From the NCBI GenBank assembly GCA_964476475.1, contig CAYZAT010000001.1, positions 1 to 58,264 of the forward strand: DNA of 58,264 nucleotides, given 5' to 3'. Both the position numbers and the translations under genes were made by a program. The notes under the pieces are model-generated. The model had not been told where the DNA came from, ran no database searches, and saw nothing but the letters and a program-made list of their open reading frames with translations. The DNA is from an uncultured Pirellulales bacterium (GTDB lineage: Bacteria > Planctomycetota > Phycisphaerae > Sedimentisphaerales > Anaerobacaceae). This document shows positions 1-58,264 of the stretch, one piece after another; position 1 is the stretch's first letter; every line of letters starts with the position of its first letter.

Positions 1-602
1 TCAATGCTGTCCGTGCTGGTTCCCATCAATACACCATCGATGAACAGTTGCATCCCTCCTGCGGTGTCGCTTCGCCATACGATATGGATCCATTTATCTT
101 GAGGAATCACCAGGTCATTGAGTGTGTAGTCTCCTGCCGGTGTGAATCGATAATCAGCGACGCCGTACAAGGTGAAGCCCGCTTCGCCCAAAGCTGTCCA
201 CCCGGCCAGCCGAACGGATGTCGTCGCACTGTCATGGAGGGCCTGGGGTTCCTGGGCGGCCGGCGGTTTGACCGTTTTGATGATATATTCTACGGTCCAT
301 GGGGTTGCCAGGTCCGTCGCACCGGCGAAATCAACGACGTTCCCCTCGCTACGGGTAAATCTCGCAGCCGTTCCGGCCGTGAATCGCCCTTCCTGGCCTA
401 AGGTGACCCCATTGTAGGCTCCGTTCAGACCTCCGCTGCCCGCGTCGACACACTCCGAGCCGGTCTCATCGAATTTATACCAGTGAAGAGGATTCGCTTC
501 GCCGATTGCCGCTTCCCATCCGTCGAGATCGGCTTGAACGACACTACAGGCCGCCGACACCAAAATGAAAGAAACGGCCAGATAAGTTATTTTCTTGTAC
601 AT
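1..602 (-). CDS. LamG (concanavalin A-like lectin) family exported protein, N-terminal fragment; ORF continues past the left window edge
   Basis: Absent from the ORF track because it is open at the edge. My translation of the minus strand from the ATG (complement of 600-602) gives MYKKITYLAVSFILVSAACSVVQADLDGWEAAIGEANPLHWYKFDETGSECVDAGSGGLNGAYNGVTLGQEGRFTAG...LVIPQDKWIHIVWRSDTAGGMQLFIDGVLMGTSTDSI with no stop. It shows a signal peptide followed by a LamG_3-like pattern (WYKFDE..G....D.SG.G..G...G). Confidence 0.7.
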   Translation of the reverse strand, partial: MYKKITYLAVSFILVSAACSVVQADLDGWEAAIGEANPLHWYKFDETGSECVDAGSGGLNGAYNGVTLGQEGRFTAGTAARFTRSEGNVVDFAGATDLATPWTVEYIIKTVKPPAAQEPQALHDSATTSVRLAGWTALGEAGFTLYGVADYRFTPAGDYTLNDLVIPQDKWIHIVWRSDTAGGMQLFIDGVLMGTSTDSI

Positions 603-640
603 CAATAGTCCTCTCAATAAATGTGAAAATCAATTTTTAG

Positions 641-731
641 CGTAGGGACAGGCCCCTGTGCCTGTCCGCATTCAATCGCCGGACATTGTCCTTTGGCCGG
701 ATTCGGACGCCCACGGGGGGGCGTCCCTACG
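641..731. repeat. GC-rich multi-hairpin REP-like element (family 2), intergenic copy inside the 5' leader of the 1-602 gene
   Basis: Outer inverted repeat cgtaggga(641-648)/tccctacg(724-731). Internal hairpins are ggacaggc-ccctgt-gcctgtcc (645-666) and ggacgcc-cacgggg-ggcgtcc (706-726), joined by ATTCAA/ATTCGG linkers. The same layout is seen at 20358-20426 and in the intragenic copies. Confidence 0.7.
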
Positions 732-757
732 GCAGCTACATACCCGAGCAATAATGA

Positions 758-846
758 GTGATTTCGGTTTGATTGGCGTTGCACTTGATCCGGATCCCGC
801 CGGACCGATGCCTCACGGCATGCGATAACCTCCTTCCTGTCCCTTT
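758..846 (-). promoter_or_regulatory. Conserved 5' leader block of the exported-protein family (copy A)
   Basis: In sense orientation it reads aaagggacaggaaggaggttatcgcatgcc...ggatccggatcaagtgc...aaccgaaatcac. By my manual alignment this matches 6371-6458 and 34904-34994 at GGCAG(G/A)AAGGAGGT, GGATCAAG and CCGAAA(A)T. Confidence 0.45.
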
Positions 847-850
847 ATGT

Positions 851-949
851 CAAATGCAGAAATCAAAGATTAAAAATCAAAATTGCGGAATCGTCGCATC
901 GCGACGATGACTTCCTTAATTTTGCATTTTACACTTTGCATTTTGATTT
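851..949. repeat. AT-rich ~95-bp imperfect palindromic element (family 1), copy 1
   Basis: The sequence reads ...aaaaatcaaaattgcggaa tcgtcgc atc gcgacga tgacttccttaattttgcattttacactttgcattttg. AT-rich arms flank a GC central stem (891-897/901-907). Related copies lie at 1218-1313 and 48547-48636. Confidence 0.75.
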
Positions 950-1010
950 ATTTTTTGATAAATGCATATCCTCTTCCGGGGTCCGGTAATCCCCGGAAGC
1001 ATCTAATCAG

Positions 1011-1040
1011 CTTATACCAAATCTCTGGCGGATGCGTCAA
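1011..1040 (-). promoter_or_regulatory. Sigma70-type promoter, TTGACG-N18-(tgg)TATAAG, for the 1-602 gene
   Basis: The minus-strand sense reads ttctcTTGACGcatccgccagagatttggTATAAGctg. The -35 is the complement of 1035-1040 and the -10 is the complement of 1011-1016, with an 18-nt spacer and a TGn extended -10. The same architecture precedes three other family members. Confidence 0.5.
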
Positions 1041-1155
1041 GAGAAATCTCATCGTTTGCTTGAGAACCGTCTCACTTTTGCAGGAATGACATCCATAGAA
1101 CCACAGGGCATATCCGCCGCAAGGTGGATGGCATGCGTGGCGTTCCCTAAATAGC

Positions 1156-1190
1156 CGTGGCCTATACCGGTTAATCCGGCATAGACCACG
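1156..1190 (-). terminator. Stem-loop downstream of the 1319-4048 gene (putative terminator, no clear U tract)
   Basis: cgtggcctata-ccggttaatccgg-catagaccacg forms a long stem with one mismatch. In sense orientation (cgtggtctatgccgg...) it resembles the hairpins after the paralogues at 37390-37425 and 44350-44377 (cggggcctatgc(c/t)gg...). Confidence 0.4.
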
Positions 1191-1217
1191 AACGCATGTC
1201 GATTCTAATTAAATCGC

Positions 1218-1313
1218 ATCTAAATTTTAAAAGTCAAAACTCAAAACTGCGGACTCATCGCTTTGCGATGATGACCTCCTCAATTTTACATTTTGAACTT
1301 TAGATTCTACATT
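1218..1313. repeat. AT-rich ~95-bp imperfect palindromic element (family 1), copy 2
   Basis: The sequence reads atctaaattttaaaagtcaaaactcaaaactgcggac tcatcgc ttt gcgatga tgacctcctcaattttacattttgaactttagat. The central stem is 1254-1260/1264-1270 and the terminal inverted repeat is atctaaa. It abuts the stop codon of the 1319-4048 gene. Confidence 0.7.
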
Positions 1314-1318
1314 TCCTG

Positions 1319-4048
1319 TTAGGGTCGGTACAAGCGAATGTCGTCAACAAATATCGTGCCGGAACCGCCGGGGCCGGTGAGACCCGATTGGGTTCCCAGA
1401 CCGATGGCGATTTTGTCCACGTTACCCAGGTTAATCCCCTGGTCGGCAAGGGCCTGCAGCGGGAAGCGCCACTCGGTCCAGTCGTCGATCTGGGCCGCCG
1501 CCGGATCGTCATTCGCCACGACCGCCGGGGCGCCGGACGCATTGGAAACCGCGACGTACATCGGTTCGGCTGCATTGCTGGCGATACCAATGTCCTGGTT
1601 CGTCCATTGCCCGGTGACTCCGCCGCTCGACGTTATATCGGAGAACTGGGCTTCGCAGACAACGCCGGCGGAATGAGACGTCAGCGCTATGCCGATATAG
1701 ACAGTTTGCGCCATTGGAATGTTTTGCGCATTCCACGTCATCGGTTGCCACGTGCCGCCGTCGCTGGAATAGAAGGCTCTGAAGTTACCTGCTGCATCAC
1801 GTTCAAATCTTATCCAGTAGGGCGCCGTGATGGCTGTCTGCGTGCTTGATACGACAGAATCGTCGGCCACGGCGTCTGCGTCGGTTGTCATTCGCGCCTG
1901 GAATCGACAACCGTTGCCGGGCGAGATAAAGACCCATGCGAACTTCGAGCCGGGATCCAGCGATTCCCGAATCATGATACCCGCTTTGGCCCAGGCGTTT
2001 GTGTTCTCAACGCTGAGCACCTGGGCTTGCATCGATCCGCTGCCGTTCAATGTTTTGAACGCGTAGTGGAACTGATCGGCAGTGCCCCAGATATCTTCGC
2101 CTTCCGCGGTCATCGTGTATGTCCCGACGGGGCCTTCGACGAAGCTGCCGGTGGAGGCCGGAGCGCCGTGGAACCACAATGAAAAGTCGGTCACGCCTTC
2201 CACGGTCCAGTCGCGAGCCTTACTCAATGTCAGGATCGCCTCGGAATTGGTCACGCCTGCTATGTTGGCATAAAGCAGCGGCATGGACTGCAAGCCGCTT
2301 TGCACGGTTGCCTGCTCGGCATAGGGCGGCAGCAGATAACCGACCTGCGCGCCGTTGTCGGCGACGCCGAAACCGTCGATCCAATGTTGCCAGATGGCTT
2401 CTCCGGCGATGTCATCATCCGTGTAGCTCTCGAAGTCTTCGACGATCACGAAGTCGGCGGTGGTGAAGCTCCAGACGCGTCCGAGCCACGGACTGTCGGG
2501 ATTGGTATTATTCACTTCGTCTATACGCCAGTAGTACGTCGAATTCCACGCCAGTTGACCCGGATCGTACATTTCATCGCCCAGGGCTTTCGTGCCCTTG
2601 TATTCAGGCGATGCGGTCGTAGCGTTTCGCACAGCTTCTGCGTCTGCGCCGAAGTAGATTTCATGTGACGCTGCGGGGATTGCCGGGTCCCATGTGAGGA
2701 TGGGTGTCTGCGTGACGTCCACGGCCCCGTCCGCCGGATTCGGATTGCCGACGGCGCCCTCCGTCGTAAAGCTCCAGACGTCCCCTTGGTACGTCGTAAT
2801 CGCATCGAATTCATCGACACGCCAGTAGTAGATTTTCGCCGCTTTGAGGGTTCCGGGGTCATAGCTGGTCGTTCCCGCGGGAACTCCAACCGTGGCATTT
2901 GCGACGGTGTCATAGTCCTCGCCGAAGTACACGGTATGCAATTTCGCACCAAAACCCGGCGTCCAGTTCAACTTCGCGTTCAAGGCCACAGAGTCGGCCC
3001 CATCCGCCGGATCAGGAGCATAGGCCTTTTTGGGGGGAATGGAAAAGCTCCAGACGTCGCCTTTATGGACGGTTTCATCCGGCGGTGCGTTCACCTCGTC
3101 GATGCGCCAGTAGTAGGTCGTACCCGGCGCCAGCCCTTCCGGATAAGCAAAACCCGGAAAGCCGGCGATATAAAAATCACCGGTCTGGTTGCCCCGAAAT
3201 ACGCCGGACTCTCTCGTGGCGTCGTTCACCTCGTCGAGGTTTTCGCCCATATACACATCGTGCGAGACGGCAAAGTCTCCGGCTCGCCAGGACAGGGTCA
3301 CCCACGTATCCATGTGTATCGCGCCGTTGGCCGGATTGGGACCCGATGCCTTGGGATAAGCGCCCATACCTTCCATAATCGTCTGAATTTCCTCTTCCGT
3401 CAGTGCGCGGCTGAACAGCGACACATCATCCAGGGCGCCGTTCATTTGGCGTCCCGGAAAATCGCCAGACCCGTCCCCCCCCAGGTAGATGTTGGCGTTC
3501 CAATTGTTCGAGCCATGAGAAATCTCGTTGACGGATCCCGCCACGCCATTGACATAGAACGTGGCCTGATCGGGCTCGACCACCACGGCGGCAAAGGTCC
3601 AGTCATCCTCCGCGATCATGTCGCCACCGCGGTAGCTCCACGAGTCGGACGTATCATTCCAGTGATACGCCAACTGGTAACCGAGGATGTTGAAACCCGT
3701 TGCAACGCCGCGGGTCATAATGAACGAGGACCAGTCCGGCTGTGAACCGTCCGGTTTGATCCATCCGGCCATCGTGGCTTCCGTCAGTTCCATGTCAATA
3801 GGGGGGACTTCAACCAGTGTGGGCCCGTACAACTCAATGGCGCCTCCATGAATGCCCTCGGTCCAGGCGGGATCGCCATACGCAAACGTCCCGTCGTGGC
3901 CGTTGCCGGACGCATCACTCACAACGTTACCTGCCCCTTCATCACACGCCCACCAGGCGATGAGACCCGGCAAAGCGCCATAAACCTGATTCATCGGGGC
4001 TAAGCCCAATAATATGAGGACAACCACATACATCACTTTTCGAAACAT
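1319..4048 (-). CDS. Exported LamG-head / 3x beta-sandwich repeat / C-terminal IDDIRLY-module protein, with a nested DUF1349-like lectin domain (family member B, 909 aa)
   Basis: A signal peptide (MFRKVMYVVVLILLGLAPMNQVYG) is followed by a LamG_3-like region (DASGNGHDGTF ... LDDVSLFSRALTEEEIQTIM). Three repeats follow with SH(D/E)(V/I)Y(M/F)G...YYWR(I/V)DE...VWSF(S/T). The C-terminal module ends FVDDIRLYRP. RBS is gaaggagaagtatt before the ATG. Confidence 0.9.
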   Translation of the reverse strand: MFRKVMYVVVLILLGLAPMNQVYGALPGLIAWWACDEGAGNVVSDASGNGHDGTFAYGDPAWTEGIHGGAIELYGPTLVEVPPIDMELTEATMAGWIKPDGSQPDWSSFIMTRGVATGFNILGYQLAYHWNDTSDSWSYRGGDMIAEDDWTFAAVVVEPDQATFYVNGVAGSVNEISHGSNNWNANIYLGGDGSGDFPGRQMNGALDDVSLFSRALTEEEIQTIMEGMGAYPKASGPNPANGAIHMDTWVTLSWRAGDFAVSHDVYMGENLDEVNDATRESGVFRGNQTGDFYIAGFPGFAYPEGLAPGTTYYWRIDEVNAPPDETVHKGDVWSFSIPPKKAYAPDPADGADSVALNAKLNWTPGFGAKLHTVYFGEDYDTVANATVGVPAGTTSYDPGTLKAAKIYYWRVDEFDAITTYQGDVWSFTTEGAVGNPNPADGAVDVTQTPILTWDPAIPAASHEIYFGADAEAVRNATTASPEYKGTKALGDEMYDPGQLAWNSTYYWRIDEVNNTNPDSPWLGRVWSFTTADFVIVEDFESYTDDDIAGEAIWQHWIDGFGVADNGAQVGYLLPPYAEQATVQSGLQSMPLLYANIAGVTNSEAILTLSKARDWTVEGVTDFSLWFHGAPASTGSFVEGPVGTYTMTAEGEDIWGTADQFHYAFKTLNGSGSMQAQVLSVENTNAWAKAGIMIRESLDPGSKFAWVFISPGNGCRFQARMTTDADAVADDSVVSSTQTAITAPYWIRFERDAAGNFRAFYSSDGGTWQPMTWNAQNIPMAQTVYIGIALTSHSAGVVCEAQFSDITSSGGVTGQWTNQDIGIASNAAEPMYVAVSNASGAPAVVANDDPAAAQIDDWTEWRFPLQALADQGINLGNVDKIAIGLGTQSGLTGPGGSGTIFVDDIRLYRP

Positions 4049-4167
4049 AATACTTCTCCTTCAAGAAAACCTGTGATCGTGATGCCCCAGTCACCCACCT
4101 GAGCGACCAGCATCGGTTTCATACATATTGATTCTCGTTCTATAGCAACATAAGGTGGGGATTTCGG

Positions 4168-6306
4168 TCAGTATAACCGAATGTCGTCAATGAACAACGT
4201 GCCCGATCCGCCGGCAGCCGCACCGGCTTTACCGCCCAGGCCGATGGCCATCTTATCCACATTGGTTAAATTGATCCCCTGATCGGTAAGCGCCTGCAAC
4301 GGAACGCGCCACTGTGTCCACGACCCGTCCGTGGCGGCGCTCGGATCATCATAGGCCGCAACCGCAGCCGAGCCGGCGCTGTTGGAAACCGCGACATACA
4401 GCGGTTCTGCTGCGTTGCCCGAATCGCCCCTGAACCAGAGTGACAGTTCCGAGACACCCGCCTGTGTCCAATCCCGCGGCGCCGTCAGAGCCAACGTCGC
4501 CTCCGAATTCGTTACGCCCGCTTCGTTAATGTAAAGCAGCGGCATAGACTGGGAGCCGCTATGAACAATGGTCTGCTCGGCATAGGGGGGCAATAAATAG
4601 CCGACCTGTGCGCCGTTATCCGCAATACCGTAGCCGTCCACCCACGTTTGCCAGATGGCCTCACCGGCAACGTCGTCATCGGTGTAGCCCTCAAAATCAT
4701 CAATTGAGAGGAAAGCACCCGTCGTGAAAATCCAGACAGGCCCGGTTGATCTATTGCCTTGAGCATCGACTTCATCGACGCGCCAGAAATAAGTCGTACC
4801 GGCCTCGAGCAATCCCGGATCGTGATTCTCAGCCCCCAGCGCCTTGGATCCTTTATACTCGGGCGAGGTCGTATCGGCGTTGCGCACGGTCTCTTGATCT
4901 ATCCCGAAGTAAAGTTCATGCGAGGCCGCGGAATCGGCCGATGTCCAGCCAAGAACCGTATTCATTCCGACATCCGTGGCGTTATAGACGGGTTTCGGAT
5001 TCCCGACGGCGCCCGGGGTCGTGAAGTGCCAAATATCACCCTTATGCGTCGCGAGGGCATCAAATTCATCAACCCGCCAGTAATAGACTTTTTCGCCTTC
5101 AAGGGGACCGGGATTATAGCTTGCAATGCCCACAGGAGCACCTCCAGCGGCATTGTTTACCTCATCGAATGTCTCGCCGAAGTAGACCGTATGTAGTTTT
5201 GCCCCGTACCCCGGCGTCCAACTCAAAGTGACATCATCCGGGCCAACGACTTCGGCGCCGTCGGCCGGTTCGGGATGATATGCCGTCTTCGGTGGAATCG
5301 TGAAGCTCCAGACGTCCCCCGTATAGACGGTTTCGTCCGGCGGTGCATTCACCTCGTCGATGCGCCAATAATAGGTCGTGCCCGGTACAAGACCATCCGG
5401 ATAGGCAAAGCCGGGGAAGCCGGCGACATAAAAATCAGCGGTCTGGTTGCCAAGGAATATGTCGGAATCTGTGGTGGCATTGCTCACGTTATCAAAATTC
5501 TCGCCCATATAGACGTTGTGCGAGACAGCAAAGTCGCCTGCCCGCCAGGCAAGGGTTACCCATGTATCCATATGCATGGCGCCGTCCGCCGGATCGGGAT
5601 TTGCGGCTTTTGGATAGGTACCTAAACCGTCCATGATAATCTGAATTTCCTCTGCCGTCAGCGCCCGGCTGAACATCGCAACATCATCCAGGGCGCCGTT
5701 CATTTTGCGATCCGTACCAGCATAAGTGTAATCACCCCCCAGGTAGATGTTGGCGTTCCAATTGTTCGATGCGTGAGAAATCTCGTTGACGGATCCGGCC
5801 ACACCATTGACATAGAACGTGGCCTTATCCGGCTCGACCGTCACGGCGGCGAACGTCCACTCATCCTCAGCGATCATGTCGCCGCCTCGGTAGCTCCAGG
5901 AGTCTGACGTGTCATTCCAGTGATAGGCCAATTGATAACCCAGAATATTGAAACCTGATGCAACGCCGCGCGTCATAATGAACGAGGACCAGTCCGTTTG
6001 TGAAGCGTACGGTAAGATCCATCCGGCCATCGTGGCTTCCGTCAGTTCCATATCAATGGGTTGTATTTCAACCAACGTGGGCGCTACCAGTTCGACGGCG
6101 CTGCCGCGATTGCCCGGAACCCAAACCGGATCGCCATTGACAAACGTTCCGTCATGGCCGTTGCCGGACGCATCCCCCACGACATTACCGGCCCCTTCAT
6201 CACACGTCCACCAGGCAATGAGATCCGGCACGGACCCATAGACCCGATTCATCGGGGCTAAACTCAACATTATTAACAGAACCACAAATATCGCGTGTCG
6301 AAACAT
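4168..6306 (-). CDS. Exported LamG-head / 3x repeat / C-terminal IDDIRLY-module protein (family member C, 712 aa)
   Basis: The N-terminal ~230 aa are nearly identical to member B. The same three repeats and C-terminal module are present (DDFEGYTDDDVAGEAIWQTWVDGYGIADNGAQVGYLLPPYAEQTIVHSG...LFIDDIRLY). The RBS context gaaggagaagtattATG is identical to B. Confidence 0.9.
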   Translation of the reverse strand: MFRHAIFVVLLIMLSLAPMNRVYGSVPDLIAWWTCDEGAGNVVGDASGNGHDGTFVNGDPVWVPGNRGSAVELVAPTLVEIQPIDMELTEATMAGWILPYASQTDWSSFIMTRGVASGFNILGYQLAYHWNDTSDSWSYRGGDMIAEDEWTFAAVTVEPDKATFYVNGVAGSVNEISHASNNWNANIYLGGDYTYAGTDRKMNGALDDVAMFSRALTAEEIQIIMDGLGTYPKAANPDPADGAMHMDTWVTLAWRAGDFAVSHNVYMGENFDNVSNATTDSDIFLGNQTADFYVAGFPGFAYPDGLVPGTTYYWRIDEVNAPPDETVYTGDVWSFTIPPKTAYHPEPADGAEVVGPDDVTLSWTPGYGAKLHTVYFGETFDEVNNAAGGAPVGIASYNPGPLEGEKVYYWRVDEFDALATHKGDIWHFTTPGAVGNPKPVYNATDVGMNTVLGWTSADSAASHELYFGIDQETVRNADTTSPEYKGSKALGAENHDPGLLEAGTTYFWRVDEVDAQGNRSTGPVWIFTTGAFLSIDDFEGYTDDDVAGEAIWQTWVDGYGIADNGAQVGYLLPPYAEQTIVHSGSQSMPLLYINEAGVTNSEATLALTAPRDWTQAGVSELSLWFRGDSGNAAEPLYVAVSNSAGSAAVAAYDDPSAATDGSWTQWRVPLQALTDQGINLTNVDKMAIGLGGKAGAAAGGSGTLFIDDIRLY

Positions 6307-6370
6307 AATACTTCTCCTTCAAGAAAATCTAAACAATCGTCATGTTCTGATTACATACTAAGGCAGTAAA

Positions 6371-6458
6371 TATTGATTTCGGCTTCATTCTTGCGGTACT
6401 TGATCCGTATCCGCGCGGATTGTTCTGTACGATATGCGCAACCTCCTTCCTGCCCTTT
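6371..6458 (-). promoter_or_regulatory. Conserved 5' leader block of the family (copy C)
   Basis: The sense strand reads aaagggcaggaaggaggttgcgcatatcgtacagaacaatccgcgcggatacggatcaagtaccgcaagaatgaagccgaaatcaata, and it aligns with 758-846 and 34904-34994. Confidence 0.45.
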
Positions 6459-6552
6459 CCACGCCCGATTGGACTTTTCGGAAAGAGCGTGAAAATCTGC
6501 ACTTAAATACATGTACCCTCGAAGGGTCCTATAACTCTGAACACCTGCCCTG

Positions 6553-6582
6553 TTTATACCAGGTTCGTCGTGGGTGCGTCAA
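6553..6582 (-). promoter_or_regulatory. Sigma70-type promoter TTGACG-N18-(tgg)TATAAA for the C-B operon
   Basis: The sense strand reads atttcacTTGACGcacccacgacgaacctggTATAAAcag, with an 18-nt spacer. It lies about 240 nt upstream of the ATG at 6306. Confidence 0.5.
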
Positions 6583-6754
6583 GTGAAATCTTGCAGATTG
6601 CTCGCATGCCGCATGCCGGCGTTTTCGTTCCGGGCCTTGTATATCGCTGAATTGGGGCAGGCCAAAGGTTGTCGATCCGCGGCCTGTCGTCTATAATCCG
6701 ATGACGGTTTGAAGAATAGTCGGGTTGCATGAAGTGGCGAACGGTTGGAAAGCA

Positions 6755-8296
6755 ATGATAAAAAGACCCGTGATCATAGGTGTGATTAGCGTCCTTATCA
6801 TCCTTTCGGGCCTATGGATTCTTTTCTCGCCCTCGAACGTTGTCGGAGAGGGCATACCCATCGCGTACGAGCCGAATATTTCGCCCGACTACTCCGGATT
6901 AGTCATCCCACCCAATATCGCACCTTTGAATTTCAGAATCCTCGAAAAAGGACAGGCCTATGGGGTCAGGATTCATTCCGCAAGCGGCCCGGCGATCAAC
7001 ATTGCCGGCAAAACGGGCCGAATACGCATCCCTCTCAGGAAATGGCGACGCCTTTTGGACGCCAACAGAGGCCGGGAGTTTTTCATAGATGTTTACGTCA
7101 GAAATGCGGAAGGGCAATGGCTGCAATTTAAGCGCATCGTTAACACGATCGCGGATGAAGAGATTGACCGGACGCTCGTGTATCGGTTTATGAAACCGGT
7201 CTATAACATGTGGAACGATATGGGGATTTTTCAACGCGACCTCACCGATTTCGATGTATCGCCGGTGATGCAGGGCCATTCCTTCGGCAAAGGGTGCCTT
7301 AATTGCCACAGCTTCGCAGGGAACGCGACGGATTCGATGACGATTTGTCTGCGCAGTCTGACCTACGGGAGCAGCACGTTGCTGGCCTGCAACGGCGATG
7401 TTCATAAGATCGGCACAAAATGGGGCTACACCGCCTGGCATCCGAGCGGTCGGCTGGCCGTATATTCGATCAATAAAGTGCGTCAGTTTTTTCATGCTGG
7501 CGGTATGGAGGTCCGGGACGTGGTGGACCTCGACTCGGCATTGCTTTGCTATCACCTCGACAGCCGGAAGGTAACAAGCCCCGAAGAACTGGCCGACAAG
7601 GACCGGCTCGAAACCTATCCGGCGTGGTCTCCGGATGGTCGGACGCTCTATTTTTGCAGCGCTCCGATTCTGTGGCAGGATCGCGACACGGTGCCGCCCG
7701 AGAACTACGATAAGGTCAAGTACGACCTTAGGCGCATCGCCTATGATGTCGAAACCGACCAATGGGGTGAGGTCGAGACCGTGCTGTCGGCGGATGAAAC
7801 GGGACTGAGCATTATGTTGCCGAGAGTATCGCCGGACGGCCGCTTTCTTTTGTTCTGCATGTGTCGGTACGGCTGCTTTCCCATCTATCAACCGAGCAGC
7901 GACCTTTACCTCATGGATGTAGCTACAGGGGATTATCGCAAGCTGGAGGTGAACAGTCCCTATTCCGAATCGTGGCACAGTTGGTCAGGTAACAGCCGGT
8001 GGATTGCGTTCAGCAGCAAGCGTCAGGGGGGATCATTAACCAGAACATACCTGAGCTATGTTGACGTAGCCGGCAAGGTCCACAAGCCCTTTGTCTTGCC
8101 GCAAAAGGATCCGGCGTATTATGACTCATTGGTCGAGACGTTCAGTGTCCCTGAGTTGATTGAGGGGCGCGTCAAAGTGAGCACGTCGCTACTGGCCCGG
8201 ATGGCTCGCAGTGAACCTTCGATAGCGGTGGATATTCCCATTACCGGCGCAACGCGTCCGGTCAAGCCGTCGGATCCGTGGGTGGAGCGTGAGTGA
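6755..8296 (+). CDS. Membrane-anchored periplasmic protein with one CXXCH haem-c motif and TolB/PD40-like beta-propeller repeats
   Basis: An N-terminal TM segment (VIIGVISVLIILSGLWILF) is followed by the motif GKGCLNCHSF. PD40-like repeats are present (YPAWSPDGRTLYF, PRVSPDGRFLLF, WSGNSRWIAFSS). The start is uncertain: the ORF track begins at TTG 6725, and I prefer ATG 6755. Confidence 0.7.
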   Translation: MIKRPVIIGVISVLIILSGLWILFSPSNVVGEGIPIAYEPNISPDYSGLVIPPNIAPLNFRILEKGQAYGVRIHSASGPAINIAGKTGRIRIPLRKWRRLLDANRGREFFIDVYVRNAEGQWLQFKRIVNTIADEEIDRTLVYRFMKPVYNMWNDMGIFQRDLTDFDVSPVMQGHSFGKGCLNCHSFAGNATDSMTICLRSLTYGSSTLLACNGDVHKIGTKWGYTAWHPSGRLAVYSINKVRQFFHAGGMEVRDVVDLDSALLCYHLDSRKVTSPEELADKDRLETYPAWSPDGRTLYFCSAPILWQDRDTVPPENYDKVKYDLRRIAYDVETDQWGEVETVLSADETGLSIMLPRVSPDGRFLLFCMCRYGCFPIYQPSSDLYLMDVATGDYRKLEVNSPYSESWHSWSGNSRWIAFSSKRQGGSLTRTYLSYVDVAGKVHKPFVLPQKDPAYYDSLVETFSVPELIEGRVKVSTSLLARMARSEPSIAVDIPITGATRPVKPSDPWVERE

Positions 8297-10199
8297 ACGT
8301 ATTTGTTTGAGGCGATACCGCATGCTGCAAAGAGCACGACAGATTCCACACAATCTGATTTTCTTTGTGCTGGCCATGCTCTATCTTTGGCTCGTTGTCG
8401 AACCGCATCTCATTTATCAATCTTTCGGAACCATTTTGCCGAATGCCCCCATTTTCCTAACCGGATGGTCGTTTCTGGCCGGCTCGTTGCACCTGCCGGG
8501 CGGATTCGTTTCATATATTTCCGGACTGCTTTCTCAAGGTTTTTATTATTCATGGCTGGGTGCCTTGATCGTCATGCTGTCCGCGTTATGCCTGTGCGAA
8601 CTGTCCAGACGCCATCTTTCCGCCGCCGGTTACGCCCGGTCCACGGTGCTGAGTTCTCTCCCGGCGATCCTGCTTGTTTTGATCTACAGTCGGTACAAAC
8701 ATCCTCTCGCTGCTTGTTTCGTGGTGTCTTCAGGTCTGGCTTGTTCTGTTATTTTTGAGAAACTGCCTGTGCGCCGATTAGTGATTCGTATCATAGCCTA
8801 TTGCCTTATGGCCGCGGTGCTCTTCTGGTTGGCGGGAGCAGGGGGGGTAGTCATTTTCGCATTCATGACGATCCTCTACGGAATCTTCATCCGAAGGGAC
8901 TTTGTATTGTCGGCACTGGCGATGCCGGTGGGTTTGGGGATCGTCTGGTCCTTTGCACAGGATGTCTTCCTCATACTGCCCCGGGAAACGTTTACTGTTT
9001 TAACATCCCTTGTCCCGTCGGCGATGCAAGGCGAAAATACTTTTTCAGCCGTGTTGATTGTCATTCTATACAGTTTTGTTCCCGTAAGCGTAATACTTAT
9101 GCTCCTGGGAAGAAACGTATTCGCAAAGTTCAGGCCGAAGCCAAAGAAACGTTCCAGGAAAGACAAGAAAAAGGAACAGGCCGGGATCCTTGCGGCCCTT
9201 CTCAGGAATGGAGTCAAAGTGGCGTTTCCGATCGTACTAACGGGAGCGGGACTCTATTTTAGTTATAACCGAATGAGCAAACCCCTCATTCAGGCACACG
9301 ATTATTCTCTGTGCCGGCAGTGGGACGAGATACTCGAATTGAGCCGCCGTTTACCTAAGGGCGCGAGTAACGTTTATTTCAACCATTATGTTAATCGAGC
9401 CTTATATCATACCGGCAGACTGCCTTATGATATGTTCACGTTTCCGCAGACGCCGCACGGTTTGCTTCTGACTCACGAGAAAAAAGCGTCCGATCTGACG
9501 CGATTGAAACTCTGCGATATTTACATGGAGCTTGGCCGGGTGAACACCGCCGAGCGACTGGCGACGGAGATTCTAACCGCACGGAACCACTGCGGGATGG
9601 TGGTCGAAAAAATAGCCTGGATTAATATCATCAAGGGAAATTACGAGACCGCCCGGATTTATCTCAACGTGCTCAGGAAAGACCTCGTCTATCGCAACAG
9701 AGCTCAAACTCCTCTAAAGGCATTGGACGACGGCTTCACGCCGGATCGAAAGGCGTACATGGATACCATCCGCTCGCGTATGCATCAGGAGGGCTATCTG
9801 GGAACCGGGGACAAATCCGTCGAGCAGATTCTGACCGAATTGCTCGCATTCAACCCGGCCAACAGAATGGCGTTTGAATATTTGATGGCGTGCTATTTGC
9901 TGACGGGCCAGGTGGATAAGATCGCGGCGAGGATGGAGCAGATCAAGGAATTCGACTATGATGGTATTCCTACCCTTTACGAGGAAGCATTGCTCATCTA
10001 CTTCGGTTCCCAGGGCCGGAAGATCGACTTGACTAAAACCAATATAAGGCGTGAAACTTATAACCGCTTCGTGAAGTTTATCCAACTAAGAAACAGCATG
10101 CGACCGACCAATCGTCACATTGTGCTCAAGCGTCTAATCTCTGAATACGGCAGCAGCTACTTCTTCTATTCGACGTTCGGGCGCGTTGGGGTTCTCTAA
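8289..10199 (+). CDS. Polytopic membrane protein with a C-terminal TPR-like helical repeat region (possibly DUF6057-like)
   Basis: About 8 or more hydrophobic segments fill the first ~330 aa, followed by a KKRSRKDKKK linker. The helical C-terminal half carries TPR-like motifs (GRVNTAERLATEIL, KGNYETARIYLNVL). The start is GTG 8289, overlapping the upstream stop, or ATG 8322. The family assignment is from memory only. Confidence 0.6.
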   Translation: MSERICLRRYRMLQRARQIPHNLIFFVLAMLYLWLVVEPHLIYQSFGTILPNAPIFLTGWSFLAGSLHLPGGFVSYISGLLSQGFYYSWLGALIVMLSALCLCELSRRHLSAAGYARSTVLSSLPAILLVLIYSRYKHPLAACFVVSSGLACSVIFEKLPVRRLVIRIIAYCLMAAVLFWLAGAGGVVIFAFMTILYGIFIRRDFVLSALAMPVGLGIVWSFAQDVFLILPRETFTVLTSLVPSAMQGENTFSAVLIVILYSFVPVSVILMLLGRNVFAKFRPKPKKRSRKDKKKEQAGILAALLRNGVKVAFPIVLTGAGLYFSYNRMSKPLIQAHDYSLCRQWDEILELSRRLPKGASNVYFNHYVNRALYHTGRLPYDMFTFPQTPHGLLLTHEKKASDLTRLKLCDIYMELGRVNTAERLATEILTARNHCGMVVEKIAWINIIKGNYETARIYLNVLRKDLVYRNRAQTPLKALDDGFTPDRKAYMDTIRSRMHQEGYLGTGDKSVEQILTELLAFNPANRMAFEYLMACYLLTGQVDKIAARMEQIKEFDYDGIPTLYEEALLIYFGSQGRKIDLTKTNIRRETYNRFVKFIQLRNSMRPTNRHIVLKRLISEYGSSYFFYSTFGRVGVL

Positions 10200-11668
10200 G
10201 GTTCGTACGGTTTCCACTTTCTGTTCGGGCCTTGCCGCTCGATGGCTTTCATCTCCGTAGCGTTGCCTTCGTCGCCTTGCTGGTTCATCCAGCGATCAAG
10301 CTCTTTCCGTAGCCGGGTTCTTGTTTTTGCATGGGCGGGATCGTTAGCCAGATTGGTTAGCTCATAAGGGTCTTTTTGAAGGTCGTAGAGTTCCACTTCG
10401 GGCCGATGTTGATAGAATCGGGCGCGTGCGGCCACGGCCGGATTCGTCTCGCCGATGTCCTTCCAGGTTTGCAGCAGCTCTTTAGGCTTAGTTGCCACGA
10501 CATTGTAAAACACGGTCTTGTAATTCGGGTTCCAGATATACTTATACCGCTCGTCGCGCACGGAACGTACGGGATAGCATGCTGAGCCGTTGATGATTCC
10601 TCGGGTTGTATGCGCGCCATAGACATAATCGCGATGTTTGTCGGTTTTATTGAGCAGCACGTCCAGGAAACTGCGCCCGTCGAATCCGGTCGCGCCGTGC
10701 TTATCCGGGCGCCCGGTCCGGATTGTCTCCGGGGCGCCGCCGGCCGCTTCGATCAGCGTCGGCGTCACGTCCACGTATTGCGTCAGGGCACTGTTGCGCG
10801 AACCGGCCTTGACCGCCGCGGGCCAGCGGACGATAAAGGCCGTCTTCAAGCCCATTTCGTAACACGTCCATTTCGCCCCGAATGGAAACGACGAGCCTTG
10901 TTCGCTCGTGAAGATAACCATCGTGTCGTTGCGCCGGCCGGACTCATCGACGATTTTCATACAATTACCGAGTTGGCCGTCGAGATAGGTAATCTCGGCG
11001 TAATATTTTGTGAGGTCTTGCCGGGTATGAGGACAATCGACTAAGTAGGGCGGGACGGTGAGTTCGTCCGCCTTGTAGACGGAAGCATCTCCCATGTTCC
11101 ACGGCCCATGCGGCTCGTTCGAGCAGACAATCAGACAGTAGGGTTGCTCCTTGTCACGATTCACAAATTCGGCGATGGCCTCGGTATCAGAAGCGCCTCT
11201 TTTGTTATTTTTGCCGATGGTCTCGAACGGGAACGACGCCGGCGGCCCGAAATGCCTTTTGCCGATCAGTCCGACGCGATATCCGAAGGCTTTGAGATAG
11301 CGCGGCAGACTTTTGACGCCGTCATAGACTTTGCTGTGGTTGGGATAGGCCCCGTTGCGTACCGGGTACATACCCGTATAAAGTTGTTGCCGGGTCGGAG
11401 CGCACATCGCTGTGGTCGTGAACATCCTGTCGAAGCACATCCCCTCGCGTGCCAACCGGGCCATGTTCGGCGTCCGCACCTGTTTACTTCCATAAGGCTC
11501 GCAATCCTCGCACGTCATGTCGTCGCCGATAACAAGCATGATGTTCGGCCGCTTCGATTTCGTTTGTGAAAACGCAACCCGGAAAGAGAGGCCCGAACCC
11601 ACAAAAAACGGTATCGAGCCAACTAATGTTTTTTGGAGAAACTGCCTTCGCGTCGTCATCATTTGCAT
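10196..11668 (-). CDS. Formylglycine-dependent sulfatase (arylsulfatase family) with a Tat-type signal
   Basis: The Tat-like signal is MTTRRQFLQKTLVGS. The sulfatase signature MCAPTRQQLYTGMYP (C-x-P-x-R) follows NIMLVIGDDM, and the length is typical (490 aa). Confidence 0.9.
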   Translation of the reverse strand: MQMMTTRRQFLQKTLVGSIPFFVGSGLSFRVAFSQTKSKRPNIMLVIGDDMTCEDCEPYGSKQVRTPNMARLAREGMCFDRMFTTTAMCAPTRQQLYTGMYPVRNGAYPNHSKVYDGVKSLPRYLKAFGYRVGLIGKRHFGPPASFPFETIGKNNKRGASDTEAIAEFVNRDKEQPYCLIVCSNEPHGPWNMGDASVYKADELTVPPYLVDCPHTRQDLTKYYAEITYLDGQLGNCMKIVDESGRRNDTMVIFTSEQGSSFPFGAKWTCYEMGLKTAFIVRWPAAVKAGSRNSALTQYVDVTPTLIEAAGGAPETIRTGRPDKHGATGFDGRSFLDVLLNKTDKHRDYVYGAHTTRGIINGSACYPVRSVRDERYKYIWNPNYKTVFYNVVATKPKELLQTWKDIGETNPAVAARARFYQHRPEVELYDLQKDPYELTNLANDPAHAKTRTRLRKELDRWMNQQGDEGNATEMKAIERQGPNRKWKPYEP

Positions 11669-11853
11669 TTGTTGCTCCTATATGACATTCATTCAAATCA
11701 TCCTTGAAACTATACAACAAATGACAAGAGTTGGCTACCTGCTTTTCATTTCTGTTTTTATGTTGTGCCTGATCGAGCGGCGTTTATAATCCGGCGTGGA
11801 TTATGAATGAGAGAATGTAGGTGATTCACGGGGGATCGTGAAAGGAATCGATA

Positions 11854-12939
11854 ATGGCAGAGAAGCTCAAGGACATGTTCTTTACTTCTTCTTCTGTTCG
11901 CGCTATGGCCGATGTGCTCAAGCAATATTATCCTGGTTTTAATAAGAAGCGTTTTGTCGGTCTGATTTTCGATGAAGATTTCGAACGTAAGGAACTTAAG
12001 GCCAGAATGCGTCATACTACGGAATGTTTGCGACAGGTTTTGCCGAAGTCCTACAAGAAAACGTTGGGCATTTTGAAAAAGGCCGCTCCGCACGTGAAGG
12101 GTTTCGAGGCGATGTGTCTGCCGGATTATGTTGAGCTGTACGGGCTGGATGACTGGGATTTGTCGCTGAGTGCCTTGGCGCTCTTCACGAAATACGCAAG
12201 CTCCGAGTTCGCAATCCGCCCTTTTATTATCAAGGATCCGAAGCGAGCCATGGCTTTTATGAAAAAGCTCGCCGGGGATAAAAACGAGAACGTGAGGCGT
12301 TTTTCCAGCGAGGGATGCCGGCCGAGGCTCCCCTGGGCGATGGCCATACCGGCGTTCAAAAAGGACCCCGGTCTGATATTACCCATTCTGGAGAAACTTA
12401 AGAATGACGATTCCGAGTTTGTCCGCCGGAGTGTGGCCAACAACCTGAACGATATTTCCAAGGACCATCCCGAACTTGTTCTCGATACGTGCGAAAAATG
12501 GGTTGGCAACACCGAGAACACGGACTGGATTATCAAACATGCGTGCCGCACGATGCTCAAAGCGGGCAACAGCCGGGCCATGTTGCTATTTGGTTTCGGC
12601 GATCCCAAAAACATCAGTGTCAAAAAGTTCGAGCTCGATAAAAAGAGACTCGCCATTGGAAAGAATGTCCAATTTTCTTTCACCCTGCAAGTCGTCACAA
12701 AGAAGGCCTGTAAAATTCGCCTTGAATATATTGTGCACTTTGCCAAGGCCTCCAGTAAGATCACTAAAAAGGTGTTCAAAATAACGGAGAAGTCTTATGC
12801 TCCGGGGAGGTATGTAGTGAATAAGAAACACTCATTTGCGGATATGTCCACCCGAAAGCACCATCCCGGCGAGCATCGGTTAATGATTGTTGTCAATGGC
12901 GTTGAAAAAGCTCAAGAGACTCTGACACTGACAAAGTAG
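11854..12939 (+). CDS. DNA alkylation repair (AlkD/YhaZ-like HEAT-repeat) family protein
   Basis: The sequence EFAIRPFIIKDP...ENVRRFSSEGCRPRLPWAMAIPAFKKDP...DDSEFVRRSVANNLNDISKDHPELV matches my recollection of the DNA_alkylation (PF08713) pattern. Confidence 0.7.
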   Translation: MAEKLKDMFFTSSSVRAMADVLKQYYPGFNKKRFVGLIFDEDFERKELKARMRHTTECLRQVLPKSYKKTLGILKKAAPHVKGFEAMCLPDYVELYGLDDWDLSLSALALFTKYASSEFAIRPFIIKDPKRAMAFMKKLAGDKNENVRRFSSEGCRPRLPWAMAIPAFKKDPGLILPILEKLKNDDSEFVRRSVANNLNDISKDHPELVLDTCEKWVGNTENTDWIIKHACRTMLKAGNSRAMLLFGFGDPKNISVKKFELDKKRLAIGKNVQFSFTLQVVTKKACKIRLEYIVHFAKASSKITKKVFKITEKSYAPGRYVVNKKHSFADMSTRKHHPGEHRLMIVVNGVEKAQETLTLTK

Positions 12940-12971
12940 AGAACACCGACCTGAAAAGCCCGGAATGGAAT

Positions 12972-13697
12972 ATGATTGTTCTACTGACGGATTTTGGTTT
13001 TACTGAATATGTGGGTGTGATGAAGGGGGTAATCTATCGCATCAATGCGAATGCGAGAATCGTCGATCTCTGTCACAACATTTCGCCTCAGAGCATTATC
13101 GAGGCTTCGTGGATTCTGAAGAATAATTATAAGTACTTTCCGGTCGGTGCGGTGTTTTGCTGTGTTGTCGATCCCGGCGTCGGGACGAAACGAAAAGCGC
13201 TGGGCGTCAAGACGGCGGATTACACCTTCGTCGCCCCGGATAACGGTCTGCTCTGGGAAACGCTCAAAGAGCAGGAAATCATTGACATAAGGATGATTCC
13301 AATTCCGAAAGATGCGAGCCGAACATTTCACGGCCGGGATGTCTTCGCCAAAGCCGCAGCGAATATTGATCTGGGCGGTTTCGAAGCCCTGGGGCCGAGA
13401 ACAAACGAAATACAAAAACGGGAATTGCGCTGTAACGAGAGGGTGGGAACGGTTGTGAGAATCGACCGGTTTGGAAACATCATCACGAATCTGCCAAGTG
13501 AAGGTAAGACGGATTATTCTGTAGAAGTTAATGGATGCCGTAGTCGGATGGATTTCTATCCGAGCTACGAGACTGCGGTAGACGATGAGTTATTTTTAAT
13601 CGAAGGTTCGTGTAAGACGCTGGAGATCAGTCTCAAAAACGGCAATGCCAATGGGAGGTTAAAGTTGATGACGGGTCAGCGGATCGAGATCGCGTGA
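12972..13697 (+). CDS. SAM hydrolase / SAM-dependent halogenase family protein (DUF62, S-adenosyl-L-methionine hydroxide adenosyltransferase-like)
   Basis: The sequence MIVLLTDFGFTEYVGVMKGVI...IVDLCHNISPQSIIEASW...VVDPGVGTKRK...FVAPDNGLL...FHGRDVFA fits the DUF62 family. Confidence 0.8.
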   Translation: MIVLLTDFGFTEYVGVMKGVIYRINANARIVDLCHNISPQSIIEASWILKNNYKYFPVGAVFCCVVDPGVGTKRKALGVKTADYTFVAPDNGLLWETLKEQEIIDIRMIPIPKDASRTFHGRDVFAKAAANIDLGGFEALGPRTNEIQKRELRCNERVGTVVRIDRFGNIITNLPSEGKTDYSVEVNGCRSRMDFYPSYETAVDDELFLIEGSCKTLEISLKNGNANGRLKLMTGQRIEIA

Positions 13698-13700
13698 AAA

Positions 13701-14192
13701 ATGAAATGCCGTGCCTATATCGATATCGAGACGACCGGGTTGAGCAGGCGATTGGCCGACTTAACGGTGATCGGGATCGCTCTGGAGAAGAACGGGCCGT
13801 GCGAGGTCGTTCAGCTTTTCGATACGGAACTGTCCGACGAAAAGCTGTTAGCTGCTTTAAACGGCGTGGACGAGCTGTACAGCTATAACGGCAGCCGGTT
13901 CGATCTGCCCTTTATTCGCGCCAAACTCGGTGTGGATTTGAACAAGTGCTTCAAGCACACGGACCTGATGTACGATTGTTGGCGAAATAAGCTCAAAGGC
14001 GGTCTCAAAGCCGTCGAAAGAAAGTTGGGCATCAACCGAAATCTGAAAGACGTCAATGGGTACGAGGCGGTGAAGTTCTGGTACGAGTATGTGAACAATC
14101 ACAATCGGCAAGCCTTGGCCACGTTGCTGGAGTATAACCGCGAGGACATCGTCAACTTGCAGGTCCTCAGACAAAAGCTACAAGTAGGATAA
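13701..14192 (+). CDS. RNase H-like (YprB-type, DEDD-like) exonuclease domain protein
   Basis: Motifs are YIDIETTGL ... YSYNGSRFDLPFI ... YNREDIVNL. The gene starts 3 nt after the upstream stop. Confidence 0.7.
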   Translation: MKCRAYIDIETTGLSRRLADLTVIGIALEKNGPCEVVQLFDTELSDEKLLAALNGVDELYSYNGSRFDLPFIRAKLGVDLNKCFKHTDLMYDCWRNKLKGGLKAVERKLGINRNLKDVNGYEAVKFWYEYVNNHNRQALATLLEYNREDIVNLQVLRQKLQVG

Positions 14193-14197
14193 AATAT

Positions 14198-14899
14198 ATG
14201 GCAGAAGAAAATAGTGGTATGGGTGTGATTTTCGATCTGGATGGAGTGCTGGTCGATACGGGCTGGGCGCATAAGCAATCATGGTACGATCTGGCCGAGA
14301 AAGAGGGTTTGAACATGTCGGATGAGTTTTTCTACGGTACGTTCGGTATGCGGAACGACCAGATCATTCCGAAGCTGGTGGAAAGATCGTGTCGCGGGCA
14401 TCTTGCCCGCGATTCGAGGGCGGGACGCTTTCGACACGTGGGCCAACTTTCCGATTGGAAGGAACAACGTTATCGCGAGATTATCGCCGAGAAGCTCACA
14501 TTGCCGGCGGGCGTCGGTGAATTGCTCGATGATTTGAAGAAGAACGATTTTCTGATGGCCGTGGGTTCCTCAGCGCCAAAGGCCAATTTGAACCTTTGTT
14601 TGGATCGCGTACACATAAGAGACTATTTTGACGCTTGCGTGACGGGTGAGGAGGTCGTTGAAGGCAAGCCGGCGCCGGAAACGTTTCTCAGGGCTGCGGA
14701 GAAGCTGGGGCTTTCGCCGCAATGTTGTGTCGTTGTGGAGGATGCGGCCCAGGGCGTCGAGGCGGGCAAGGCCGCCGGGATGCCCGTCGTGGCCGTCACA
14801 ACGACCCGGGACCGGGCGGATCTGTCGGCGGCAGATATCATCGTGGACAGTTTAGGCGAGTTAACCGCAGAGGCCTTCGCCCGGCTGCTCAGAGCTTAA
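14198..14899 (+). CDS. HAD-superfamily hydrolase (beta-phosphoglucomutase/phosphatase-like), carrying an in-frame repeat insertion
   Basis: HAD motifs are present: VIFDLDGVLVDT (motif I), GSSAP (II) and GKPAPETF ... VVVEDAAQGVEAGKAAGM (III/IV). The cap region contains the repeat-encoded segment RSCRGHLARDSRAGRFRHV. Confidence 0.85.
   Translation: MAEENSGMGVIFDLDGVLVDTGWAHKQSWYDLAEKEGLNMSDEFFYGTFGMRNDQIIPKLVERSCRGHLARDSRAGRFRHVGQLSDWKEQRYREIIAEKLTLPAGVGELLDDLKKNDFLMAVGSSAPKANLNLCLDRVHIRDYFDACVTGEEVVEGKPAPETFLRAAEKLGLSPQCCVVVEDAAQGVEAGKAAGMPVVAVTTTRDRADLSAADIIVDSLGELTAEAFARLLRA
14388..14438. repeat. GC-rich hairpin element (family 2), in-frame copy inside the HAD hydrolase gene
   Basis: The sequence is cgtgtcgcgggcatcttgcccgcgattcgagggcgggacgctttcgacacg. 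The hairpin is cgcgggca-tct-tgcccgcg and the outer inverted repeat is cgtgtcg/cgacacg. The core 14391-14428 matches the reverse complement of 24478-24515 at 37/38 positions and 54876-54913 at 33/38 positions by my manual alignment. Confidence 0.8.
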
Positions 14900-14941
14900 A
14901 AATCAGTAGGTTGTGCATTGCACACCGTACCGGTTGAATGA

Positions 14942-16282
14942 TTATCCGGTTTCTTTCATCTCGACTAAGTAAATCATTGTCGGCTCCCTCGGTGTTTCCG
15001 GTTTGCGATCCCGGTTGGGTCGGTCGGTTTGTTGTTGCATGTAATGTTTCTGTCCCGGCGGTAATGGTCCGCGATTCACAGCACGAATGTGTGGTATGGC
15101 GGGAGTTGTGGTTCCGGTTTTCTGAATTGGGCTTTGGCCCGGCTGGCTTCTCAGGAGTTGCTTTCGGGTGAGAACAAACTGGCCCTTCGTCGGCGTGGCG
15201 TGGCGATTACTGTAGGAAATCCGAATCTTTTGATCTGAAGGGATAGAGATTCTGGGAGTGGGAGGGGATTCTGGAATGCTGCCCCGGCCCTCGAAATAGA
15301 AACGATGCGTCCAGTCGGTTAACTGGATGATTTTCCATGTATCGCCGACGGGAGTGGCGATGTAAAGTTGGTTGTAGCCGTTTTTGTCGAAGCGTGTATA
15401 ACCGATGTAAGGATGTCCTTCCGCATCCACAACGAAAGTCCCGCCATTCATAAGCCCGCTTTTTTGCGGGATAGGATCGACGACGCCGGTATTTTCCGGT
15501 GTCATCGGCAGTTCGAGTTTGCGCCCGTCCAGGGTCATCCACGAAACGCCGCGGTCGAGGCTCCTGACATAGCATACATCGAAGTTGGTCACGACGTCCG
15601 GCGTTTCGCGCCAGCACCAGGCGAAATGCCAAACGCCGCCATTATCCTCCCGCAGACCAAGCGGATAGGCATTGCACGTGGGACTGCGATCCCGACCGTT
15701 GGTCAAAGCGGGAACCGACTTGGTCCACCGTTGGGTTTCTTCGTCATAATGAACCAAGATGCGCATTCCGTTTCCGCTGCCGCCGTGCCGGTACATGAGG
15801 TAAATAGAGCCATCGCGCAGTTTGAATAGCGTTGGGTACGTGACCCGGCTCTCGAAGTCCCCGGCCCATGTGTGAATCCCTCGGAACGTGTGGATGTCTG
15901 CCGGAGCCTTAGTGCGATAATATTTCAGAGACGCGCAGTGCATATTACCGGTCAGGTGGAGGTATCCTTGGCGGTCCTGAAACAGCAGGATTTTATTGTG
16001 CGTGTCCCAACCCACACGCTCCGGCAGCTTCGCAAAGTCCCAATTCGTTTCGCTGAGCTTTCGTTGGCCCACCGTGAGCTGATGGTCTCCGTCGTAGAAA
16101 GCAATATACTGGTATTCGCCGTCCGAGATCAGGCAATGCCCGCCATTGACGGGATGTGAGGCGAGGCCCTTTGCGACCGGAATCTTACGGATATCCACCT
16201 GTTTGGCAACAGAAGTGCTATGAGATGTTATTAGTTGCGAACAAAGAAAAAAAGAAATGATTATATTTCTAACCTGCATCAT
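14942..16282 (-). CDS. BNR_4-type (sialidase-fold beta-propeller) exported protein
   Basis: A signal-like N-terminus is followed by WDTHNKILLFQDRQGYLHLTGNMHCASLKYYRT and YRHGGSGNG, as I remember for PF15892 BNR_4 proteins. RBS is aaggagccata before the ATG. Confidence 0.65.
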   Translation of the reverse strand: MMQVRNIIISFFLCSQLITSHSTSVAKQVDIRKIPVAKGLASHPVNGGHCLISDGEYQYIAFYDGDHQLTVGQRKLSETNWDFAKLPERVGWDTHNKILLFQDRQGYLHLTGNMHCASLKYYRTKAPADIHTFRGIHTWAGDFESRVTYPTLFKLRDGSIYLMYRHGGSGNGMRILVHYDEETQRWTKSVPALTNGRDRSPTCNAYPLGLREDNGGVWHFAWCWRETPDVVTNFDVCYVRSLDRGVSWMTLDGRKLELPMTPENTGVVDPIPQKSGLMNGGTFVVDAEGHPYIGYTRFDKNGYNQLYIATPVGDTWKIIQLTDWTHRFYFEGRGSIPESPPTPRISIPSDQKIRISYSNRHATPTKGQFVLTRKQLLRSQPGQSPIQKTGTTTPAIPHIRAVNRGPLPPGQKHYMQQQTDRPNRDRKPETPREPTMIYLVEMKETG

Positions 16283-16294
16283 TATGGCTCCTTG

Positions 16295-18664
16295 TTATTG
16301 CCTATCTTTCAATTCCCACGAGAGCACTTTCATCGAGTGCGGGGGCAACACGACGCGACTGCCGCTTGCGAATCCATGTAGGACATCTGTGCTGGCTTCA
16401 ACCTGTGGCCGGCCCGCCTCGAATTCGTTGTTTGCCGTGATGCTCTCAGCGCTGAGCGTCCAAGATGTTGCCTTGTTATCCGGTGCTTTTCCGGCGAATT
16501 TGACAATCACGGGCCGGGGCGCCGAAACATCCAGGTTGATAAGAATCAAACCGCGTTTACTGTCTTTGGCAAAGCCGTAGCTCCAAATCATTGGGATATC
16601 CGAGAGGGTCTCAACACCGTCCCTCGAAGTGAAATACCCCGTTGCATCGAAGGTCGGCTCATTTTTCGAGTGAATCGTTTTGACCAGGTTGCCTCCGATG
16701 ACTTTGTTCGCCAACATGCAGGCCAGAAACGTGGGGCGGTATCGCTCATATCCTTTCCGCATGTTCAGCGCCGTACCCCAGAGGCGCACTTCACCGATGC
16801 CGTGCGCGCGATAGCCGTGCTGGATGAGCGAGAATAGACATTGCGTCCGAAGACCGTGCTTGCGCATCATTAACAGCATGTTATTGGCGACGTTGAGGCC
16901 GCCTCCAATCGAAGTCACGATCTTGTTTCTCGGTTCCAGCGGGGCATCGCCGTGCGTTGTGTGATGGTTAACCTCGTAAATGGAAAGCTCGATCCCCGAT
17001 TTGCGGGCAAGCTCGGCGTTTTGGTACATGGCTCCGCGCGGATCTTGCGAACGCCAGATGGGCTTGGCGAAAATCCACTTAAAGAGTTTCTCATCGTTAT
17101 CCAGAATCTCCAGGTCTTTCTTATTCAAGCTCGAAATGAGATACGGCGCCACGGAGAAGCGATCTGCGTTCGTGGAATTCTCGAGAATACCGGCGTTTCG
17201 CCCCGACCAGGCCGCCTGGCCGGCGGTGTGAAACAGAACTTCTCGCGTGTAATAGGGTGAGCTTTTGCCCGCGTCGATCAGGTCCTTCCAATAGTCCGGC
17301 CCGTTATATCCGCCGCACTGGTACCACGCGGCGTTGTTCCACGCCTCGTTACCGAACTCGATATGGATGTGCTCGAACACCTCCGTCCACGGCTTCACCT
17401 GCCCCAGCTCGGCCCGTTTCTTGCCGTACCCCACGTCCGCCGGAGCGCCTAAGTATTCCATGAAGTTCGCAAGCTCTTCCTTGTGCAAGGTGCCGGGCAG
17501 ACAGTACCACGGTTCGCTGCCCAGATAAGCGCACAGTTCGTACATCTCGTGCAAGCCATAAGGATCGGTTTGATGACTGGCATAGGGACCATAGGTACGT
17601 GTCTTTCGATTTGAATACGAATGTGATCGCAAGGGCGGAGCCATAGTGTTGTCGATCGTACTACCCCCGGTTTGCAGATACCGAATCGCGCCGGGATTGA
17701 ACTTTTTGAGCGTCGCAATCAGATCGTCCCGAAATACGGTCGGGTTGGCATCTCCTTCCATCCACAACTCGATATCATCCACCAGGATGTCCCCTCCCGT
17801 TGCTTCGAGCTTGAAGAACACATGTTGGTTACCTCCTTCGGGGACTGTATCGACGATAATTATCTCGTCGTATTGCTTCCATTGACGTTCCGGTTCGATG
17901 GTTTTCGTCCGGCCCCATCGGGAGGCTTCTATGGCGAGCCTGGGCCTGCCGGTCTTGGCCCTAGCCCAGAAACGCACGTGCCATCGGCCGTTCAGCGCGC
18001 CGTATCGATGATAATGTGTGCTCAGGTGATAGTGTGCCTTGCCGGCGGAGCCTTTCAGATTCAATGCCGCGCAGCCAAACACGCCCGGCGGGACGTCGCC
18101 GATGGATATCTCGTTATTCTTGGAGGTCCAGAATCCGTCGAGACTGCGAAATTGCCCGTCTTTCAGCCTGAAAGCCTCGACAAGCAGCCCTCCGTTGGGA
18201 GGCCCGGGCTTAACCTCCTTGTCGAACTCGATGTACATAAAGTCTTGCATCTTGCCTTCATGCATCACTTTCTTCGTGCTGATCGCTTTGATTTTGCCGT
18301 GCGTCCCTCTGGCCGGGCCGGAGAGAATGGTGTAATAACCATACTCGGTCATCAAATCTTGCCAACCCTGTGGCTGACGAAACCACGACGTCGCGCCGTT
18401 TTCATCCTGGCTCGGACCGAAATGGCATTGTCGATACGTGGTGCCCTCGAAGTTTTCCTGTGCGCGCTTCTTGGTCAGCACGGCGCCGGAATAATACGTG
18501 TCACCGCCCAGATTAATACCGAACCGGACGGTATCTTTCACGAGTACCGTATCGGTTATCTCAACGATCGTTGTATCCGTCTGGCCTGTAGTTACGCCTG
18601 AAGAGATGATAATCAATGTTACAAGGCAAAGGATTTTGACTATTTTAAAACGGGTGTTTTTCAT
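16295..18664 (-). CDS. Exported glycoside hydrolase, clan GH-A-like TIM barrel with an N-terminal beta-sandwich; family unresolved
   Basis: The acid/base-like motif HIEFGNEAWNNAAWY is present, along with a signal/anchor (MKNTRFKIVKILCLVTLIIISSG). I chose the start at M13 of the track ORF (ATG 18664, with aggag 9 nt upstream). Family assignment needs an HMM search. Confidence 0.6.
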   Translation of the reverse strand: MKNTRFKIVKILCLVTLIIISSGVTTGQTDTTIVEITDTVLVKDTVRFGINLGGDTYYSGAVLTKKRAQENFEGTTYRQCHFGPSQDENGATSWFRQPQGWQDLMTEYGYYTILSGPARGTHGKIKAISTKKVMHEGKMQDFMYIEFDKEVKPGPPNGGLLVEAFRLKDGQFRSLDGFWTSKNNEISIGDVPPGVFGCAALNLKGSAGKAHYHLSTHYHRYGALNGRWHVRFWARAKTGRPRLAIEASRWGRTKTIEPERQWKQYDEIIIVDTVPEGGNQHVFFKLEATGGDILVDDIELWMEGDANPTVFRDDLIATLKKFNPGAIRYLQTGGSTIDNTMAPPLRSHSYSNRKTRTYGPYASHQTDPYGLHEMYELCAYLGSEPWYCLPGTLHKEELANFMEYLGAPADVGYGKKRAELGQVKPWTEVFEHIHIEFGNEAWNNAAWYQCGGYNGPDYWKDLIDAGKSSPYYTREVLFHTAGQAAWSGRNAGILENSTNADRFSVAPYLISSLNKKDLEILDNDEKLFKWIFAKPIWRSQDPRGAMYQNAELARKSGIELSIYEVNHHTTHGDAPLEPRNKIVTSIGGGLNVANNMLLMMRKHGLRTQCLFSLIQHGYRAHGIGEVRLWGTALNMRKGYERYRPTFLACMLANKVIGGNLVKTIHSKNEPTFDATGYFTSRDGVETLSDIPMIWSYGFAKDSKRGLILINLDVSAPRPVIVKFAGKAPDNKATSWTLSAESITANNEFEAGRPQVEASTDVLHGFASGSRVVLPPHSMKVLSWELKDRQ

Positions 18665-18700
18665 GCACATTGACTCCTGTTGTTTCTTTTCCAAAATCAA

Positions 18701-20338
18701 TCAGCGTAGCTCCAACACCTGGCCGTCGGCGAGAAGACGCTTTCGCAGTTTGGTGTAATCCACATTTTGTACATCGATGTCTTCGTCAATGGCGAACGCG
18801 GCGGCGGTCGCAGCGGATTGGCCGAGGATCATAAAGACCGGCTCCATGCGGATCGAACCATAGGCGATATGCGATGAAGACAGGCAGACGGGCACGAGCA
18901 GATTCGTGCACTCCGAGGCCTTCGGTACGAGCGCCTCATACGAAATCGGGTAAGGGCCGCCGGGATTGATCTGGATATCGCCCTCGTTCCGGGCATGGCC
19001 GTCCTTATCAACGTATCGCTGGACGTTATGCGAGTCCATGTTGTAGGAACCCATGCCGACGGGTTTCGGCGTCGGCTTGATTTTCCTCAGGTGTAACTCG
19101 GTCATGACGAAATCACTCACCATTCTCCTGGCTTCTCTGACGTAAATCTGGTGGGGCCAGTGATCGTTGTCTTTGAACTCGTCCTTAGCCAATCCCCACT
19201 GGCTGACTTTTTCTCGCACGTCTGCGGGGACGCGCGGATCGTAAGCGAGAAACCACATGAGCCCTTTCTGGTAATCCTCATGCTCTTTGAGAATTTGTCG
19301 CCGGCGCTCGTAGGTGGCTTCGGGATAGTCGTAGTTCAAGCCGATGTTGTCGGTCGAGAAAGCGCCGTGATTGTTCGTATCGGTTTTGGCGTTCGGTGCC
19401 GGATCGAACTTGGCGAATATCGCCCGCCAGCCCTGATCGAGGTACCGGGCCAGCAATTCGTACTCCATCGGATCGTAGTTGTCGGGTTTGGAGAAAGGCA
19501 CGCGGTTCTCGGGCACTTTCGTCAGGCACATACGATAATTGTACGCCTGAACGCGATGGTCGCTCTGGCCTTCCTGACCGGGGGAGCCGGAGTGGATTCG
19601 CGGCAACAACCCGCTGGCGGGTTCGCCGGGTTTGATGTACGGATCGACCGGTTTAGTAAACTGGTGGGAGATTGCGTTGCGGGTTTGGACACCGTTCAAC
19701 GTCTCGCCGTAAACCTCATTGCCTTCGCGACCGACATGGTAGCTGATTCCCACGCTGGCCATCAGGTCGCCTTCATATGTCGCGTCGATGAAGACTTTGC
19801 CGCGATAGGTTTTCCCGCTCAACATGGTGATCGAGACAATGCGCGATCCATCTTTCTCGACGCCACTTTTACGATTGAGCCACTGATCTCGGTGCACAGG
19901 GATCTCATACTCGTCAACAAGTTGCTCGAAGGTTTGCTCGGCCACACGCGGTTCGAAAACCCACATGGCGTCGTCATTGGGGCGGTATCGGGAATAATCT
20001 TCTGGTTTCTGAAACATCCAGGCTTCGGATTTGTCGTAGTGTTTCTTGACGCGCTGGTAGAATTCCCGCGATATCCCGCCGACCGCTTCCTTCCGACCCG
20101 AATCGGTCCAACCCAGCCCGCCGGCCGTCAGGCCGCCCAAATGTGTCTCAGGACAAACGACAATGACCGTTTTGCCCATGCGTTTGGCCTGCACCGCCGC
20201 CGCCATGGCCGCCGAAGTGCCGCCATAAATGACCACATCATAAGTCTTCCGAGTACCGGCCGAAGAGATTGCCGTCGGGGTGCACTGCATGCCGGTAAGT
20301 GCAATGGTCAGCAATGTGAGGATGACTGTCTTTCGCAT
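18701..20338 (-). CDS. Exported FAD-dependent oxidoreductase (FAD_oxidored/PF12831-like)
   Basis: A signal peptide is followed by the Rossmann motif YDVVIYGGTSAAMAAAVQAKRMGKTVIVVCPETHLGGLTAGGLGWTD. This protein type is commonly found next to CAZymes and sulfatases in PVC bacteria. Confidence 0.8.
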   Translation of the reverse strand: MRKTVILTLLTIALTGMQCTPTAISSAGTRKTYDVVIYGGTSAAMAAAVQAKRMGKTVIVVCPETHLGGLTAGGLGWTDSGRKEAVGGISREFYQRVKKHYDKSEAWMFQKPEDYSRYRPNDDAMWVFEPRVAEQTFEQLVDEYEIPVHRDQWLNRKSGVEKDGSRIVSITMLSGKTYRGKVFIDATYEGDLMASVGISYHVGREGNEVYGETLNGVQTRNAISHQFTKPVDPYIKPGEPASGLLPRIHSGSPGQEGQSDHRVQAYNYRMCLTKVPENRVPFSKPDNYDPMEYELLARYLDQGWRAIFAKFDPAPNAKTDTNNHGAFSTDNIGLNYDYPEATYERRRQILKEHEDYQKGLMWFLAYDPRVPADVREKVSQWGLAKDEFKDNDHWPHQIYVREARRMVSDFVMTELHLRKIKPTPKPVGMGSYNMDSHNVQRYVDKDGHARNEGDIQINPGGPYPISYEALVPKASECTNLLVPVCLSSSHIAYGSIRMEPVFMILGQSAATAAAFAIDEDIDVQNVDYTKLRKRLLADGQVLELR

Positions 20339-20357
20339 ACGCTTCTCCTTGCGATCA

Positions 20358-20426
20358 TGTAGGGGCGACCCTGTGGGTTCGCCCGGACGTTAACAATGAA
20401 TGAGGGCAATCTCACGAGATTGTCCC
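20358..20426. repeat. GC-rich hairpin element (family 2), intergenic copy
   Basis: The sequence is tgtaggggcgaccctgtgggttcgcccggacgttaacaatgaatgagggcaatctcacgagattgtccc. It forms two hairpins: gggcga...tcgccc, and gggcaatct...agattgtccc with a bulge. Confidence 0.6.
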
Positions 20427-20621
20427 TGTTCGGTCTTCGACATTATATCGAATTGGATCTCTCAAGGGAAATCCTTATCGGGAATGACTGAATTATGCCA
20501 TAGTATGGAAATAATACTTAAAAAATACAAAACCGTAACAAAACGGTAACATCCGGCTGGCATTATTGTTTTGGTCGATATACAATATAAATGATGGCTA
20601 TCATGAAACGGGAGGTATCTT

Positions 20622-22382
20622 ATGTTCGAGAAACTGCGACTCAAACTGATCTTGATTTTAGCGGTATGGGTATTACAGACGACGGTGGGGGCGCAGCCCT
20701 TGCCGCCGGCGATCCAGTGGATTCCGCAGGATGCCGTCATTTCCCTGGAGTTGTCCAATGCCAAAGCATTGGTCGATCTTTTTGCAGGAGAAAAGGCCGT
20801 CGAGTTTATTACTTCGCTACCCGTATACCAGAAGCAGACCGCGAATCCCAAGTTCAGGGAATTTCTCGGTATCGTTGCCTATCTGGAAGCGACGTTGGGC
20901 GCGGATTGGCGGACCGCTCTGACCAGGCTGACGGGCGGGGGGATCACGTTTGCGATCTGTCCGGAGGAGACGGTGATCCTTATCATCGATGCTGAAGACG
21001 AGCACATGTTGAATCGGCTCCACGAGACATTTCTCAATATCGCCCGATCCGAAGCCCAGAAGCAAGGTCGGTCCAACAGCGTCGCCTCCAAAGAGTATCA
21101 AGGTATCACGGCGTGGACGTTCGATGGGAAAGAGGCGCATGCAATTATCGGTAAGCGGTTTGTTCTGTCCAATCGTTCTGCGAGACTCAAAGCCGTGCTG
21201 GAGCGACGGTCCGGAACCGGGGGAGCGAGCCTGGCCTCGAAACCGAACTATCGGCGGGCAAAGAGCAAAGTAGAATCCGGTTCTGTAGCGACGGTTTTTG
21301 CCGATCTCAGGCTCTTGATGCAAATTCCCAAGGTGGCCGAGCTTCTCGAACAGCAGAGCAGGAATCCCATGGCGGCGCTGGCTTTTGCGGGCATTGCTGA
21401 ATCCATCCGTGATTCGAGCTGGCTGGCATTGAAATTGGACGTTCAGGGCGACACCTTGACCCTCCAACCCGTCGTGGATGGCAAGACCGTCTCGCCAACG
21501 AGCCCGGCGGCATTTGCTCTGCCCAAAGAGGCCGGCGACGGCGCTTTGCCGAACCTGCCGGTACCTCGCCGCATCGCCGCCCTGACGCTGTATCGCGACT
21601 TGCATCAGTTCTATGCCGCCAAAGACGAGCTATTTCCCGAGCGCACGTCCGGCTTGATCTTCTTCGAGAACATGATGGGTATCTTCTTCAGCGGGCGCGA
21701 TCTGACGAATGAGGTCCTGGCCGAAACGAAACCCGATCTGCGTTTTGTGGTGGCCGAGCAGCAGTTCGATCCGACTATCGGCACGCCCCAGATCAGACTG
21801 CCCGCTTTTGCCGTCATCCTCCGGCTACAGAATCCGGGGCCGTTCAAAGAGGTCGCCGAAGAGGCGTGGCAGAAAGCCCTGGGATTAATCAACTTCACAC
21901 GCGGCCAACAGGCCCTGCCCGGATTGATTATCGACCGTCCCGTCCATGACGATACTAAATTTTCGATGGCCTATTTTTCGACGGCGGATGTCAAGGACAA
22001 GACGAAACTGGACACCCGGTTTAATATGCGCCCGTCATTGGCCATGCCGGGGGACTACCTGATTCTCAGCTCGGCGGAAGGTTTGGCATGCGATCTTATT
22101 GACGCCTTGAAACGCGAAAAGGAACGAACCGTCGAGGCGCTAGCCGAAACGCATAGCCTTCTTGAGATTGAGGGACGTCGGCTGGCTTCGATTTTGGAGG
22201 CCAACCGGGGCGTGCTCGTCCGAGGGGACATGGTCAAGAAAGGTCGTACGCAAGAGGAGGCCGAAGCCGGGATCGACATGCTTATCACGGTGGTGAAACT
22301 GGTGGATCGCATCGGACTGAGCATTGGTACGGACGAGGGACTAACTCAGGCGCGATTGGAGATGAAACTGAACATTAATTGA
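20622..22382 (+). CDS. Exported hypothetical protein (586 aa)
   Basis: A strong RBS (gggaggtatctt) precedes the ATG and there is a signal peptide (MFEKLRLKLILILAVWVLQTTVGA). I recognise no motif with confidence, though it may be DUF3352-like. Confidence 0.6.
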   Translation: MFEKLRLKLILILAVWVLQTTVGAQPLPPAIQWIPQDAVISLELSNAKALVDLFAGEKAVEFITSLPVYQKQTANPKFREFLGIVAYLEATLGADWRTALTRLTGGGITFAICPEETVILIIDAEDEHMLNRLHETFLNIARSEAQKQGRSNSVASKEYQGITAWTFDGKEAHAIIGKRFVLSNRSARLKAVLERRSGTGGASLASKPNYRRAKSKVESGSVATVFADLRLLMQIPKVAELLEQQSRNPMAALAFAGIAESIRDSSWLALKLDVQGDTLTLQPVVDGKTVSPTSPAAFALPKEAGDGALPNLPVPRRIAALTLYRDLHQFYAAKDELFPERTSGLIFFENMMGIFFSGRDLTNEVLAETKPDLRFVVAEQQFDPTIGTPQIRLPAFAVILRLQNPGPFKEVAEEAWQKALGLINFTRGQQALPGLIIDRPVHDDTKFSMAYFSTADVKDKTKLDTRFNMRPSLAMPGDYLILSSAEGLACDLIDALKREKERTVEALAETHSLLEIEGRRLASILEANRGVLVRGDMVKKGRTQEEAEAGIDMLITVVKLVDRIGLSIGTDEGLTQARLEMKLNIN

Positions 22383-22477
22383 CATTGAATAATGACGAAT
22401 GACTATTGACTATTTGCGCATTAGCAGCGATTCGACGCTATCAATCCGTTCATTCGTCAATAGTCAATAATCAATTG
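22383..22477. repeat. AT-rich word repeat (family 3: TGACTATTGAC / GACGAATGA words in inverted arms)
   Basis: The left arm is cattgaataatgacgaatgactattgactatttg and the right arm is ccgttcattcgtcaatagtcaataatcaattg, around a ~30-nt core. A related arrangement lies at 47626-47726. Confidence 0.55.
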
Positions 22478-22491
22478 AAAAGGGGACTTTC

Positions 22492-23853
22492 ATGGCCATG
22501 CAACGTGAAAGACTGAGCGATCCCGATTGGGCGTGGGCGGCGTACGAACCGGACGCCGAGCGGCCCTGGACGCTCGCTCAGGCCGGGCACCTTTATCGTC
22601 GAGCTGCTTGTGGGGCTACCTGGGAGCAATTGCAGCAGGCACTCTCGGATGGACCACAACGAACGATCGATAAGTTACTGAAACCACAGGCGGAGGTGGT
22701 AGCATTCAATACCAAATATGACCAGTATGAGACATCCACCACTTCGATTAGTGATTTGCGGGCATGGTGGCTTCGACGAATGATCCAAACCCCCCATCCG
22801 CTTTTAGAGAAAATGACGTTGTTCTGGCACAGCCATTTTGCCACCAGCGGTTCGGCGGTTCAGAACGTTTCACTGATGCGGCAACACATCCGGCTTCTCC
22901 GCCGCCAGGCCCTGGGTTCGTTCGGAATCCTTCTCGAAGGTGTTTCGCGCGATCCCGCAGTTTTTCTCTGGTTGGGTGCCGACGCCAATCGCAAAGCCCT
23001 TCCGAATGATAACTTCGTCCGACCATTCATGGAAACCTTTACGATAGGCCCCGACCACTGTACGGAAAAGGACATTCAGGAGGCCGCCAGGGCCTTTACC
23101 GGCTGGTTCGTACTGAGGGGACAGCTTCGTTATATTCCTCGCGAACAAGATGATGGTGTCAAGCACATCCTCGGCCGGGAAGGGGATTTTACGAGTGACG
23201 ATGTGGTGCGAATCTTGCTCGAACAGCCGGCTACGTCGCGGAGGGTGGTTCGTAAATTGTATCGCTGGTTGATTAGCGAAACGGAGGAGCCGAACGCTGA
23301 TCTGATTGTGCCTTTGTCCGAGTCCTTCGCAAAGGACTATAATGTGCTTGGACTCACCGAGAAGATGTTGCGCTCGAACTTGTTCTTCTCCTCGGCGGCT
23401 TATCGCCAGCGCATCAAGAGTCCGGTGGAATTTGCGTTAGGTGTCGTTAAAGGGTTGGAAGGCGTCGTGTCCACAACGCACCTCGCTCAAGATCTGGCCG
23501 CACTCGGTCAGAATCTCTACTATCCGCCGACGGTCAAAGGCTGGACGGGAGGACGATATTGGATGGATAGCGCGTCGGTCGTCGGCCGGTATAATCTTGC
23601 GTTAGCGTTATTGCGAGACTCGGGGCCTTATGAGAAAAAGCTTAATCCTCGAATCGTCGTCGAGAAATATGCGTGTTCAACAGTCGAATCCGCTTCGAAA
23701 CTTCTGCTTGAATTGTTTCTGCAGGGTGATGTCGATCCCGGTGTCCGTGAGATGTTGTCCAAAACGATCCGGACGAAGGGCGATGGTTCCGATGCGAGTT
23801 TGCGTCGTTTTACCCATGGGGTCATCACGCTTCCTGAATTTCACCTGGCGTGA
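22492..23853 (+). CDS. DUF1800 domain protein
   Basis: The pattern LLEKMTLFWHSHFATS and the overall ~450-aa layout are typical of DUF1800. The gene is immediately followed by a DUF1501 gene, which is the canonical pairing. Confidence 0.85.
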   Translation: MAMQRERLSDPDWAWAAYEPDAERPWTLAQAGHLYRRAACGATWEQLQQALSDGPQRTIDKLLKPQAEVVAFNTKYDQYETSTTSISDLRAWWLRRMIQTPHPLLEKMTLFWHSHFATSGSAVQNVSLMRQHIRLLRRQALGSFGILLEGVSRDPAVFLWLGADANRKALPNDNFVRPFMETFTIGPDHCTEKDIQEAARAFTGWFVLRGQLRYIPREQDDGVKHILGREGDFTSDDVVRILLEQPATSRRVVRKLYRWLISETEEPNADLIVPLSESFAKDYNVLGLTEKMLRSNLFFSSAAYRQRIKSPVEFALGVVKGLEGVVSTTHLAQDLAALGQNLYYPPTVKGWTGGRYWMDSASVVGRYNLALALLRDSGPYEKKLNPRIVVEKYACSTVESASKLLLELFLQGDVDPGVREMLSKTIRTKGDGSDASLRRFTHGVITLPEFHLA

Positions 23854-23870
23854 AGATTGGAGAAAGTACT

Positions 23871-25136
23871 ATGTCTTATACACGACGTGATTTCTTGAAG
23901 GCTACGCTCGGGACTTCGGCGCTGCTCTCCTTCACAACACCGAATGTCCTCGTTCGCGCTGCACCGAGCGCCTCTCGCGGCGATGATAGCCGGACCGTTC
24001 TTGTCGTGATCCAACTATCCGGCGGAAATGATGGTCTGAATACGGTGGTTCCGTATGGGGACGACGAATACGCCCGCAATCGCCCGACGCTGGCCCTGTC
24101 GCCTAAAGAAGTGCATAAGATCGATTCATTGCTCGGCCTCCATCCGCGTATGGGCGCATTCAAGCGTTTGTATGACGAGGGATACCTGAGTATTATTCAG
24201 GGCGTCGGTTCCCCGAAATTCGAGGGTTCTCACGATGCTGCGATGCGGATATGGCATACGGCCGATTCCGATAATCCTAAACGTCAGACAGGTTGGCTCG
24301 GCCGGACGGTTGATAATATTTGGCGCGCGGATAGAACGGAGACACCGGCCGTCTTCGTTGGGCCGATCACTCAGCCGTTTGCCTTAAATGCTGAGAACGT
24401 GTTCGTTCCTTCCGTTCAATCGCCCGACGATTTGACGACCAACATCCATATGAACGCGGCTCTCCTTCGTGTCGAGGGCGTCCCGCCCTCGAATCGCGGG
24501 CAAGATGCGCGCGACACAGCGGCTCGATGCGACGATTCGCTATTGGATTTTCTTCGTCGTTGCACGTTGAAAGCCCATACAAGTACGCAACGGATCGAGG
24601 CCGTAACAAACTCGGCGGCTAACATCGGTGGCTATCCGTCATTCCGGCTCGCGCGGACTTTGCGAAACATCGCCCAGCTTATCCGGGCCGATATTGGTAT
24701 CAGGATATTCTTCGCCGAACTCGGCGGCGGCGGCATCGGCGGTTTCGACAATCACGCCAATCAAAAAGGCAACCACTGCGCCTTGTTGCACCAGTTATCT
24801 GAGTCCGTGGCGGCATTCGTCGATGATCTGAAACGCGATAAGCTGCTGGACCGGGTCTTATTGATGACGTTCTCGGAATTTGGCCGGACGGTCAAGGAAA
24901 ACGGCCGGCGCGGCACGGGGCACGGTGCGGCGGCCCCCATCTTCTTAGCCGGCGGTAAACTCAAAGGCGGGCTTATCGGCGCGCACCCCAGCCTTACGGA
25001 TTTGGTGAACGGCTCACCGAAGGTTCACACCGATTTTCGCCGGGTTTATGCAACCGTGCTGGATCGCTGGCTTGGTTTTGAAAGCCGATCCGTGCTTGGT
25101 AAGCAGTTTGAGCCGCTGGATATGCTGAATGTTTGA
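23871..25136 (+). CDS. DUF1501 (sulfatase-fold) protein with a Tat signal, carrying an in-frame repeat insertion
   Basis: The Tat signal is MSYTRRDFLKATLG. Family patterns are QLSGGNDGLN, FDNHANQ, SEFGRT and GTGHGAA. I chose ATG 23871 (ggagaaag RBS) rather than the track's 23850 start. Confidence 0.85.
   Translation: MSYTRRDFLKATLGTSALLSFTTPNVLVRAAPSASRGDDSRTVLVVIQLSGGNDGLNTVVPYGDDEYARNRPTLALSPKEVHKIDSLLGLHPRMGAFKRLYDEGYLSIIQGVGSPKFEGSHDAAMRIWHTADSDNPKRQTGWLGRTVDNIWRADRTETPAVFVGPITQPFALNAENVFVPSVQSPDDLTTNIHMNAALLRVEGVPPSNRGQDARDTAARCDDSLLDFLRRCTLKAHTSTQRIEAVTNSAANIGGYPSFRLARTLRNIAQLIRADIGIRIFFAELGGGGIGGFDNHANQKGNHCALLHQLSESVAAFVDDLKRDKLLDRVLLMTFSEFGRTVKENGRRGTGHGAAAPIFLAGGKLKGGLIGAHPSLTDLVNGSPKVHTDFRRVYATVLDRWLGFESRSVLGKQFEPLDMLNV
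24468..24517. repeat. GC-rich hairpin element (family 2), in-frame copy inside the DUF1501 gene (opposite orientation to the 14388 copy)
   Basis: The sequence is cgtgtcgagggcgtcccgccctcgaatcgcgggcaagatgcgcgcgacac. Hairpins are tcgagggcg-tcc-cgccctcga (24472-24492) and cgcgggca-aga-tgcgcgcg. It is translated as EGVPPSNRGQDARDTAA. Confidence 0.8.
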
Positions 25137-25964
25137 TCAGTTTTTCTTGTCGGTCTTTTTCAAGTCGGCGTAGCTGATGAGCTTAATCCCTAATCGGTCA
25201 ATTGCTTTCTTGATCCGTTTGCTGGTGAAAACTTCCGTGACGGCATCACGATCTTCGGCGACGTTCTCATATCCGACGTGACCGATAGCGCCCATCTCGG
25301 CGGTTTCCAGGCCGGGATGTTCGACGAAGAGGTAAGTCCCCGGTTTCAAACCTTCGAGATTTTTGATAAATGTCTCTATGCGATCTTGTGCGGTTTTGGC
25401 TTTCTTATATCCGGGAAACCTTCGCACCTCCCTGCCGGAAGACTGGATGTACAGATTATATTCCTTCGCCAGCTTCTTCCAAAGCGCCTGGACCTTGGGA
25501 TCCCAGCCCGAACAGCCCATGTGACACGTCATATGGGTCAGGTGCGGGACTTTGCGCTTGGCCATTTCAATCTGGGCGCGCATTTCCTTTTCGACGTCTT
25601 CAATTTTCCACTTTGCTTCTCGCAAAGCCGTCCCATTGGGTGCGCCTTTACGTCGCCAGAGTGTGGGATAGAAGTAACCGTCCGCATCCGTTAAACTGGG
25701 CACCCACGTCAACGGACGCCATTTGATGTTTTCCCATTCGCTGGTCAGGGTGACGTGAACGCCGACGTCCAGCCCCGGATTTTCGTTGAGCATTTTAGCC
25801 GCTTCCGGAAACCAGGCGCAGGGCACCATCAGTTCAACGCTTGTCATGACGCCTTCTTTGTAAGATCGGATACACGCCACGTTCGCAGCGTGACACGAGC
25901 CGATATCGTCGCCGCGAACGATCAGGTAAATGCCTTTATCTTCTTGCGCATACGAGGGATTCAC
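25137..25964 (-). CDS. YdjC/ChbG-like carbohydrate deacetylase; the 5' end is apparently frameshifted and the intact gene probably spans 25137-26023
   Basis: The sequence LIVRGDDIGSCHAANVACIRSYKEGVMTSVELMV...GLDVGVHVTLTSEW resembles the YdjC family. The track ORF starts at a GTG, and a 20-codon signal-peptide ORF sits just upstream in another frame (see the finding at 25961-26023). Confidence 0.65.
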   Translation of the reverse strand: MNPSYAQEDKGIYLIVRGDDIGSCHAANVACIRSYKEGVMTSVELMVPCAWFPEAAKMLNENPGLDVGVHVTLTSEWENIKWRPLTWVPSLTDADGYFYPTLWRRKGAPNGTALREAKWKIEDVEKEMRAQIEMAKRKVPHLTHMTCHMGCSGWDPKVQALWKKLAKEYNLYIQSSGREVRRFPGYKKAKTAQDRIETFIKNLEGLKPGTYLFVEHPGLETAEMGAIGHVGYENVAEDRDAVTEVFTSKRIKKAIDRLGIKLISYADLKKTDKKN

Positions 25965-26022
25965 ACGTCCAAAGCAATGACCAGCATAGACAGAACAAGC
26001 AATACAACATGTCGAGCATTCA

Positions 26023-27855
26023 TTATGGGCTCCCAGAAATTATTGTGAGTTTCAGGCCCCAGTCGTTTTTCGATACCTCGGACTGATCAGGAAAATCCGG
26101 CAAAGAAATGTCGCCGCCAGGATCGGCCTTCACGATACCGGCATCGATCCAATCACCGGTTCGCGGATTGAACCATTGGGCCTTGTATTTGCTGCAGAAC
26201 AGCGCACCGGCAAGTTCGGCTTTGGGGCAGTCTTTCTCGAAATACACAAGGAACAGGTCTTTTTTCTCGGTGCGGGCGCAGTACGCCCAGCCGGTGAAGC
26301 CTTTCGGATCGCCCGATTCGTTTGGTTTCAATAGTTCTCTTCTTGGTGCAAGGTCCTGGTATCGGCGTCCTTCGGAGAGGACAAACGCAGCTAAGTGACG
26401 CATTTGGCCGCCGGAGGGCCACGTCATGGCATCCCAGATGTGGTTCTCGGCAGCCTCTTCGACGTTGCCTCCCCAGAGTCCTCCATCCCAGCCTCCCGCA
26501 CCGTAGATGTGGCCGCCAAAGCCGCCGGACAGGACGCTGCCGTACATCCCCGAGCGGCAATACAATGCCGAGTTTGGCGTTCCTCCCGGCGCATCGTGCA
26601 TCCCGGCGTAATAAGGCTCCCCGTTGATGCCCGGCACGGCAGGTGTCGTGTTGAATATTTCCGTTAAGAGCGCGTGGTAGTTGTGCGTTCGCCTGTTGCC
26701 GATCTGATGGAACGTGAGCCACTTGGCTTTATCGACGTGACCGAAGTTTTGCAGGCTGGAGGGATTGGAATTCGTGCCGGCTAAAGTGCCGAAAGCAGGG
26801 GAGCCATATTTTTCAATGACTTGGTTGGCCGCGGCGTTCCAGTCCTCCGCCGGTATCGTCGCAGAGGGCGTGTCGAAATGGATCGGGCTGAACAGGCAGA
26901 TATTGGCCTGGTAGCGGCTCCAGATGTACTGGATATATCGCGCGTACGAATCGGGCCACGGGTAATATTTCTTCCACACGTGCCCGATGTCCCGGCGTGC
27001 CACTTCGACAAAGGGTATAATGCCGTGTGCATTGAGGTAATCGATCTTCTCGTCGAGGTTCTGGAAATACTTGGGATTGATGCGCTCCAGGTCGGGAACG
27101 ATCGTCTCGAAGCCCGGTATCTTGCCCGGAAGGAAGAACGCGCGGTTCCCGTTCTCATCGTGCATGTCCTTGGCACTCTTCGTACCGGGCTGTGGCCAGG
27201 CGGCTCGGATCATCGTGCCGTCCGCAGCCTTGAGCCTGTTCGGCTTGCCGTCGTTGGCCCAATGCGGGAAAGCGGCGATCATGGCCACGCAGTTAAAGCC
27301 TTGTTCTTTGCGAAACCGCACATAGTCCTTGAATCCCGCAGAAGAATCGATAGGACGTTTTTTATTGTCGCTGTGCCATCGGAAACGGAAAGTCGGTGTC
27401 GCCCACCATGTATCGCCAACAAGAAAGAAGGGTGTTCCATCGGCATGCTCGAAGGCGTGACCGTTTGCGGATGCCCTGATCATCCCTCGCCGGCATGGGT
27501 TTTTTTTCTTCTCGGTCTCCCCCCAAGCTATCGCCGCGAACGTACCCGTTTTGCCATTGAGTCCGGCGTCCTGTTGATTCGAGCCGGTACGCCATGACCA
27601 CGTCCCCGGTGTTGTCGCCAGAATGCGGATACGAAATGTATTGTCGCCGTCCCAAAATCCATAACATCGCTTGTTGAATCCCGGACCTTTTACGTCGGCC
27701 CAGACATCCACATCCGTGTACGGATTTTCATAGGATTTGCTCGTGCATAGAGTCATCTCGACTTTTTCCCAGACGTGGTATGTCTGCGCAGAAACGACTC
27801 CGGCTATCATTACCGTGAACAGAATGACTGATCGTGACACCCTATGTTTGACCAT
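26023..27855 (-). CDS. Exported DUF5060 + DUF4038 (GH140-like) glycoside hydrolase
   Basis: After a signal peptide, the N-terminal beta-sandwich reads VWEKVEMTL...YENPYTDVDVWADVKGPGFNKRCYGFWDGDNTFRIR (DUF5060-like). The TIM-barrel part contains GTPFFLVGDTWW (DUF4038/GH140-like). Assignment is from memory of these families. Confidence 0.65.
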   Translation of the reverse strand: MVKHRVSRSVILFTVMIAGVVSAQTYHVWEKVEMTLCTSKSYENPYTDVDVWADVKGPGFNKRCYGFWDGDNTFRIRILATTPGTWSWRTGSNQQDAGLNGKTGTFAAIAWGETEKKKNPCRRGMIRASANGHAFEHADGTPFFLVGDTWWATPTFRFRWHSDNKKRPIDSSAGFKDYVRFRKEQGFNCVAMIAAFPHWANDGKPNRLKAADGTMIRAAWPQPGTKSAKDMHDENGNRAFFLPGKIPGFETIVPDLERINPKYFQNLDEKIDYLNAHGIIPFVEVARRDIGHVWKKYYPWPDSYARYIQYIWSRYQANICLFSPIHFDTPSATIPAEDWNAAANQVIEKYGSPAFGTLAGTNSNPSSLQNFGHVDKAKWLTFHQIGNRRTHNYHALLTEIFNTTPAVPGINGEPYYAGMHDAPGGTPNSALYCRSGMYGSVLSGGFGGHIYGAGGWDGGLWGGNVEEAAENHIWDAMTWPSGGQMRHLAAFVLSEGRRYQDLAPRRELLKPNESGDPKGFTGWAYCARTEKKDLFLVYFEKDCPKAELAGALFCSKYKAQWFNPRTGDWIDAGIVKADPGGDISLPDFPDQSEVSKNDWGLKLTIISGSP

Positions 27856-27879
27856 CGTTTTTTCTCCATGGAGTTTCTC

Positions 27880-29145
27880 TTATTTCGGTCCGATGCAGAA
27901 AAGATTGTGCTCCGAACGCATGAAAAGTTGTTTGTTCGAAACCGCCGGGCTGGCGCAGCACTTTTCATTCAGTTCGTTCTCGGCAAGGACTTTGAATTCC
28001 GGTCCCGCCTCGATGACCGTGGTTTTGCCTTTCTCCGAGAGGAAATAAATCCTCCCCTCTGCCCAGATAGGCGAAGCGGAGTATTTACTCCCGATCCGCT
28101 CTCTCCACAGAACGTCCCCGGTTGTCGCCTTCAGGCACCTCGCCACGCCGGTATCGTTGACTATAAACAGGTAAGGCTTGAGGTATAGCATGGATGGAAC
28201 CTTCGGCACGTCTTTCCTTGACGTCCATGCCATGTGCGTATCAGTAACATCGCCCTGGCCGCCCGTGCGGACGACTCGAATGGTCGAGTCTCCAAAACCC
28301 GACGCGGTGAAAATCAGACCCTCACCGAGGACGACCGAGGGCACGACGCCTTCGCCCGGACTCGATGCCGTCCAGATTCGCCGGCCGTTCGTCAAATCGA
28401 AACCCTGTATAACATTTCCGGCGGCGCTGATGAGCCGGTCTTTGCCGTTTTCCGTAAGAATCTGAGGTGTGACATGGGCAATACAGGACAGGCCGCGCTT
28501 GCCTTCCCATCGGACCTTGCCGGTGTTTTTATCCAGTGCCACGATCACGGCCTTGTCCCAGGGTTTTTGCCAGCCGAGCTTTTTGTCCGGCCCCGAACTG
28601 CTGCCGTCGAAGGCCACAATTACGAGGTCTTTATAAAGAACGGGCGATACGGCTAATCCATGCTCGCTGAAATGCTCGTGATCCCGGTAGGTCCAGATGA
28701 CGGTTCCGTCCATCGCCACCGCCGCAATGCTCCCGTCGCACGCGATGGCGTACACCATCCGTCCATCCGTCGCCGGCGTGGACGAGGCGTATGAGTTAAA
28801 TTGTTGTTTGTGGCCGGGCTTTTGCCGGAGCACGTGCTTATTCCAAAGAACGGCCCCGGTTGAGCGATCCAGACACAGCAGGCGGAATGAGGTGGCTTTC
28901 TCCGTCGCCGCCGTGACGAAGACACGATTGCCGAACACAATCGGCGACGACCAGCCTTCTCCCGGAATCGGCGTTTTCCAGGCGATATTTGAGGTCGCGC
29001 TCCATTTTAAGGGAACCTCTTTTTCGTGGGATATCCCTTGTCGGCTCGGTCCGCGAAAACACGGCCAGTTCTCAGCATAGGACACGCTCGCCCGGGCGGC
29101 TATGAAAGCTAACAGCCCACATACATAGAGTCTCTTGATTGTCAT
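27880..29145 (-). CDS. Exported PQQ-like (BamB-type) beta-propeller repeat protein
   Basis: The sequence is WPCFRGPSRQGIS...WKTPIPGEGWSSPIVFGNRVFV, with repeated G.V.A.D..TG...W blades. I chose the start at ATG 29145 (MTIKRLYVCGLLAFIAARASV). Confidence 0.8.
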   Translation of the reverse strand: MTIKRLYVCGLLAFIAARASVSYAENWPCFRGPSRQGISHEKEVPLKWSATSNIAWKTPIPGEGWSSPIVFGNRVFVTAATEKATSFRLLCLDRSTGAVLWNKHVLRQKPGHKQQFNSYASSTPATDGRMVYAIACDGSIAAVAMDGTVIWTYRDHEHFSEHGLAVSPVLYKDLVIVAFDGSSSGPDKKLGWQKPWDKAVIVALDKNTGKVRWEGKRGLSCIAHVTPQILTENGKDRLISAAGNVIQGFDLTNGRRIWTASSPGEGVVPSVVLGEGLIFTASGFGDSTIRVVRTGGQGDVTDTHMAWTSRKDVPKVPSMLYLKPYLFIVNDTGVARCLKATTGDVLWRERIGSKYSASPIWAEGRIYFLSEKGKTTVIEAGPEFKVLAENELNEKCCASPAVSNKQLFMRSEHNLFCIGPK

Positions 29146-29609
29146 TTGAAATGGGCACCTCCGAAAGCACAATACGACATTATAAATAGTAAATTCATTG
29201 TTTCCCTTGACAATGTCCTAATAATACGACACCAGATGTTAGCAGCTTTACGCAACGAATGCAATTGTCTATGGTTTTGTTCATGAATGCTTTGAATGAG
29301 CAGCGTTGGGCGCTCGGAGATTGCATCTTATTTTCTTGAATTTCCGAAAAATCGTCGTTAGGATGGATCTTCGATGAGTGTATGAGTGATCCTTGGCATC
29401 AAATAATGGGGTTGAGTTAAACAACTTCCTAAATTGACAGGGGGAAGTCAAACGATATGAACGAATCGCTCGCCAGTCGCCATAGCGGGATCAATATCGG
29501 CTGTGTTCATTGCCACGGCAAACACTGGTTGCAGGCCGGCACTACTAACCGGGACGAAAAAGGCGGCAAGCTGCTCCGAACGAATAGACGAGATTTATAG
29601 GTTTCTCAT

Positions 29610-32600
29610 ATGAAATCTTCACTTTTCGCTGTGTTTTTGATTGTTTCTTCGTCGATCTGCCTCTGTGCAGAGCCGGCTAAGGAATCGGTAACGAGCCCTG
29701 TCGAGCGGCAAGATGCAAACACGGTCGGTGATATCGTTCCAGTTCCCCAAGGTGTTCCTGCTACTAATGGCGCAGCTCAACTCACGCTTGAAGGGCTCCA
29801 GGCAGTCAAGAAGAAAATCGGTGAATCGACGGAATTGAGTGACGACGTCAAAGCGAAAGTCGGTGAAGTCTATGACAAGGCGATAGTCCAGTTAACATCC
29901 GCCAATGATTTTGAATCTAAGAAACAGCAGTACAGTCAGACGCGGGCGGATGTACCGAATACACTGGTCAAAACCAAAGACTTGCTGGCTCAACAAGCGA
30001 CTATCGCACCCCCGGAAGCCGGACCTCAAATTACCCTGGCACAGGCCGAGCAGGCACTGGCCGTTGCACGATTGGCCCTTGAGGAAGCCAGGAAAAACGT
30101 CGCCAATTGGGAAAATGAGCCGAAGCGAAGAGCCGAGCGGAGAACGAAGATACCGGAGGAATCAAACAGTGCCATACAAAGGCTTAGTGAGATCGACGCT
30201 CAGCTTGCCGCTCCGGTGCCCGAGGGGCAGGCGGCCGAATTGATGCAGGCGAACAGGACTTTGTTACTTGCTCAGCAGCGGGCGATAGGAAGTCAGATCG
30301 CCAGCAATACAGAGGAACTGCTGTTTTACGATGCTGCCGTCGGTCTGTTGGCCACTCGAAGGGACCTTGCGGCCCGACAACAGGCTGCGGCGGAGAAGGT
30401 CGTAGAATTCTGGCAGCACAAGGTGAACGACCTGAGACAGAAGGAAGCAGAGGCGGCCAAAAAGGAAGCCATCCGCGCCAAAGAAGAGACAAAGTACCCC
30501 GTGGTCCAGGCCATCGCCGAAAAAAATGCGGAACTGGCGGGTATCCAGGCCGAGCTAACGGCCAAGATTCAAGCTGTCACGAAGTATTCTGAGGTGATCG
30601 ATGGGAACCTCGCGGCCGTTAAGAAAAAGTTCGAAGAGATTCGCTCCAAAGTCGAGACCGCCGGAAAGGTGACCGACGTTTTGGGAATGGTTCTGCTGGC
30701 CCATCGCGACAAGCTACCCAATATCAGCAAAAACCTGCGACGGTTGAAAGGGCGGGCTTCGGAAATTTCATTGGCTCAGTTTAATGCCATGGAGCGCGAT
30801 AGGGAGTGGTCCGATCTGAGCAATCTTACCGACGAGATCGATGGGATCCTCGCTCAACTCGATCCTTCCGTCGGCGAGGCGGAGCGCGAGCTTATCAAAA
30901 AACAGGCTACGGACTACTACGAAAATCAACGTAAAACGTTAAGGGTCATCGCCGACCTTTATGGGAACTACAGCGCGGTGCTGGCGAATCTTGACACCAA
31001 AGAACGCCAATATGTAGAGACGGTACAAGATTATACCGACTTCATCGATGCAAACATTTTTTGGGTTAAAAGTAGTCCGCCATTACGTTTGTCCGATTTT
31101 CGCACGAGCGTTTCGGTTATACGCTGGCTGTTGTCCGGAACCCACTGGCGTGAAGCGGTCGGTTTTTTATGGTCGGACGTCAAGAAAAACATCGCCGTTT
31201 ATCTGGCGGCCTTGTTGGTTGTTCTCTTGTTGATCGCGCTTCATCCGAAAGCACATGGAATTGTCACGGTTCTATCCGAGCAAGTCCGTCAGGTACAGAC
31301 GGATAGTTTTGTCCATACGTTCAAGGTTCTTGCCCTGACGGTTTTTCTGGCGGCGACGTGGCCTGTTGCCCTTTTTCTATTTCAGTGGCGGCTGTCCATC
31401 GCTGCGCCGGATCATGATTTCTCCCAGGCGCTGGCTTCGGGTTTGATGGGATTGGTGCCTGTCGTCTTCATGCTTTGTTTTTTGAGGCACTTTGCCATGC
31501 CCCACGGTCTGGCCCAGGATCACTTGCGGATGCGACAGGAACCGATCTCTTTCTTTCGGCGATTACTCGGCTGGTATTTTGCATTAGCGATTCCGATCAT
31601 TTTCATCGTTCGTGTCATGCACGCTCAACAGACCGACGAACAATGGTATCACTCCGCGGGCCGTTTGTTTTTCATCGTTCACCTTATCGTACTTGCCCTT
31701 CTGCAGCTTGTGTTATTGCGCCCCGCGGGCCCGCTGATGGAGCCGTACCTCCGGCAAAGACAGGGCGGCTGGTTGGAGCGCCTGCGCTATGTCTGGTACC
31801 CGTTGTGTTTTATCCTGCCGGTTGTATTTGCCGTTCTGGCGGGCATCGGTTACTTCTACGCGGCGCGGAATCTGTTTGTGAAGCTGGTGGTTACCATTTT
31901 GCTGATTCTGCTGACGATTTTCGTCCGAGCTTTATTTTTCCGCTGGTTGATGGTGGTCCAGCGACGACTCGCCCTGTTAGAGCGGCAGAAGCGAGAAGCC
32001 GTCGAGCAGGAGATTCAGGAGCAGGGGGAATCTGCCGACACGACCGAGCCGCAACAGAGTAAATCGAGAGACAATGAGGCGACTATTTTTCATCTCTCGC
32101 GGCAAACCCGGCGATTGATCGATGCGGTCACGATGCTCATTCCATTAGGTGGAATCTGGTATGTTTGGAAGGATGTCCTACCGGCTCTGGGGGCTCTGGC
32201 GGGCATTGAACTATGGCGATTGGGCGATGCTCAGGCCGTAACGCTTGGATCGTTGGTAATGGCCCTTATTATCGTTACGCTTACTGTCATCGCGACTCGG
32301 AACGCGCCCGGATTGCTGGAGATCGTTATACTGAGGCGGCTTCCGTTCGACCGTGGCGTGCGTTTCGCCGTCACGACGATTTTCCGCTACACTCTGGCCG
32401 TCATCGGTATTGTGCTGGCGTTCGGGGAAATCGGCATCGGCTGGTCGAAAGTCCAATGGCTCATCGCGGCTATGACCGTCGGACTGGGCTTTGGCTTGCA
32501 GGAAATTTTTGCCAACTTCGTCAGCGGCCTGATTATCCTTTTCGAGCAGCCCATCCGGGTTGATGATGTCGTGACCATCGGCGACGTGACGGGAACCGTC

Positions 32601-33053
32601 ACAAAAATCAGGATACGAGCCACGACGATTCGCCGATGGGACCAGCGAGAGCTTGTCGTTCCGAACAAAGAGTTCATTACCGGACGTCTCATCAACTGGA
32701 CGTTGTCGGACAATATCCTGCGCCGAGAATTTGTTGTAGGTATCGCTTATGGCTCCGATACCGCCAAGGCAGAAGCCGTTCTCTATGAGGTAGCCGGAGC
32801 GCACCCGCTGGTTTTAAAGGATCCGAAGCCTGTGGTGATCTTTAAAAATTTTGGAAATAGCAGCTTGGAGTTCGAGTTGCGCGTGTTTATTTCGGGTATA
32901 GAAAATTATGTTCCCGTTTGGCATGACATCAACTTTGCCATCGATCAGGCTTTCCGGAAGGCTGGTATTGAGATCGCTTTTCCACAGCATGATCTTCATG
33001 TGCGTTCAGTGGATGCAAACATCGCCATGAATCCATATAGGCCGTCTGAGTAG
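29610..33053 (+). CDS. mscK: MscK/KefA-type large mechanosensitive channel (MscS family with a long periplasmic coiled-coil N-terminal domain)
   Basis: The 1147-aa protein has a signal peptide and a ~480-aa Q/A/E/K-rich coiled-coil region, then about 11 TM segments. The MscS core reads GLGFGLQEIFANFVSGLIILFEQPIRVDDVVTIGDVTGTVTKIRIRATTIRRWD. Confidence 0.85.
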   Translation: MKSSLFAVFLIVSSSICLCAEPAKESVTSPVERQDANTVGDIVPVPQGVPATNGAAQLTLEGLQAVKKKIGESTELSDDVKAKVGEVYDKAIVQLTSANDFESKKQQYSQTRADVPNTLVKTKDLLAQQATIAPPEAGPQITLAQAEQALAVARLALEEARKNVANWENEPKRRAERRTKIPEESNSAIQRLSEIDAQLAAPVPEGQAAELMQANRTLLLAQQRAIGSQIASNTEELLFYDAAVGLLATRRDLAARQQAAAEKVVEFWQHKVNDLRQKEAEAAKKEAIRAKEETKYPVVQAIAEKNAELAGIQAELTAKIQAVTKYSEVIDGNLAAVKKKFEEIRSKVETAGKVTDVLGMVLLAHRDKLPNISKNLRRLKGRASEISLAQFNAMERDREWSDLSNLTDEIDGILAQLDPSVGEAERELIKKQATDYYENQRKTLRVIADLYGNYSAVLANLDTKERQYVETVQDYTDFIDANIFWVKSSPPLRLSDFRTSVSVIRWLLSGTHWREAVGFLWSDVKKNIAVYLAALLVVLLLIALHPKAHGIVTVLSEQVRQVQTDSFVHTFKVLALTVFLAATWPVALFLFQWRLSIAAPDHDFSQALASGLMGLVPVVFMLCFLRHFAMPHGLAQDHLRMRQEPISFFRRLLGWYFALAIPIIFIVRVMHAQQTDEQWYHSAGRLFFIVHLIVLALLQLVLLRPAGPLMEPYLRQRQGGWLERLRYVWYPLCFILPVVFAVLAGIGYFYAARNLFVKLVVTILLILLTIFVRALFFRWLMVVQRRLALLERQKREAVEQEIQEQGESADTTEPQQSKSRDNEATIFHLSRQTRRLIDAVTMLIPLGGIWYVWKDVLPALGALAGIELWRLGDAQAVTLGSLVMALIIVTLTVIATRNAPGLLEIVILRRLPFDRGVRFAVTTIFRYTLAVIGIVLAFGEIGIGWSKVQWLIAAMTVGLGFGLQEIFANFVSGLIILFEQPIRVDDVVTIGDVTGTVTKIRIRATTIRRWDQRELVVPNKEFITGRLINWTLSDNILRREFVVGIAYGSDTAKAEAVLYEVAGAHPLVLKDPKPVVIFKNFGNSSLEFELRVFISGIENYVPVWHDINFAIDQAFRKAGIEIAFPQHDLHVRSVDANIAMNPYRPSE

Positions 33054-33151
33054 CTGTTTGTCTCTCTTTCGCAGTTTTTCTAAACAAAGACCATTGTTTT
33101 CCCGTATGTTTGATAGAAAATAATGTCAAAACGTATTAAAGGATCGTAACG

Positions 33152-34690
33152 ATGGAAAAAAGGCGGCATATCAGAGTTTTGCGTTGGCCCGTATTCATCA
33201 TTCTTTTGCTTGTTATTGTGGGCGGGAGCATCGGAGCGCTTTCCCGCTCTCGAAATACATCGAGCGCGAGCGCGGCCGGGTCCCCTTCCCCTTTGCTGAT
33301 TGATGATTTTTCGACCAATCGTTCAACCCCAAAAGCCGGGAAGGGATGGGAATTTGTTTCCGACCGGGTTATGGGGGGCATGTCAGTCGGAAGGATAGAA
33401 TACGGTATGGTGGACGGCCGGTCGTGCCTTCGCTTAGTGGGTTCGGTTCTGTTGGAGAATAACGGAGGCTTTATTCAGGCCCGCGGAACGCTCGGTCCCG
33501 GGGGCAGAAATTTTAATGCTCATGCGTACAAAGGTATCAAGCTGAGTGTCAAGGGCAATCGCCAGACGTACGCCATTCATTTAGGAACGAGAGATACCCG
33601 GCTGCCCTGGCAATTTTACGAGGCGCCCTTTTCAACCGATGAGTCGTGGCAGGAGATTCAGATTCCCTTTGAGACGTTCAAGCCGAATTCGTTGCGAAAG
33701 CCGCTCAATATCAAGGCCCTCACTACGCTTGCGGTCGTGGCGAAAGGAAGGAAATTCGACGCCGATATTCGTGTGGACAACATCGCTTTCTATAAGGACA
33801 CAGCCATGTACAAGAAACTCACCCCGGAAGAGGAACGGGTCATCCTTCATAAAGGCACGGAAAGGCCGTTCACCGGCAGATACGTCAATCATTTTGCAGA
33901 CGGGACGTATACGTGTAAGCAATGCGGTGCAAAGCTTTTCGATTCTTCCAGCAAGTTTCATTCTAACTGCGGCTGGCCGAGCTTCGACGACCAAATCAAA
34001 GGGACCGTGAAAATGCAACCCGACGCCGACGGCGTCCGAACGGAAATTGTCTGTGCCAACTGCGGAGGCCATCTCGGCCATGTATTTAAAGGAGAGCGAC
34101 TGACCTCCAAGAACACGCGCTACTGTGTGAATTCGATTTCGATGGATTTTGTTCCCGAAGGACAAGACCAATCCCCAACCGCAAGCTCTGCTGAATCCGA
34201 GAAGCCCAAACAGGAAAGAGCGATTTTCGCTTCGGGATGTTTCTGGGGAACAGAGTATCATCTGCAAAAAGTTCCCGGCGTGATATCCACGACCGTTGGC
34301 TATACGGGGGGACGGACAAAAAATCCGACCTACAAACAAGTGTGCACGGACAAAACGGGCCACGCCGAAGCGGTTGAAGTGGTCTATGATCCGTCGAAAA
34401 CGAATTACGAGCAGTTGGCCCGTTTATTCTTCGAGACGCACGACTTCACTCAGCTAAATCGCCAGGGACCCGACGTGGGTAAGCAATACCGTTCCGCCGT
34501 ATTCTATCTCGATGAAAAGCAGAAAGACGTTGCCGCCGGACTGATTGCGACCCTGAAGAAGAAGGGATTCGACGTGAAAACCGAACTGACGCCCGCGTCG
34601 AAATTCTGGCCCGCTGAACTCTATCATCAGGATTACTACAAGAAAAACGGAAAAACACCGTATTGCCACATCTATCGGAAGATCTTTTGA
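33152..34690 (+). CDS. Membrane-anchored CIA30-like domain fused to MsrB and MsrA (methionine sulfoxide reductase B/A)
   Basis: The N-terminal TM segment is VLRWPVFIILLLVIVGGSIGAL. The CIA30-like region reads LIDDFS...GWEFVSDRVMGGMS...NGGFIQAR...VDNIAFY. MsrB shows CKQCG...CANCGGHLGHVF...RYCVNS. MsrA shows FASGCFWGTEYH...YHQDYY. Confidence 0.85.
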   Translation: MEKRRHIRVLRWPVFIILLLVIVGGSIGALSRSRNTSSASAAGSPSPLLIDDFSTNRSTPKAGKGWEFVSDRVMGGMSVGRIEYGMVDGRSCLRLVGSVLLENNGGFIQARGTLGPGGRNFNAHAYKGIKLSVKGNRQTYAIHLGTRDTRLPWQFYEAPFSTDESWQEIQIPFETFKPNSLRKPLNIKALTTLAVVAKGRKFDADIRVDNIAFYKDTAMYKKLTPEEERVILHKGTERPFTGRYVNHFADGTYTCKQCGAKLFDSSSKFHSNCGWPSFDDQIKGTVKMQPDADGVRTEIVCANCGGHLGHVFKGERLTSKNTRYCVNSISMDFVPEGQDQSPTASSAESEKPKQERAIFASGCFWGTEYHLQKVPGVISTTVGYTGGRTKNPTYKQVCTDKTGHAEAVEVVYDPSKTNYEQLARLFFETHDFTQLNRQGPDVGKQYRSAVFYLDEKQKDVAAGLIATLKKKGFDVKTELTPASKFWPAELYHQDYYKKNGKTPYCHIYRKIF

Positions 34691-34776
34691 ATTTGATTTT
34701 GGATGCTCGATATTCGACGGCTGATAATGACGAGAATTTGAAGTAGCATTTCTTGCCTCAAAATCCGCTTTTTTTC

Positions 34777-34806
34777 TTGACGCCAACCCGGTTTGTCGAG
34801 TATAAG
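34777..34806 (+). promoter_or_regulatory. Sigma70-type promoter TTGACG-N18-TATAAG for family member D
   Basis: The sequence is tttttttcTTGACGccaacccggtttgtcgagTATAAGtag, with an 18-nt spacer and a T7 tract directly upstream of the -35. It lies about 260 nt upstream of ATG 35067. Confidence 0.5.
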
Positions 34807-34903
34807 TAGTATTCAAGGTTCGTTGGATTATCGGACCTCAAGCAGAGGATGTGTATTCAGTTGATGGCTTTGTTTCTCGGAAAAATCGCCCTTATGGGGG
34901 ATT

Positions 34904-34994
34904 GGGATGGGCAGAAAGGAGGTCATGACATGTCGAAATGAATTGGTCCGGGCAGCTACGGATCAAGCACGTCGAAAATGAAGCCGAAAATGAT
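34904..34994 (+). promoter_or_regulatory. Conserved 5' leader block of the family (copy D)
   Basis: The sequence gggatgggcagaaaggaggtcatgacatgtcgaaatgaattggtccgggcagctacggatcaagcacgtcgaaaatgaagccgaaaatga aligns with the A and C copies. Confidence 0.45.
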
Positions 34995-35066
34995 AATCGG
35001 CGGCTTCGGTGCGTGACCGGAGCGAAATTTCCAATCAGTTTTCGGTTAGAAGAAGGAGGCAACACA

Positions 35067-37331
35067 ATGAGAAATCTAAAGTTAGTTTTCGTAGTCGTAT
35101 TGGCATTGTGCACGATGGCTATGGCGTCAGACATAGCATTCTATGTCGGAGCGCCTAACATCGATGGCTGGTATGATGTGGATACAATGAATGCGGACGC
35201 TGAAACCATCATTGTCGAATCGGGACATCTTTTCGGCGATGTCCAGAAGTTCAACGACGATCAGTTTGATGACTTTGGTGCCTGGGTCGATGAGCGGACG
35301 GATGACGGTAAAATGGACATTATCTGGCTTAATGGATGCGTGCCCAGTGTTCTCTATCCTTTCCCAAACCTGGAACCGGATGGCTCACGTGCTGAAGCAT
35401 GGCTCGATGGTGGGAATATGTTCATCAACGTCGGCGACTGGTTTGCATACTGCTCGTATGAAGGTGGACCTCGACAGCCTGATAACGGCCCAAGTGGTGC
35501 AGCGAACGTCCTTGACCTTTCTTCGGGTATTATCGTATCCGCTGATAATACGACCATGACCGTGACACCAACAGGACAGGAATATCTCCCCAGTCTCGGT
35601 GACTCCGTCATAACGTATCGACCCGTTGTTCTCACTGCGGTTGTCGCCCCCTGGGAAGTTGCTGCGATATTCGCCTCTCCAGGCGGCTCGGATGATCCGG
35701 CCTTAGAACAACAAGCCGATCCCGTGGTTATTCATAACACGGAGACGGATGGTTACGTTGCTTTTGTCAACCAGTCTGCAGGTAGCGGCCCTCCCGGCTG
35801 GCTCGACGATCGAGGTTTGACCTGTGCCGAATTTATCAACAACTGGGTCAACAGTGAGATCGGATTAGGCAGGGGTAATCCGATTGCCCGCAGCCCGGAT
35901 CCCAAAGATGGCGCTCTCCATGAGGATACGTGGGTTACGTTGTCGTGGAAAGCGGGCGCTTTTGCCGTTTCGCACGATGTATATTTAGGTGATGATCAAG
36001 AGGTCGTCGGCAATACCACTCCGGACTCTGACGTATTCCAGGGCAACCAGGCAGCAACGTTTATCGTGGCCGGTTTCCCGGGATTCCCTTACCCGGAGGG
36101 TCTGGTGCCGGGGACGACATACTACTGGCGCATCGACGAGGTTAATGAGGCGGATCCGAACAGTCCGTGGAAGGGTGATGTCTGGAGCTTCTCCATTCCG
36201 CCCAAGACGGCGTACAATCCCGATCCTTCCGATGGATCTCAGATTGCCGACGCGAATGATCCCACGCTGAGCTGGACGTCAGGCTACGGTGCCAAATTGC
36301 ATACTGTGTATTTTGGCAACGATTATGATGAAATAAACAACGCCACCGGCGGCATGATGAGCGGTGTTGCACTCTACCGTCCCGGCCAACTCGACCATGA
36401 GAAGGTTTTCTACTGGCGGGTGGATGAGTTTGATGCGGTCGAGACGCACAAAGGCGATGTCTGGGGCTTTTCGACGCCGGGCGCCGTGGGCGCTCCGCAG
36501 CCGGCCTATGGTGCCACGGATGTGGCGATGAATGCCACGCTGACCTGGACGGCTGCCACGAACGCCGCCTCGCACCAGCTTTACCTTGGGACGGACAAAG
36601 AGGCCGTGCGTGCCGCCGGTGCCGGTTCCCCCGAAGACAAAGGCTCCATGGCTCCGGGCGCTGAGAGTTACGATCCCGGTTTGCTTGAAGCGGGCACGAC
36701 TTATTACTGGCGCGTGGACGCAGTCGATGCTCAGGGCAATACATCAAAAGGTCTCGTTTGGATCTTCACGACGGGAGCTTTCCTCGTTGTGGACGACTTC
36801 GAGAGCTATACCGATGACGATGCGGCCGGCGAAGCCATCTGGCAACACTGGATCGACGGCTTCGGCGTGGCCGACAACGGCGCGCAGGTCGGTTATCTGG
36901 TTCCCCCGTATTGCGAGCAAACAATCGTTCATGGCGGTGCTCAGTCGATGCCGCTCTTGTACGTCAACGAAGCCGGTGTAACGAATTCAGAGGGATCGTT
37001 GACGTTAACAGCGCCGCGTGACTGGACAGAAGGCGGTGTTGCTGAATTGTCACTTTGGTTCCGAGGGAGTTCGGACAATGCGCTCGATCCCTTGTACGTG
37101 TCTGTGGCCAACAGCGCCGGCGCCCCAGCAGTAGTGGCGAACGATGATGCCGAAGCAGCCGCGATCCGTAGCTGGACTCAGTGGCGCATCCCGTTACAGA
37201 CTTTGGCGGATCAAGGCATTAGCCTGGGTAACGTGGACAAGATCGCGATTGGCCTGGGCAGCAAAGGCGGTGCCGCAGTCGGTGGTTTGGGCACAATGTA
37301 TATTGATGACATCCGACTGTATCAACCTTGA
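35067..37331 (+). CDS. Exported family member D: unclassified ~270-aa head / 3x repeat / C-terminal IDDIRLY module
   Basis: AGGAGG lies 8 nt upstream of ATG 35067, whereas the track's 34938 start lies inside the conserved leader. The signal peptide is MRNLKLVFVVVLALCTMAMA. Repeats and C-terminal module match the paralogues and the protein ends MYIDDIRLYQP. Confidence 0.85.
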   Translation: MRNLKLVFVVVLALCTMAMASDIAFYVGAPNIDGWYDVDTMNADAETIIVESGHLFGDVQKFNDDQFDDFGAWVDERTDDGKMDIIWLNGCVPSVLYPFPNLEPDGSRAEAWLDGGNMFINVGDWFAYCSYEGGPRQPDNGPSGAANVLDLSSGIIVSADNTTMTVTPTGQEYLPSLGDSVITYRPVVLTAVVAPWEVAAIFASPGGSDDPALEQQADPVVIHNTETDGYVAFVNQSAGSGPPGWLDDRGLTCAEFINNWVNSEIGLGRGNPIARSPDPKDGALHEDTWVTLSWKAGAFAVSHDVYLGDDQEVVGNTTPDSDVFQGNQAATFIVAGFPGFPYPEGLVPGTTYYWRIDEVNEADPNSPWKGDVWSFSIPPKTAYNPDPSDGSQIADANDPTLSWTSGYGAKLHTVYFGNDYDEINNATGGMMSGVALYRPGQLDHEKVFYWRVDEFDAVETHKGDVWGFSTPGAVGAPQPAYGATDVAMNATLTWTAATNAASHQLYLGTDKEAVRAAGAGSPEDKGSMAPGAESYDPGLLEAGTTYYWRVDAVDAQGNTSKGLVWIFTTGAFLVVDDFESYTDDDAAGEAIWQHWIDGFGVADNGAQVGYLVPPYCEQTIVHGGAQSMPLLYVNEAGVTNSEGSLTLTAPRDWTEGGVAELSLWFRGSSDNALDPLYVSVANSAGAPAVVANDDAEAAAIRSWTQWRIPLQTLADQGISLGNVDKIAIGLGSKGGAAVGGLGTMYIDDIRLYQP

Positions 37332-37389
37332 GCAACTGCGGATAAGTTGGCATTGCGTAGATTAGAATAAGGTTGAGTTGATATCAAAT

Positions 37390-37425
37390 CGGGGCCTATG
37401 CCGGTGCATTACGGTGTAGGCCCCG
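37390..37425 (+). terminator. Stem-loop after member D (putative terminator)
   Basis: cggggccta(37390-37398)...taggccccg(37417-37425) forms a 9-bp GC-rich stem. The sequence is related to the hairpin at 44350-44377. No clear U tract follows. Confidence 0.45.
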
Positions 37426-37533
37426 GTCATTGTCGGTCAGCAAGACAGAAAAGCGCAGAGCGTCTATTTGTCTTCCGTTGCGATTTCCCCATGTTCTATC
37501 GATGGGATATACTGCGTCATCGGGGGATTTTCC

Positions 37534-37563
37534 TTGACGGGCCATTCGTCGATTTGGTATAAG
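37534..37563 (+). promoter_or_regulatory. Sigma70-type promoter TTGACG-N18-(tgg)TATAAG for the E-F-G operon
   Basis: The sequence is attttccTTGACGggccattcgtcgatttggTATAAGtaa, with an 18-nt spacer. It lies about 200 nt upstream of ATG 37771. Confidence 0.5.
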
Positions 37564-37770
37564 TAACGTGAGTGGAGCGTGTGCCTTTTGGGAAGGCATC
37601 TGATGCCTTCAAAATACGCAATGGGTGCAGTTCCAGTGGTTTGTCGAATTGAGGAGGAGGCATTATGCATTATACAAGGCACAGAATAAGAGGGGGACTC
37701 CGTTCTTTGGCATAAGAAGATTCTTACATTTCAGTTAACAACGAGTCTGTTTTTGAAAAGGAGGATTACT

Positions 37771-39765
37771 ATGTTTCAAAAATTGGTCTATTTGTTTTCT
37801 TTTATTTTCATGCTGAGCCTGGTCGGTGTTAGCGGCGGCGCTGAAGGCCTGAAAGGCGAGTATTATCATGCGAGTATCTCAGCGGAGGCCTGGCAGAATC
37901 TGGTGTTCACTCGCATTGATCCGACGGTGAACTTCGATTGGAGTACGAACTCGCCGGATCCGTCCATGAATGACAATGGTTTCATGGTGCGGTGGACGGG
38001 CACGATTGAAGTGCCGAATTCTGAGACCTACACGTTCACCCTCCGGACAGACGACGGCGCCAAGTTATGGTTGAATAATGAACTCATTGCCGACACCTGG
38101 ACCGAGGCCAAGAAATGGCAGGCCACGCGTGAGGGTGTTATCGAAGACAGCGGCAATTTTGTCTTAACAGGCGGGCAGCCATACGAGATTATTCTGGAGT
38201 ACTATGAGAGAAGTAATAATGCCGTATGTGAGCTATCCTGGTCCACTTCGACATTGGCCCGGGAAGCCATCCCGAGCCGGTATCTGTCGCCGGAGAGGCC
38301 GTACCCGCGTGATCCGGACCCGTCGGATGGCGCCATGGTTCGAGATACATGGGTGAGCCTTGGCTGGAGGCCCGGAGATTTTGCGGTCTCGCACGATGTT
38401 TACTTCGGTGAAAATTTGGATGAGGTACGTGAGGGGGGCGGTGACACGTTCTACGGCAACCAGACATCGACAGATTTTGTTGTGGGATTTCCTGGATTTC
38501 CGTATCCGGACGGTCTTGTTCCGGGCACAACCTACTACTGGCGAATCGTCGAGGTCAATGATTTGCACCCCAAAAGCCCGTGGAGTGAAGGCCCGGTCTG
38601 GAGTTTTTCGATTGCTCCTAAGACCGCCTTTAGTCCCAACCCGGCCGATGGTGCCGAATTTGTGGGTCCGGACGATGTGGAACTGAACTGGGAAGCCGGC
38701 TTGGGAGGTGTGCTGCACACGGTGTATTTCGGGGATAGTTTTGATGGTGTCAACAATGCCGCCGGGGGATTCCCACAGGGACCGAAGATCTATAAGCCCG
38801 GCTCGCTTGAACGAGAGAAGATTTACTATTGGCGCGTCGATGAGTTCGACGCCCTCGCGACATACAAAGGCGATATCTGGAGCTTTACGACCCCGGGCGC
38901 CGTTGGAAGTCCCAAACCCTCAAATAAATCCACCGATGTGGGAATGAATGCGATTCTAAGCTGGACGGCATCGGATTCTGCGGCATCGCACCACGTTTAC
39001 TTTGGCACCGAACAAGACGCGGTCCGGAATGCTGATACCGGTTCGCCTCAATACAAAGGCTCCAAGGCGTTGGGTGCTGAAATCCTTGATCCCGGACTCC
39101 TCGAGCCGGACGCCGTTTATTATTGGCGCGTGGATGACGTCGATGCCCAGGGCAATGTATCAACAGGTCCTCTCTGGAGCTTTGCGACGGGCACTTTCCT
39201 GCTCGTGGATGATTTCGAAGGCTATACCGATGACGATACAAACGGCGAGGCGATTTGGCAAACGTGGATCGACGGCTTCGGCGTTGCGGATAACGGCGCC
39301 CAGGTCGGCTATTTGGTCCCTCCGTATTGTGAGCAACAAATCGTGCATGGAGGTTTGCAGTCCGTGCCGCTCACGTATGTCAACGAGGCCGGCGTATCGA
39401 ATTCAGAGGCGACATTGACGTTAACGGCGCTGCGGGACTGGACGGTCTCAGGCGTGGGTGAATTGTCGCTCTGGACCCGGGGCGATATGACCAATGCCGC
39501 CGAGCCATGGTATGTGGCGATCTCCAATACCAACGGAGCGCCGGTGGTTTGGGCTCTTGATGATCCGCGTGCCGCACAAAACATCGCGTGGAGACAGTGG
39601 CGCATTGCTCTACAGTCTTTTGCCGATCAGGGGATTAATCTAACGAATGTGGACAAGATCGCGATTGGCCTGGGTAACAAAGGCGGCGCTGCGACCGGCG
39701 GATCAGGAACGGTGTACATTGACGACATCCGGCTGTATCGAGCGGGCGAAGCGGCAACGCCGTAA
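37771..39765 (+). CDS. Exported family member E: PA14 head / 3x repeat / C-terminal IDDIRLY module
   Basis: RBS is aaggaggattact before ATG 37771. The PA14-like region reads GLKGEYYHA...VNFDW...GFMVRWTGTIEVPNSETYTFTLRTDDGAKLWLNNELI. Three repeats and the C-terminal module follow, ending VYIDDIRLYRAGEAATP. Confidence 0.85.
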   Translation: MFQKLVYLFSFIFMLSLVGVSGGAEGLKGEYYHASISAEAWQNLVFTRIDPTVNFDWSTNSPDPSMNDNGFMVRWTGTIEVPNSETYTFTLRTDDGAKLWLNNELIADTWTEAKKWQATREGVIEDSGNFVLTGGQPYEIILEYYERSNNAVCELSWSTSTLAREAIPSRYLSPERPYPRDPDPSDGAMVRDTWVSLGWRPGDFAVSHDVYFGENLDEVREGGGDTFYGNQTSTDFVVGFPGFPYPDGLVPGTTYYWRIVEVNDLHPKSPWSEGPVWSFSIAPKTAFSPNPADGAEFVGPDDVELNWEAGLGGVLHTVYFGDSFDGVNNAAGGFPQGPKIYKPGSLEREKIYYWRVDEFDALATYKGDIWSFTTPGAVGSPKPSNKSTDVGMNAILSWTASDSAASHHVYFGTEQDAVRNADTGSPQYKGSKALGAEILDPGLLEPDAVYYWRVDDVDAQGNVSTGPLWSFATGTFLLVDDFEGYTDDDTNGEAIWQTWIDGFGVADNGAQVGYLVPPYCEQQIVHGGLQSVPLTYVNEAGVSNSEATLTLTALRDWTVSGVGELSLWTRGDMTNAAEPWYVAISNTNGAPVVWALDDPRAAQNIAWRQWRIALQSFADQGINLTNVDKIAIGLGNKGGAATGGSGTVYIDDIRLYRAGEAATP

Positions 39766-39867
39766 GTCATGCATTTGCTGAGCTTGCAGCTAACCTGACG
39801 CTTATTCGGGACCTGTGCGGGCGCATCTGCATAGGTTCCGTTTCTAATTCAAATAGGGAGAAAACAA

Positions 39868-42054
39868 ATGACGCGTATAATGCACATTTTCTTCAGTTGT
39901 CTTATCGTTAGTTTGATGTTTGCGGGGCCAGGCGAGGCTCAGATTAGTTCCGATGCCATTCTTGGGATATGGCTGCTTGACGAGGGAGTAGGGGATATAG
40001 CTGAGGATGCCTCCGGAAACGGTCATAATGGCACACTCGTGAACGCACCGGAATGGATTACCGGTCAATTGGGCACGGCTCTGTCTTTCGTGTCGGGTAG
40101 TTATGTGGATTGCGGCAATGATCCGGTCCTGAATGTCGGTGTTTTCTCGGTTTCATTTTGGTGCAATATCGCCAACTTACAAACCTGGCTCCACATGGTT
40201 TCGAGAGGTCGGCACTTTGGCAGCGGCAATCCCGGTGGTAACAACTGGGGCGTTATGATGTGCGACGGGAGAGAGACCATCCGTTTTGAAGTGTTTAATG
40301 ACACCAGTTGGACGAGGGTTGATGCCGATACCACTCTCGGTGAATGGCACCACGTCGTTGCCACATTTGACGTGAGTGACGGTAAGCAGCAGCTTTACCA
40401 TGACGGCGAATTGGCTGCAGACGGAACGGGAGGGATTATGCTTCAAGAGGATAAGCCGTTGTTTATCGGCGCTCAATCTCGCGATACGGGACCCGGAGCG
40501 TCCTTCGAAGGGAGTATTGATGAGGTCGGCTATTTTAACGCTGTACTGACGCCTGACGATATTGAAACGATCATGGATGCGGGTCTGTCGGCCATCACCG
40601 GCGGCCTTCCCACGGCCCGGAGCCCGCAACCGGCGGATGGTGCGATACACCCGGACACGTGGGTGACTCTTTCCTGGAAGGCGGGGGATTTTGCTGTTTC
40701 GCACGATGTGTATTTAGGCGATAATTTCAACGATGTGGAACAAGCCACACGGGATTCGGATCTATTCCGCAGCAACCAGGTGACGGACTTTTATATCGCC
40801 GGGTTCCCGGGTTTCGCCTATCCGGACGGCCTTGTGCCGGGAACAATGTATTACTGGCGGATCGATGAAGTGAATGACGCCGATCCGGACAGTCCGTGGA
40901 AAGGCGATGTCTGGAGTTTCCTGGTTCCGCCCAAGACGGCGTACAATCCGAATCCGGCTGACGGTGCCCAGATTGCGGGTACGACGGTGACTTTGATCTG
41001 GACACCGGGCTTCGGTGCGAAAATGCACACGGTTTATTTCGGCGATGATTATAACGAGGTCGAAAATGCCGTTGTGGGCGTCCCGACCGGAAGCGTAACG
41101 CACAATCCCGGTCAGCTTGAAGAAGAGAAGGTCTATTATTGGCGGATCGATGAATTCGACGGTTTCGAGACGTATAAAGGGGGTGTCTGGACCTTTACGA
41201 CACCGGGAGCGGTTGGAAATCCGCTACCGGCCAATGGGGCGACCGATGTGGGAATGGCGCCGATCTTAAGCTGGACGGCGGCAAATACCGCCGCTTCGCA
41301 CGAAGTGTATTTCGGGCGGGACAAAGACGCCGTACGTAACGCGGATACCGGCTCACCCGAGTACAAAGGCCCCAAGACGCTCGGCGATGAAAGTTTCGAT
41401 ACCGGATTGCTTGAACTGGGGGCGACGTACTATTGGCGTGTGGACGAAGTGTATAATGGAAATCCGGTCAGAGGCCCTGTCTGGAGCTTTACGGTAGGTG
41501 ATTTCCTTCTGGTCGAAGATTTCGAGAGCTATACCGACAATGATGCGGATGGTGAAGCGATCTGGCAAACGTGGATCGACGGCTTCGGCGTCGCCAATAA
41601 CGGCGCGCAGGTCGGCTACCTGCTTCCACCATACGCAGAACAAACGATCGTTCATAGCGGCGATCAGTCCATGCCGTTGATCTATTTGAACGAGGCCGCT
41701 GTCGCCAACTCAGAAGCGGCGAGGACGTTGACGGTGCGGGACTGGACCGTGGCGGGTGTTGAGGAATTATCGCTTTGGACCCGGGGGGATTCGGCCAATG
41801 CCGCCGAACCGTTGTATGTGGCGATCTCCAACTCGGCCGGCTCGCCGGGGATCGTGGCCCACGAGGATTTAACTGTGGCGACGAATGCGGCTTGGAGACA
41901 GTGGCGGATTTCACTGCAAACCTTTGCCGATCAGGGCATCAACCTGGGGAACGTCGATAAGATCGCCATCGGTTTAGGTAATCAATCCGGTATGACATCA
42001 GCCGGTGGTACGGGTACGATGTATATCGATGATATCCGGTTGTATCGACCTTAA
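39868..42054 (+). CDS. Exported family member F: LamG (type 2) head / 3x repeat / C-terminal IDDIRLY module
   Basis: After a signal peptide the LamG_3-like head reads LGIWLLDEGVGDIAEDASGNGHNGTL...GSIDEVGYFNAVLTPDDIETIM. The protein ends MYIDDIRLYRP. Only ~100 nt separate it from E with no promoter motif, so it is probably co-transcribed. Confidence 0.9.
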   Translation: MTRIMHIFFSCLIVSLMFAGPGEAQISSDAILGIWLLDEGVGDIAEDASGNGHNGTLVNAPEWITGQLGTALSFVSGSYVDCGNDPVLNVGVFSVSFWCNIANLQTWLHMVSRGRHFGSGNPGGNNWGVMMCDGRETIRFEVFNDTSWTRVDADTTLGEWHHVVATFDVSDGKQQLYHDGELAADGTGGIMLQEDKPLFIGAQSRDTGPGASFEGSIDEVGYFNAVLTPDDIETIMDAGLSAITGGLPTARSPQPADGAIHPDTWVTLSWKAGDFAVSHDVYLGDNFNDVEQATRDSDLFRSNQVTDFYIAGFPGFAYPDGLVPGTMYYWRIDEVNDADPDSPWKGDVWSFLVPPKTAYNPNPADGAQIAGTTVTLIWTPGFGAKMHTVYFGDDYNEVENAVVGVPTGSVTHNPGQLEEEKVYYWRIDEFDGFETYKGGVWTFTTPGAVGNPLPANGATDVGMAPILSWTAANTAASHEVYFGRDKDAVRNADTGSPEYKGPKTLGDESFDTGLLELGATYYWRVDEVYNGNPVRGPVWSFTVGDFLLVEDFESYTDNDADGEAIWQTWIDGFGVANNGAQVGYLLPPYAEQTIVHSGDQSMPLIYLNEAAVANSEAARTLTVRDWTVAGVEELSLWTRGDSANAAEPLYVAISNSAGSPGIVAHEDLTVATNAAWRQWRISLQTFADQGINLGNVDKIAIGLGNQSGMTSAGGTGTMYIDDIRLYRP

Positions 42055-42129
42055 TAAGCTACGAATAAGGAAAGACCGACAGTTTAAAATCGGGGTCTAT
42101 GAACTTCCAGTTTGAAAAAGGAGAAGAAA

Positions 42130-44319
42130 ATGACTCGTACAATCCTATTTTTCATCAGTTGTCTTATCGTTAGTTTGATGTTTGCAGGGCCAAGTCAGGC
42201 TCAGATTAGTGCCGATGCCATTGTTGGGATATGGCTTCTTGACGAGGGAGTGGGGGATGTGACGGAAGATGCCTCCGGCAATGGCCATGATGGCACCCTC
42301 ATGGACGGACCGAAGTGGATTGCCGGGCATTTCGGCAATGCCCTGGATTTCTCCGGGTCATCGAGCTACGTAGATTGCGGGAATGCCAAAGCCCTGAATG
42401 TCGAGATTTTCTCCATCTCCTTTTGGTGCTATATCCCAGGCACTCAAAGTTGGAACCATATGATTTCACGGGGTGAGCATCATGGCGGCGGCAATCCTGG
42501 CGCCGTCAATTGGGGCGTGATGATGTACGCCGACCAGGAGACCATCCTTTATGAAGCGTACAATGACACCGTTAAGCCGAGTGTCAGCGCCAGTACGACG
42601 ACCGGAGAATGGCATCATGTCGTGGCCACCCATAGCGGAACTGAGATGGAACTCTACCATGACGGCCAATCCGCCGGAACCTCATCGACAACGGGGATCA
42701 TGCTTGATGAAAATTTGCCGTTGTTTATTGGCGCTCAATCTCGCGCGAGCGGTCCATCGGACTACTTTGAGGGCAGCATTGACGATGTGGGCTATTTTAA
42801 TATCGTTCTTGCACCTGACAATATTGAAGAGATCATGAACAACGGCCTTGCGGCAATCGCGGGCGGCATTGCCGTGGCCACGAGACCCCAACCGGTTGAC
42901 GGCGCCCTGCACGCAGATACGTGGATAACCCTTTCCTGGAAAGCGGGGGATTGTGCCGTTTCTCACGACGTGTATTTAGGGGATGATTTCGAGGTTGTCG
43001 AACAGGCCACACCGGATTCGGATGTGTTCCGCGGCAATCAGGTGACAGACTTTTATGTCGCCGGCTTTCCCGGTTTCGCCTATCCGGAAGGTCTTGTGCC
43101 GGGGATGACTTATTACTGGCGCATCGACGAAATCAACGATCTGAATCCGGAAAGCCCGTGGAAAGGCGACGTCTGGAGCTTTTCGATTCCGCCCAAGACG
43201 GCGTATAACCCGATACCGGCCGATGGGGACGGGCTGGCCAGTACGACGGTCACTCTGAACTGGACGCCGGGCTATGGCGCGAAATTGCATACGGTCTTCT
43301 TGGGCGATGATTTTGGCGAAGTGAGTAATGCCACGGTGGGCGTCCCGACCGGATCGCCGTCCTATACGCCCACCTCGCTGGAGCCGGAGAAGGTCTATTA
43401 CTGGCGGGTGGATCAATTCGACGGTCTCCAAACGTATAAAGGTGACGTCTGGGTCTTTACGACGCCGGGTGCGGTCGGCAATCCACAACCGGCCAATGGG
43501 GCGATCGATGTGGGGATGACACCGATCTTAAGCTGGACGCCGGCGGATAACGCTGCCTCACACCAGGTGTACTTCGGATTGGGCAAGGAGACGGTGCGCA
43601 GCGCCGAGGCCGGTTCACCCGAGTACAAGGGATCCAAAGCGTTGGGGGATGAAACCTACGATCCCGGGTTGCTTGAACTGGGCACGACGTACAATTGGCG
43701 TATAGACGAGGTATATAGTGGAAATCCCGTCAAAGGCCCCGTCTGGAACTTCACGGTCGGTGATTATCTGATGATTGAGGATTTCGAGAGCTATACTGAT
43801 AACGATGCCGATGGCCAGGCTATCTGGCAAACATGGATCGACGGCTTCGGCGTTGCCAATAATGGCGCGCAGGTCGGCTACTTACTCCCACCGTACGCCG
43901 AACAGACGATTGTTCATGGCGGCGATCAGTCCATGCCATTAATTTATACCAACGAGGCCGGCGTAGCCAACTCGGAAGGGGCGATGATGTTAACGACCCT
44001 TCGGGACTGGACCGTGGCGGGTGTTGAGGAATTATCGCTCTGGACCCGGGGCGATGCGGCCAGTGCCGCCGAACCGTTGTATGTGGCGATCTCCAACTCG
44101 GCCGGCGCGCCCGGGATCGTGGCTCACGAGGATCTGACTGCCGCGACAAACACAGCCTGGAGACGGTGGCGGATTCCATTGCAGGCTTTTGCCGATCAGG
44201 GCATCAACCTGGGGAACGTCGATAAGATCGCCATTGGCCTGGGTAATCAATCCGGTATGACGTCGGCCGGCGGGACAGGCACGATGTATATTGATGATAT
44301 CCGGTTGTATCGGCCTTAA
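42130..44319 (+). CDS. Exported family member G: LamG (type 2) head / 3x repeat / C-terminal IDDIRLY module
   Basis: This is a close paralogue of F; the last ~300 nt are nearly identical by eye. RBS is aaaggagaagaaa before ATG 42130. Confidence 0.9.
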   Translation: MTRTILFFISCLIVSLMFAGPSQAQISADAIVGIWLLDEGVGDVTEDASGNGHDGTLMDGPKWIAGHFGNALDFSGSSSYVDCGNAKALNVEIFSISFWCYIPGTQSWNHMISRGEHHGGGNPGAVNWGVMMYADQETILYEAYNDTVKPSVSASTTTGEWHHVVATHSGTEMELYHDGQSAGTSSTTGIMLDENLPLFIGAQSRASGPSDYFEGSIDDVGYFNIVLAPDNIEEIMNNGLAAIAGGIAVATRPQPVDGALHADTWITLSWKAGDCAVSHDVYLGDDFEVVEQATPDSDVFRGNQVTDFYVAGFPGFAYPEGLVPGMTYYWRIDEINDLNPESPWKGDVWSFSIPPKTAYNPIPADGDGLASTTVTLNWTPGYGAKLHTVFLGDDFGEVSNATVGVPTGSPSYTPTSLEPEKVYYWRVDQFDGLQTYKGDVWVFTTPGAVGNPQPANGAIDVGMTPILSWTPADNAASHQVYFGLGKETVRSAEAGSPEYKGSKALGDETYDPGLLELGTTYNWRIDEVYSGNPVKGPVWNFTVGDYLMIEDFESYTDNDADGQAIWQTWIDGFGVANNGAQVGYLLPPYAEQTIVHGGDQSMPLIYTNEAGVANSEGAMMLTTLRDWTVAGVEELSLWTRGDAASAAEPLYVAISNSAGAPGIVAHEDLTAATNTAWRRWRIPLQAFADQGINLGNVDKIAIGLGNQSGMTSAGGTGTMYIDDIRLYRP

Positions 44320-44349
44320 ACGAGTAAGGAAGGATCAATCGTTGAAAAT

Positions 44350-44377
44350 CGGGGCCTATGCTGGTGCATAGGCCCCG
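44350..44377. terminator. Perfect 12-bp stem / 4-nt loop hairpin between convergent genes (bidirectional terminator candidate)
   Basis: The hairpin is cggggcctatgc-tggt-gcataggccccg. It lies between the stop of member G (44319) and the stop of the GH2 gene (44403). Confidence 0.6.
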
Positions 44378-44402
44378 TTGCTATTTGGCCCGATTGACAA
44401 GG

Positions 44403-47726
<3,324 letters not shown>

Positions 47727-47879
47727 TTGAAAGTAGTGTATATTGAGTCGGACGTCCTGGCAAGAATTTTCAACGATCCCCATAGAGGTCTTTGCCGGTT
47801 TGGCTTTGGCGCAAACATTTCTTAGATTTTAAAGGGAGCCTCATTCTCAGGTTATCTATATACGCCTGAGGGACCAACG

Positions 47880-48311
47880 ATGACATTTAAAACAGTAACA
47901 TCATTTTTGATCGTATCCGTCTGTGCTTTGCTTTTAACGGCATCGTGTTCGGAAGAGGTCGTGTACCGGCGGCCGATTCCGGGACGCGGGCACGGCCCGC
48001 CGACTCATGCGCCCGCGCACGGCCATCGTCATAAATACGTGGAAGGCGTGAAACTCATTTTCGATGCCGGATTGGGGCTTTATGTTGTTGTCGGTTGTAC
48101 GGATTATTACTACTGCGACGGCTATTTTTACCGCTTTCATGCCGGCCTCTGGGAAATGAGTCTGTACCCCGATCGACATTGGGGACCTTTGGGGCATAAA
48201 TCGCTCCCGCCCGGACTTCACGCCAGAGGCCGTGGAAAGGTCAAAGTCCAATCCACAGGTAAGGGCGGCAACAGAGGCCACGGAAACGGTAAATCCAAGA
48301 AAGCGTCCTGA
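47880..48311 (+). CDS. Small lipoprotein, His/Gly/Lys-rich, function unknown
   Basis: A lipobox is present (LLLTASC). The core is Tyr-rich (DYYYCDGYFYRFHAGLWEM) and the tail is basic G/K-rich. RBS is gagggaccaacg before the ATG. Confidence 0.6.
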   Translation: MTFKTVTSFLIVSVCALLLTASCSEEVVYRRPIPGRGHGPPTHAPAHGHRHKYVEGVKLIFDAGLGLYVVVGCTDYYYCDGYFYRFHAGLWEMSLYPDRHWGPLGHKSLPPGLHARGRGKVKVQSTGKGGNRGHGNGKSKKAS

Positions 48312-48358
48312 GTCAAAAATCAGAGGACAAAAGGCCAATAAAGGATGGCGGACGTCAG

Positions 48359-51300
48359 ATGTCTTCAATCTTGGGCCTTCCGTTCTCTGCTTTCATTTCT
48401 GATCCATCATTTACAGTTTCTTGCGTTCCTGGCGCGGAGTATGTGTGGAGTACGTATTCGGCGGGAGGAATACAATGGCTTTTTCCGTTCGTTTTTGCTA
48501 CAATACGGATTTGGATGGTTTTGATGAAAGACACCCTAATCTCAAGAAATGTAAAATGTAAAGATCAAAAATCAAGATTGTGGAATCCGCCGAAGGCGGA
48601 TGACTTCCTTAATTTTGCACTTTGCATTTTGATTTTTACTTTTGTTGCGGTCCCGCCCAGCCTGGGCCTGGTGGTGACGGAGGTGATGTACCACCCGGCG
48701 GATGGCCAGGAAGAACTGGAATTCATTGAGCTGTATAACAACCGGGCCGTTTTTGAAGACCTGAGCGGCTACACCTTCACAAACGGTATCCAATTCACGT
48801 TCGAGCGAGGTACGATCCTCGAAGCCGGGAAGTATCTTGTCGTCACACGGAATCCGGTGGCCTTTGCAGCGGTCTATCCCGGTATTCCGTTCCGTTCGAT
48901 TGCCGGTCCTTTTTCCGGCCGACTCGCCAATGACGGCGAACGAATCGAGCTGTCGGACGACGCCGGGCAGATCATCATTTCGTTCCGATACGACGAGGAG
49001 AGTCCCTGGCCTGTCTCACCCGATGGGGCCGGGCACTCGCTGGTCCTTGCCAGGAGCGGCGGCGATCCGGAAGAAGCGTCCACCTGGGCGCCGAGTACCT
49101 CCATCGGCGGCACGCCGGGTGAGCCGGATGAGGTTCAGGCGTCGGGTACGGAAAATCCGAGTCTTGCGGTATTGGTCAGTTTGGGCCACCCGGGTCGGTA
49201 TTTCAAGGGACACTCGGAACCATCGCCGGATTCGGCCGGCCGGGCAACGACGGACTGGACGAAAATCGACTTTCAGGACAATCCCATTCGGACCGCATGG
49301 AGCGAAGGGCCCAGCGGGTATGGCTACAGTTCGGAAGCTGATGAACTGCAATACATCGGAACCCAGACGAACGACATGTCCGGCAATTATATGTCTATCT
49401 ACGCTCGTTTTCCGTTCACATTGTCCTACAGCCAGGTTGCATCCTTTTCTCAGTTGCAGGCGGAGGTTCACTATGATGATGGTTACGTGCTTTATCTGAA
49501 CGGGACGCGCGTGGCGGCCTCAGACGGCATGTCGGGCCATCCGCCGGCCTATAATCAAAGCGGAGGTTCGGCGACCGATCCTTCAGCGGACCTTGTGGAT
49601 CTAACGAACCGGCTGAATCTGCTGGTCCACGGAACGAATGTGCTGGCCATGCAGGTGCATAATGCCACTCTCTCCGGCAGTTCGGATTGCTTCGGCAGCC
49701 CGATTTTGCGGGCCATCGTCGGAAACATCGGGGGCGGTGATGATCCTCGCGCCCGCGTCGTCATCAACGAGTTGCTGACCAATAGCGATGTGGATTCGGG
49801 CTCTGGTTGGATCGAATTGTACAATCCGGGACCGGTCCCCGTGGACGTCGGCCACGTTTATCTAAGTGATGATCGGGCCGATTTATTGAAGTATAAGCTT
49901 CCGGACGGAGTGGTGTTGGAGACGGGTGAGTTCTGGACCGTTAGCGAGGGCACAGGGCCGGATGATTTCGATTTTGGACTCGCCTCGACCGGCGAGACGG
50001 TATATGTCACAGCGGCGACCAATGATCCGGTACCGGTTCGCGTGCTGGATGCGGTGCGTTTCGGGGCGATGGAGCCGGACGTGACCTTTGGACGGTTCCC
50101 GGACGGATCGAAGACGTTGAGTGTTCTCAGTGAAGCGACGTTCGCCGGGCCCAACACCCAGCCGTGGATCGGGGACATCGTCATCAACGAGATCATGTAC
50201 CACCATGCCCTGCGGGACGAGCGCTACGAGTATGTTGAATTGTACAATCGAGGGAGCAGTACAGTTTCGTTGGACGGCTGGGCCTTCACCGACGGCATCG
50301 ATTACACCTTTGCCTCCGGTACGCAAATAGGACCGGAGGCGTATCTCGTCGTGGCCAAGGATCCGGTTTTCCTTTCGGGTATATATTCGAGCGTAGCTAT
50401 TGGCTCAAATCTCGTCGGTCCTTACACCGGGGGGCTAAGCGATCACAGCGAACGGATCCGTCTGTCGTATCCGCTCGAACATGTTGATCCGGATACGGGT
50501 GATGTCGAGGTTTCGATGGTGACGGCCGACGAGGTGACCTATTATGACGGCGGTCGATGGCCGAGCTGGGCCGACGGGCAGGGGGCCAGCCTGGAACTGC
50601 GCGATCCGCGAAGCGATAACGATACGCCCGATGCCTGGGCCGACAGTGACGAAAGCGCCAAGAGCACGTGGCAGCCGTTCACATTCACGATCGAAGCCAC
50701 CGATTCGAGATATACACACGATCAGGTAACGATTTTCGACGTTTTACTGCTCAATCGCGGGGAGGTTCTCCTCGATGATTTGTCGGTGACTATGGGGCGC
50801 GGCAATATTTTGAGCAACAGCGGATTCGAGAGCGCCGAAGCCAACTGGCGCCGCCTTGGCAATCACGTTCGGTCGTTTGCGACGACCGCCGATAGCCGAT
50901 CCGGATGGAGATCGTTGCACCTGATTTCAACGGGTCATGGCGATCCCGGAGCCAACCGCGTCAACCAGTCGATTCCCGGCGGAACGGCGGACCGGGTGAC
51001 TTTTAGCGGCTGGGCCAAATGGTTAAAAGGCAGTCGTTTCCTGTTGCTTCGGCTGTCGCGTGAGCTCTCCCCCATCCAACCGCCGCGACCGGCTCATGCG
51101 TTCGAGCTCGATATGCCGTTGAACCTGGGAACGCCCGGCCAACAAAATACGGCGTTTGTATCCAATCGCGGACCCGATATCCTCGACGTACAACACGCGC
51201 CTGCGCTACCGTCGTCCGGCGAGGCGATTGCCGTGACGGCCCGTATGAAAGATAATGACGGCGTCATGTCCGTTCTGCTCCACTATCGCTCCGAGGGCGA

Positions 51301-52690
51301 TAGCCGATTTAACAGCACGTTGATGACCGACAACGGCTCCGGTAACGATGAGGTTGCCGGGGACGGCATCTATACCGCTGCGATCCCCGGCGCCTCCGGC
51401 GGCACCATGCGGGCCTTCTATATCGAAGCCACCGACGGCGCGGCCATAACGCGATTCCCGACTCTACTGCAATCTACGGCCGAAGTGCCCGAGAGGACCT
51501 GCCTCGTCCGCGTGGGGGACACACAACTGGCGACCCCGTTTGCGACCTATCGCATCTGGTTGTCCGATGATGTGGTCAGTACGTTCCGTTCGCGGCCCAA
51601 TCTCTCGAACGAACTGCTGGACTGCACGTTTGTTTACAACGATACCGATGTCTTCTATAACGCCCGTCTCCGGTTCCGCGGCAGCCCGTTTATCCGGAGC
51701 GGAGCGAACCAGAATCCGCTCGGTCGAGAGGCTTATCGGATTACGTTCAATCCCGATCAAAAATTCGGGGACCGTGAGGAGATTAATATCGACACCGGCG
51801 AGGGGAGCAACCGCGGAATCCTCCAGGAACGCGCCTCTTATTGGTTCTATCAGCAAATGGGTCTGCAATACTCAAGACAGGAATTTGTGCGCCCAATCAT
51901 CAACGGCAATAGCCATTCCGCTTTCGAGGATGTTCGGAAAATCGACGGCGACTATATCGATCAATGGTTTCCGTTCGATAATGAAGGTTACATCCACAAA
52001 ATCGATGATTATTTTGAATACTCGGCGAATGGCACACAGCACAGGAACCTCGACGAAGGATTGAAGTACGATTCCAGACACCCCTTACTTAAAGAGACCT
52101 ACCGCTGGGGCTTCGAAAAGCGGTCGCATCGAGAGAACGATGATTGGCAACATCTGTTCGATTTGGCGGTTGCACTGAATACGTCGTCAAGCAGTACGAG
52201 ATACGAGCAGACCATCGAAGAGGTCATTCACCCCGAACATTTCGCCCGTGTTTTGGCGATTCGTCACGCCGTCGGCGACTGGGACAGCTATGGATACACG
52301 CGCGGCAAGAACAATTATTTCTATTATGCCCTCCCGGAGCGCAAGTGGTACCTTCTGCCCTGGGATATCGACTTCACGCTGGGATCGGGTAATGGGGCCA
52401 ACACGAACCTGTTCTCCGTCACGTCCAGCGAATTCCCGGAGGTCAAACAATTTCTGGATTATCCCAAATACAGGCAGATGTATCTGGATGCATTCAAAGA
52501 ATTGGTGAATGGCCCCTGGCAAACGTCGTATGGCACGTCCGATCCGCCGACGGCCTTCGATCAGTTCCTGGATGACGCGGCCGAGGCTTTAATTGCCGAT
52601 GGAGCCGGCAACGGCCGGAGAGATGGCATCAAACAATTCGTTCGTAACCGGCGAGCCTATATCCTGACACAAATCCCGGCCGGTCGCTAA
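48359..52690 (+). CDS. Giant protein with three lamin-tail domains, CBM-like modules and a C-terminal CotH kinase-like domain; true start uncertain (48359, 48515, 48524 or later)
   Basis: The LTDs are VVTEVMYHPADGQEELEFIELYNN, VVINELLTNSDVDSGSGWIELYNPG and IVINEIMYHHALRDERYEYVELYNRG. The CotH-like region reads YWFYQQMGL...VRKIDGDYIDQWFP...GYIHKIDDYFEY...WDSYGYTRGKNNYFYY...WYLLPWDIDFTLG. Residues ~63-93 of the track ORF are encoded by repeat family 1, copy 3. Confidence 0.85.
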   Translation: MSSILGLPFSAFISDPSFTVSCVPGAEYVWSTYSAGGIQWLFPFVFATIRIWMVLMKDTLISRNVKCKDQKSRLWNPPKADDFLNFALCILIFTFVAVPPSLGLVVTEVMYHPADGQEELEFIELYNNRAVFEDLSGYTFTNGIQFTFERGTILEAGKYLVVTRNPVAFAAVYPGIPFRSIAGPFSGRLANDGERIELSDDAGQIIISFRYDEESPWPVSPDGAGHSLVLARSGGDPEEASTWAPSTSIGGTPGEPDEVQASGTENPSLAVLVSLGHPGRYFKGHSEPSPDSAGRATTDWTKIDFQDNPIRTAWSEGPSGYGYSSEADELQYIGTQTNDMSGNYMSIYARFPFTLSYSQVASFSQLQAEVHYDDGYVLYLNGTRVAASDGMSGHPPAYNQSGGSATDPSADLVDLTNRLNLLVHGTNVLAMQVHNATLSGSSDCFGSPILRAIVGNIGGGDDPRARVVINELLTNSDVDSGSGWIELYNPGPVPVDVGHVYLSDDRADLLKYKLPDGVVLETGEFWTVSEGTGPDDFDFGLASTGETVYVTAATNDPVPVRVLDAVRFGAMEPDVTFGRFPDGSKTLSVLSEATFAGPNTQPWIGDIVINEIMYHHALRDERYEYVELYNRGSSTVSLDGWAFTDGIDYTFASGTQIGPEAYLVVAKDPVFLSGIYSSVAIGSNLVGPYTGGLSDHSERIRLSYPLEHVDPDTGDVEVSMVTADEVTYYDGGRWPSWADGQGASLELRDPRSDNDTPDAWADSDESAKSTWQPFTFTIEATDSRYTHDQVTIFDVLLLNRGEVLLDDLSVTMGRGNILSNSGFESAEANWRRLGNHVRSFATTADSRSGWRSLHLISTGHGDPGANRVNQSIPGGTADRVTFSGWAKWLKGSRFLLLRLSRELSPIQPPRPAHAFELDMPLNLGTPGQQNTAFVSNRGPDILDVQHAPALPSSGEAIAVTARMKDNDGVMSVLLHYRSEGDSRFNSTLMTDNGSGNDEVAGDGIYTAAIPGASGGTMRAFYIEATDGAAITRFPTLLQSTAEVPERTCLVRVGDTQLATPFATYRIWLSDDVVSTFRSRPNLSNELLDCTFVYNDTDVFYNARLRFRGSPFIRSGANQNPLGREAYRITFNPDQKFGDREEINIDTGEGSNRGILQERASYWFYQQMGLQYSRQEFVRPIINGNSHSAFEDVRKIDGDYIDQWFPFDNEGYIHKIDDYFEYSANGTQHRNLDEGLKYDSRHPLLKETYRWGFEKRSHRENDDWQHLFDLAVALNTSSSSTRYEQTIEEVIHPEHFARVLAIRHAVGDWDSYGYTRGKNNYFYYALPERKWYLLPWDIDFTLGSGNGANTNLFSVTSSEFPEVKQFLDYPKYRQMYLDAFKELVNGPWQTSYGTSDPPTAFDQFLDDAAEALIADGAGNGRRDGIKQFVRNRRAYILTQIPAGR
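48547..48636. repeat. AT-rich ~95-bp imperfect palindromic element (family 1), copy 3, inside the 5' end of the LTD-CotH ORF
   Basis: The sequence is aaatgtaaaatgtaaagatcaaaaatcaagattgtggaa tccgcc gaa ggcgga tgacttccttaattttgcactttgcattttgattttt, with a central stem at 48586-48591/48595-48600. Confidence 0.75.
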
Positions 52691-52709
52691 TACACCGTCT
52701 GATGGGAAT

Positions 52710-54803
52710 TTACAGAGAATCTTGAAGGTTTTGAGCGCGTTGCTCCAATTGCTGTATGTGCTCGGTGCTGATCATCTTGCGGTAACGCAGCAACACGTAT
52801 TCGCGATACCACTCCGATATCCTCGTCCAGACTCCGTCGCCCTGATCGCGTTCCCGAAGCCGGTGTGAAAATGCGTGGAGCGTTTCGCTCGGCTCGCGAA
52901 GCGGTCCGGCGGCTTCAACCTTGCGATCCATCCTGTGAAGCATTTTATGCAGTGGGACGAGCACCGGATTGATGGGTTTGGATTGGGAGACGTGAGCCGA
53001 TTTTCTTCGGCGGTAAAATCGCGACAGAGCCCACGCCAAAATCCCTGTAAACAAGCCCGTTAGGAGCGATGTTCCGGCAAGAACGCCGTAGGATTCAAAC
53101 AACCAGCTCGGTAAGCCGAGAAGACCATACTCAAATATGGCTTTGAGAAGCTGGCGAAGCATCGCCCCGGCGCCGCTGCCGATGTGCTCGATTTGTTCTT
53201 CGAGGCTCGCGGCGGTAGAATCTTCTCCGACGGTTGCCTCGACGATACACCACTGATTGCGTTGTCGGTCCCAGGCTTCGACCCAGGCGTGGGCGTCCAT
53301 GTTGCGAGCCACCCACAGGTCCCGTTCGCCATCGCGCTCCGTGACCAAAAAGCCGGTGATGTATCGCGTCGGCACACCCGCCAGACGCAATAGAATCGCG
53401 GCGCCCGAAGCAAAATACTCGCAATAGCCGCTGGAGGCATCGAGCAGAAAGTAGCTCACTTTATCCTCACAATCCGGCGGAATGTCTGTACCGAGCGAAT
53501 AGGTGTAGTGTGTACGAAAATGCTTGACAACGGCATCGATTTTTTCTTCCGTGGTGGTGCATCCGGCAAATATCCGCTCTGCTAATTGGGAGACGCGTCG
53601 GTCGAGCCTCATCGGGACATCGAGCATGCGCCGCATGCTGGACGGGGGTTTTCGATGGACGTGGTCTCTGAAAGTAATTTTGTAATTCAAACCGACACGT
53701 ATTCTTCGCGCATCCAGGATCTCATTGTTATCCCGAAGCAGAAAACGGAGAGACGCTTGAATATGGGTCGTTCCCAAAGGGGTAAATAGAGCGTCGGCGA
53801 AACGGGATACGTGCTGGACGGTCATGCTCTTGCAAAGGGCCGGATTGAAATCGCTCAGACGAAAAGTATTTCTCTGGCCCGACAAATACATGCCGAACGG
53901 CCTGTTCTCGGGTAACACTTCCTGTTTCGTCGCCAAATCACTCCACTCGGAATTACGATAGCTCTCGAAGGCACGGGCGCGCAGGTAGCCCGGGCAATCA
54001 TCGGACTGGATGTTCAATACGGGTGATGCGTCGAGATCACCTTTGATCATGAGGATGCTGGAGAGTTTGCCGCTCGTGGAGAAGCCCATCTGCGCGGCGG
54101 CTTCCGTTGAACCGCTTGTATCCGCTTTCGTTCCCCAGAACCAGAGCGGTATATAGTTAACGACTTCCACGCGACTATAGAGAAGCGTACCGGTGATCCA
54201 GCCGGTATTGGCGGCGACGAGAAGAATCAGGCCGAAAACCAATCCGCGGGAGGCGAGTTCGCTCCGCCAGAGTTTGGAAGCGCCGGTGACCACACGCGTG
54301 GGAATGAGTGTTTGGTTGGATTCACGCGCCGAGACCGCGTACAGTACCAGCAGGATGACGGATAGGAGTTCTGAAAACCGAAACGCAAGATACAAGTCAT
54401 CCAACAGGAGGACTTGCCCGGCGGAGATGGTCACGGCGATGTGATACAAGCCCAACGAAGCCGGAAGCCGTTGCGGTGATCCGAGGAACAGGATGAGGAT
54501 CATAGAGGCGAGGAAATACCGGGCGATGGTTTGCCAGGCGACGGCGGGGGCTTGATCGAAGGCGAAACGCCCGGAGACGCTGGCATAGCGGAATTGCAGG
54601 GCGAACATGCCGGCGAGAAAAAGTAGCAGGATGGATTTAATGACACGTCTGTCGGGTCGGATATTCCATGTAAAACGCCGCCGCAAGCCCAGCATACCTA
54701 ACATACACAAAATGGCGGGATAGGCAATATCCCTTGAAGCCAGAGCGGTAAGCACCGAGCTTGTCAGAATCATCGTGATAGCGATGGCCTTTTGCGTTTT
54801 CAT
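52710..54803 (-). CDS. Transglutaminase-like membrane protein (TgpA-like: N-terminal TM bundle, transglutaminase core, C-terminal TM plus helical tail)
   Basis: The catalytic-core pattern is SGYCEYFASGAAILLRLAGVPTRYITGF ... NMDAHAWVEAW. Multiple N-terminal TM segments are present. The ATG overlaps the upstream stop (ATGA). Confidence 0.85.
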   Translation of the reverse strand: MKTQKAIAITMILTSSVLTALASRDIAYPAILCMLGMLGLRRRFTWNIRPDRRVIKSILLLFLAGMFALQFRYASVSGRFAFDQAPAVAWQTIARYFLASMILILFLGSPQRLPASLGLYHIAVTISAGQVLLLDDLYLAFRFSELLSVILLVLYAVSARESNQTLIPTRVVTGASKLWRSELASRGLVFGLILLVAANTGWITGTLLYSRVEVVNYIPLWFWGTKADTSGSTEAAAQMGFSTSGKLSSILMIKGDLDASPVLNIQSDDCPGYLRARAFESYRNSEWSDLATKQEVLPENRPFGMYLSGQRNTFRLSDFNPALCKSMTVQHVSRFADALFTPLGTTHIQASLRFLLRDNNEILDARRIRVGLNYKITFRDHVHRKPPSSMRRMLDVPMRLDRRVSQLAERIFAGCTTTEEKIDAVVKHFRTHYTYSLGTDIPPDCEDKVSYFLLDASSGYCEYFASGAAILLRLAGVPTRYITGFLVTERDGERDLWVARNMDAHAWVEAWDRQRNQWCIVEATVGEDSTAASLEEQIEHIGSGAGAMLRQLLKAIFEYGLLGLPSWLFESYGVLAGTSLLTGLFTGILAWALSRFYRRRKSAHVSQSKPINPVLVPLHKMLHRMDRKVEAAGPLREPSETLHAFSHRLRERDQGDGVWTRISEWYREYVLLRYRKMISTEHIQQLEQRAQNLQDSL

Positions 54804-56071
54804 AGGTATTCGATACGCCCGGATAGAATCTCGTCGGCAGAAACGAAACGAATCTCTTCATCCCAGTCTTCGTGGGTCGCGGGCATCTGGCCCGCGGTTC
54901 GGGGGCGTGAGGCCCTCAAATCAGTTATCCCGTGAGGTTCTCCGATCATCAGAACCGTCGTATGACAACCGGCCTGGTGAGCCAGTTCGATCATTTGCCG
55001 GTAGGTCGGATTCCAATTCAACAAGATAAAGACGACCTCGGATATCTCACGAAACCGATTCGCCCACATCTTTTCATTTAGCTCCGTCGGCTCGCTTTGA
55101 GCCGGTTCCACACCGGCAAGCATTTCGTGTATCCTGTTCAATCGTATGGTTCTCGGGCAGTCCGTAAACCGGTGGAGGTCGGAACCGATGAGCAGCAGAT
55201 CGATCAGGCGGTCCGTATTCATACTAAAAGCAATGGAAGCACAAAGGGAAACGGCGGCTTCGAGTTCCTTATTCTCCGTTGATTGTTGTTGCTGATGAGT
55301 ATCAGGGACAAGATTATCCACGACCAATGCGGCAGAATAATCGAAATCGTCGTGGTATTCCCTTGTTGCCGGCATGCTCAAACGGGCCCAGGCCCGAACG
55401 TCGATCTGGCGGGGCGAATCCCCCGGCAGAAAAGGGCGGTTCCCCGCATATTCGTTCGAGTGCCCCAAACGCCCGACGGGACGTGAACTGCCGGTTTGGA
55501 CCTGTCGGTAGATACCGCGGGTGGGTACTCGAATCGCATGGAAGGCCGGGAGAACGACAAGATTGTCCTCGATAGAATGGAAGGTTCCGAAACGAAACAG
55601 ATTGAAGGGGAAGCTGGATTGGCACGTCGGCTGCTTGATGTGGTAATAGCCCCGTCGCGTGGGTTTGATCGAAAGGGTGACCTCGATGGTTTCGCCGGGT
55701 CCCAGACGTGAGATGATTTGTTCATCACCGGTCTGCTCAATCCCTTCGGGTAAAGTTTTAAACGCTATCCATAGATGATAAGCGCCGAAGCGTCCGACGT
55801 TCTTGACCGTATAGCGCAATACCGTGCTCTGGCCGGCCATGATCCGGTCCGGCAGTGTGCCGTTGAGCTTGATTTTCGGTCGCAGAATAAATCCAGCCAC
55901 TAAGCCGAACAGGACAACCCAAACCAGGATAGAGAGAATCCCAAAGGCCGGAAAGGCTAACGCCGTGAGGGCGACAAACACAATGCCGTTGAGCGCCACC
56001 TTGCCGGCGTCCGTTAGACCGAAACTCAATATACCTTCTGAATTGTTTATCGTTTGTTCTCGCCTTCTCAT
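54800..56071 (-). CDS. DUF58 (VWA-like) protein, carrying an in-frame repeat insertion near the C-terminus
   Basis: Its position between MoxR and the transglutaminase is canonical. It has two N-terminal TM segments, then YAGNRPFLPGDSPRQIDVRAWAR (DUF58 hallmark). I chose the start at ATG 56071, which overlaps the MoxR stop as ATGA; the track start at 56188 lies inside moxR. Confidence 0.8.
   Translation of the reverse strand: MRRREQTINNSEGILSFGLTDAGKVALNGIVFVALTALAFPAFGILSILVWVVLFGLVAGFILRPKIKLNGTLPDRIMAGQSTVLRYTVKNVGRFGAYHLWIAFKTLPEGIEQTGDEQIISRLGPGETIEVTLSIKPTRRGYYHIKQPTCQSSFPFNLFRFGTFHSIEDNLVVLPAFHAIRVPTRGIYRQVQTGSSRPVGRLGHSNEYAGNRPFLPGDSPRQIDVRAWARLSMPATREYHDDFDYSAALVVDNLVPDTHQQQQSTENKELEAAVSLCASIAFSMNTDRLIDLLLIGSDLHRFTDCPRTIRLNRIHEMLAGVEPAQSEPTELNEKMWANRFREISEVVFILLNWNPTYRQMIELAHQAGCHTTVLMIGEPHGITDLRASRPRTAGQMPATHEDWDEEIRFVSADEILSGRIEYL
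54876..54915. repeat. GC-rich hairpin element (family 2), in-frame copy inside the DUF58 gene
   Basis: The sequence is gtcgcgggcatctggcccgcggttcgggggcgtgaggccc, with the hairpin cgcgggc-atctg-gcccgcg. It matches the 14391-14428 core at 33/38 positions. It is translated on the minus strand as RASRPRTAGQMPATHE. Confidence 0.7.
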
Positions 56072-57012
56072 ACCGGGACTTTGATATGTGCCACGACGTC
56101 TTCTAAGATTTGGCTGGCGGTTGTACCGCTGTGACGCGCTTTGCTGGTTAAGAGGATCCGATGCGGTAACACATAAGGAATGAGCCACAGCACGTCATCC
56201 GGAATAACAAAATCACGCTTCTGGAAATAGGCCCTGGCCCTGGCGGCCCGCGACATCATCAGTGTGCCGCGTGTGCTCAAACCCAGTCGGAGACGATTAT
56301 CGCGGCGGGTGGCGTGAACGATTTCGACGATATATTCCAGAATACTATCGTCCACATGAACGCCGGCCGCCTCTTGCTGGATGTGTTGAACCTGTTCGAG
56401 TGTAAGGACGGGTCTGATACGATCGAGCGGTTCGTTTAAGGCGTGGGATTTGAGAATGTCCACTTCGACCTCAGCCGCCGGATAACCCAGAGAGAGTCGG
56501 ACCAGAAAGCGGTCCATTTGGGCCTCCGGCAGGGGGTAGGTACCGTGGAATTCGATGGGATTCTCGGTAGCCACCACCATAAAAGGTCTCGGGAGCGGAT
56601 AACGCTTGCCTTCAATCGTCGCCTGGTTTTCGTTCATGGCTTCCAGCAGGGCCGATTGGGTCCGGGGGGAGGCGCGGTTGATTTCATCAGCCAGGAGGAT
56701 ATTGCAAAAGATCGGGCCGGGGTCGAATCGGAAATCCCCGGTGACGGGATTATAGATTGAGGAACCTAAAATATCGGCGGGCAGCAGATCGGGTGTGAAT
56801 TGCACGCGGCGAAACTTAGCTTCAATGCTTTTGGCCAATGCTTTGGCGAGAGTCGTTTTTCCCACGCCCGGCACATCTTCGATTAGAACTGAACCTCCGG
56901 CCATGAGCGAGATGATCAAAACGTCGATACATTCGCTTTTTCCATAAATGACATCCTGTAAATTATCCTTCAGCCGCTCCAGTAATGAGTTGTTTGTTTG
57001 AGTTGTTTTCAA
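56068..57012 (-). CDS. MoxR-like AAA+ ATPase (AAA_3)
   Basis: Walker A is EDVPGVGKTTLAKALA and Walker B is ILLADEINRASPRTQSALLEAM. The 314-aa length is typical of MoxR. Confidence 0.92.
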   Translation of the reverse strand: MKTTQTNNSLLERLKDNLQDVIYGKSECIDVLIISLMAGGSVLIEDVPGVGKTTLAKALAKSIEAKFRRVQFTPDLLPADILGSSIYNPVTGDFRFDPGPIFCNILLADEINRASPRTQSALLEAMNENQATIEGKRYPLPRPFMVVATENPIEFHGTYPLPEAQMDRFLVRLSLGYPAAEVEVDILKSHALNEPLDRIRPVLTLEQVQHIQQEAAGVHVDDSILEYIVEIVHATRRDNRLRLGLSTRGTLMMSRAARARAYFQKRDFVIPDDVLWLIPYVLPHRILLTSKARHSGTTASQILEDVVAHIKVPV

Positions 57013-57229
57013 TTGTTATCTCCCGTGTTACAATCCAAAAGCTCACAAAATAGAGCGGTATTATAAAACAATACGTTTCGATTGTGAATCAGGTTCTTGA
57101 TGATCGCCATCGGCGATGCGAAAAATGTATATTTCTCCTGCCCTTCATGACAAAAAGGTGTGATTCCGGCAGGATATGAATTATGGGTACTATTCGCATC
57201 AGTTCTAACGTCTTTCTGTCGGAGGTTTT

Positions 57230-58264
57230 ATGTCCATGAAGTCAGATGGGAAATATCAAGTCCCGATAGCTTTGGCTTTGTTAGCTGTGGCGTCTGTACT
57301 TTGGCTGATTGCCGCCCTGTTTATATTACGGATTGTCAACATCTTCGATGCCTACCTGATGAAATTTCCGGGGCCGTGGATTACCTTTGGGCTGATGGGG
57401 ATATGCCCATTGGCGGCGATGGTTCTCGGCGTCAAAATATTTCGACGGAGACGAAAACGGGCGTTGGGGTTAGCGTGCACGGTTGCCGGTGGATTGCTAT
57501 TGATTGCGTTCGTCATCGTCATAGGCATCCCCATTGTGCTCGGAATTCTCGAACCGGAGACACCCAAGAACCCCGACACGCCGAGGCCGTTTACACCATT
57601 GGTCGGATTACCGGTTTTTCCCGGTGCGGAAGGCTTCGGTACGGATACTCCGGCCGGGCGGGGTGGCCGCGTTATTGAGGTCACAACATTGGCAGACGAT
57701 GGCCCGGGTTCGCTCCGCGCCGCATTGAATGTTCCGGAACCCCGGATGATTGTCTTTCGCGTAGGCGGGACGATTGAGCTGGAAAAACAACTTTTCATCG
57801 CCCATCCATTCGTGACTGTGGCGGGCCAGACGGCCCCGGGCGGGGGCCTCTGCATTAAGAACGCCGGGCTGGTGATCCAGACTCACGATGTATTAGTCCA
57901 GCATATTCGTATCCGTCCGGGCAACAAAGGAAACGTCGAGCCGGATACGAACGACGCCGTCGAAATCCTCGGTCAGCGTGGCGATCCGGAGGGCGCCCAT
58001 CATGTCGTGCTGGACCACGTTTCGGCGAGCTGGTCGGAGGATGAAACGATCAGTACATGGTACGGCGCGCATGACGTGACCATTTGCTACTCGATCATCA
58101 GCGAGGCTCTCAATCGGAGCCGCCATCGTAAGCAAACGCACAGTGCAGGTCTGCTGATTGGAGACAGTTCCTACAATGTCTCGATCCATCATTGCCTCAT
58201 GGCTCACAACGACTTTCGCAATCCGTTGATCATCGAAGGGGGTACGCACGATATCGTCAATAAC
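57230..58264 (+). CDS. Pectate lyase (PL1-like) with a polytopic N-terminal membrane anchor; ORF continues past the right window edge
   Basis: Absent from the ORF track because there is no stop in the window. My translation gives MSMKSDGKYQVPIALALLAVASVLWLIAALFIL...GAEGFGTDTPAGRGGRVIEVTTLADDGPGSLRAAL...MIVFRVGGTIEL...VTVAGQTAPGGGLCIKNAGL...DHVSASWSEDE...HHCLMAHNDFRNPL. GGAGG lies at 57221-57225. Confidence 0.8.
   Translation, partial: MSMKSDGKYQVPIALALLAVASVLWLIAALFILRIVNIFDAYLMKFPGPWITFGLMGICPLAAMVLGVKIFRRRRKRALGLACTVAGGLLLIAFVIVIGIPIVLGILEPETPKNPDTPRPFTPLVGLPVFPGAEGFGTDTPAGRGGRVIEVTTLADDGPGSLRAALNVPEPRMIVFRVGGTIELEKQLFIAHPFVTVAGQTAPGGGLCIKNAGLVIQTHDVLVQHIRIRPGNKGNVEPDTNDAVEILGQRGDPEGAHHVVLDHVSASWSEDETISTWYGAHDVTICYSIISEALNRSRHRKQTHSAGLLIGDSSYNVSIHHCLMAHNDFRNPLIIEGGTHDIVNN

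Follow-up and report, generated by a model that had tools for sequence, protein, structure and literature searches.

A short palindromic repeat sits in frame within three protein-coding genes of the 58,264-nt stretch of planctomycete DNA that we analysed (the window). The segment in its HAD phosphatase gene is very probably one member of a dispersed, non-autonomous family of REP-type repeats that occupies genes without breaking their frame, and it is the explanation as a whole that we hold with this confidence. The copies and their host genes are as follows.

14198–14899, plus strand: host gene 1, a HAD-IA/beta-phosphoglucomutase-family phosphatase of 233 aa (Pfam HAD_2/Hydrolase, E 2e-31)
14388–14438, plus strand: copy 1 of the unit, sequence CGTGTCGCGGGCATCTTGCCCGCGATTCGAGGGCGGGACGCTTTCGACACG, read in frame fwd2 as S-CRGHLARDSRAGRFRH-V
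14391–14428, plus strand: 38-nt core of copy 1, the reference for matches in the window
23850–25136, plus strand: host gene 2, a DUF1501 protein, with copy 2 in a length-variable loop
24468–24518, minus strand: copy 2 of the unit, in reverse orientation relative to copy 1; the plus-strand gene reads it as RVEGVPPSNRGQDARDT (frame rev0), precisely 17 complete codons
54800–56188, minus strand: host gene 3, a DUF58 protein, with copy 3 near the C-terminus
54872–54924, plus strand: copy 3 of the unit, degenerate; the minus-strand gene reads it in frame rev1 as DLRASRPRTAGQMPATH

The first-pass annotation of the window had described an in-frame element in the HAD hydrolase, two further copies, and three different combinations of frame and orientation, all of which we recovered. 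Copy 1, 51 nt long, encodes S64-CRGHLARDSRAGRFRH-V81 within the open reading frame at 14198–14899 and departs from the family consensus at 2 nt, where CC has become TT (Pro to Phe). The core of copy 2 matched as a reverse complement at 24478–24515 with 1 mismatch (37/38), and that of copy 3 at 54876–54913 with 33/38 identity; copy 3 as a whole has small indels at both ends. The reading frames of copies 1, 2 and 3 are fwd2, rev0 and rev1, respectively. The nucleotide similarity, on whose significance the annotation had made its reading depend, is far beyond chance: the best match in 300 first-order Markov simulations of the window (both strands) had at least 11 mismatches, against 0, 1 and 5 for the window copies, and 100 dinucleotide shuffles gave no match with three or fewer mismatches.

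Aligned flanks of family members gave the unit sharp ends, position −1 being C/T in 62 of 70 contexts and position +1 G/A in 61 of 70, which sets its length at 51 nt (17 codons). The GC-rich consensus, Y-GTGTCG-CGGGCA-TCY-TGCCCG-CGATTCG-AGGGCG-GGA-CGCCCT-CGACAC-R, consists of two inverted REP-like hairpins in a tail-to-tail dimer. Each stem-loop has a GTGT head, a G+C stem of 8–9 bp and a 3-nt loop, a single base joins the two, and the unit ends form 7-nt terminal inverted repeats (CGTGTCG/CGACACG). Folded as single-stranded DNA, the consensus adopts a Y with two 9-bp hairpins (−24.6 kcal/mol, z −6.6). It contains no stop codon in any of six frames; this openness is also found in 18% of composition-matched shuffles and was therefore rejected as a special property. 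Among 488 hairpins of the unit’s stem type in element-bearing loci, the head was GTGT in 199, while GTGG (16) and GTAG (10) occurred with the same stem and loop type. The annotation had also linked the unit to intergenic elements at 641–731 and 20358–20426. General architecture is indeed common to them, the first being a GTAG...CTAC inverted pair with a 36-nt spacer; the unit itself is not, both elements being GTAG-headed REPs of other sequence families. A CRISPR repeat (there is no array), an attC site, and an intein or intron (the 51 nt have no such features) were considered and rejected.

Judged from aligned relatives of 82–88% identity that lack them, the segments in the HAD cap loop, the DUF1501 loop and the DUF58 C-terminal loop are insertions. 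HAD relatives of 86–88% identity (P0006 and P0007) have instead a short loop, ...SS-EV-DRLSDW, which is the ancestral state, and the site was empty in 52 of the 52 metagenomic relatives in which it could be read (80 loci returned); the orthologue comparison for which the first-pass annotation had called thus came out in favour of an insertion. One sub-clade (P0122, P0124, P0125 and P0132) has the DUF1501 insert; P0123 (83% identity) and the majority of other relatives lack it. That of the DUF58 protein occurs only in this species (P0241), every orthologue being without it, those of 82–85% identity included; it takes the place of about 6 residues, which read QSNQGS in relatives, and lengthens the protein by a net 12 aa. 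It is scarcely credible that nothing was inserted, the Arg-rich loop being ancestral or the similarity a chance one between GC-rich coding segments. PDB beta-phosphoglucomutases do have residues at the cap position, leaving a net excess over distant homologues of about 6–9 aa, but in none of the three genes do close orthologues carry the segment, the same 49–51 nt are found in either orientation and read in different frames, so that homology at the peptide level is excluded, and chance similarity falls short of the observed matches in the simulations above. The identical protein was found on 11 contigs from several samples, on which ground an assembly artefact was rejected.

Helices 53–63 and 74–99 of the cap domain flank the HAD insert, and the catalytic motifs are intact. 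Modelling, which the annotation had proposed as a check for a surface loop, agreed with it: in an AF2 model of mean pLDDT 89.4, confidence dropped to 63–64 over residues 61–80, and the insert is predicted to be a low-confidence surface loop between cap helices.

A pattern scan of species-representative genomes detected at least 117 loci with the unit, spread over roughly 30 Planctomycetota MAGs; JBARRE01 has no fewer than 18 of them and JAPLMX01 no fewer than 13, and the carriers include Phycisphaerae, Sedimentisphaerales and others. A separate scan of viral contigs for the unit gave 0 matches, so carriage by phage is unsupported. Among the matches listed, 37 of 120 copies lay in open reading frames with a coding GC3 signature on both sides, and Pfam domains were detected in the same frame in 30 of the 36 reading frames tested, so that at least 30 of about 120 listed copies are in frame in Pfam-supported genes. 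The behaviour that the first-pass annotation had likened to that of Rickettsia elements thus generalises beyond the window, and in-frame residence can reach about a quarter of family copies, core enzymes included. The unit falls within domains in some proteins (Glu_syn_central of GltB, GH97_N, MoCF_biosynth of MoeA, GGDEF, CcsA and BlaI) and between domains in others (transketolase, CysRS, AlaRS, DnaE, prolidase and an acyl-ACP thioesterase). PDB alignments showed extra residues at the insertion points of intragenic copies, those for prolidase and MoeA being too gappy or ambiguous to give an exact insert size. One frame in one orientation, phase 0, encoding the hydrophilic, Gly/Pro-rich peptide RVEGVPPSNRGQDARDT, was used by about 21 of the 30 validated sites (~70%, P about 1e-10). 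A 30-aa query centred on this rev0 peptide returned 3 hits at E ≤ 0.001 from 1.84 billion representative proteins, the peptide being too short for this search to be informative.

The inserts are probably translated. This is suggested by retention of the frame in diverged orthologues, by the pattern of substitution (both differences of copy 2 from the consensus are synonymous, as are 3 of the 5 core substitutions of copy 3) and by the bias towards one frame; the junction-spanning peptides predicted for the inserts include ...LVERSCRGHL... and ...LLRVEGVPPSNR.

The window copies have decayed, their single-stranded folds reaching −18.6 (copy 1), −18.3 and −14.9 kcal/mol against −24.6 kcal/mol for the consensus. 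This loss of structure bears on the idea that the hairpin pair is kept for a function in nucleic acid (mRNA stability or pausing, an attenuator or a protein-binding site) and is no tolerated passenger. Such a function would fit the almost identical sequence of the unit across genomes whose loci span 45 to 67% G+C, as well as the conservation of third positions within it (below). We nevertheless consider it improbable, as a synonymous change in copy 2 breaks the stem of hairpin 1, the host genes and positions are unrelated, and an Rfam scan of the whole window matched no family.

No consistent target-site duplication accompanied the unit at 68–70 independent sites searched in several registers and word lengths, where we found only a marginal 6-mer excess at inconsistent distances; beyond a weak Y|R-W preference, the flanks of these sites had no target motif in common. 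Bacterial MITEs, small non-autonomous repeats that can likewise extend or interrupt reading frames, are occasionally found in open reading frames (Correia, ERIC, Nezha and Coxiella MITEs; PMC3184786, PMC5896051, PMC10969869), and the 7-nt terminal inverted repeats could be taken for those of a MITE that descends from an insertion sequence of the DDE type and moves by cut-and-paste transposition. MITEs, however, have IS-derived inverted repeats flanked by target duplications (for example TA). Direct repeats were absent here in any register, we saw no insertion sequence whose ends match the unit in 862 kb of flanking DNA, and a unit of 51 nt built of two REP-type hairpins is much below typical MITE length, so we regard this origin as very improbable. 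The only exception-like case is the HAD locus, where the alleles that are pure additions gain 60 nt, not 51, with an apparent duplication of 9–10 nt, and therefore fit poorly with transposition without target duplication.

The HAD locus also bears on whether insertion was random and followed by selection, or whether it was site-specific and recurrent (for example at the GTCGAC-containing EV-DR codons) or the copies were homogenised by gene conversion. A protein only 66% identical to that of the window (P0046, locus L002) carries a consensus-perfect unit at the same site and in the same orientation and frame, the rest of its clade being empty, and the same loop thus seems to have been hit independently in distant lineages. 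Empty HAD sites commonly read GAG GTC GAC CGG, which resembles the joined unit ends GTCG/CGAC. Between the window and locus L003, third codon positions differed at 1 of 17 sites within the unit and at 67 of 217 outside it, a difference that points to constraint on the nucleotides, to concerted evolution or to a younger age, and less to simple decay. Targeting of the site or refreshing of copies would account for both the identical placement and this conservation, and the strong frame and orientation bias across sites points the same way. Against this, the independent flanks described above share no common target motif, 51 nt is short for homologous conversion, and all relevant nodes of a bootstrapped neighbour-joining tree of HAD proteins had less than 30% support, too low for gains and losses to be counted. 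Taken together, we view site-specific or concerted origins as a real but rather unlikely alternative to random insertion and selection.

Under the preferred explanation, a REP-type unit dispersed by insertion, a copy landing in a coding region would add about 17 residues to the protein and not destroy the gene, since 51 is divisible by three and all six frames of the unit are free of stop codons. Copies in tolerant surface loops or inter-domain linkers would survive and be translated, and would then erode as any loop does, with point changes disrupting the hairpins and adjacent residues being lost; three such insertion events are fixed in the window. The unit would be mobilised in trans by a single-strand HUH/Y1 transposase, and its assignment to a RAYT-like enzyme is plausible, though at slightly below an even chance. 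In 862 kb of element-bearing loci, sampled as 8-kb blocks, tblastn with an E. coli RAYT (a query checked against Additional file 5 of PMC3733652) detected two RAYT genes (L011 and L021; E 2e-36 and 2e-35). Neither was flanked by the 51-nt unit; both were flanked by another GTAG REP, GTAGG(G/A)TGGGC.

In REPIN–RAYT systems (Bertels & Rainey 2011; PMC3116915), as here, two inverted REP hairpins form the replicating unit, which is dispersed in many copies without target duplication, and RAYT genes occur in the same MAGs as our unit. REPINs differ in being almost exclusively extragenic, in their longer spacers and in the tie between each family and a RAYT bearing the same REP; near-identity of sequence across many species, as seen here, would also be unusual for vertically inherited REPINs. 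Nunvar et al. are also said to have described such systems.

By form and distribution, the unit fits the REP superfamily, whose members are short (20–40 bp), G+C-rich, imperfect palindromes that form stem-loops and occur in many dispersed copies, often as inverted dimers; each half of the unit is a 9-bp stem with a 3-nt loop, and the unit is itself an inverted dimer. GTAG REPs are defined by a terminal GTAG, with GYAG, GTRG, GTMG and GTGG accepted as degenerate forms (PMC3733652); GTGT is not among the published variants.

The annotation knew of no earlier account of in-frame residence in genes for elements of this kind, a view that is out of date. [quoted passage not shown] Peptides encoded by the O. 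terrae GTAG-19 repeats (GTGVPPV, HG(Q/R)DARAT, SRAGRPCH and VARASRP; Additional file 3 of PMC3733652) nearly match those encoded here (VEGVPPS, RGQDARDT, SRAGRPRH and VSRASRP), with 5–7 of 7–8 residues in agreement in four frames when the two are compared through their encoded peptides only. Both elements have PVC hosts, short G+C hairpins with 3-nt loops that often form inverted dimers, and in-frame copies in dozens of ordinary genes; by a rough hand tally of the published table, the GTGVPPV/HGRDARAT frame appears to be the most frequent in O. terrae too. They differ in head (GTGT here, GTGG/GTAG there), in host phylum (Planctomycetota here), in stems related by compensatory changes (CGAGGGCG here and CACGGGCG there, as reconstructed from the peptides) and in construction, the fixed 51-nt unit with its 1-nt spacer contrasting with variable-spacer dimers that give inserts of 20–50 aa.

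The resemblance to Rickettsia palindromic elements is functional and not a demonstrated homology; the sequences appear unrelated and the host lineages differ. These elements (RPE-1 and relatives) were reportedly found in frame in genes by Ogata et al. in 2000. Like our unit, they are selfish palindromic repeats lying both between and inside genes, in frame at fold-compatible positions and then eroded; in-frame copies of this kind are seen here in the three window genes and elsewhere in reading frames of which 30 of the 36 tested carry Pfam domains. RPE-1 is, however, ~100–150 bp long against 51 bp here, and its hosts have reduced intracellular genomes, whereas ours are free-living planctomycetes of sediment and freshwater. 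RPE-4 and RPE-6 have been classed as CGTC REPs (PMC3733652).

The phenomenon is thus already known from Rickettsia RPEs and the intragenic REPs of Opitutus, and the Planctomycetota family adds another member to it. Tolerance of palindromic repeats as in-frame insertions now extends to another large, mostly uncultured phylum. Recurrent peptides such as RVEGVPPSNRGQDARDT and CRGHLARDSRAGRPRH, among others, reflect a nucleotide-level repeat and not a protein motif; they should be masked whenever Planctomycetota MAGs are searched for homologues, annotated for domains or used in alignment-based phylogeny. The series from intact unit, through broken hairpins, to loss of neighbouring residues provides a concrete route from selfish DNA to ordinary loop sequence. 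A more speculative and distinctly doubtful proposal is that this REP family is specialised for life within coding sequence, as its 17-codon length, the ~70% phase-0 bias, the location of at least a quarter of copies inside genes (including those of the essential enzymes GltB, DnaE, AlaRS, CysRS and transketolase) and the seemingly independent hits in the HAD loop might indicate. Were the bias to stem from targeting or from adaptation of the element, and not from survivorship, the family would systematically give rise to indels in the loops and linkers of Planctomycetota proteins, and would also offer a tractable model of selfish DNA that is ‘protein-compatible’.

The 38-nt core GTCGCGGGCATCTTGCCCGCGATTCGAGGGCGGGACGC, which the first-pass annotation had reported in a HAD phosphatase gene with two further occurrences, was recovered at 14391-14428. 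A reverse-complement copy at 24478-24515 differs from it at a single base, and a third copy, at 54876-54913, has 33/38 identity. This similarity is well beyond chance: the closest match to the core had 11-17 mismatches on either strand in 300 Markov-1 simulations of the window, and 100 dinucleotide shuffles gave no match at three or fewer mismatches. All three copies (3/3) sit within long ORFs, and no intergenic copy of the 51-nt unit described below was found within the window. The host genes are:

14198-14899, + strand: HAD-IA/beta-phosphoglucomutase-family phosphatase (HAD_2, E = 2e-31)
23850-25136, + strand: DUF1501 protein
54800-56188, - strand: DUF58 protein

A shared hairpin layout had also been proposed with elements at 641-731 and 20358-20426. 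Both are canonical GTAG-headed REPs and intergenic, but belong to other sequence families than the 51-nt unit; the first is a REPIN-like inverted pair (GTAGGGACAGGCC...GGCGTCCCTAC, -26.3 kcal/mol) and the second a GTAGGGGCGACCC... hairpin with a second hairpin. Separately, an AT-rich repeat of ~90 nt occurs at 860-950, 1224-1313 and 48553-48642, and includes a short hairpin, followed on the minus strand by a T-rich run; from one copy to another the stem shows covariation (ATCGTCGC...GCGACGAT versus ATCCGCC...GGCGGAT). As the 1224-1313 copy lies directly 3' of the minus-strand gene 1319-4048, this repeat appears to be a common module of a terminator-like or regulatory kind. The window also holds four tandem paralogous genes at 35900-44330 (~2.3-2.4 kb each, 60-88% nucleotide identity), with inverted paralogues from the same family at 1390-6030; a relative's contig carries Laminin_G_3-type proteins at a comparable position.

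Alignment of the 39 closest HAD relatives identified the segment as an insertion. P0006 (88% identity) and P0007 (86%) read ...KLVE-GASSEV-VEQFSDWKE without it, the window protein and P0002-P0004 read ...KLVER-SCRGHLARDSRAGRFRH-VGQLSDWKE, and in P0005 and the distant P0046 the segment is a pure 20-aa addition. The unit could be placed exactly in the DNA by aligning the empty orthologue L001 with the filled L002 and L003 (window 14370-14460; L002:500-610). A metagenome scan returned 80 related loci, and the site was empty in 52/52 readable ones, typically as GAG GTC GAC CGG CTG (EVDRL). The catalytic motifs are invariant among the relatives, and alignment to solved beta-phosphoglucomutases puts the insert in the cap domain. 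The AlphaFold2 model (mean pLDDT 89.4) sets it between cap helices 53-63 and 74-99 at pLDDT 63-64, so the link joining these helices is poorly defined and, on this model, probably lies at the surface.

The copies in genes unrelated to HAD gave the same result. The DUF1501 segment, RVEGVPPSNRGQDARDT, is present in the window protein, P0122, P0124, P0125 and P0132 and missing from P0123 (83% identity) and the other aligned relatives. The DUF58 segment is confined to this species (P0241) among aligned orthologues; relatives of 82-85% identity read ...GEPQNIQSNQGSEDWDE... versus ...GEPHGITDLRASRPRTAGQMPATHEDWDE... in the window. On these alignments, all three window segments are insertions. An orthologue without the DUF58 insertion, P0261, reads GELVE-GMPATHA at this position; it is similar to the last part of the rev1 peptide (...GKMPAT), perhaps as what is left of an older copy since mostly deleted. 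Each of the three window genes has gained a net 12-14 aa and not the full 17, since it lacks 5-8 adjacent residues that empty orthologues have. HAD alleles with the full addition are still extant, and insertion followed by trimming is the simplest reading for the window genes.

Unit boundaries were set by aligning ~120 listed copies from other genomes and tabulating flanking bases at 70 independent sites. The unit is 51 nt with sharp ends, Y-GTGTCG-CGGGCA-TCY-TGCCCG-CGATTCG-AGGGCG-GGA-CGCCCT-CGACAC-R, preceded by C/T in 62/70 sites and followed by G/A in 61/70. As single-stranded DNA the consensus forms a Y shape (-24.6 kcal/mol, z = -6.6) in which a 4-bp stem closes two hairpins of 9 bp, each with a loop of 3 nt. 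Each half comprises GTGT, CG-NGGGCN, a loop and the complement; the two lie in opposite orientation with a single T between them, which makes the unit a compact dimer of REP-like hairpins, inverted and with heads outward. The window copies fold at only -18.6, -18.3 and -14.9 kcal/mol, which argues against selection for hairpins inside these genes. The unit equals 17 codons and is open in all six frames:

fwd0: RVAGILPAIRGRDALDT
fwd1: VSRASCPRFEGGTPST
fwd2: CRGHLARDSRAGRPRH
rev0: the DUF1501 segment peptide
rev1: VSRASRPRIAGKMPAT
rev2: CRGRPALESRARCPRH

We rejected this openness as a special trait: 18% of shuffles are likewise open, the unit being 73% G+C.

Scanning one genome of each species for the exact pattern showed a dispersed repeat family with at least 117 stretches. 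By their titles, all the matches listed belong to MAGs of Planctomycetota (Phycisphaerae, Sedimentisphaerales, 'Pirellulales' and others), bar one 2.2-kb 'Deltaproteobacteria' contig (L048, JAFDIX010000838.1); its element flanks are the same as on planctomycete contig L056, and mis-binning is a more probable explanation than presence of the unit in a second phylum. Among these matches, locus G+C spans 45-67% with the unit nearly invariant. Aligned copies also show it nested within three kinds of larger palindromic composite:

unit flanked by GTGGCG-AGGGCA...-type hairpins
unit between CCCATTTTGAGT and ACTCAAAATGGG arms
unit between the arms of a GTAG...CTAC REP pair (cGTAGTGACGCCGTGAGGCGTT, unit, ...GATGCCCTTACGGGCACACTAC; L013, L012, L036, L085, L087, L114, L116, L106)

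Copies were counted as intragenic where an ORF extended at least 60 aa either side of the unit with a coding GC3>GC2 signature, as in 37/120 listed copies. A Pfam scan of 36 such ORFs found domains in the same frame in 30, which means that one quarter or more of the sampled copies reside in frame in genes supported by Pfam. The RPE-like residence first proposed for the window extends to at least 30 such ORFs besides the window hosts. Examples are:

inside domain: GltB Glu_syn_central (two MAGs; 29 extra residues between Bacillus enzyme residues 589 and 591)
inside domain: GH97_N, L013:4693-6243, - strand (~90 extra residues, the whole GTAG-REP composite in frame; 317 aa versus 229 profile positions)
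inside domain: MoeA MoCF_biosynth; GGDEF, CcsA, BlaI, PQQ propellers
between domains: transketolase, CysRS, AlaRS, DnaE, prolidase, aminopeptidase P, acyl-ACP thioesterase
between domains: sulfatase, Ser/Thr kinases, histidine kinase, BlaR1

Frame rev0, in which the unit is exactly 17 whole codons, is used at ~21 of ~30 non-redundant validated sites (P ~1e-10 for at least 21/30 in one frame at 1/6). We infer that the window and other intragenic inserts are translated, because orthologues 66-85% identical keep the frame, the two changes in copy 2 (DUF1501) are both synonymous, with one breaking a stem, 3/5 core changes in copy 3 (DUF58) are synonymous, and the frame bias is strong across sites.

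The HAD cap-loop site may be an insertion hot spot. Unlike other sites, it has pure-addition alleles that are 60 nt longer and seem to carry a duplication of 9-10 nt (VDR...VDR): P0005 reads EEVDR / SCRG...PRH / VDRLS, and L002 reads GTCAGCCGAC / unit / GTGGACCGGC. P0046 shares only 66% identity with the window protein, and the rest of its clade is empty; it carries a copy identical to the consensus, placed at this site in matching orientation and frame. This points to either a hot spot with repeated insertion or concerted evolution; bootstrap inside the window's clade is too low for counting events. Third-codon-position divergence between window 14198-14899 and L003:10001-10705 stands at only 1/17 within the unit, compared with 67/217 in the rest of the gene, as would follow if the insert arose after the genes split, was homogenised by other copies or is under nucleotide-level constraint.

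The repeat is dispersed, its ends are defined, and its sites show no consistent duplication of the target. This is the pattern expected of single-strand HUH/Y1 (RAYT/IS200-like) transposition, and not of a DDE-type MITE. A RAYT acting in trans might mobilise the unit, a proposal we make tentatively. Two element-bearing MAGs carry RAYT-type Y1 transposase genes (42-44% identity to E. coli RAYT, E ~1e-36):

L011:1349-1870, - strand: RAYT gene
L021:5901-6395, + strand: RAYT gene

Both are bracketed by GTAGG(G/A)TGGGC...GCCCA(C/T)CCTAC REPs, not by the 51-nt unit. By this arrangement each locus is a classic REPtron for another REP family, and any link of the enzyme to the unit is therefore putative.

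The first-pass annotation knew of no description of in-frame colonisation for such elements, but there is one. Di Nocera, De Gregorio and Rocco 2013 (PMC3733652) divided REPs between two superfamilies, GTAG-tagged and CGTC-tagged, and reported intragenic REPs in several species, most in Opitutus terrae (Verrucomicrobia, PVC superphylum; ~70 in their Additional file 3) and Rickettsia conorii, whose RPE-4 and RPE-6 are CGTC REPs. The O. terrae GTAG-19 peptides GTGVPPV, HGRDARAT/HGQDARAT, SRAGRPCH, VARASRP and WHGRPAR (PMC3733652) include counterparts of the unit's VEGVPPS, RGQDARDT, SRAGRPRH and VSRASRP. Back-translated from its peptides, the GTAG-19 hairpin would be GTGG-CACGGGCG-TCC-CGCCCGTG, against GTGT-CGAGGGCG-TCC-CGCCCTCG in the unit. 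Some classes of host gene are common to both (kinase, glycoside hydrolases, dnaE2, tRNA-related enzymes and a beta-phosphoglucomutase-family hydrolase, Oter_1014), and element-bearing loci contain, beside the GTGT hairpins, GTGG- and GTAG-headed ones that match them in stem and loop type. The unit differs in its GTGT head, its fixed 51-nt dimer with a 1-nt spacer, its spread across Planctomycetota and the lack of a cognate RAYT among those found. It works like an RPE and, on these likenesses, would be best filed as a new relative of GTAG-19-type REPs. A full-text literature search found no description of the planctomycete 51-nt family. The observation is real and its first interpretation right, with a mechanism known in kind; the intragenic fraction, the frame bias and the possible hot spot are the features worth a short note.

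Follow-up and report, generated by a model that had tools for sequence, protein, structure and literature searches.

A large, undescribed family of Sedimentisphaerales proteins that carries variable N-terminal heads on a shared scaffold

The SusE/F-like SGBPs of the Bacteroidota are non-catalytic, multi-domain proteins with Ig-like and CBM-like domains, and they are encoded near genes for glycan degradation. They are N-terminally lipidated and are found in SusC/D loci. A constant part that carries variable domains is also known from the cell-wall proteins of Clostridioides difficile (three CWB2 repeats plus a variable domain) and from SLH-domain surface proteins: in these multigene families, dozens of paralogues share a repeat-containing module and differ in their functional domains. 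The Sedimentisphaerales are among the most CAZyme-rich of the anaerobic polysaccharide degraders (PMC11131199). Here we describe a large family of proteins from these sediment planctomycetes that resembles both kinds of system in part. We did not find a description of the family in the open-access literature.

The window (the entire 58,264-nucleotide stretch of DNA that we analysed) contains six complete copies of the family: D, E, F, and G on the + strand, and A and B on the - strand. The ORFs of D to G (35067-44319, + strand) were confirmed, and each encodes a signal peptide, a variable head, three FN3-like repeats, and a C-terminal module (C-module). Gene D (35067-37331) encodes 754 amino acids from MRNLKL, within an ORF that opens at 34938. 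Its signal peptide covers residues 1 to ~21 and its putative alpha/beta head extends to residue 274 (35067-35888); repeats 1, 2, and 3 are at 35889-36200, 36201-36476, and 36477-36773, and the C-module is at 36774-37328. Gene E (37753-39765; 670 amino acids) has a PA14 head (37753-38307), repeats at 38308-38616, 38617-38892, and 38893-39189, and a C-module at 39190-39762. Gene F (39868-42054; 728 amino acids) has a Laminin_G_3 head (39868-40617), repeats at 40618-40929, 40930-41202, and 41203-41496, and a C-module at 41497-42051. Gene G (42112-44319; 735 amino acids, or 729 if the start is at 42130) also has a Laminin_G_3 head (42112-42879), with repeats at 42880-43191, 43192-43464, and 43465-43758 and a C-module at 43759-44316. 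The exact G protein is present on JGI contig Ga0180431_10000539, and this database copy begins at 42130. An exact-sequence look-up of E gave no match, probably because a different start was called.

D to G had originally been described as a tandem array of four. These four genes are indeed in register, but the family in the window is larger. Gene B (4168-6306, - strand; 712 amino acids) is a fifth member, with a LamG head, three repeats, and a C-module. Gene A (1319-4048, - strand; 909 amino acids) is a sixth and has the same parts, except that its C-module is interrupted by a nested insert of ~110-130 amino acids (about 1720-2110) without any Pfam match. A signal peptide and LamG-like head at the edge of the window (X, 3 to ~599, - strand) probably belong to a seventh member, the remainder of which is cut off. 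X matches Laminin_G_3 at 3e-5, which is below the cut-off, and by eye its sequence resembles the head of family representative P0257.

As read directly from the sequence, the six N-termini (A, B, and D-G) are Sec type I signal peptides with A-x-A-like sites and without a canonical lipobox, which suggests export by Sec. The proteins thus have neither the lipobox cysteine nor the SusC/D neighbourhood of SusE/F-like SGBPs (we saw no SusC/D-like genes in the window). The domain order is also reversed, as the variable head is N-terminal and the constant module is C-terminal.

The shared scaffold begins with repeats of 104, 92, and 99 amino acids that have the motif W..G..A.SH.VY.G ... YYWR.DE ... 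G.VW.F in common, and it ends with the C-module of 185 amino acids, from DDFE.YTDDD to IDDIRLY. The alignment of D, E, F, and G has few gaps from residue ~275 of D to the end, while the heads do not align. At the DNA level, the genes are four in-register copies with a spacing of 2.26-2.42 kb and identities of 60-88%, so their likeness is not due to chance. All of this agrees with the original prediction that D to G share three repeats and a C-terminal module and differ in their heads. Segment by segment, the scaffolds of the paralogues are 51-90% identical. The C-module is the most constrained part of the protein, with 67-90% identity between paralogues.

The original prediction could not place the repeats or the C-module in a characterised family, and neither could we: no model in Pfam 2025 or NCBIfam 2026, including those for CBMs, T9SS tails, PEP-CTERM, and dockerins, matched them at threshold. 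The repeats of the window proteins score 12-28 bits against fn3, Pur_ac_phosph_N, and Ig_Rha78A_N, which is sub-threshold (cut-offs of 25-30). The best of these matches are to the FN3-like N-terminal domains of purple acid phosphatases (PF16656) and GH78 rhamnosidases (PF25788), but none exceeds 27.7 bits (cut-off of 30), and the repeats make up a conserved subfamily of their own, marked by the SH.VY.G / YYWR.DE / VW.F motif. More broadly, 17 of 59 family representatives hit the Pur_ac_phosph_N model with E values below 1e-4, down to 5e-8. In the AF2 model, repeat 3 has a pLDDT of 80-98, and Foldseek relates it to the N-terminal (Ig) domains of rhamnosidases and to tandem FN3 domains (probability 0.94-1.0). 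The repeats are therefore predicted to be seven-strand Ig-like beta-sandwiches.

The heads are as the original prediction had them, namely PA14 in E, LamG in F and G, and an unclassified alpha/beta domain in D. The E head matches PA14 (PF07691) with 90.3 bits against a cut-off of 24 (E = 1.4e-25; model positions 3-144 of 147). The heads of F, G, A, and B match Laminin_G_3 (PF13385) with 83.5, 83.8, 71.4, and 68.3 bits against a cut-off of 27.6 (E = 2.3e-23 for F and 1.8e-23 for G). The F and G heads are 65% identical; forced alignments between D, E, and F/G give 10-16%. The search of the D head against Pfam gave no match at all, and a faint precomputed match to PF27344 was not reproduced. Its AF2 model (pLDDT of 91) is alpha/beta, with weak Foldseek hits (E of 1.5e-3 to 5e-2, TM of 0.36-0.48) to the GH164/GH42 middle domain, STM3548, and ThuA-like proteins. 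The model points weakly to an alpha/beta domain that resembles the GATase1/ThuA fold, and the D head is not a known or predicted lectin. It also occurs as a free-standing protein of ~283 amino acids, in uninformative contexts (an ECF-sigma-like gene in one case and GH16/GH5 in another). The cysteine of WLNGC in the D head is not kept in the homologues P0235 and P0207. Searching NCBIfam with D to G gave nothing useful (TafC matched the LamG head of G far below its cut-off), and when the D head and the C-module were searched by sequence against the PDB, the sole matches were spurious ones of low complexity, to designed Pizza and TPR proteins.

We modelled repeat 3 and the C-module together with AF2 (pLDDT of 83). 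The C-module is predicted to be a beta-jelly-roll like those of CBM11 (1v0a), CBM30 (1wzx and 2c24), CBM8 (7t7y), and the N-terminal CBM-like domain of GH50 beta-agarase, which belong to the galactose-binding-domain-like superfamily. These Foldseek matches have E~1e-4, TM of 0.5-0.6 per target, and 13-17% identity across ~145-175 aligned columns, and the SusE-like protein 7m1b was also among them. Model residues 105-149 have a pLDDT below 50. Within the C-module, AF2 failed on residues ~12-55. Confidence is low for the most conserved stretch (YTDDD..IWQ.WIDGFGVA.NGAQVGYL.PPY.EQ), which leaves about two-thirds of the domain as the basis for the fold assignment. Besides the low identity, the C-module differs from CBM11, CBM30, and CBM8 in that its fusion partners are other binding domains instead of enzymes, and in its long and highly conserved N-terminal segment, which is the part not confidently modelled. 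The best sub-threshold family matches were to Exop_C (E of 0.0066-0.15) and choice_anch_J (14.5 bits against 30), and a profile search of the PDB matched only the N-terminal domain of 5z06 (E = 0.004). The acidic DDFE and IDD (IDDIR) motifs on the first and last strands resemble the structural calcium site that is typical of CBMs. Overall, the C-module is probably a new sequence family with a CBM-type beta-jelly-roll fold that is stabilised by calcium.

Exchange of heads on a common scaffold is supported because the scaffolds, at 51-90% identity by segment, carry heads of unrelated fold and because synonymous divergence is split along the A-B pair. Comparing A with B gives dS values of 0.57 for the head and 0.94 for repeat 1; in repeats 2 and 3 dS has reached saturation, and for the C-module it is 1.57. 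Nucleotide identity falls from 77-91% to 58-70% past residue ~355 of B. The max-chi-square test places a breakpoint at scaffold codon 92-140 (p <= 0.002). This pair has a recombination breakpoint at the border of repeats 1 and 2 that sets the head and repeat 1 apart from the remainder. In contrast, dS between F and G is uniform along the gene (0.62-0.86), and G is a whole-gene tandem duplicate of F. We considered whether gene conversion explains the 90% identity of their C-modules and rejected it, as dS is nearly uniform. With similar dS in both, the C-module has a dN/dS of 0.08 and the head one of 0.29, so the high identity of the C-modules reflects purifying selection after whole-gene duplication and not exchange. 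Neighbor-joining trees of 66 members (for repeat 1, for repeats 2-3 with the C-module, and for the C-module alone; no bootstrap) are star-like. Pairs of presumed orthologues that come from different MAGs fall next to each other in these trees, and the frequency of exchange cannot be read from them. Since star-like trees cannot show deeper congruence, we relied on the synonymous-site and max-chi-square tests. Tandem duplication together with a mapped exchange of a head with repeat 1 makes this a clear example of domain-cassette evolution in an uncultured lineage.

Beyond the window, a search with the C-module gives 3,709 matching clusters (50% identity), and where the organism is named, family members are nearly always from the Phycisphaerae/Sedimentisphaerales or from unclassified Planctomycetota. 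Three single Sedimentisphaerales MAGs have at least 40, at least 39, and at least 24 copies. The architecture (head, three repeats, and C-module) is constant in the six genes of the window and in 60 full-length MAG genes. The heads in 104 representatives include Laminin_G_3 (42), PA14 (15), Glug (13), F5_F8_type_C (7), CBM9 (2), and CBM96 (1). Relatives in the MAGs have CBM9 and CBM4_9 heads, and F5/8-C, GLUG, Kelch, and other domains are found elsewhere on the same scaffold. The view of the family as a cassette, with exchangeable heads on a fixed scaffold, thus holds up: the head folds are unrelated, relatives have yet other heads, the D head exists by itself, and the A-B pair has a breakpoint. 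Arrays are common, with 2-3 copies at 34 of 78 family loci. We did not find a conserved partner gene within 3 kb on either side of these 78 loci; the largest cluster among the 100 non-family ORFs has 4 members (sulfatase).

The genomic context in the window is polysaccharide-degrading. The original prediction had named GH2, sulfatase, and pectate lyase genes as neighbours. A GH2 gene (44403-47681) does adjoin the array, but the sole sulfatase of the window (10196-11668) is 23 kb away and Pfam did not identify a pectate lyase anywhere in the window. An apiosidase-like GH is also present.

Judging from their sequences, proteins of this family probably capture or stick to polysaccharides. The reading that we favor, with middling confidence, is that they are non-catalytic glycan-binding or adhesion proteins with variable heads, an FN3-like spacer, and a C-module for a shared interaction, most likely anchoring; we infer these roles of the heads and the C-module from sequence. 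The N-terminal head would set the ligand specificity and would usually be a lectin/CBM-type beta-sandwich (LamG, PA14, CBM9, CBM4_9, or F5/8-C), and the three FN3-like domains would serve as a spacer. The C-module would do a job that is common to all paralogues, most likely tethering the protein to a common partner, either glycan or protein, on the envelope of the cell that makes it. A cell might then display dozens of differing heads for capturing polysaccharides or adhering to particles, and new specificities could arise by tandem duplication and by recombination that swaps a head (with repeat 1) onto an existing scaffold. The proposed arrangement is like that of the CWB2 and SLH proteins, but there is no relationship in sequence or fold, the host has a Gram-negative-type envelope, and anchoring by the constant part is our proposal. 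A more ambitious version, which we consider unlikely, is that Phycisphaerae have an undescribed system for surface display, in which the C-module, with its CBM-like jelly roll, acts as the docking element and one cell presents at least 40 interchangeable lectin heads on FN3 stalks as its primary apparatus for polysaccharide capture. This would be a functional analogue of dockerin-cohesin or CWB2/SLH anchoring and, if true, the planctomycete equivalent of what Sus-type SGBP systems are in Bacteroidota.

Alternatively, the C-module might be an ordinary substrate-binding CBM, of a new family, for a common environmental polysaccharide. The proteins would then be free or loosely associated bi- or multivalent lectins that cross-link or scavenge polymers and are not anchored to the cell. 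We view this as possible but somewhat unlikely. The similarity to the folds of CBM11, CBM30, and CBM8 is consistent with it, and 5 of 22 diverse C-modules have faint matches to Exop_C, which is a galactose-binding-like model. Also, 27 of 149 representatives have a further lectin-type domain nested in the same C-module loop as the insert of gene A (~residue 99). Distant relatives may have the C-module internally or at the N-terminus, or may have 2-4 copies of it (three in P0241, and the arrangement C-R-C-R-C in P0259; P0296 is another case), which would suit an ordinary CBM that works by avidity better than an anchor. On the other hand, substrate-targeting CBMs are typically attached to glycoside hydrolases, lyases, or esterases, and no GH, PL, or esterase domains are present among the family matches listed (104 representatives). 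Furthermore, the very high conservation across at least 40 paralogues per genome and the almost invariably C-terminal position (the C-module ends within 20 amino acids of the C-terminus in 128 of 149 representatives) suggest a single invariant partner.

The C-module is a conserved beta-sandwich at the very end of many cargo-like proteins whose N-terminal domains vary, and it could also be a secretion or sorting domain that is read by export or attachment machinery, like the C-terminal domain of the T9SS, and that is possibly cleaved off after export. T2SS genes (GspE/F-like) do adjoin two family loci. This explanation is improbable, as the 185 amino acids of the C-module are about twice the length of known C-terminal sorting domains (T9SS tails have roughly 80-100), and the C-module occurs internally, N-terminally, and in tandem in relatives and tolerates a large nested domain. 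Also, models for sorting signals and dockerins (T9SS Por_Secre_tail, PEP-CTERM, LPXTG) had no matches in D-G (Pfam and NCBIfam) or in A and B (Pfam); a distant relative, P0271, has a weak dockerin-like tail after its C-module (21.4 bits against 22.9). Finally, jelly-roll enzymes exist, and diverse C-modules have near-invariant polar residues (E, H, N, and S/E in EQ.IVHGG.QSMP..Y.N....SE), as a small lyase- or hydrolase-like enzyme that is targeted to its substrates by the heads and stalk might have. We consider this highly improbable: the C-module does not match any catalytic jelly-roll family by sequence or fold, its best fold matches are non-catalytic CBMs, and its DDFE and IDDIR termini look structural.

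To our knowledge, Sedimentisphaerales are without SusC/D-type loci, and the family is an obvious candidate for binding or holding substrates in these bacteria. The C-module is a candidate for definition as a new family of CBMs or anchoring domains, and the heads are a natural library of putative specificities.

We also noticed hairpins after three of the four genes of the array, all on the + strand. A GC-rich hairpin (37390-37425) lies ~60 nt past the stop codon of D. Terminator-like hairpins follow E (39807-39840, a 15-bp stem and then a T run) and G (44350-44377, a 12-bp stem with 9 GC pairs). There is no hairpin after F, so F and G are probably co-transcribed. The hairpins after D, E, and G have the stem motif CGGGGCCTA...TAGGCCCCG in common.

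Genes D (35067-37331), E (37753-39765), F (39868-42054), and G (42112-44319), which we located with an ORF search, lie on the forward strand, all within 34.9-44.4 kb of the window. These are the tandem array of the original prediction, but the family is larger than those four genes. Two more complete members are on the reverse strand, both with LamG heads: A (1319-4048, 909 amino acids) and B (4168-6306, 712 amino acids). The window edge truncates a further reverse-strand gene (3 to ~599), whose product starts with a signal peptide followed by a LamG-like head similar to that of the family representative P0257, so besides the six complete members there is probably a seventh. The window sequence matches JGI metagenome contig 3300017987 Ga0180431_10000539.

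The products of D-G align without large gaps from about residue 275 of D to the C-terminus; their first 185-274 residues cannot be aligned. We split each protein into a head, three repeats (R1, 104 amino acids; R2, 92; and R3, 99), and a C-terminal module of 185 amino acids (the C-module). As originally described, the repeats share the motif W..G..A.SH.VY.G ... YYWR.DE ... G.VW.F. At the DNA level, D-G form four in-register copies with a spacing of 2.26-2.42 kb and 60-88% identity, so this pattern is not due to chance. Read directly from the sequence, the N-termini have a basic n-region, then 12-15 hydrophobic residues, and then a small-residue cleavage motif, and they appear to be Sec type I signal peptides.

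The original prediction had proposed HMM searches with the repeats and the C-module, and in these no Pfam (2025) or NCBIfam (2026) model reached its threshold. The repeats had sub-threshold matches to two FN3-like models, Pur_ac_phosph_N and Ig_Rha78A_N, and the C-module had only faint matches, to Exop_C (galactose-binding-like) and choice_anch_J. In an AF2 model of R3 and the C-module (pLDDT 83), R3 is an Ig/FN3 sandwich and the C-module is mostly a well-modelled beta-sandwich, with low confidence over its ~45 most conserved residues (YTDDD..IWQ.WIDGFGVA.NGAQVGYL.PPY.EQ). Using Foldseek against PDB, R3 matched rhamnosidase N-terminal domains and tandem FN3 domains; by fold the repeats are FN3-like, while by sequence they fall below family thresholds. 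The C-module matched CBM11 (1v0a), CBM30 (1wzx, 2c24, 1wmx), CBM8 (7t7y), and the N-terminal domain of a GH50 agarase (E ~1e-4, TM 0.5-0.6 per target, 13-17% identity). A PDB search with a profile of 22 diverse C-modules gave a single match, to the N-terminal domain of 5z06 (E = 0.004). Because the C-module is below threshold in Pfam and NCBIfam and its Foldseek matches are of CBM type, we predict that it is a new family by sequence and that its fold is a CBM-type jelly roll. We take its acidic DDFE start and IDDIR end to resemble the structural calcium site of CBM11/CBM30/CBM8-type modules.

In gene A, the C-module contains a nested insert of ~110-130 amino acids (window 1720-2110, reverse strand), which lies in the loop after ..SLWFHG and has no Pfam match. 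The same loop (~residue 99) holds a nested domain in 27 of 149 diverse representatives of the family, two representatives match DUF1349 (ConA-like), and the loop is a tolerated insertion hot spot.

By Pfam, the head of E is assigned to PA14 (90 bits), and those of F and G (83-84 bits) and of A and B (68-71 bits) to Laminin_G_3. The head of D has no match in Pfam or NCBIfam. An AF2 model built from an alignment of 81 homologues confidently gave an alpha/beta domain (pLDDT 91), whose Foldseek matches are weak (E 1.5e-3 to 5e-2, TM at most 0.48): GATase1-like middle domains of GH164 and GH42, STM3548, and ThuA-like proteins. "Alpha/beta-looking" and "unclassified" were thus accurate terms for this head. 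The same domain is also widespread on its own, as a secreted protein of ~283 amino acids, which is direct evidence that the D head is a mobile module. Four of these free-standing proteins (P0157, P0169, P0213, and P0235) have a conserved short C-terminal tail, ..VEPxGKLxxTWGxxK, which D lacks and which might perhaps be a sorting or interaction tag. The gene neighborhoods of free-standing homologues at three loci (L080-L082) were uninformative.

Three lines of evidence support the exchange of heads between scaffolds, as originally proposed. Scaffolds whose segments are 51-90% identical are preceded by heads of unrelated folds, a combination that divergence alone cannot produce; the D head is found as a separate protein elsewhere; and the A-B pair carries a mapped event. 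A and B are 78-79% identical in their heads and R1. In the remaining segments (R2, R3, and the C-module) their identity is 58-69%, and other paralogues are at least as close (for example, B and E are 73% identical in R2, and B and D are 70% identical in R3). Between A and B, synonymous divergence (dS) is 0.57 for the head and 0.94 for R1; it reaches saturation across R2 and R3 and comes to 1.57 for the C-module. The max-chi-square method placed a breakpoint at scaffold codon 92-140 (permutation p ≤ 0.002). In 40-codon windows, the nucleotide identity of A and B is 77-91% and drops to 58-70% past B residue ~355, where B-E and B-D identity hold at 70-78%. Given these patterns of identity, synonymous divergence, and breakpoint, the exchanged unit is the signal peptide, the head, and R1. 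Fast evolution of the A lineage cannot by itself explain the A-B pattern, because in R3, A is no closer to B (58%) than to F or G (61%).

F and G are a plain whole-gene tandem duplicate, with dS of 0.62-0.86 along the whole gene. We rejected gene conversion as the cause of the 90% identity of their C-modules in favor of stronger purifying selection (dN/dS of 0.08, versus 0.29 in the head). Family-wide NJ trees were too star-like to show how frequent exchange is.

A search with the C-module found 897 proteins in a 90%-clustered database. None of them has a Pfam annotation, and all of the source names given are "hypothetical protein." Nearly all of the organism labels are metagenome-assembled genomes (MAGs) of Sedimentisphaerales, Phycisphaerales, or Planctomycetota, with one exception (Gammaproteobacteria). 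Of four more divergent members with source names (P0263, P0296, P0321, and P0271), three have an organism label, and all three are Sedimentisphaerales or Phycisphaerales MAGs. When representatives clustered at 50% identity were scanned exhaustively with HMMER, the C-module matched 3,709 clusters at E ≤ 1e-3, of which 525 reached E ≤ 1e-30. Scanning one genome per species yielded 266 coding stretches, and the best 78 of these loci were mostly from three MAGs. The genome-wide count of members that had been called for came to at least 40, at least 39, and at least 24 distinct C-module ORFs in these MAGs. Two or three members lie within ±3 kb at 34 of the 78 loci, so arrays like D-G are typical of the family. 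The expansion is large and lineage-specific, and we found no description of the family in the searchable literature.

Filtering for proteins in which all three repeats were detected and the head was 150 residues or longer left 66 full-length members (6 from the window and 60 from MAG loci). Their heads form at least 14 BLAST-unlinked groups and include LamG (46), CBM9 (4), CBM4_9 (3), one divergent LamG, one weak 3-keto-disaccharide-hydrolase-like domain (ConA-like), and unknowns. An extra domain lies between R2 and R3 in 2 of the 66; among the 149 diverse representatives, this position holds an additional LamG or PA14 domain in 51. A tail past the C-module is present in 17 of the 149, with LamG in one and a weak dockerin-like match in another. 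In a Pfam census of 104 representatives, we found Laminin_G_3 (42), PA14 (15), Glug (13), F5_F8_type_C (7), HpiC1-like (3, overlapping CBM4_9), CBM9 (2), DUF1349 (2, ConA-like), and Kelch, WD40, CBM96, and Peptidase_C10 (1 each). The families listed in this census include no glycoside hydrolase, lyase, or esterase; up to 25 families were listed per search, so weak singletons may lie beyond the listing.

Overall, these are exported-looking modular proteins with heads mainly from lectin or CBM families, an FN3 spacer, and a highly constrained CBM-fold terminal domain. The lineage that carries the expansion comprises known polysaccharide degraders (PMC11131199), and the neighborhood in the window includes a GH2, an apiosidase-like GH, a BNR_4 protein, and a sulfatase. 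The family is real, large, and uncharacterised, and a putative role in polysaccharide capture is plausible. We propose that the heads bind glycans and set the specificity of each paralogue, and that the C-module, which is near-unchanged across dozens of paralogues and almost always terminal, carries out a common step. We favor tethering to the cell's own envelope as this step because the C-module is joined to binding rather than catalytic domains, is constrained, and is terminal in position (it ends within 20 amino acids of the C-terminus in 128 of 149 representatives). Taken as a whole, this model has about an even chance of being correct.

The main rival, possible though clearly less probable, is that the C-module is a new substrate-binding CBM, which would yield multivalent lectins. 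Multi-copy and internal arrangements of the C-module in distant relatives point this way: a few of the 149 representatives have C-modules only or alternate C-modules and repeats (P0241 has three C-modules, and P0259 is C-R-C-R-C). We doubt that the C-module is a sorting signal, and a catalytic role seems more improbable still. Despite its CBM-like fold, the C-module is outside every described CBM, sorting-domain, or dockerin family. As a system, the family is functionally closest to surface glycan-binding proteins or to anchored multigene families of surface proteins (such as CWB2 and SLH proteins), but it does not show the defining features of any of them.

GC-rich hairpins lie ~30-60 nt past the stop codons of D (37390-37425), E (39807-39840), and G (44350-44377) and have a stem sequence in common, CGGGRCCTRTGC...GCATAGGYYCCG. 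The window contains 6 matches to this stem motif (0.98 expected). Five are within the hairpins (one arm after D and both arms after E and G), and the sixth is isolated, at 11343, with 1 mismatch. The hairpin appears to have been duplicated along with the genes, or else to be a family-specific terminator. There is no such hairpin 3' of F, so F and G are probably a single transcript.

Directly upstream of D, a forward-strand gene (33152-34690) encodes a membrane-anchored CIA30-like beta-sandwich, which also has weak SGBP_B_XBD likeness, fused to MsrB (SelR) and MsrA (PMSR). The product resembles a methionine-sulfoxide reductase, exported or periplasmic, that carries a CBM-like domain at its N-terminus. 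A protein of 1,443 amino acids (48359-52690, forward strand), encoded about 0.7 kb past the 5' (far) end of the GH2 gene, which is on the reverse strand, combines three lamin-tail domains (LTD, 7.5e-43) with a CotH kinase-like domain at the C-terminus (4.6e-19). On the reverse strand, genes for a MoxR-type AAA ATPase (56068-57012), a DUF58 protein (54800-56188), and a transglutaminase-like protein (52710-54803) are in a row (52710-57012), a putative Bat/MoxR-like operon.

Two large exported-looking proteins, of 801 amino acids (16295-18700, reverse strand) and 586 amino acids (20622-22382, forward strand), have no Pfam match at E ≤ 0.01. The 801-amino-acid protein, which is flanked by a BNR_4 protein and a FAD_oxidored protein, might be a glycan-active enzyme of an undescribed kind, and it may be the source of the pectate lyase mentioned in the original prediction. 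Finally, a DUF1800-DUF1501 gene pair (22492-25136, forward strand), a common signature of Planctomycetota, is consistent with the taxonomic assignment drawn from homologues.

Follow-up and report, generated by a model that had tools for sequence, protein, structure and literature searches.

A modular 5′ leader with an extended upstream Shine-Dalgarno sequence in a secreted LamG/PA14 family of Planctomycetota, a candidate mRNA stabilizer or ribosome loader

In cry3Aa of Bacillus thuringiensis, a Shine-Dalgarno (SD)-like sequence at about position −125, the STAB-SD, protects the processed mRNA through 30S binding (Agaisse & Lereclus 1994, 1996), as outlined in a passage of PMC12970973. Two further abstracts describe hbs mRNA of B. 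subtilis, on which ribosomes at a strong SD block RNase J1 (PMC5737220), and a polypurine stabilizer in mycobacterial katG (PMC2358910).

The leader described here lies upstream of LamG/PA14 paralogues in a stretch of 58,264 nucleotides (the window) from an uncultured Pirellulales bacterium (contig CAYZAT010000001.1; GTDB order Sedimentisphaerales) and shares several properties with the STAB-SD of cry3Aa. Both have a purine tract that is SD-complementary and lies well inside the 5′ UTR, at about −125 there and at −136 to −155 in the main type here, and the tract is not used to start the main protein, being start-less in most relatives of this leader. The cry3Aa tract, GAAAGGAGG, comprises about 9 nt complementary to the 16S 3′ end; its counterparts here, assuming a canonical tail, are the invariant AAGGAGGT, AGAAAGGAGGT in gene D, and AGAAAGGAGGTG in relatives. 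Both elements precede a gene for an exported or accumulated protein, high expression being documented for Cry3A and assumed here, and by analogy the action proposed for both would be ribosome binding that blocks 5′-end-dependent decay. There are also differences: the present element belongs to another phylum and has no sequence homology to the STAB-SD, its complementarity is longer (8 to 12 nt exact, or 13 to 14 nt by eye with a G-U pair), it is one module of a leader that also has its own promoter and a conserved hairpin (P4), it is common to dozens of paralogues per genome, and a mini-ORF follows it in the window's clade.

Other leader types resemble this one in part. The aprE (Bacillus subtilis) and ompA (Escherichia coli) leaders, which are shorter, single-gene cases, combine a 5′ stem-loop with ribosome binding as stabilizers. 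Like them, the present leader precedes a gene encoding a secreted or surface protein; it has one hairpin at its very 5′ end (H1) and another shortly before the ribosome-binding site, but it serves a whole gene family and carries an extra decoy SD. Leader-peptide and uORF systems include the erm leaders, tnaC, and the start-stop sites known from ribosome profiling. A strong SD followed at the ideal 7-nt spacing by an AUG and two or three codons is shared with these in A, in D, and in 14 of 22 clade members overall, whereas no peptide is conserved here, the AUG is often replaced, and there is no alternative terminator or anti-SD structure. Standby sites, of which tisB and the MS2 coat gene have examples, are tracts that lack structure and assist a start site that is itself sequestered. 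The upstream site here could likewise keep a 30S subunit at a distance from the real start, but it consists of a canonical extended SD, and sequestration of the real start is inconsistent. Rfam leader and riboswitch families are also conserved, structured 5′ UTR elements, but none matched.

Promoters and extent of the leader

Sigma-70-type promoters have a TTGACA-like −35 element, a TATAAT-like −10 element, a spacer of 16 to 18 nt, and an optional TGn extension. When both strands of the window were scanned, the pattern TTGAC-N16-19-TATAA(A/G/T) gave exactly four matches, all of them 5′ of LamG/PA14 paralogues:

34765-34806, plus strand: promoter of gene D including a T-rich stretch, with −35 TTGACG at 34777-34782, an 18-nt spacer, and −10 TATAAG at 34801-34806, without TGn
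6553-6582, minus strand: promoter of the C-B unit, TTGACG-N18-TATAAA with TGn (pattern scan)
1011-1040, minus strand: promoter of gene A, TTGACG-N18-TATAAG with TGn (pattern scan)
37534-37563, plus strand: promoter of the E-F-G unit, TTGACG-N18-TATAAG with TGn (pattern scan)

A preliminary description of this DNA had proposed four family-specific promoters of one architecture, three of them with a TGn extension. All four are where it placed them and are the only such matches in the window, TGn being present in A, C, and E and absent in D. A weight matrix trained solely on promoters of other loci and then run on the window gave 42.3 bits for C-B (the best site in the window), 38.3 for E-F-G, 34.8 for A, and 21.3 for D (fourth), the next-best site reaching 11. 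The generic promoter scan does not list these sites because the −10 element lacks the usual T at position 6. Both position and sequence of TTGACG-N18-TATAA(G/A) are kept in about 17 loci, most of them with TGn. In related loci the motif occurs upstream of 26 of 88 family ORFs versus 4 of 90 other ORFs, in agreement with the proposed family specificity; two of the other ORFs with promoter, upstream-SD, or P4 motifs are truncated family genes. The motif provides a well-defined candidate promoter consensus.

Genes A, C, and D align across the whole promoter and leader, about 230 nt (nhmmer E = 1e-59 to 1e-64); E has only the promoter in common with them. The elements of the D leader and their counterparts elsewhere in the window are as follows:

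34816-34838, plus strand: 5′-proximal hairpin H1 (AGGUUCG / CGGACCU) with the conserved loop GAUUAUCGG, a few nucleotides after the predicted transcript start
34913-34923, plus strand: extended upstream SD ("super-SD") of D, AGAAAGGAGGU, 144 to 154 nt before the start codon at 35067
34930-34941, plus strand: mini-ORF of D, AUG UCG AAA UGA (MSK-stop), 7 nt after GGAGG
34943-34966, plus strand: hairpin P2 (UUGGUCCG / CGGAUCAA) from RNAalifold, its 3′ strand holding GGATCAAG
34973-35001, plus strand: P3 region, an AAUGA...UCAUU-type hairpin around AGCCGAAA(A)U, the CCGAAAAT of the preliminary description, identified by eye and included in covariance model R1
35003-35023, plus strand: hairpin P4 (GCUUCGG-UGCGUGA-CCGGAGC), 43 nt before the D start codon
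35053-35069, plus strand: real SD AAGGAGG (35053-35059) and start codon (35067-35069) of D, with the signal peptide directly after
6341-6458, minus strand: leader core of C, with super-SD AAGGAGGT at 6448-6441, AUA where the mini-ORF would begin with AUG, followed by P2, P3, and a weakened P4; start codon at 6306; 94.3 bits with covariance model R1
726-845, minus strand: leader core of A, with super-SD at 835-828, mini-ORF MP-stop at 821-813, P2, P3, and a degenerate P4; start codon at 602; 91.6 bits with covariance model R1
4047-4122, minus strand: module with P4 alone between genes C and B, operon-internal and upstream of B (nhmmer E = 1.3e-5)
37651-37715, plus strand: E-type leader element, GAGGAGGAGG followed by AUG at 37665 and a 16-codon uORF, with P4 deleted

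The leader element is carried by dozens of paralogues per genome and recurs in about 25 loci of other metagenome-assembled genomes (MAGs) and metagenomes; a first genome pattern scan had returned mostly chance matches in unrelated phyla, which nhmmer filtered out. Sedimentisphaerales-type organisms are known here from MAGs alone. Among the strings that had been called invariant in the block, GGATCAAG and CCGAAA(A)T are found in A, C, and D, but A reads GGACAGGAAGGAGGT rather than GGCAGG; the conserved block of the clade also includes GGAUCAAG/GCCGAAAU. The distance of 65 to 160 nt given for the upstream SD does not hold for A, where it lies about 230 nt before the start because a repeat element of about 110 nt is inserted at 965-850, giving a leader of about 405 nt. 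Leader E, regarded previously as a weaker version of the block, is instead a separate subtype that occurs in other genomes too (loci L126, L156, L175, and L189); its uORFs range from 1 to 48 codons, and their peptides are not conserved. Nor is the 90-nt block, a spacer specific to the clade, the core of the element; it contains the modest hairpins P2 and P3 and is absent in most relatives, the middle of the leader being freely replaced between clades, whereas the widespread modules are the upstream SD and P4. A coding N-terminal extension was also considered, as an in-frame ATG at 34938 opens an ORF (34938-37331), yet the frame is closed in orthologues, and the extension was rejected because the L118 orthologue reads ATG AAC TGA.

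Rfam 15 gave no match at gathering thresholds in the whole window. Under relaxed settings, the D leader (34700-35100, E up to 10) gave only two chance-level matches (E = 5.5 and 9.1), and three further leader-bearing loci, L118, L123, and L113 (E up to 1), gave none, consistent with the initial impression that the leader belongs to no known riboswitch class. A limited literature search returned nothing on promoters, 5′ UTR elements, or control of mRNA decay in Planctomycetota, and nothing relevant on Sedimentisphaerales with LamG or on transcript starts or promoter motifs in Planctomycetes. Comparison of the conserved C-terminal part of the family proteins with PDB, NCBIfam, and Pfam was uninformative. 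The leader is a hitherto undescribed element of Sedimentisphaerales-type Planctomycetota.

Upstream SD, mini-ORF, and hairpins

The consensus of the super-SD is AGGAAGGAGGU. No site in the window matches the anti-SD complement over a greater length than AGAAAGGAGGT of D (34913-34923); all 21 aligned leaders have AAGGAGGT without variation, and more distant relatives lengthen the site to AGAAAGGAGGTG. Exact complementarity to the 16S 3′ tail extends to 12 nt, or to 13 to 14 nt by eye if a G-U pair is allowed, as judged against the near-universal 16S tail and the GGAGG-type SDs of real starts, the host's own tail being assumed canonical. The super-SD is found upstream of 21 of 88 family ORFs versus 3 of 90 other ORFs in related loci, and, among the matches listed, 68 to 200 nt upstream of P4 in 40 of 103 loci picked by P4 alone. 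Because only roughly one in four family genes, and 39% of P4 leaders, carry the upstream SD, it is not obligatory. Its predicted accessibility does not exceed that in shuffled contexts (0.37 versus 0.42, p = 0.15), and in single-sequence folds the predicted partners of both SDs are inconsistent.

The mini-ORFs reported initially are all present: MP-stop in A (821-813, minus strand), MSK-stop in D, and 16 codons in E (37665-37715). Within the window's clade, 14 of 22 leaders (A, D, and 12 others) have the AUG 7 nt past GGAGG, opening two or three codons that encode MP, MPE, MPQ, MSK, or MSC and mostly end in Pro-UGA; AUA or AUC replaces the AUG in seven, C having AUA, and it is lost in one further degenerate copy. 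No usable start follows the upstream SD in C or in 37 of the 40 P4-picked relatives, an ATG 4 to 10 nt past it being found in only three; any NTG occurs in eight of the 40, against a back-of-envelope chance of about 0.3. The leader-peptide switch suggested earlier is unlikely, since the AUG is missing in 8 of 22 clade leaders and in nearly all P4-picked relatives and no peptide is conserved. A ribosome-binding role of the upstream SD, suggested at the same time in the form of a standby site, fits the data.

Single-sequence folds give H1 in D, A, L110, L048, L020, and others; by eye, its stems co-change (GGUCC/GGACC, GGCCC/GGGCC), and the closing pair changes from G-C to U-A. For P2, 84% of cells are paired, and changes are mostly from G-U to A-U, with one two-sided change from C-G to U-A in the MAFFT alignment and three varying pairs in the model-fitted alignment. 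P3, in which the local pairing in D is GCCGA/UCGGC, has 70% of cells paired and two-sided changes at three pairs (MAFFT) or five (model-fitted); this tentative hairpin is clade-specific.

P4, which the preliminary description did not mention, is widely conserved. Its consensus, GCUUYGG-UGYGUGR-CCRRAGC, stands at a fixed 33 to 44 nt before the real start, which is followed by the family signal peptide. A scan with the pattern found it in at least 119 loci, and in at least 104 matches it is followed by an SD and ATG; in related loci it lies upstream of 21 of 88 family ORFs versus 3 of 90 other ORFs. About 92% of its cells are paired (92.7% in the model-fitted alignment). Pairs 103-119, 104-118, and 105-117 vary among U-A, U-G, and C-G, with changes on both sides at 103-119 and 105-117. 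Among the matches listed, the Y-R pair of 97 distinct sequences is TA in 72, CG in 14, TG in 8, and CA in 3, a result that none of 1,000 shuffles reached. Owing to the many G-U pairs, the pairing works only on the mRNA strand; P4 is a covarying RNA hairpin that acts solely on the sense strand.

RNAalifold, applied to the core and to full-length leaders, returned only P2, P4, and a 3-bp helix and no consensus fold of the 5′ third; neither it nor single-sequence folds showed conserved long-range or alternative pairing, a terminator, or an SD-sequestering helix. Since variation is slight in most columns of the MAFFT alignment, its shuffle control did not reach significance overall, and a clear signal was obtained only in the model-fitted alignment and the large P4 set. 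Several further ideas were discarded. The hairpins are not intrinsic terminators, as no U-tract follows them. Only in some subtypes did the P4 loop pair with the start region, or the 3′ strand of P2, once freed, with CUUGA close to the real SD, so both ideas were dropped. P2 contains GGAUCA, which resembles the 16S tail; this was taken as coincidence.

Selection, origin, and possible function

Leader identity between the paralogues D and C is 0.65, against 0.42 at four-fold synonymous sites, and between orthologues it is 0.77 to 0.82, against 0.54 to 0.56. The promoter and leader are real, family-specific, and under purifying selection. This agrees with the earlier proposal of a cis-acting leader RNA, as the leader is conserved well beyond recent duplicates and more strongly than four-fold sites, with some covariation. 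That the likeness might be passive, arising merely from gene duplication or recombination, with the DNA at most a substrate for shuffling N-terminal modules, is very improbable. The family is indeed highly duplicated, mosaic forms exist (in L185, L282, and L310, P4 is fused to the truncated start of a gene; in L117 and L110 the block comes directly after a terminator), and the leader itself seems derived from a duplicated gene start. However, passive similarity does not account for conservation above synonymous sites in both orthologues and paralogues, for recurrence in some 25 loci elsewhere, for the invariance of the 8-mer AAGGAGGT where four-fold sites are near saturation, or for the covariation of P4 and its use of G-U pairs, which are mismatches at the DNA level. 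Furthermore, leaders of orthologues are more alike than those of paralogues, so that homogenization by gene conversion is not responsible.

The leader itself likely arose when the SD-AUG-signal-peptide start of the gene was duplicated in tandem and the copy, having decayed, was put to new use. The profile of the real translation start matches leaders L282, L240, and L216 (E = 3e-13 to 9e-5), and P4 equals the signal-peptide coding consensus at 13 of 16 bases, counted by hand.

Judged from sequence, the leader probably stabilizes the mRNA or preloads ribosomes instead of serving as a riboswitch or leader-peptide switch. More specifically, it is tentatively proposed to be a STAB-SD-like stabilizer or ribosome loader, as the modular cis-acting 5′ untranslated leader of the secreted LamG/PA14 family. 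The sigma-70-like family promoter, GATTTTCC-TTGACG-N18-(TGn)TATAAR, would start a leader of about 250 nt that presents first the hairpin near its 5′ end and then the invariant, very strong SD, without a start codon after it in most relatives; the variable structured spacer, comprising P2 and P3 in the window's clade, and the widely conserved P4 ahead of the real start would follow. We infer that ribosomes bind at the upstream SD and that this has a stabilizing or loading effect: a 30S subunit would occupy the site or, in the window's clade, a 70S ribosome initiating on the mini-ORF. The bound ribosome and the hairpins would shield the mRNA from 5′-end-dependent decay, and the ribosome may also increase loading at the real start, the outcome being high and coordinated output of the family. 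Some observations sit uneasily with this proposal. The invariant single-stranded strings GGAUCAAG and AAUGAAGCCGAAAU of the window's clade and the conserved P4 loop are unexplained by a simple roadblock, and the well-spaced AUGs after the SD in A, D, and E, would-be true initiation sites, argue against a classical STAB-SD. What is known of the STAB-SD also weighs against a stabilizing role, since it was established in Firmicutes, organisms with RNase J; for Planctomycetes, RNase E/G-type (RNase E/G-size) proteins are listed in a survey of 2011 (PMC3071783).

If the upstream SD captured 30S subunits and passed them on to the real start, some 140 nt further downstream, the gain would be in translation and not in mRNA stability. 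Such a standby or loading site is compatible with a stabilizer and is suggested by a strong SD that is invariant, mostly lacks a start codon, and keeps a fairly constant distance, and by the fixed position of P4 at the 5′ edge of the real ribosome-binding site; as an explanation in its own right it is unlikely, as the real SD is not consistently sequestered (unpaired probability 0.07 to 0.84; 0.30 versus 0.35 in shuffled contexts) and a gap of 110 to 150 nt with several hairpins is long for sliding. It is similarly doubtful that the leader is a regulatory element through which an RNA-binding protein, a small RNA, or uORF translation switches the whole family by acting on conserved single-stranded strings, on the purine tract, or on the P4 loop. 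The folds gave neither a conserved alternative pairing nor a terminator or a helix that would sequester the SD; most relatives lack the mini-ORF and the P2/P3 block; uORF peptides are not conserved; and the window has no linked regulator gene. Regulation would, on the other hand, account for conservation beyond pairing needs in GGAUCAAG, AAUGAAGCCGAAAU, the P4 loop UGYGUGR, and the H1 loop and for the sharing of the element by so many paralogues per genome. In the window's clade, moreover, the mini-ORF stops 1 to 3 nt before the 5′ strand of P2, so that a ribosome there would open P2, and, by eye, C-type CUCUUUCC can pair with GGAAAGGG or with the upstream SD.

A metabolite-binding riboswitch of an undescribed class, which the length and conservation of the leader, its hairpins and conserved loops, and the lack of an Rfam match might suggest, is highly improbable: only three independent simple hairpins are present, no multihelix junction or pseudoknot is supported, the middle of the leader is freely exchanged between clades, there is no expression platform, and the genes encode secreted binding proteins rather than functions in ligand-linked metabolism or transport. 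A more speculative and rather improbable idea is that the start-less super-SD and P4, derived from the reused SD-AUG-signal-peptide segment, form the "address label" of a family-wide RNA regulon, recognized by a trans-acting factor or by prebound ribosomes, which would coordinate translation for dozens of secreted paralogues per genome and possibly couple it to export.

With at least 104 copies and covariation, P4 is a candidate new RNA motif, and the locus offers a natural series of start-less extended SD sites upstream of a huge family of secreted proteins. The apparent origin of the leader, from a duplicated start and signal-peptide segment to a UTR element, would show how such leaders can arise. 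If ribosomes at the decoy site do stabilize or load these mRNAs, the STAB-SD principle would reach far outside the Firmicutes, and a phylum in which engineering is difficult could gain, in the leader, a portable part for high expression.

Promoter and gene family

The four promoters of the form TTGACG-N18-TATAA(G/A) claimed in the preliminary description were all found. A scan of both strands of the 58,264-nt window for TTGAC-N16-19-TATAA[AGT] gave exactly these 4 sites, each preceding a gene whose secreted product has an N-terminal LamG (Laminin_G_3) or PA14 domain. The TGn extension attributed to three units precedes the -10 in A, C, and E and is absent in D.

Promoters, family genes, and associated elements of the window
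1040-1011, minus strand, promoter of A (gene start 602; gene runs off the window)
6582-6553, minus strand, promoter of C-B (gene start 6306)
34777-34806, plus strand, promoter of D (gene start 35067)
37534-37563, plus strand, promoter of E-F-G (gene start 37771)
6306-4168, minus strand, gene C
4048-1319, minus strand, gene B
35067-37331, plus strand, gene D
37771-39765, plus strand, gene E
39868-42054, plus strand, gene F
42112-44319, plus strand, gene G
34816-34838, plus strand, hairpin H1 of the D leader (read by eye)
44350-44377; 39807-39840; about 37385-37425; about 1190-1150 (minus strand), terminator-like hairpins
965-850, minus strand, palindromic repeat inserted in the A leader
1325-1225, minus strand, palindromic repeat upstream of the A promoter
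48650-48545, minus strand, palindromic repeat within listed ORF 48359-52690, at its 5' end

A weight matrix trained solely on promoters of loci other than the window ranked the four sites 1st to 4th (42, 38, 35, and 21 bits; next best, 11), so the promoter is family specific within the window. A generic sigma-70 scan of 25000-44900 gave 18 promoter-like sites versus 14.0 ± 3.6 by chance, i.e., no excess, and omitted the family promoters because their -10 lacks T at position 6, which is near universal in sigma-70 promoters. The conserved -10, TATAA(A/G), occurs at 34801-34806, 6558-6553(-), 1016-1011(-), and 37558-37563 and at ~13 other loci, and a GATTTT(C/N)C block immediately 5' of the -35 is also conserved. 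Such features may point to an unusual sigma factor or to a housekeeping consensus particular to the lineage.

The family is very large and paralogous, with dozens of copies per MAG and a conserved C-terminal part of ~480 aa. Its proteins comprise a signal peptide, a variable LamG/PA14 module, three ~100-aa repeats (P.P.DGA...SH.VY.G......YYWR.DE....G.VWSF), and a C-terminal domain ending YIDDIRLY. This architecture is uncharacterized; Pfam gives weak FN3-like matches, and PDB matches the LamG part only (4QVS, S-layer domain protein). Window neighbors (sulfatase, GH2, apiosidase-like protein, DUF1501/DUF1800, MscS, and MsrAB) are typical of polysaccharide-degrading Planctomycetota.

A terminator-like hairpin, CGGGGCCTATGC...GCATAGGCCCCG, is conserved 3' of family genes, likewise in the related loci L110, L117, and L137, so that each gene unit is bounded 5' and 3' by elements specific to the family. 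The palindromic ~100-nt repeat, AAAATGCAAAATTAAGGAAGTCATC-hairpin-GATTCCGCAATTTTGATTTT, has three window copies whose central hairpin changes in step (GTCGCGATGCGAC, ATCGCAAAGCGAT, and CGCCTTCGGCG) and a weaker match in L173; it resembles a small mobile or REP-like element.

Conservation and anatomy of the leader

A, C, and D can be aligned across the complete promoter and leader (nhmmer, profile of all three, E = 1e-59 to 1e-64), and E has only the promoter in common with them. The strings and mini-ORFs described in a ~90-nt block of the A, C, and D leaders are present, except that the GGCAGG reported for A is actually GGACAGG. The A leader reaches ~405 nt through insertion of a ~110-nt repeat element at 965-850. 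When one genome per species was scanned by pattern, Sedimentisphaerales MAGs alone had the block (two matches in L020; also L039 and L048); ~100 further matches in unrelated phyla failed the nhmmer filter and were discarded. Further leaders came from a metagenome scan (L110-L113, L117, L118, L120, L123, and L124) and from a protein-based scan with D as the query, which gave 79 loci (extra leaders in L137, L169, L178, L187, and L188). No Rfam family was found at gathering thresholds across the window, and relaxed searches gave two chance-level matches and nothing else.

Leader identity and four-fold synonymous sites
D versus C (paralogues): four-fold synonymous sites 0.42; leader identity 0.65
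D versus L110 orthologue: four-fold synonymous sites 0.56; leader identity 0.77
D versus L118: leader identity 0.82
C versus L111 orthologue: four-fold synonymous sites 0.54; leader identity 0.77

The leader is slower evolving than synonymous sites, and leaders of orthologues resemble each other more than those of paralogues do, evidence against homogenization by gene conversion. Leader subtype tracks the downstream protein subfamily (D-type MKNL..., C-type M(C/F/Y)R..., MFKK, and MKK..AIST), so the duplications are older than the split of these species.

The 22 leaders of the window's clade are built, from 5' to 3', around hairpin H1, an upstream SD and mini-ORF, and hairpins P2, P3 (tentative), and P4. 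H1 (AGGUUCG/CGGACCU) is 5' proximal, with a conserved loop, GAUUAUAGG, and stems that, by eye, change in step between loci. The stretch from H1 to a strong upstream Shine-Dalgarno sequence (SD), distinct from the gene's real SD, is less conserved. Conserved strings in the leader's 5' third are GAGGAUGUGUAUU (34840-34860 and equivalents) and UUUUCACGCUCUU (6490-6475(-)). The upstream SD octamer, AAGGAGGT, is invariant in 21/21 aligned leaders, and nowhere else in the window is the 16S-tail complement matched over as long a stretch as in that of D, AGAAAGGAGGT. An AUG lies exactly 7 nt past GGAGG in 14 of the 22 leaders, where 13 mini-ORFs encode MP, MPE, MPQ, MSK, or MSC before a stop codon, UGA in most, and the remaining one is longer. 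The other eight have AUA (six, including C, in place of the mini-ORF AUG of A and D), AUC (one), or a degenerate copy (one). In C-type leaders, CUCUUUCC is able to pair with either GGAAAGGG or the upstream SD. A listed ORF, 34938-37331, starts at an in-frame leader ATG overlapping the mini-ORF stop; it was rejected, as the 34938-35066 extension is not conserved, its frame being closed in L118 and others, and the true D start is therefore 35067.

P2 (UUGAUCCG/CGGAUCAA) is 84% paired, with mostly wobble changes and one pair changed from C-G to U-A on both sides in the MAFFT alignment. P3 (CGAAAAUGA/UCAUUCUCG, tentative) encloses AGCCGAAA and is 70% paired. P4 (GCUUYGG-UGYGUGR-CCRRAGC) is about 92% paired, with changes on both sides at 103-119 and 105-117 and U-G, U-A, or C-G at 104-118; the real SD and start follow 35 to 45 nt beyond it.

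In the MAFFT alignment, 81% of cells are paired versus 24 to 42% with partners slid; a column shuffle was not significant, because most columns barely vary. In the alignment produced by a covariance model of P2, P3, and P4, and hence fitted to that model, 10 pairs show both-sided changes, matched by 0/500 shuffles. The structure is therefore assigned to the sense strand, that of the mRNA, since its many G-U pairs would read as A-C mismatches on the opposite one. Folding of the leaders, by RNAalifold and as single sequences, revealed neither a terminator nor any conserved alternative pairing, and neither SD was consistently sequestered.

Modules in wider relatives and likely origin

The covariance model detected weaker, more distant leaders in L126, L127, L128, L135, L143, L156, L175, L177, L180, L189, L191, L193, and L196. 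By eye, most have a strong upstream SD, most have P4 (L128 and L135 lack it), and the ~90-nt block is absent; several have a longer SD, AGAAAGGAGGTG(A/G)T (12 nt exact, 13 to 14 nt with a G-U pair), without a well-spaced start codon.

The P4 pattern alone occurs at at least 119 loci in a genome-collection scan. Among the matches listed, nearly all are in MAGs of Planctomycetota (named as such or as Sedimentisphaerales, Phycisphaerae, or "Pirellulales"), and copies are numerous within a genome. Of the 124 matches listed, 104 have an SD and ATG within 120 nt 3' of P4 (nearly all at 33 to 44 nt), the ORFs that follow typically start with a signal peptide of stereotyped sequence, M[C/S]KKLIYLVSFVLVLGL, and 37/44 long ORFs encode the family C-terminal domain. 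Covariation is seen at the one stem position that the pattern leaves unconstrained on either side (TA 72, CG 14, TG 8, CA 3; 97 distinct sequences among matches listed), a level reached by 0/1,000 shuffles. P4 is a new conserved, covarying hairpin with at least 104 copies.

An anti-SD complement of ≥8 nt (usually AGGAAGGAGGT) lies 68 to 200 nt upstream of P4 in 40/103 leaders among the matches listed, a set picked by P4 independently of the SD. Just 3 of these 40 have an ATG 4 to 10 nt past GGAGG, and 8 have any NTG there, not above a back-of-envelope chance of ~0.3. Relatives have GYCAARUCG as the counterpart of GUCAUGCCG, which contains the AUG in the window's clade, and other clades have different hairpins between SD and P4. 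Within 320 nt upstream, family and other ORFs differ in the promoter motif (26/88 versus 4/90), upstream SD (21/88 versus 3/90), and P4 (21/88 versus 3/90), two of those other ORFs being truncated family genes. The P4-selected set and ORF counts therefore identify three widespread family-specific modules: the promoter, P4, and a strong SD that mostly lacks a start codon. The ~90-nt block of the preliminary description and the mini-ORF mark one clade and are absent from most relatives.

The E leader, previously regarded as a weaker version of the block, is a third subtype common to L126, L156, L175, and L189. It consists of AGAGGAGGAG, ~7 nt, AUG, and a uORF of 1 to 48 codons (AUG UGA only in L126), with no conserved peptide across these loci and the window; the window copy has P4 deleted. 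Upstream of B, inside the C-B operon, the P4 module alone remains. Family gene and leader also occur in L126 (5751-5890; MAG labeled Candidatus Aegiribacteria), L195 (Gammaproteobacteria), and L211 (Eubacteriales). The odd phylum labels, including many "Pirellulales," probably stem from mistakes in binning or naming and not from horizontal transfer.

A profile built from the real translation start and first 26 codons gave 22 matches at E < 10 in leaders versus 4 in shuffled leaders, those in L282, L240, and L216 being significant (E = 3e-13 to 9e-5). A truncated gene start (GAAGGAGGAnTATTATG TGT ...) runs directly into P4 in three loci, L185, L282, and L310. Such intermediate forms (SD, ATG, MCKKLICLVDTS..., then P4), 5' of a second intact family gene (L282 3214-3330, L185 1-120, L310, and L240), point to a tandem duplication at the 5' end of the gene as the source of the leader. 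By our own comparison, P4 (GTTTTGGTGTGTGGCC) matches 13/16 positions of the signal-peptide hydrophobic-core coding consensus, GTTTTGGTGCTGGGCC, and the E-type SD-AUG, GGAGGAGTTATTATG, is nearly identical to the real start, GGAGGATTATTATG. These findings lend moderate support to an origin of the leader from a tandem copy of the gene's own SD-AUG-signal-peptide segment that decayed and was kept for a new role.

Candidate function of the leader

We tentatively favor a ribosome-binding leader that stabilizes or loads the mRNA, inferring both the binding and its effect. A 30S subunit bound at the upstream SD would block a ribonuclease and protect the mRNA, as proposed for STAB-SD; the 5'-terminal H1 and P4, at the edge of the ribosome-binding site, would suit the same theme. 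The SD block lies directly after a terminator-like hairpin, in operon-internal positions, in L117 and L110, in agreement with stabilization. The window's clade adds an AUG and an ORF of two or three codons, often ending Pro-stop, a slow termination context; this would turn a 30S site into a full-ribosome holding site. Against stabilization count the predicted accessibility of the upstream SD, no different from that in shuffled contexts; its presence in only a minority of family genes; and the invariant unpaired strings in the clade-specific block, as well as the P4 loop, which fall outside this account.

The same upstream SD could instead be a standby or loading site acting on translation, which we consider unlikely. 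A regulatory leader dependent on a trans-factor or uORF is similarly doubtful, and the window neighborhood has no linked regulator gene. The leader-peptide switch once suggested failed the defining attenuator tests, with no conserved uORF peptide and a mini-ORF largely confined to one clade. Passive or recombinational similarity is very unlikely, given a leader more conserved than synonymous sites and closer between orthologues than paralogues, and a riboswitch, whose defining tests the leader fails, is more improbable still.

Stabilization by a bound ribosome has parallels in earlier reports. For Bacillus thuringiensis cry3Aa, an SD-like sequence at about -125 is proposed to bind 30S, block ribonuclease access, and so protect the processed mRNA (PMC12970973, citing Agaisse & Lereclus 1994, 1996); ribosomes at a strong SD block RNase J1 on hbs mRNA (PMC5737220), and mycobacterial katG has a polypurine stabilizer (PMC2358910). 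A literature search found no described 5' UTR elements for Planctomycetota. The STAB-SD class is defined by an invariant extended SD >100 nt upstream of the real start, usually start-less, as in C and 37 of the 40 P4-selected relatives; this likeness to 5' stabilizers would be one of working, with no sequence relationship. Compared with STAB-SD, the leader adds a dedicated promoter, the new hairpin P4, and family-wide use.
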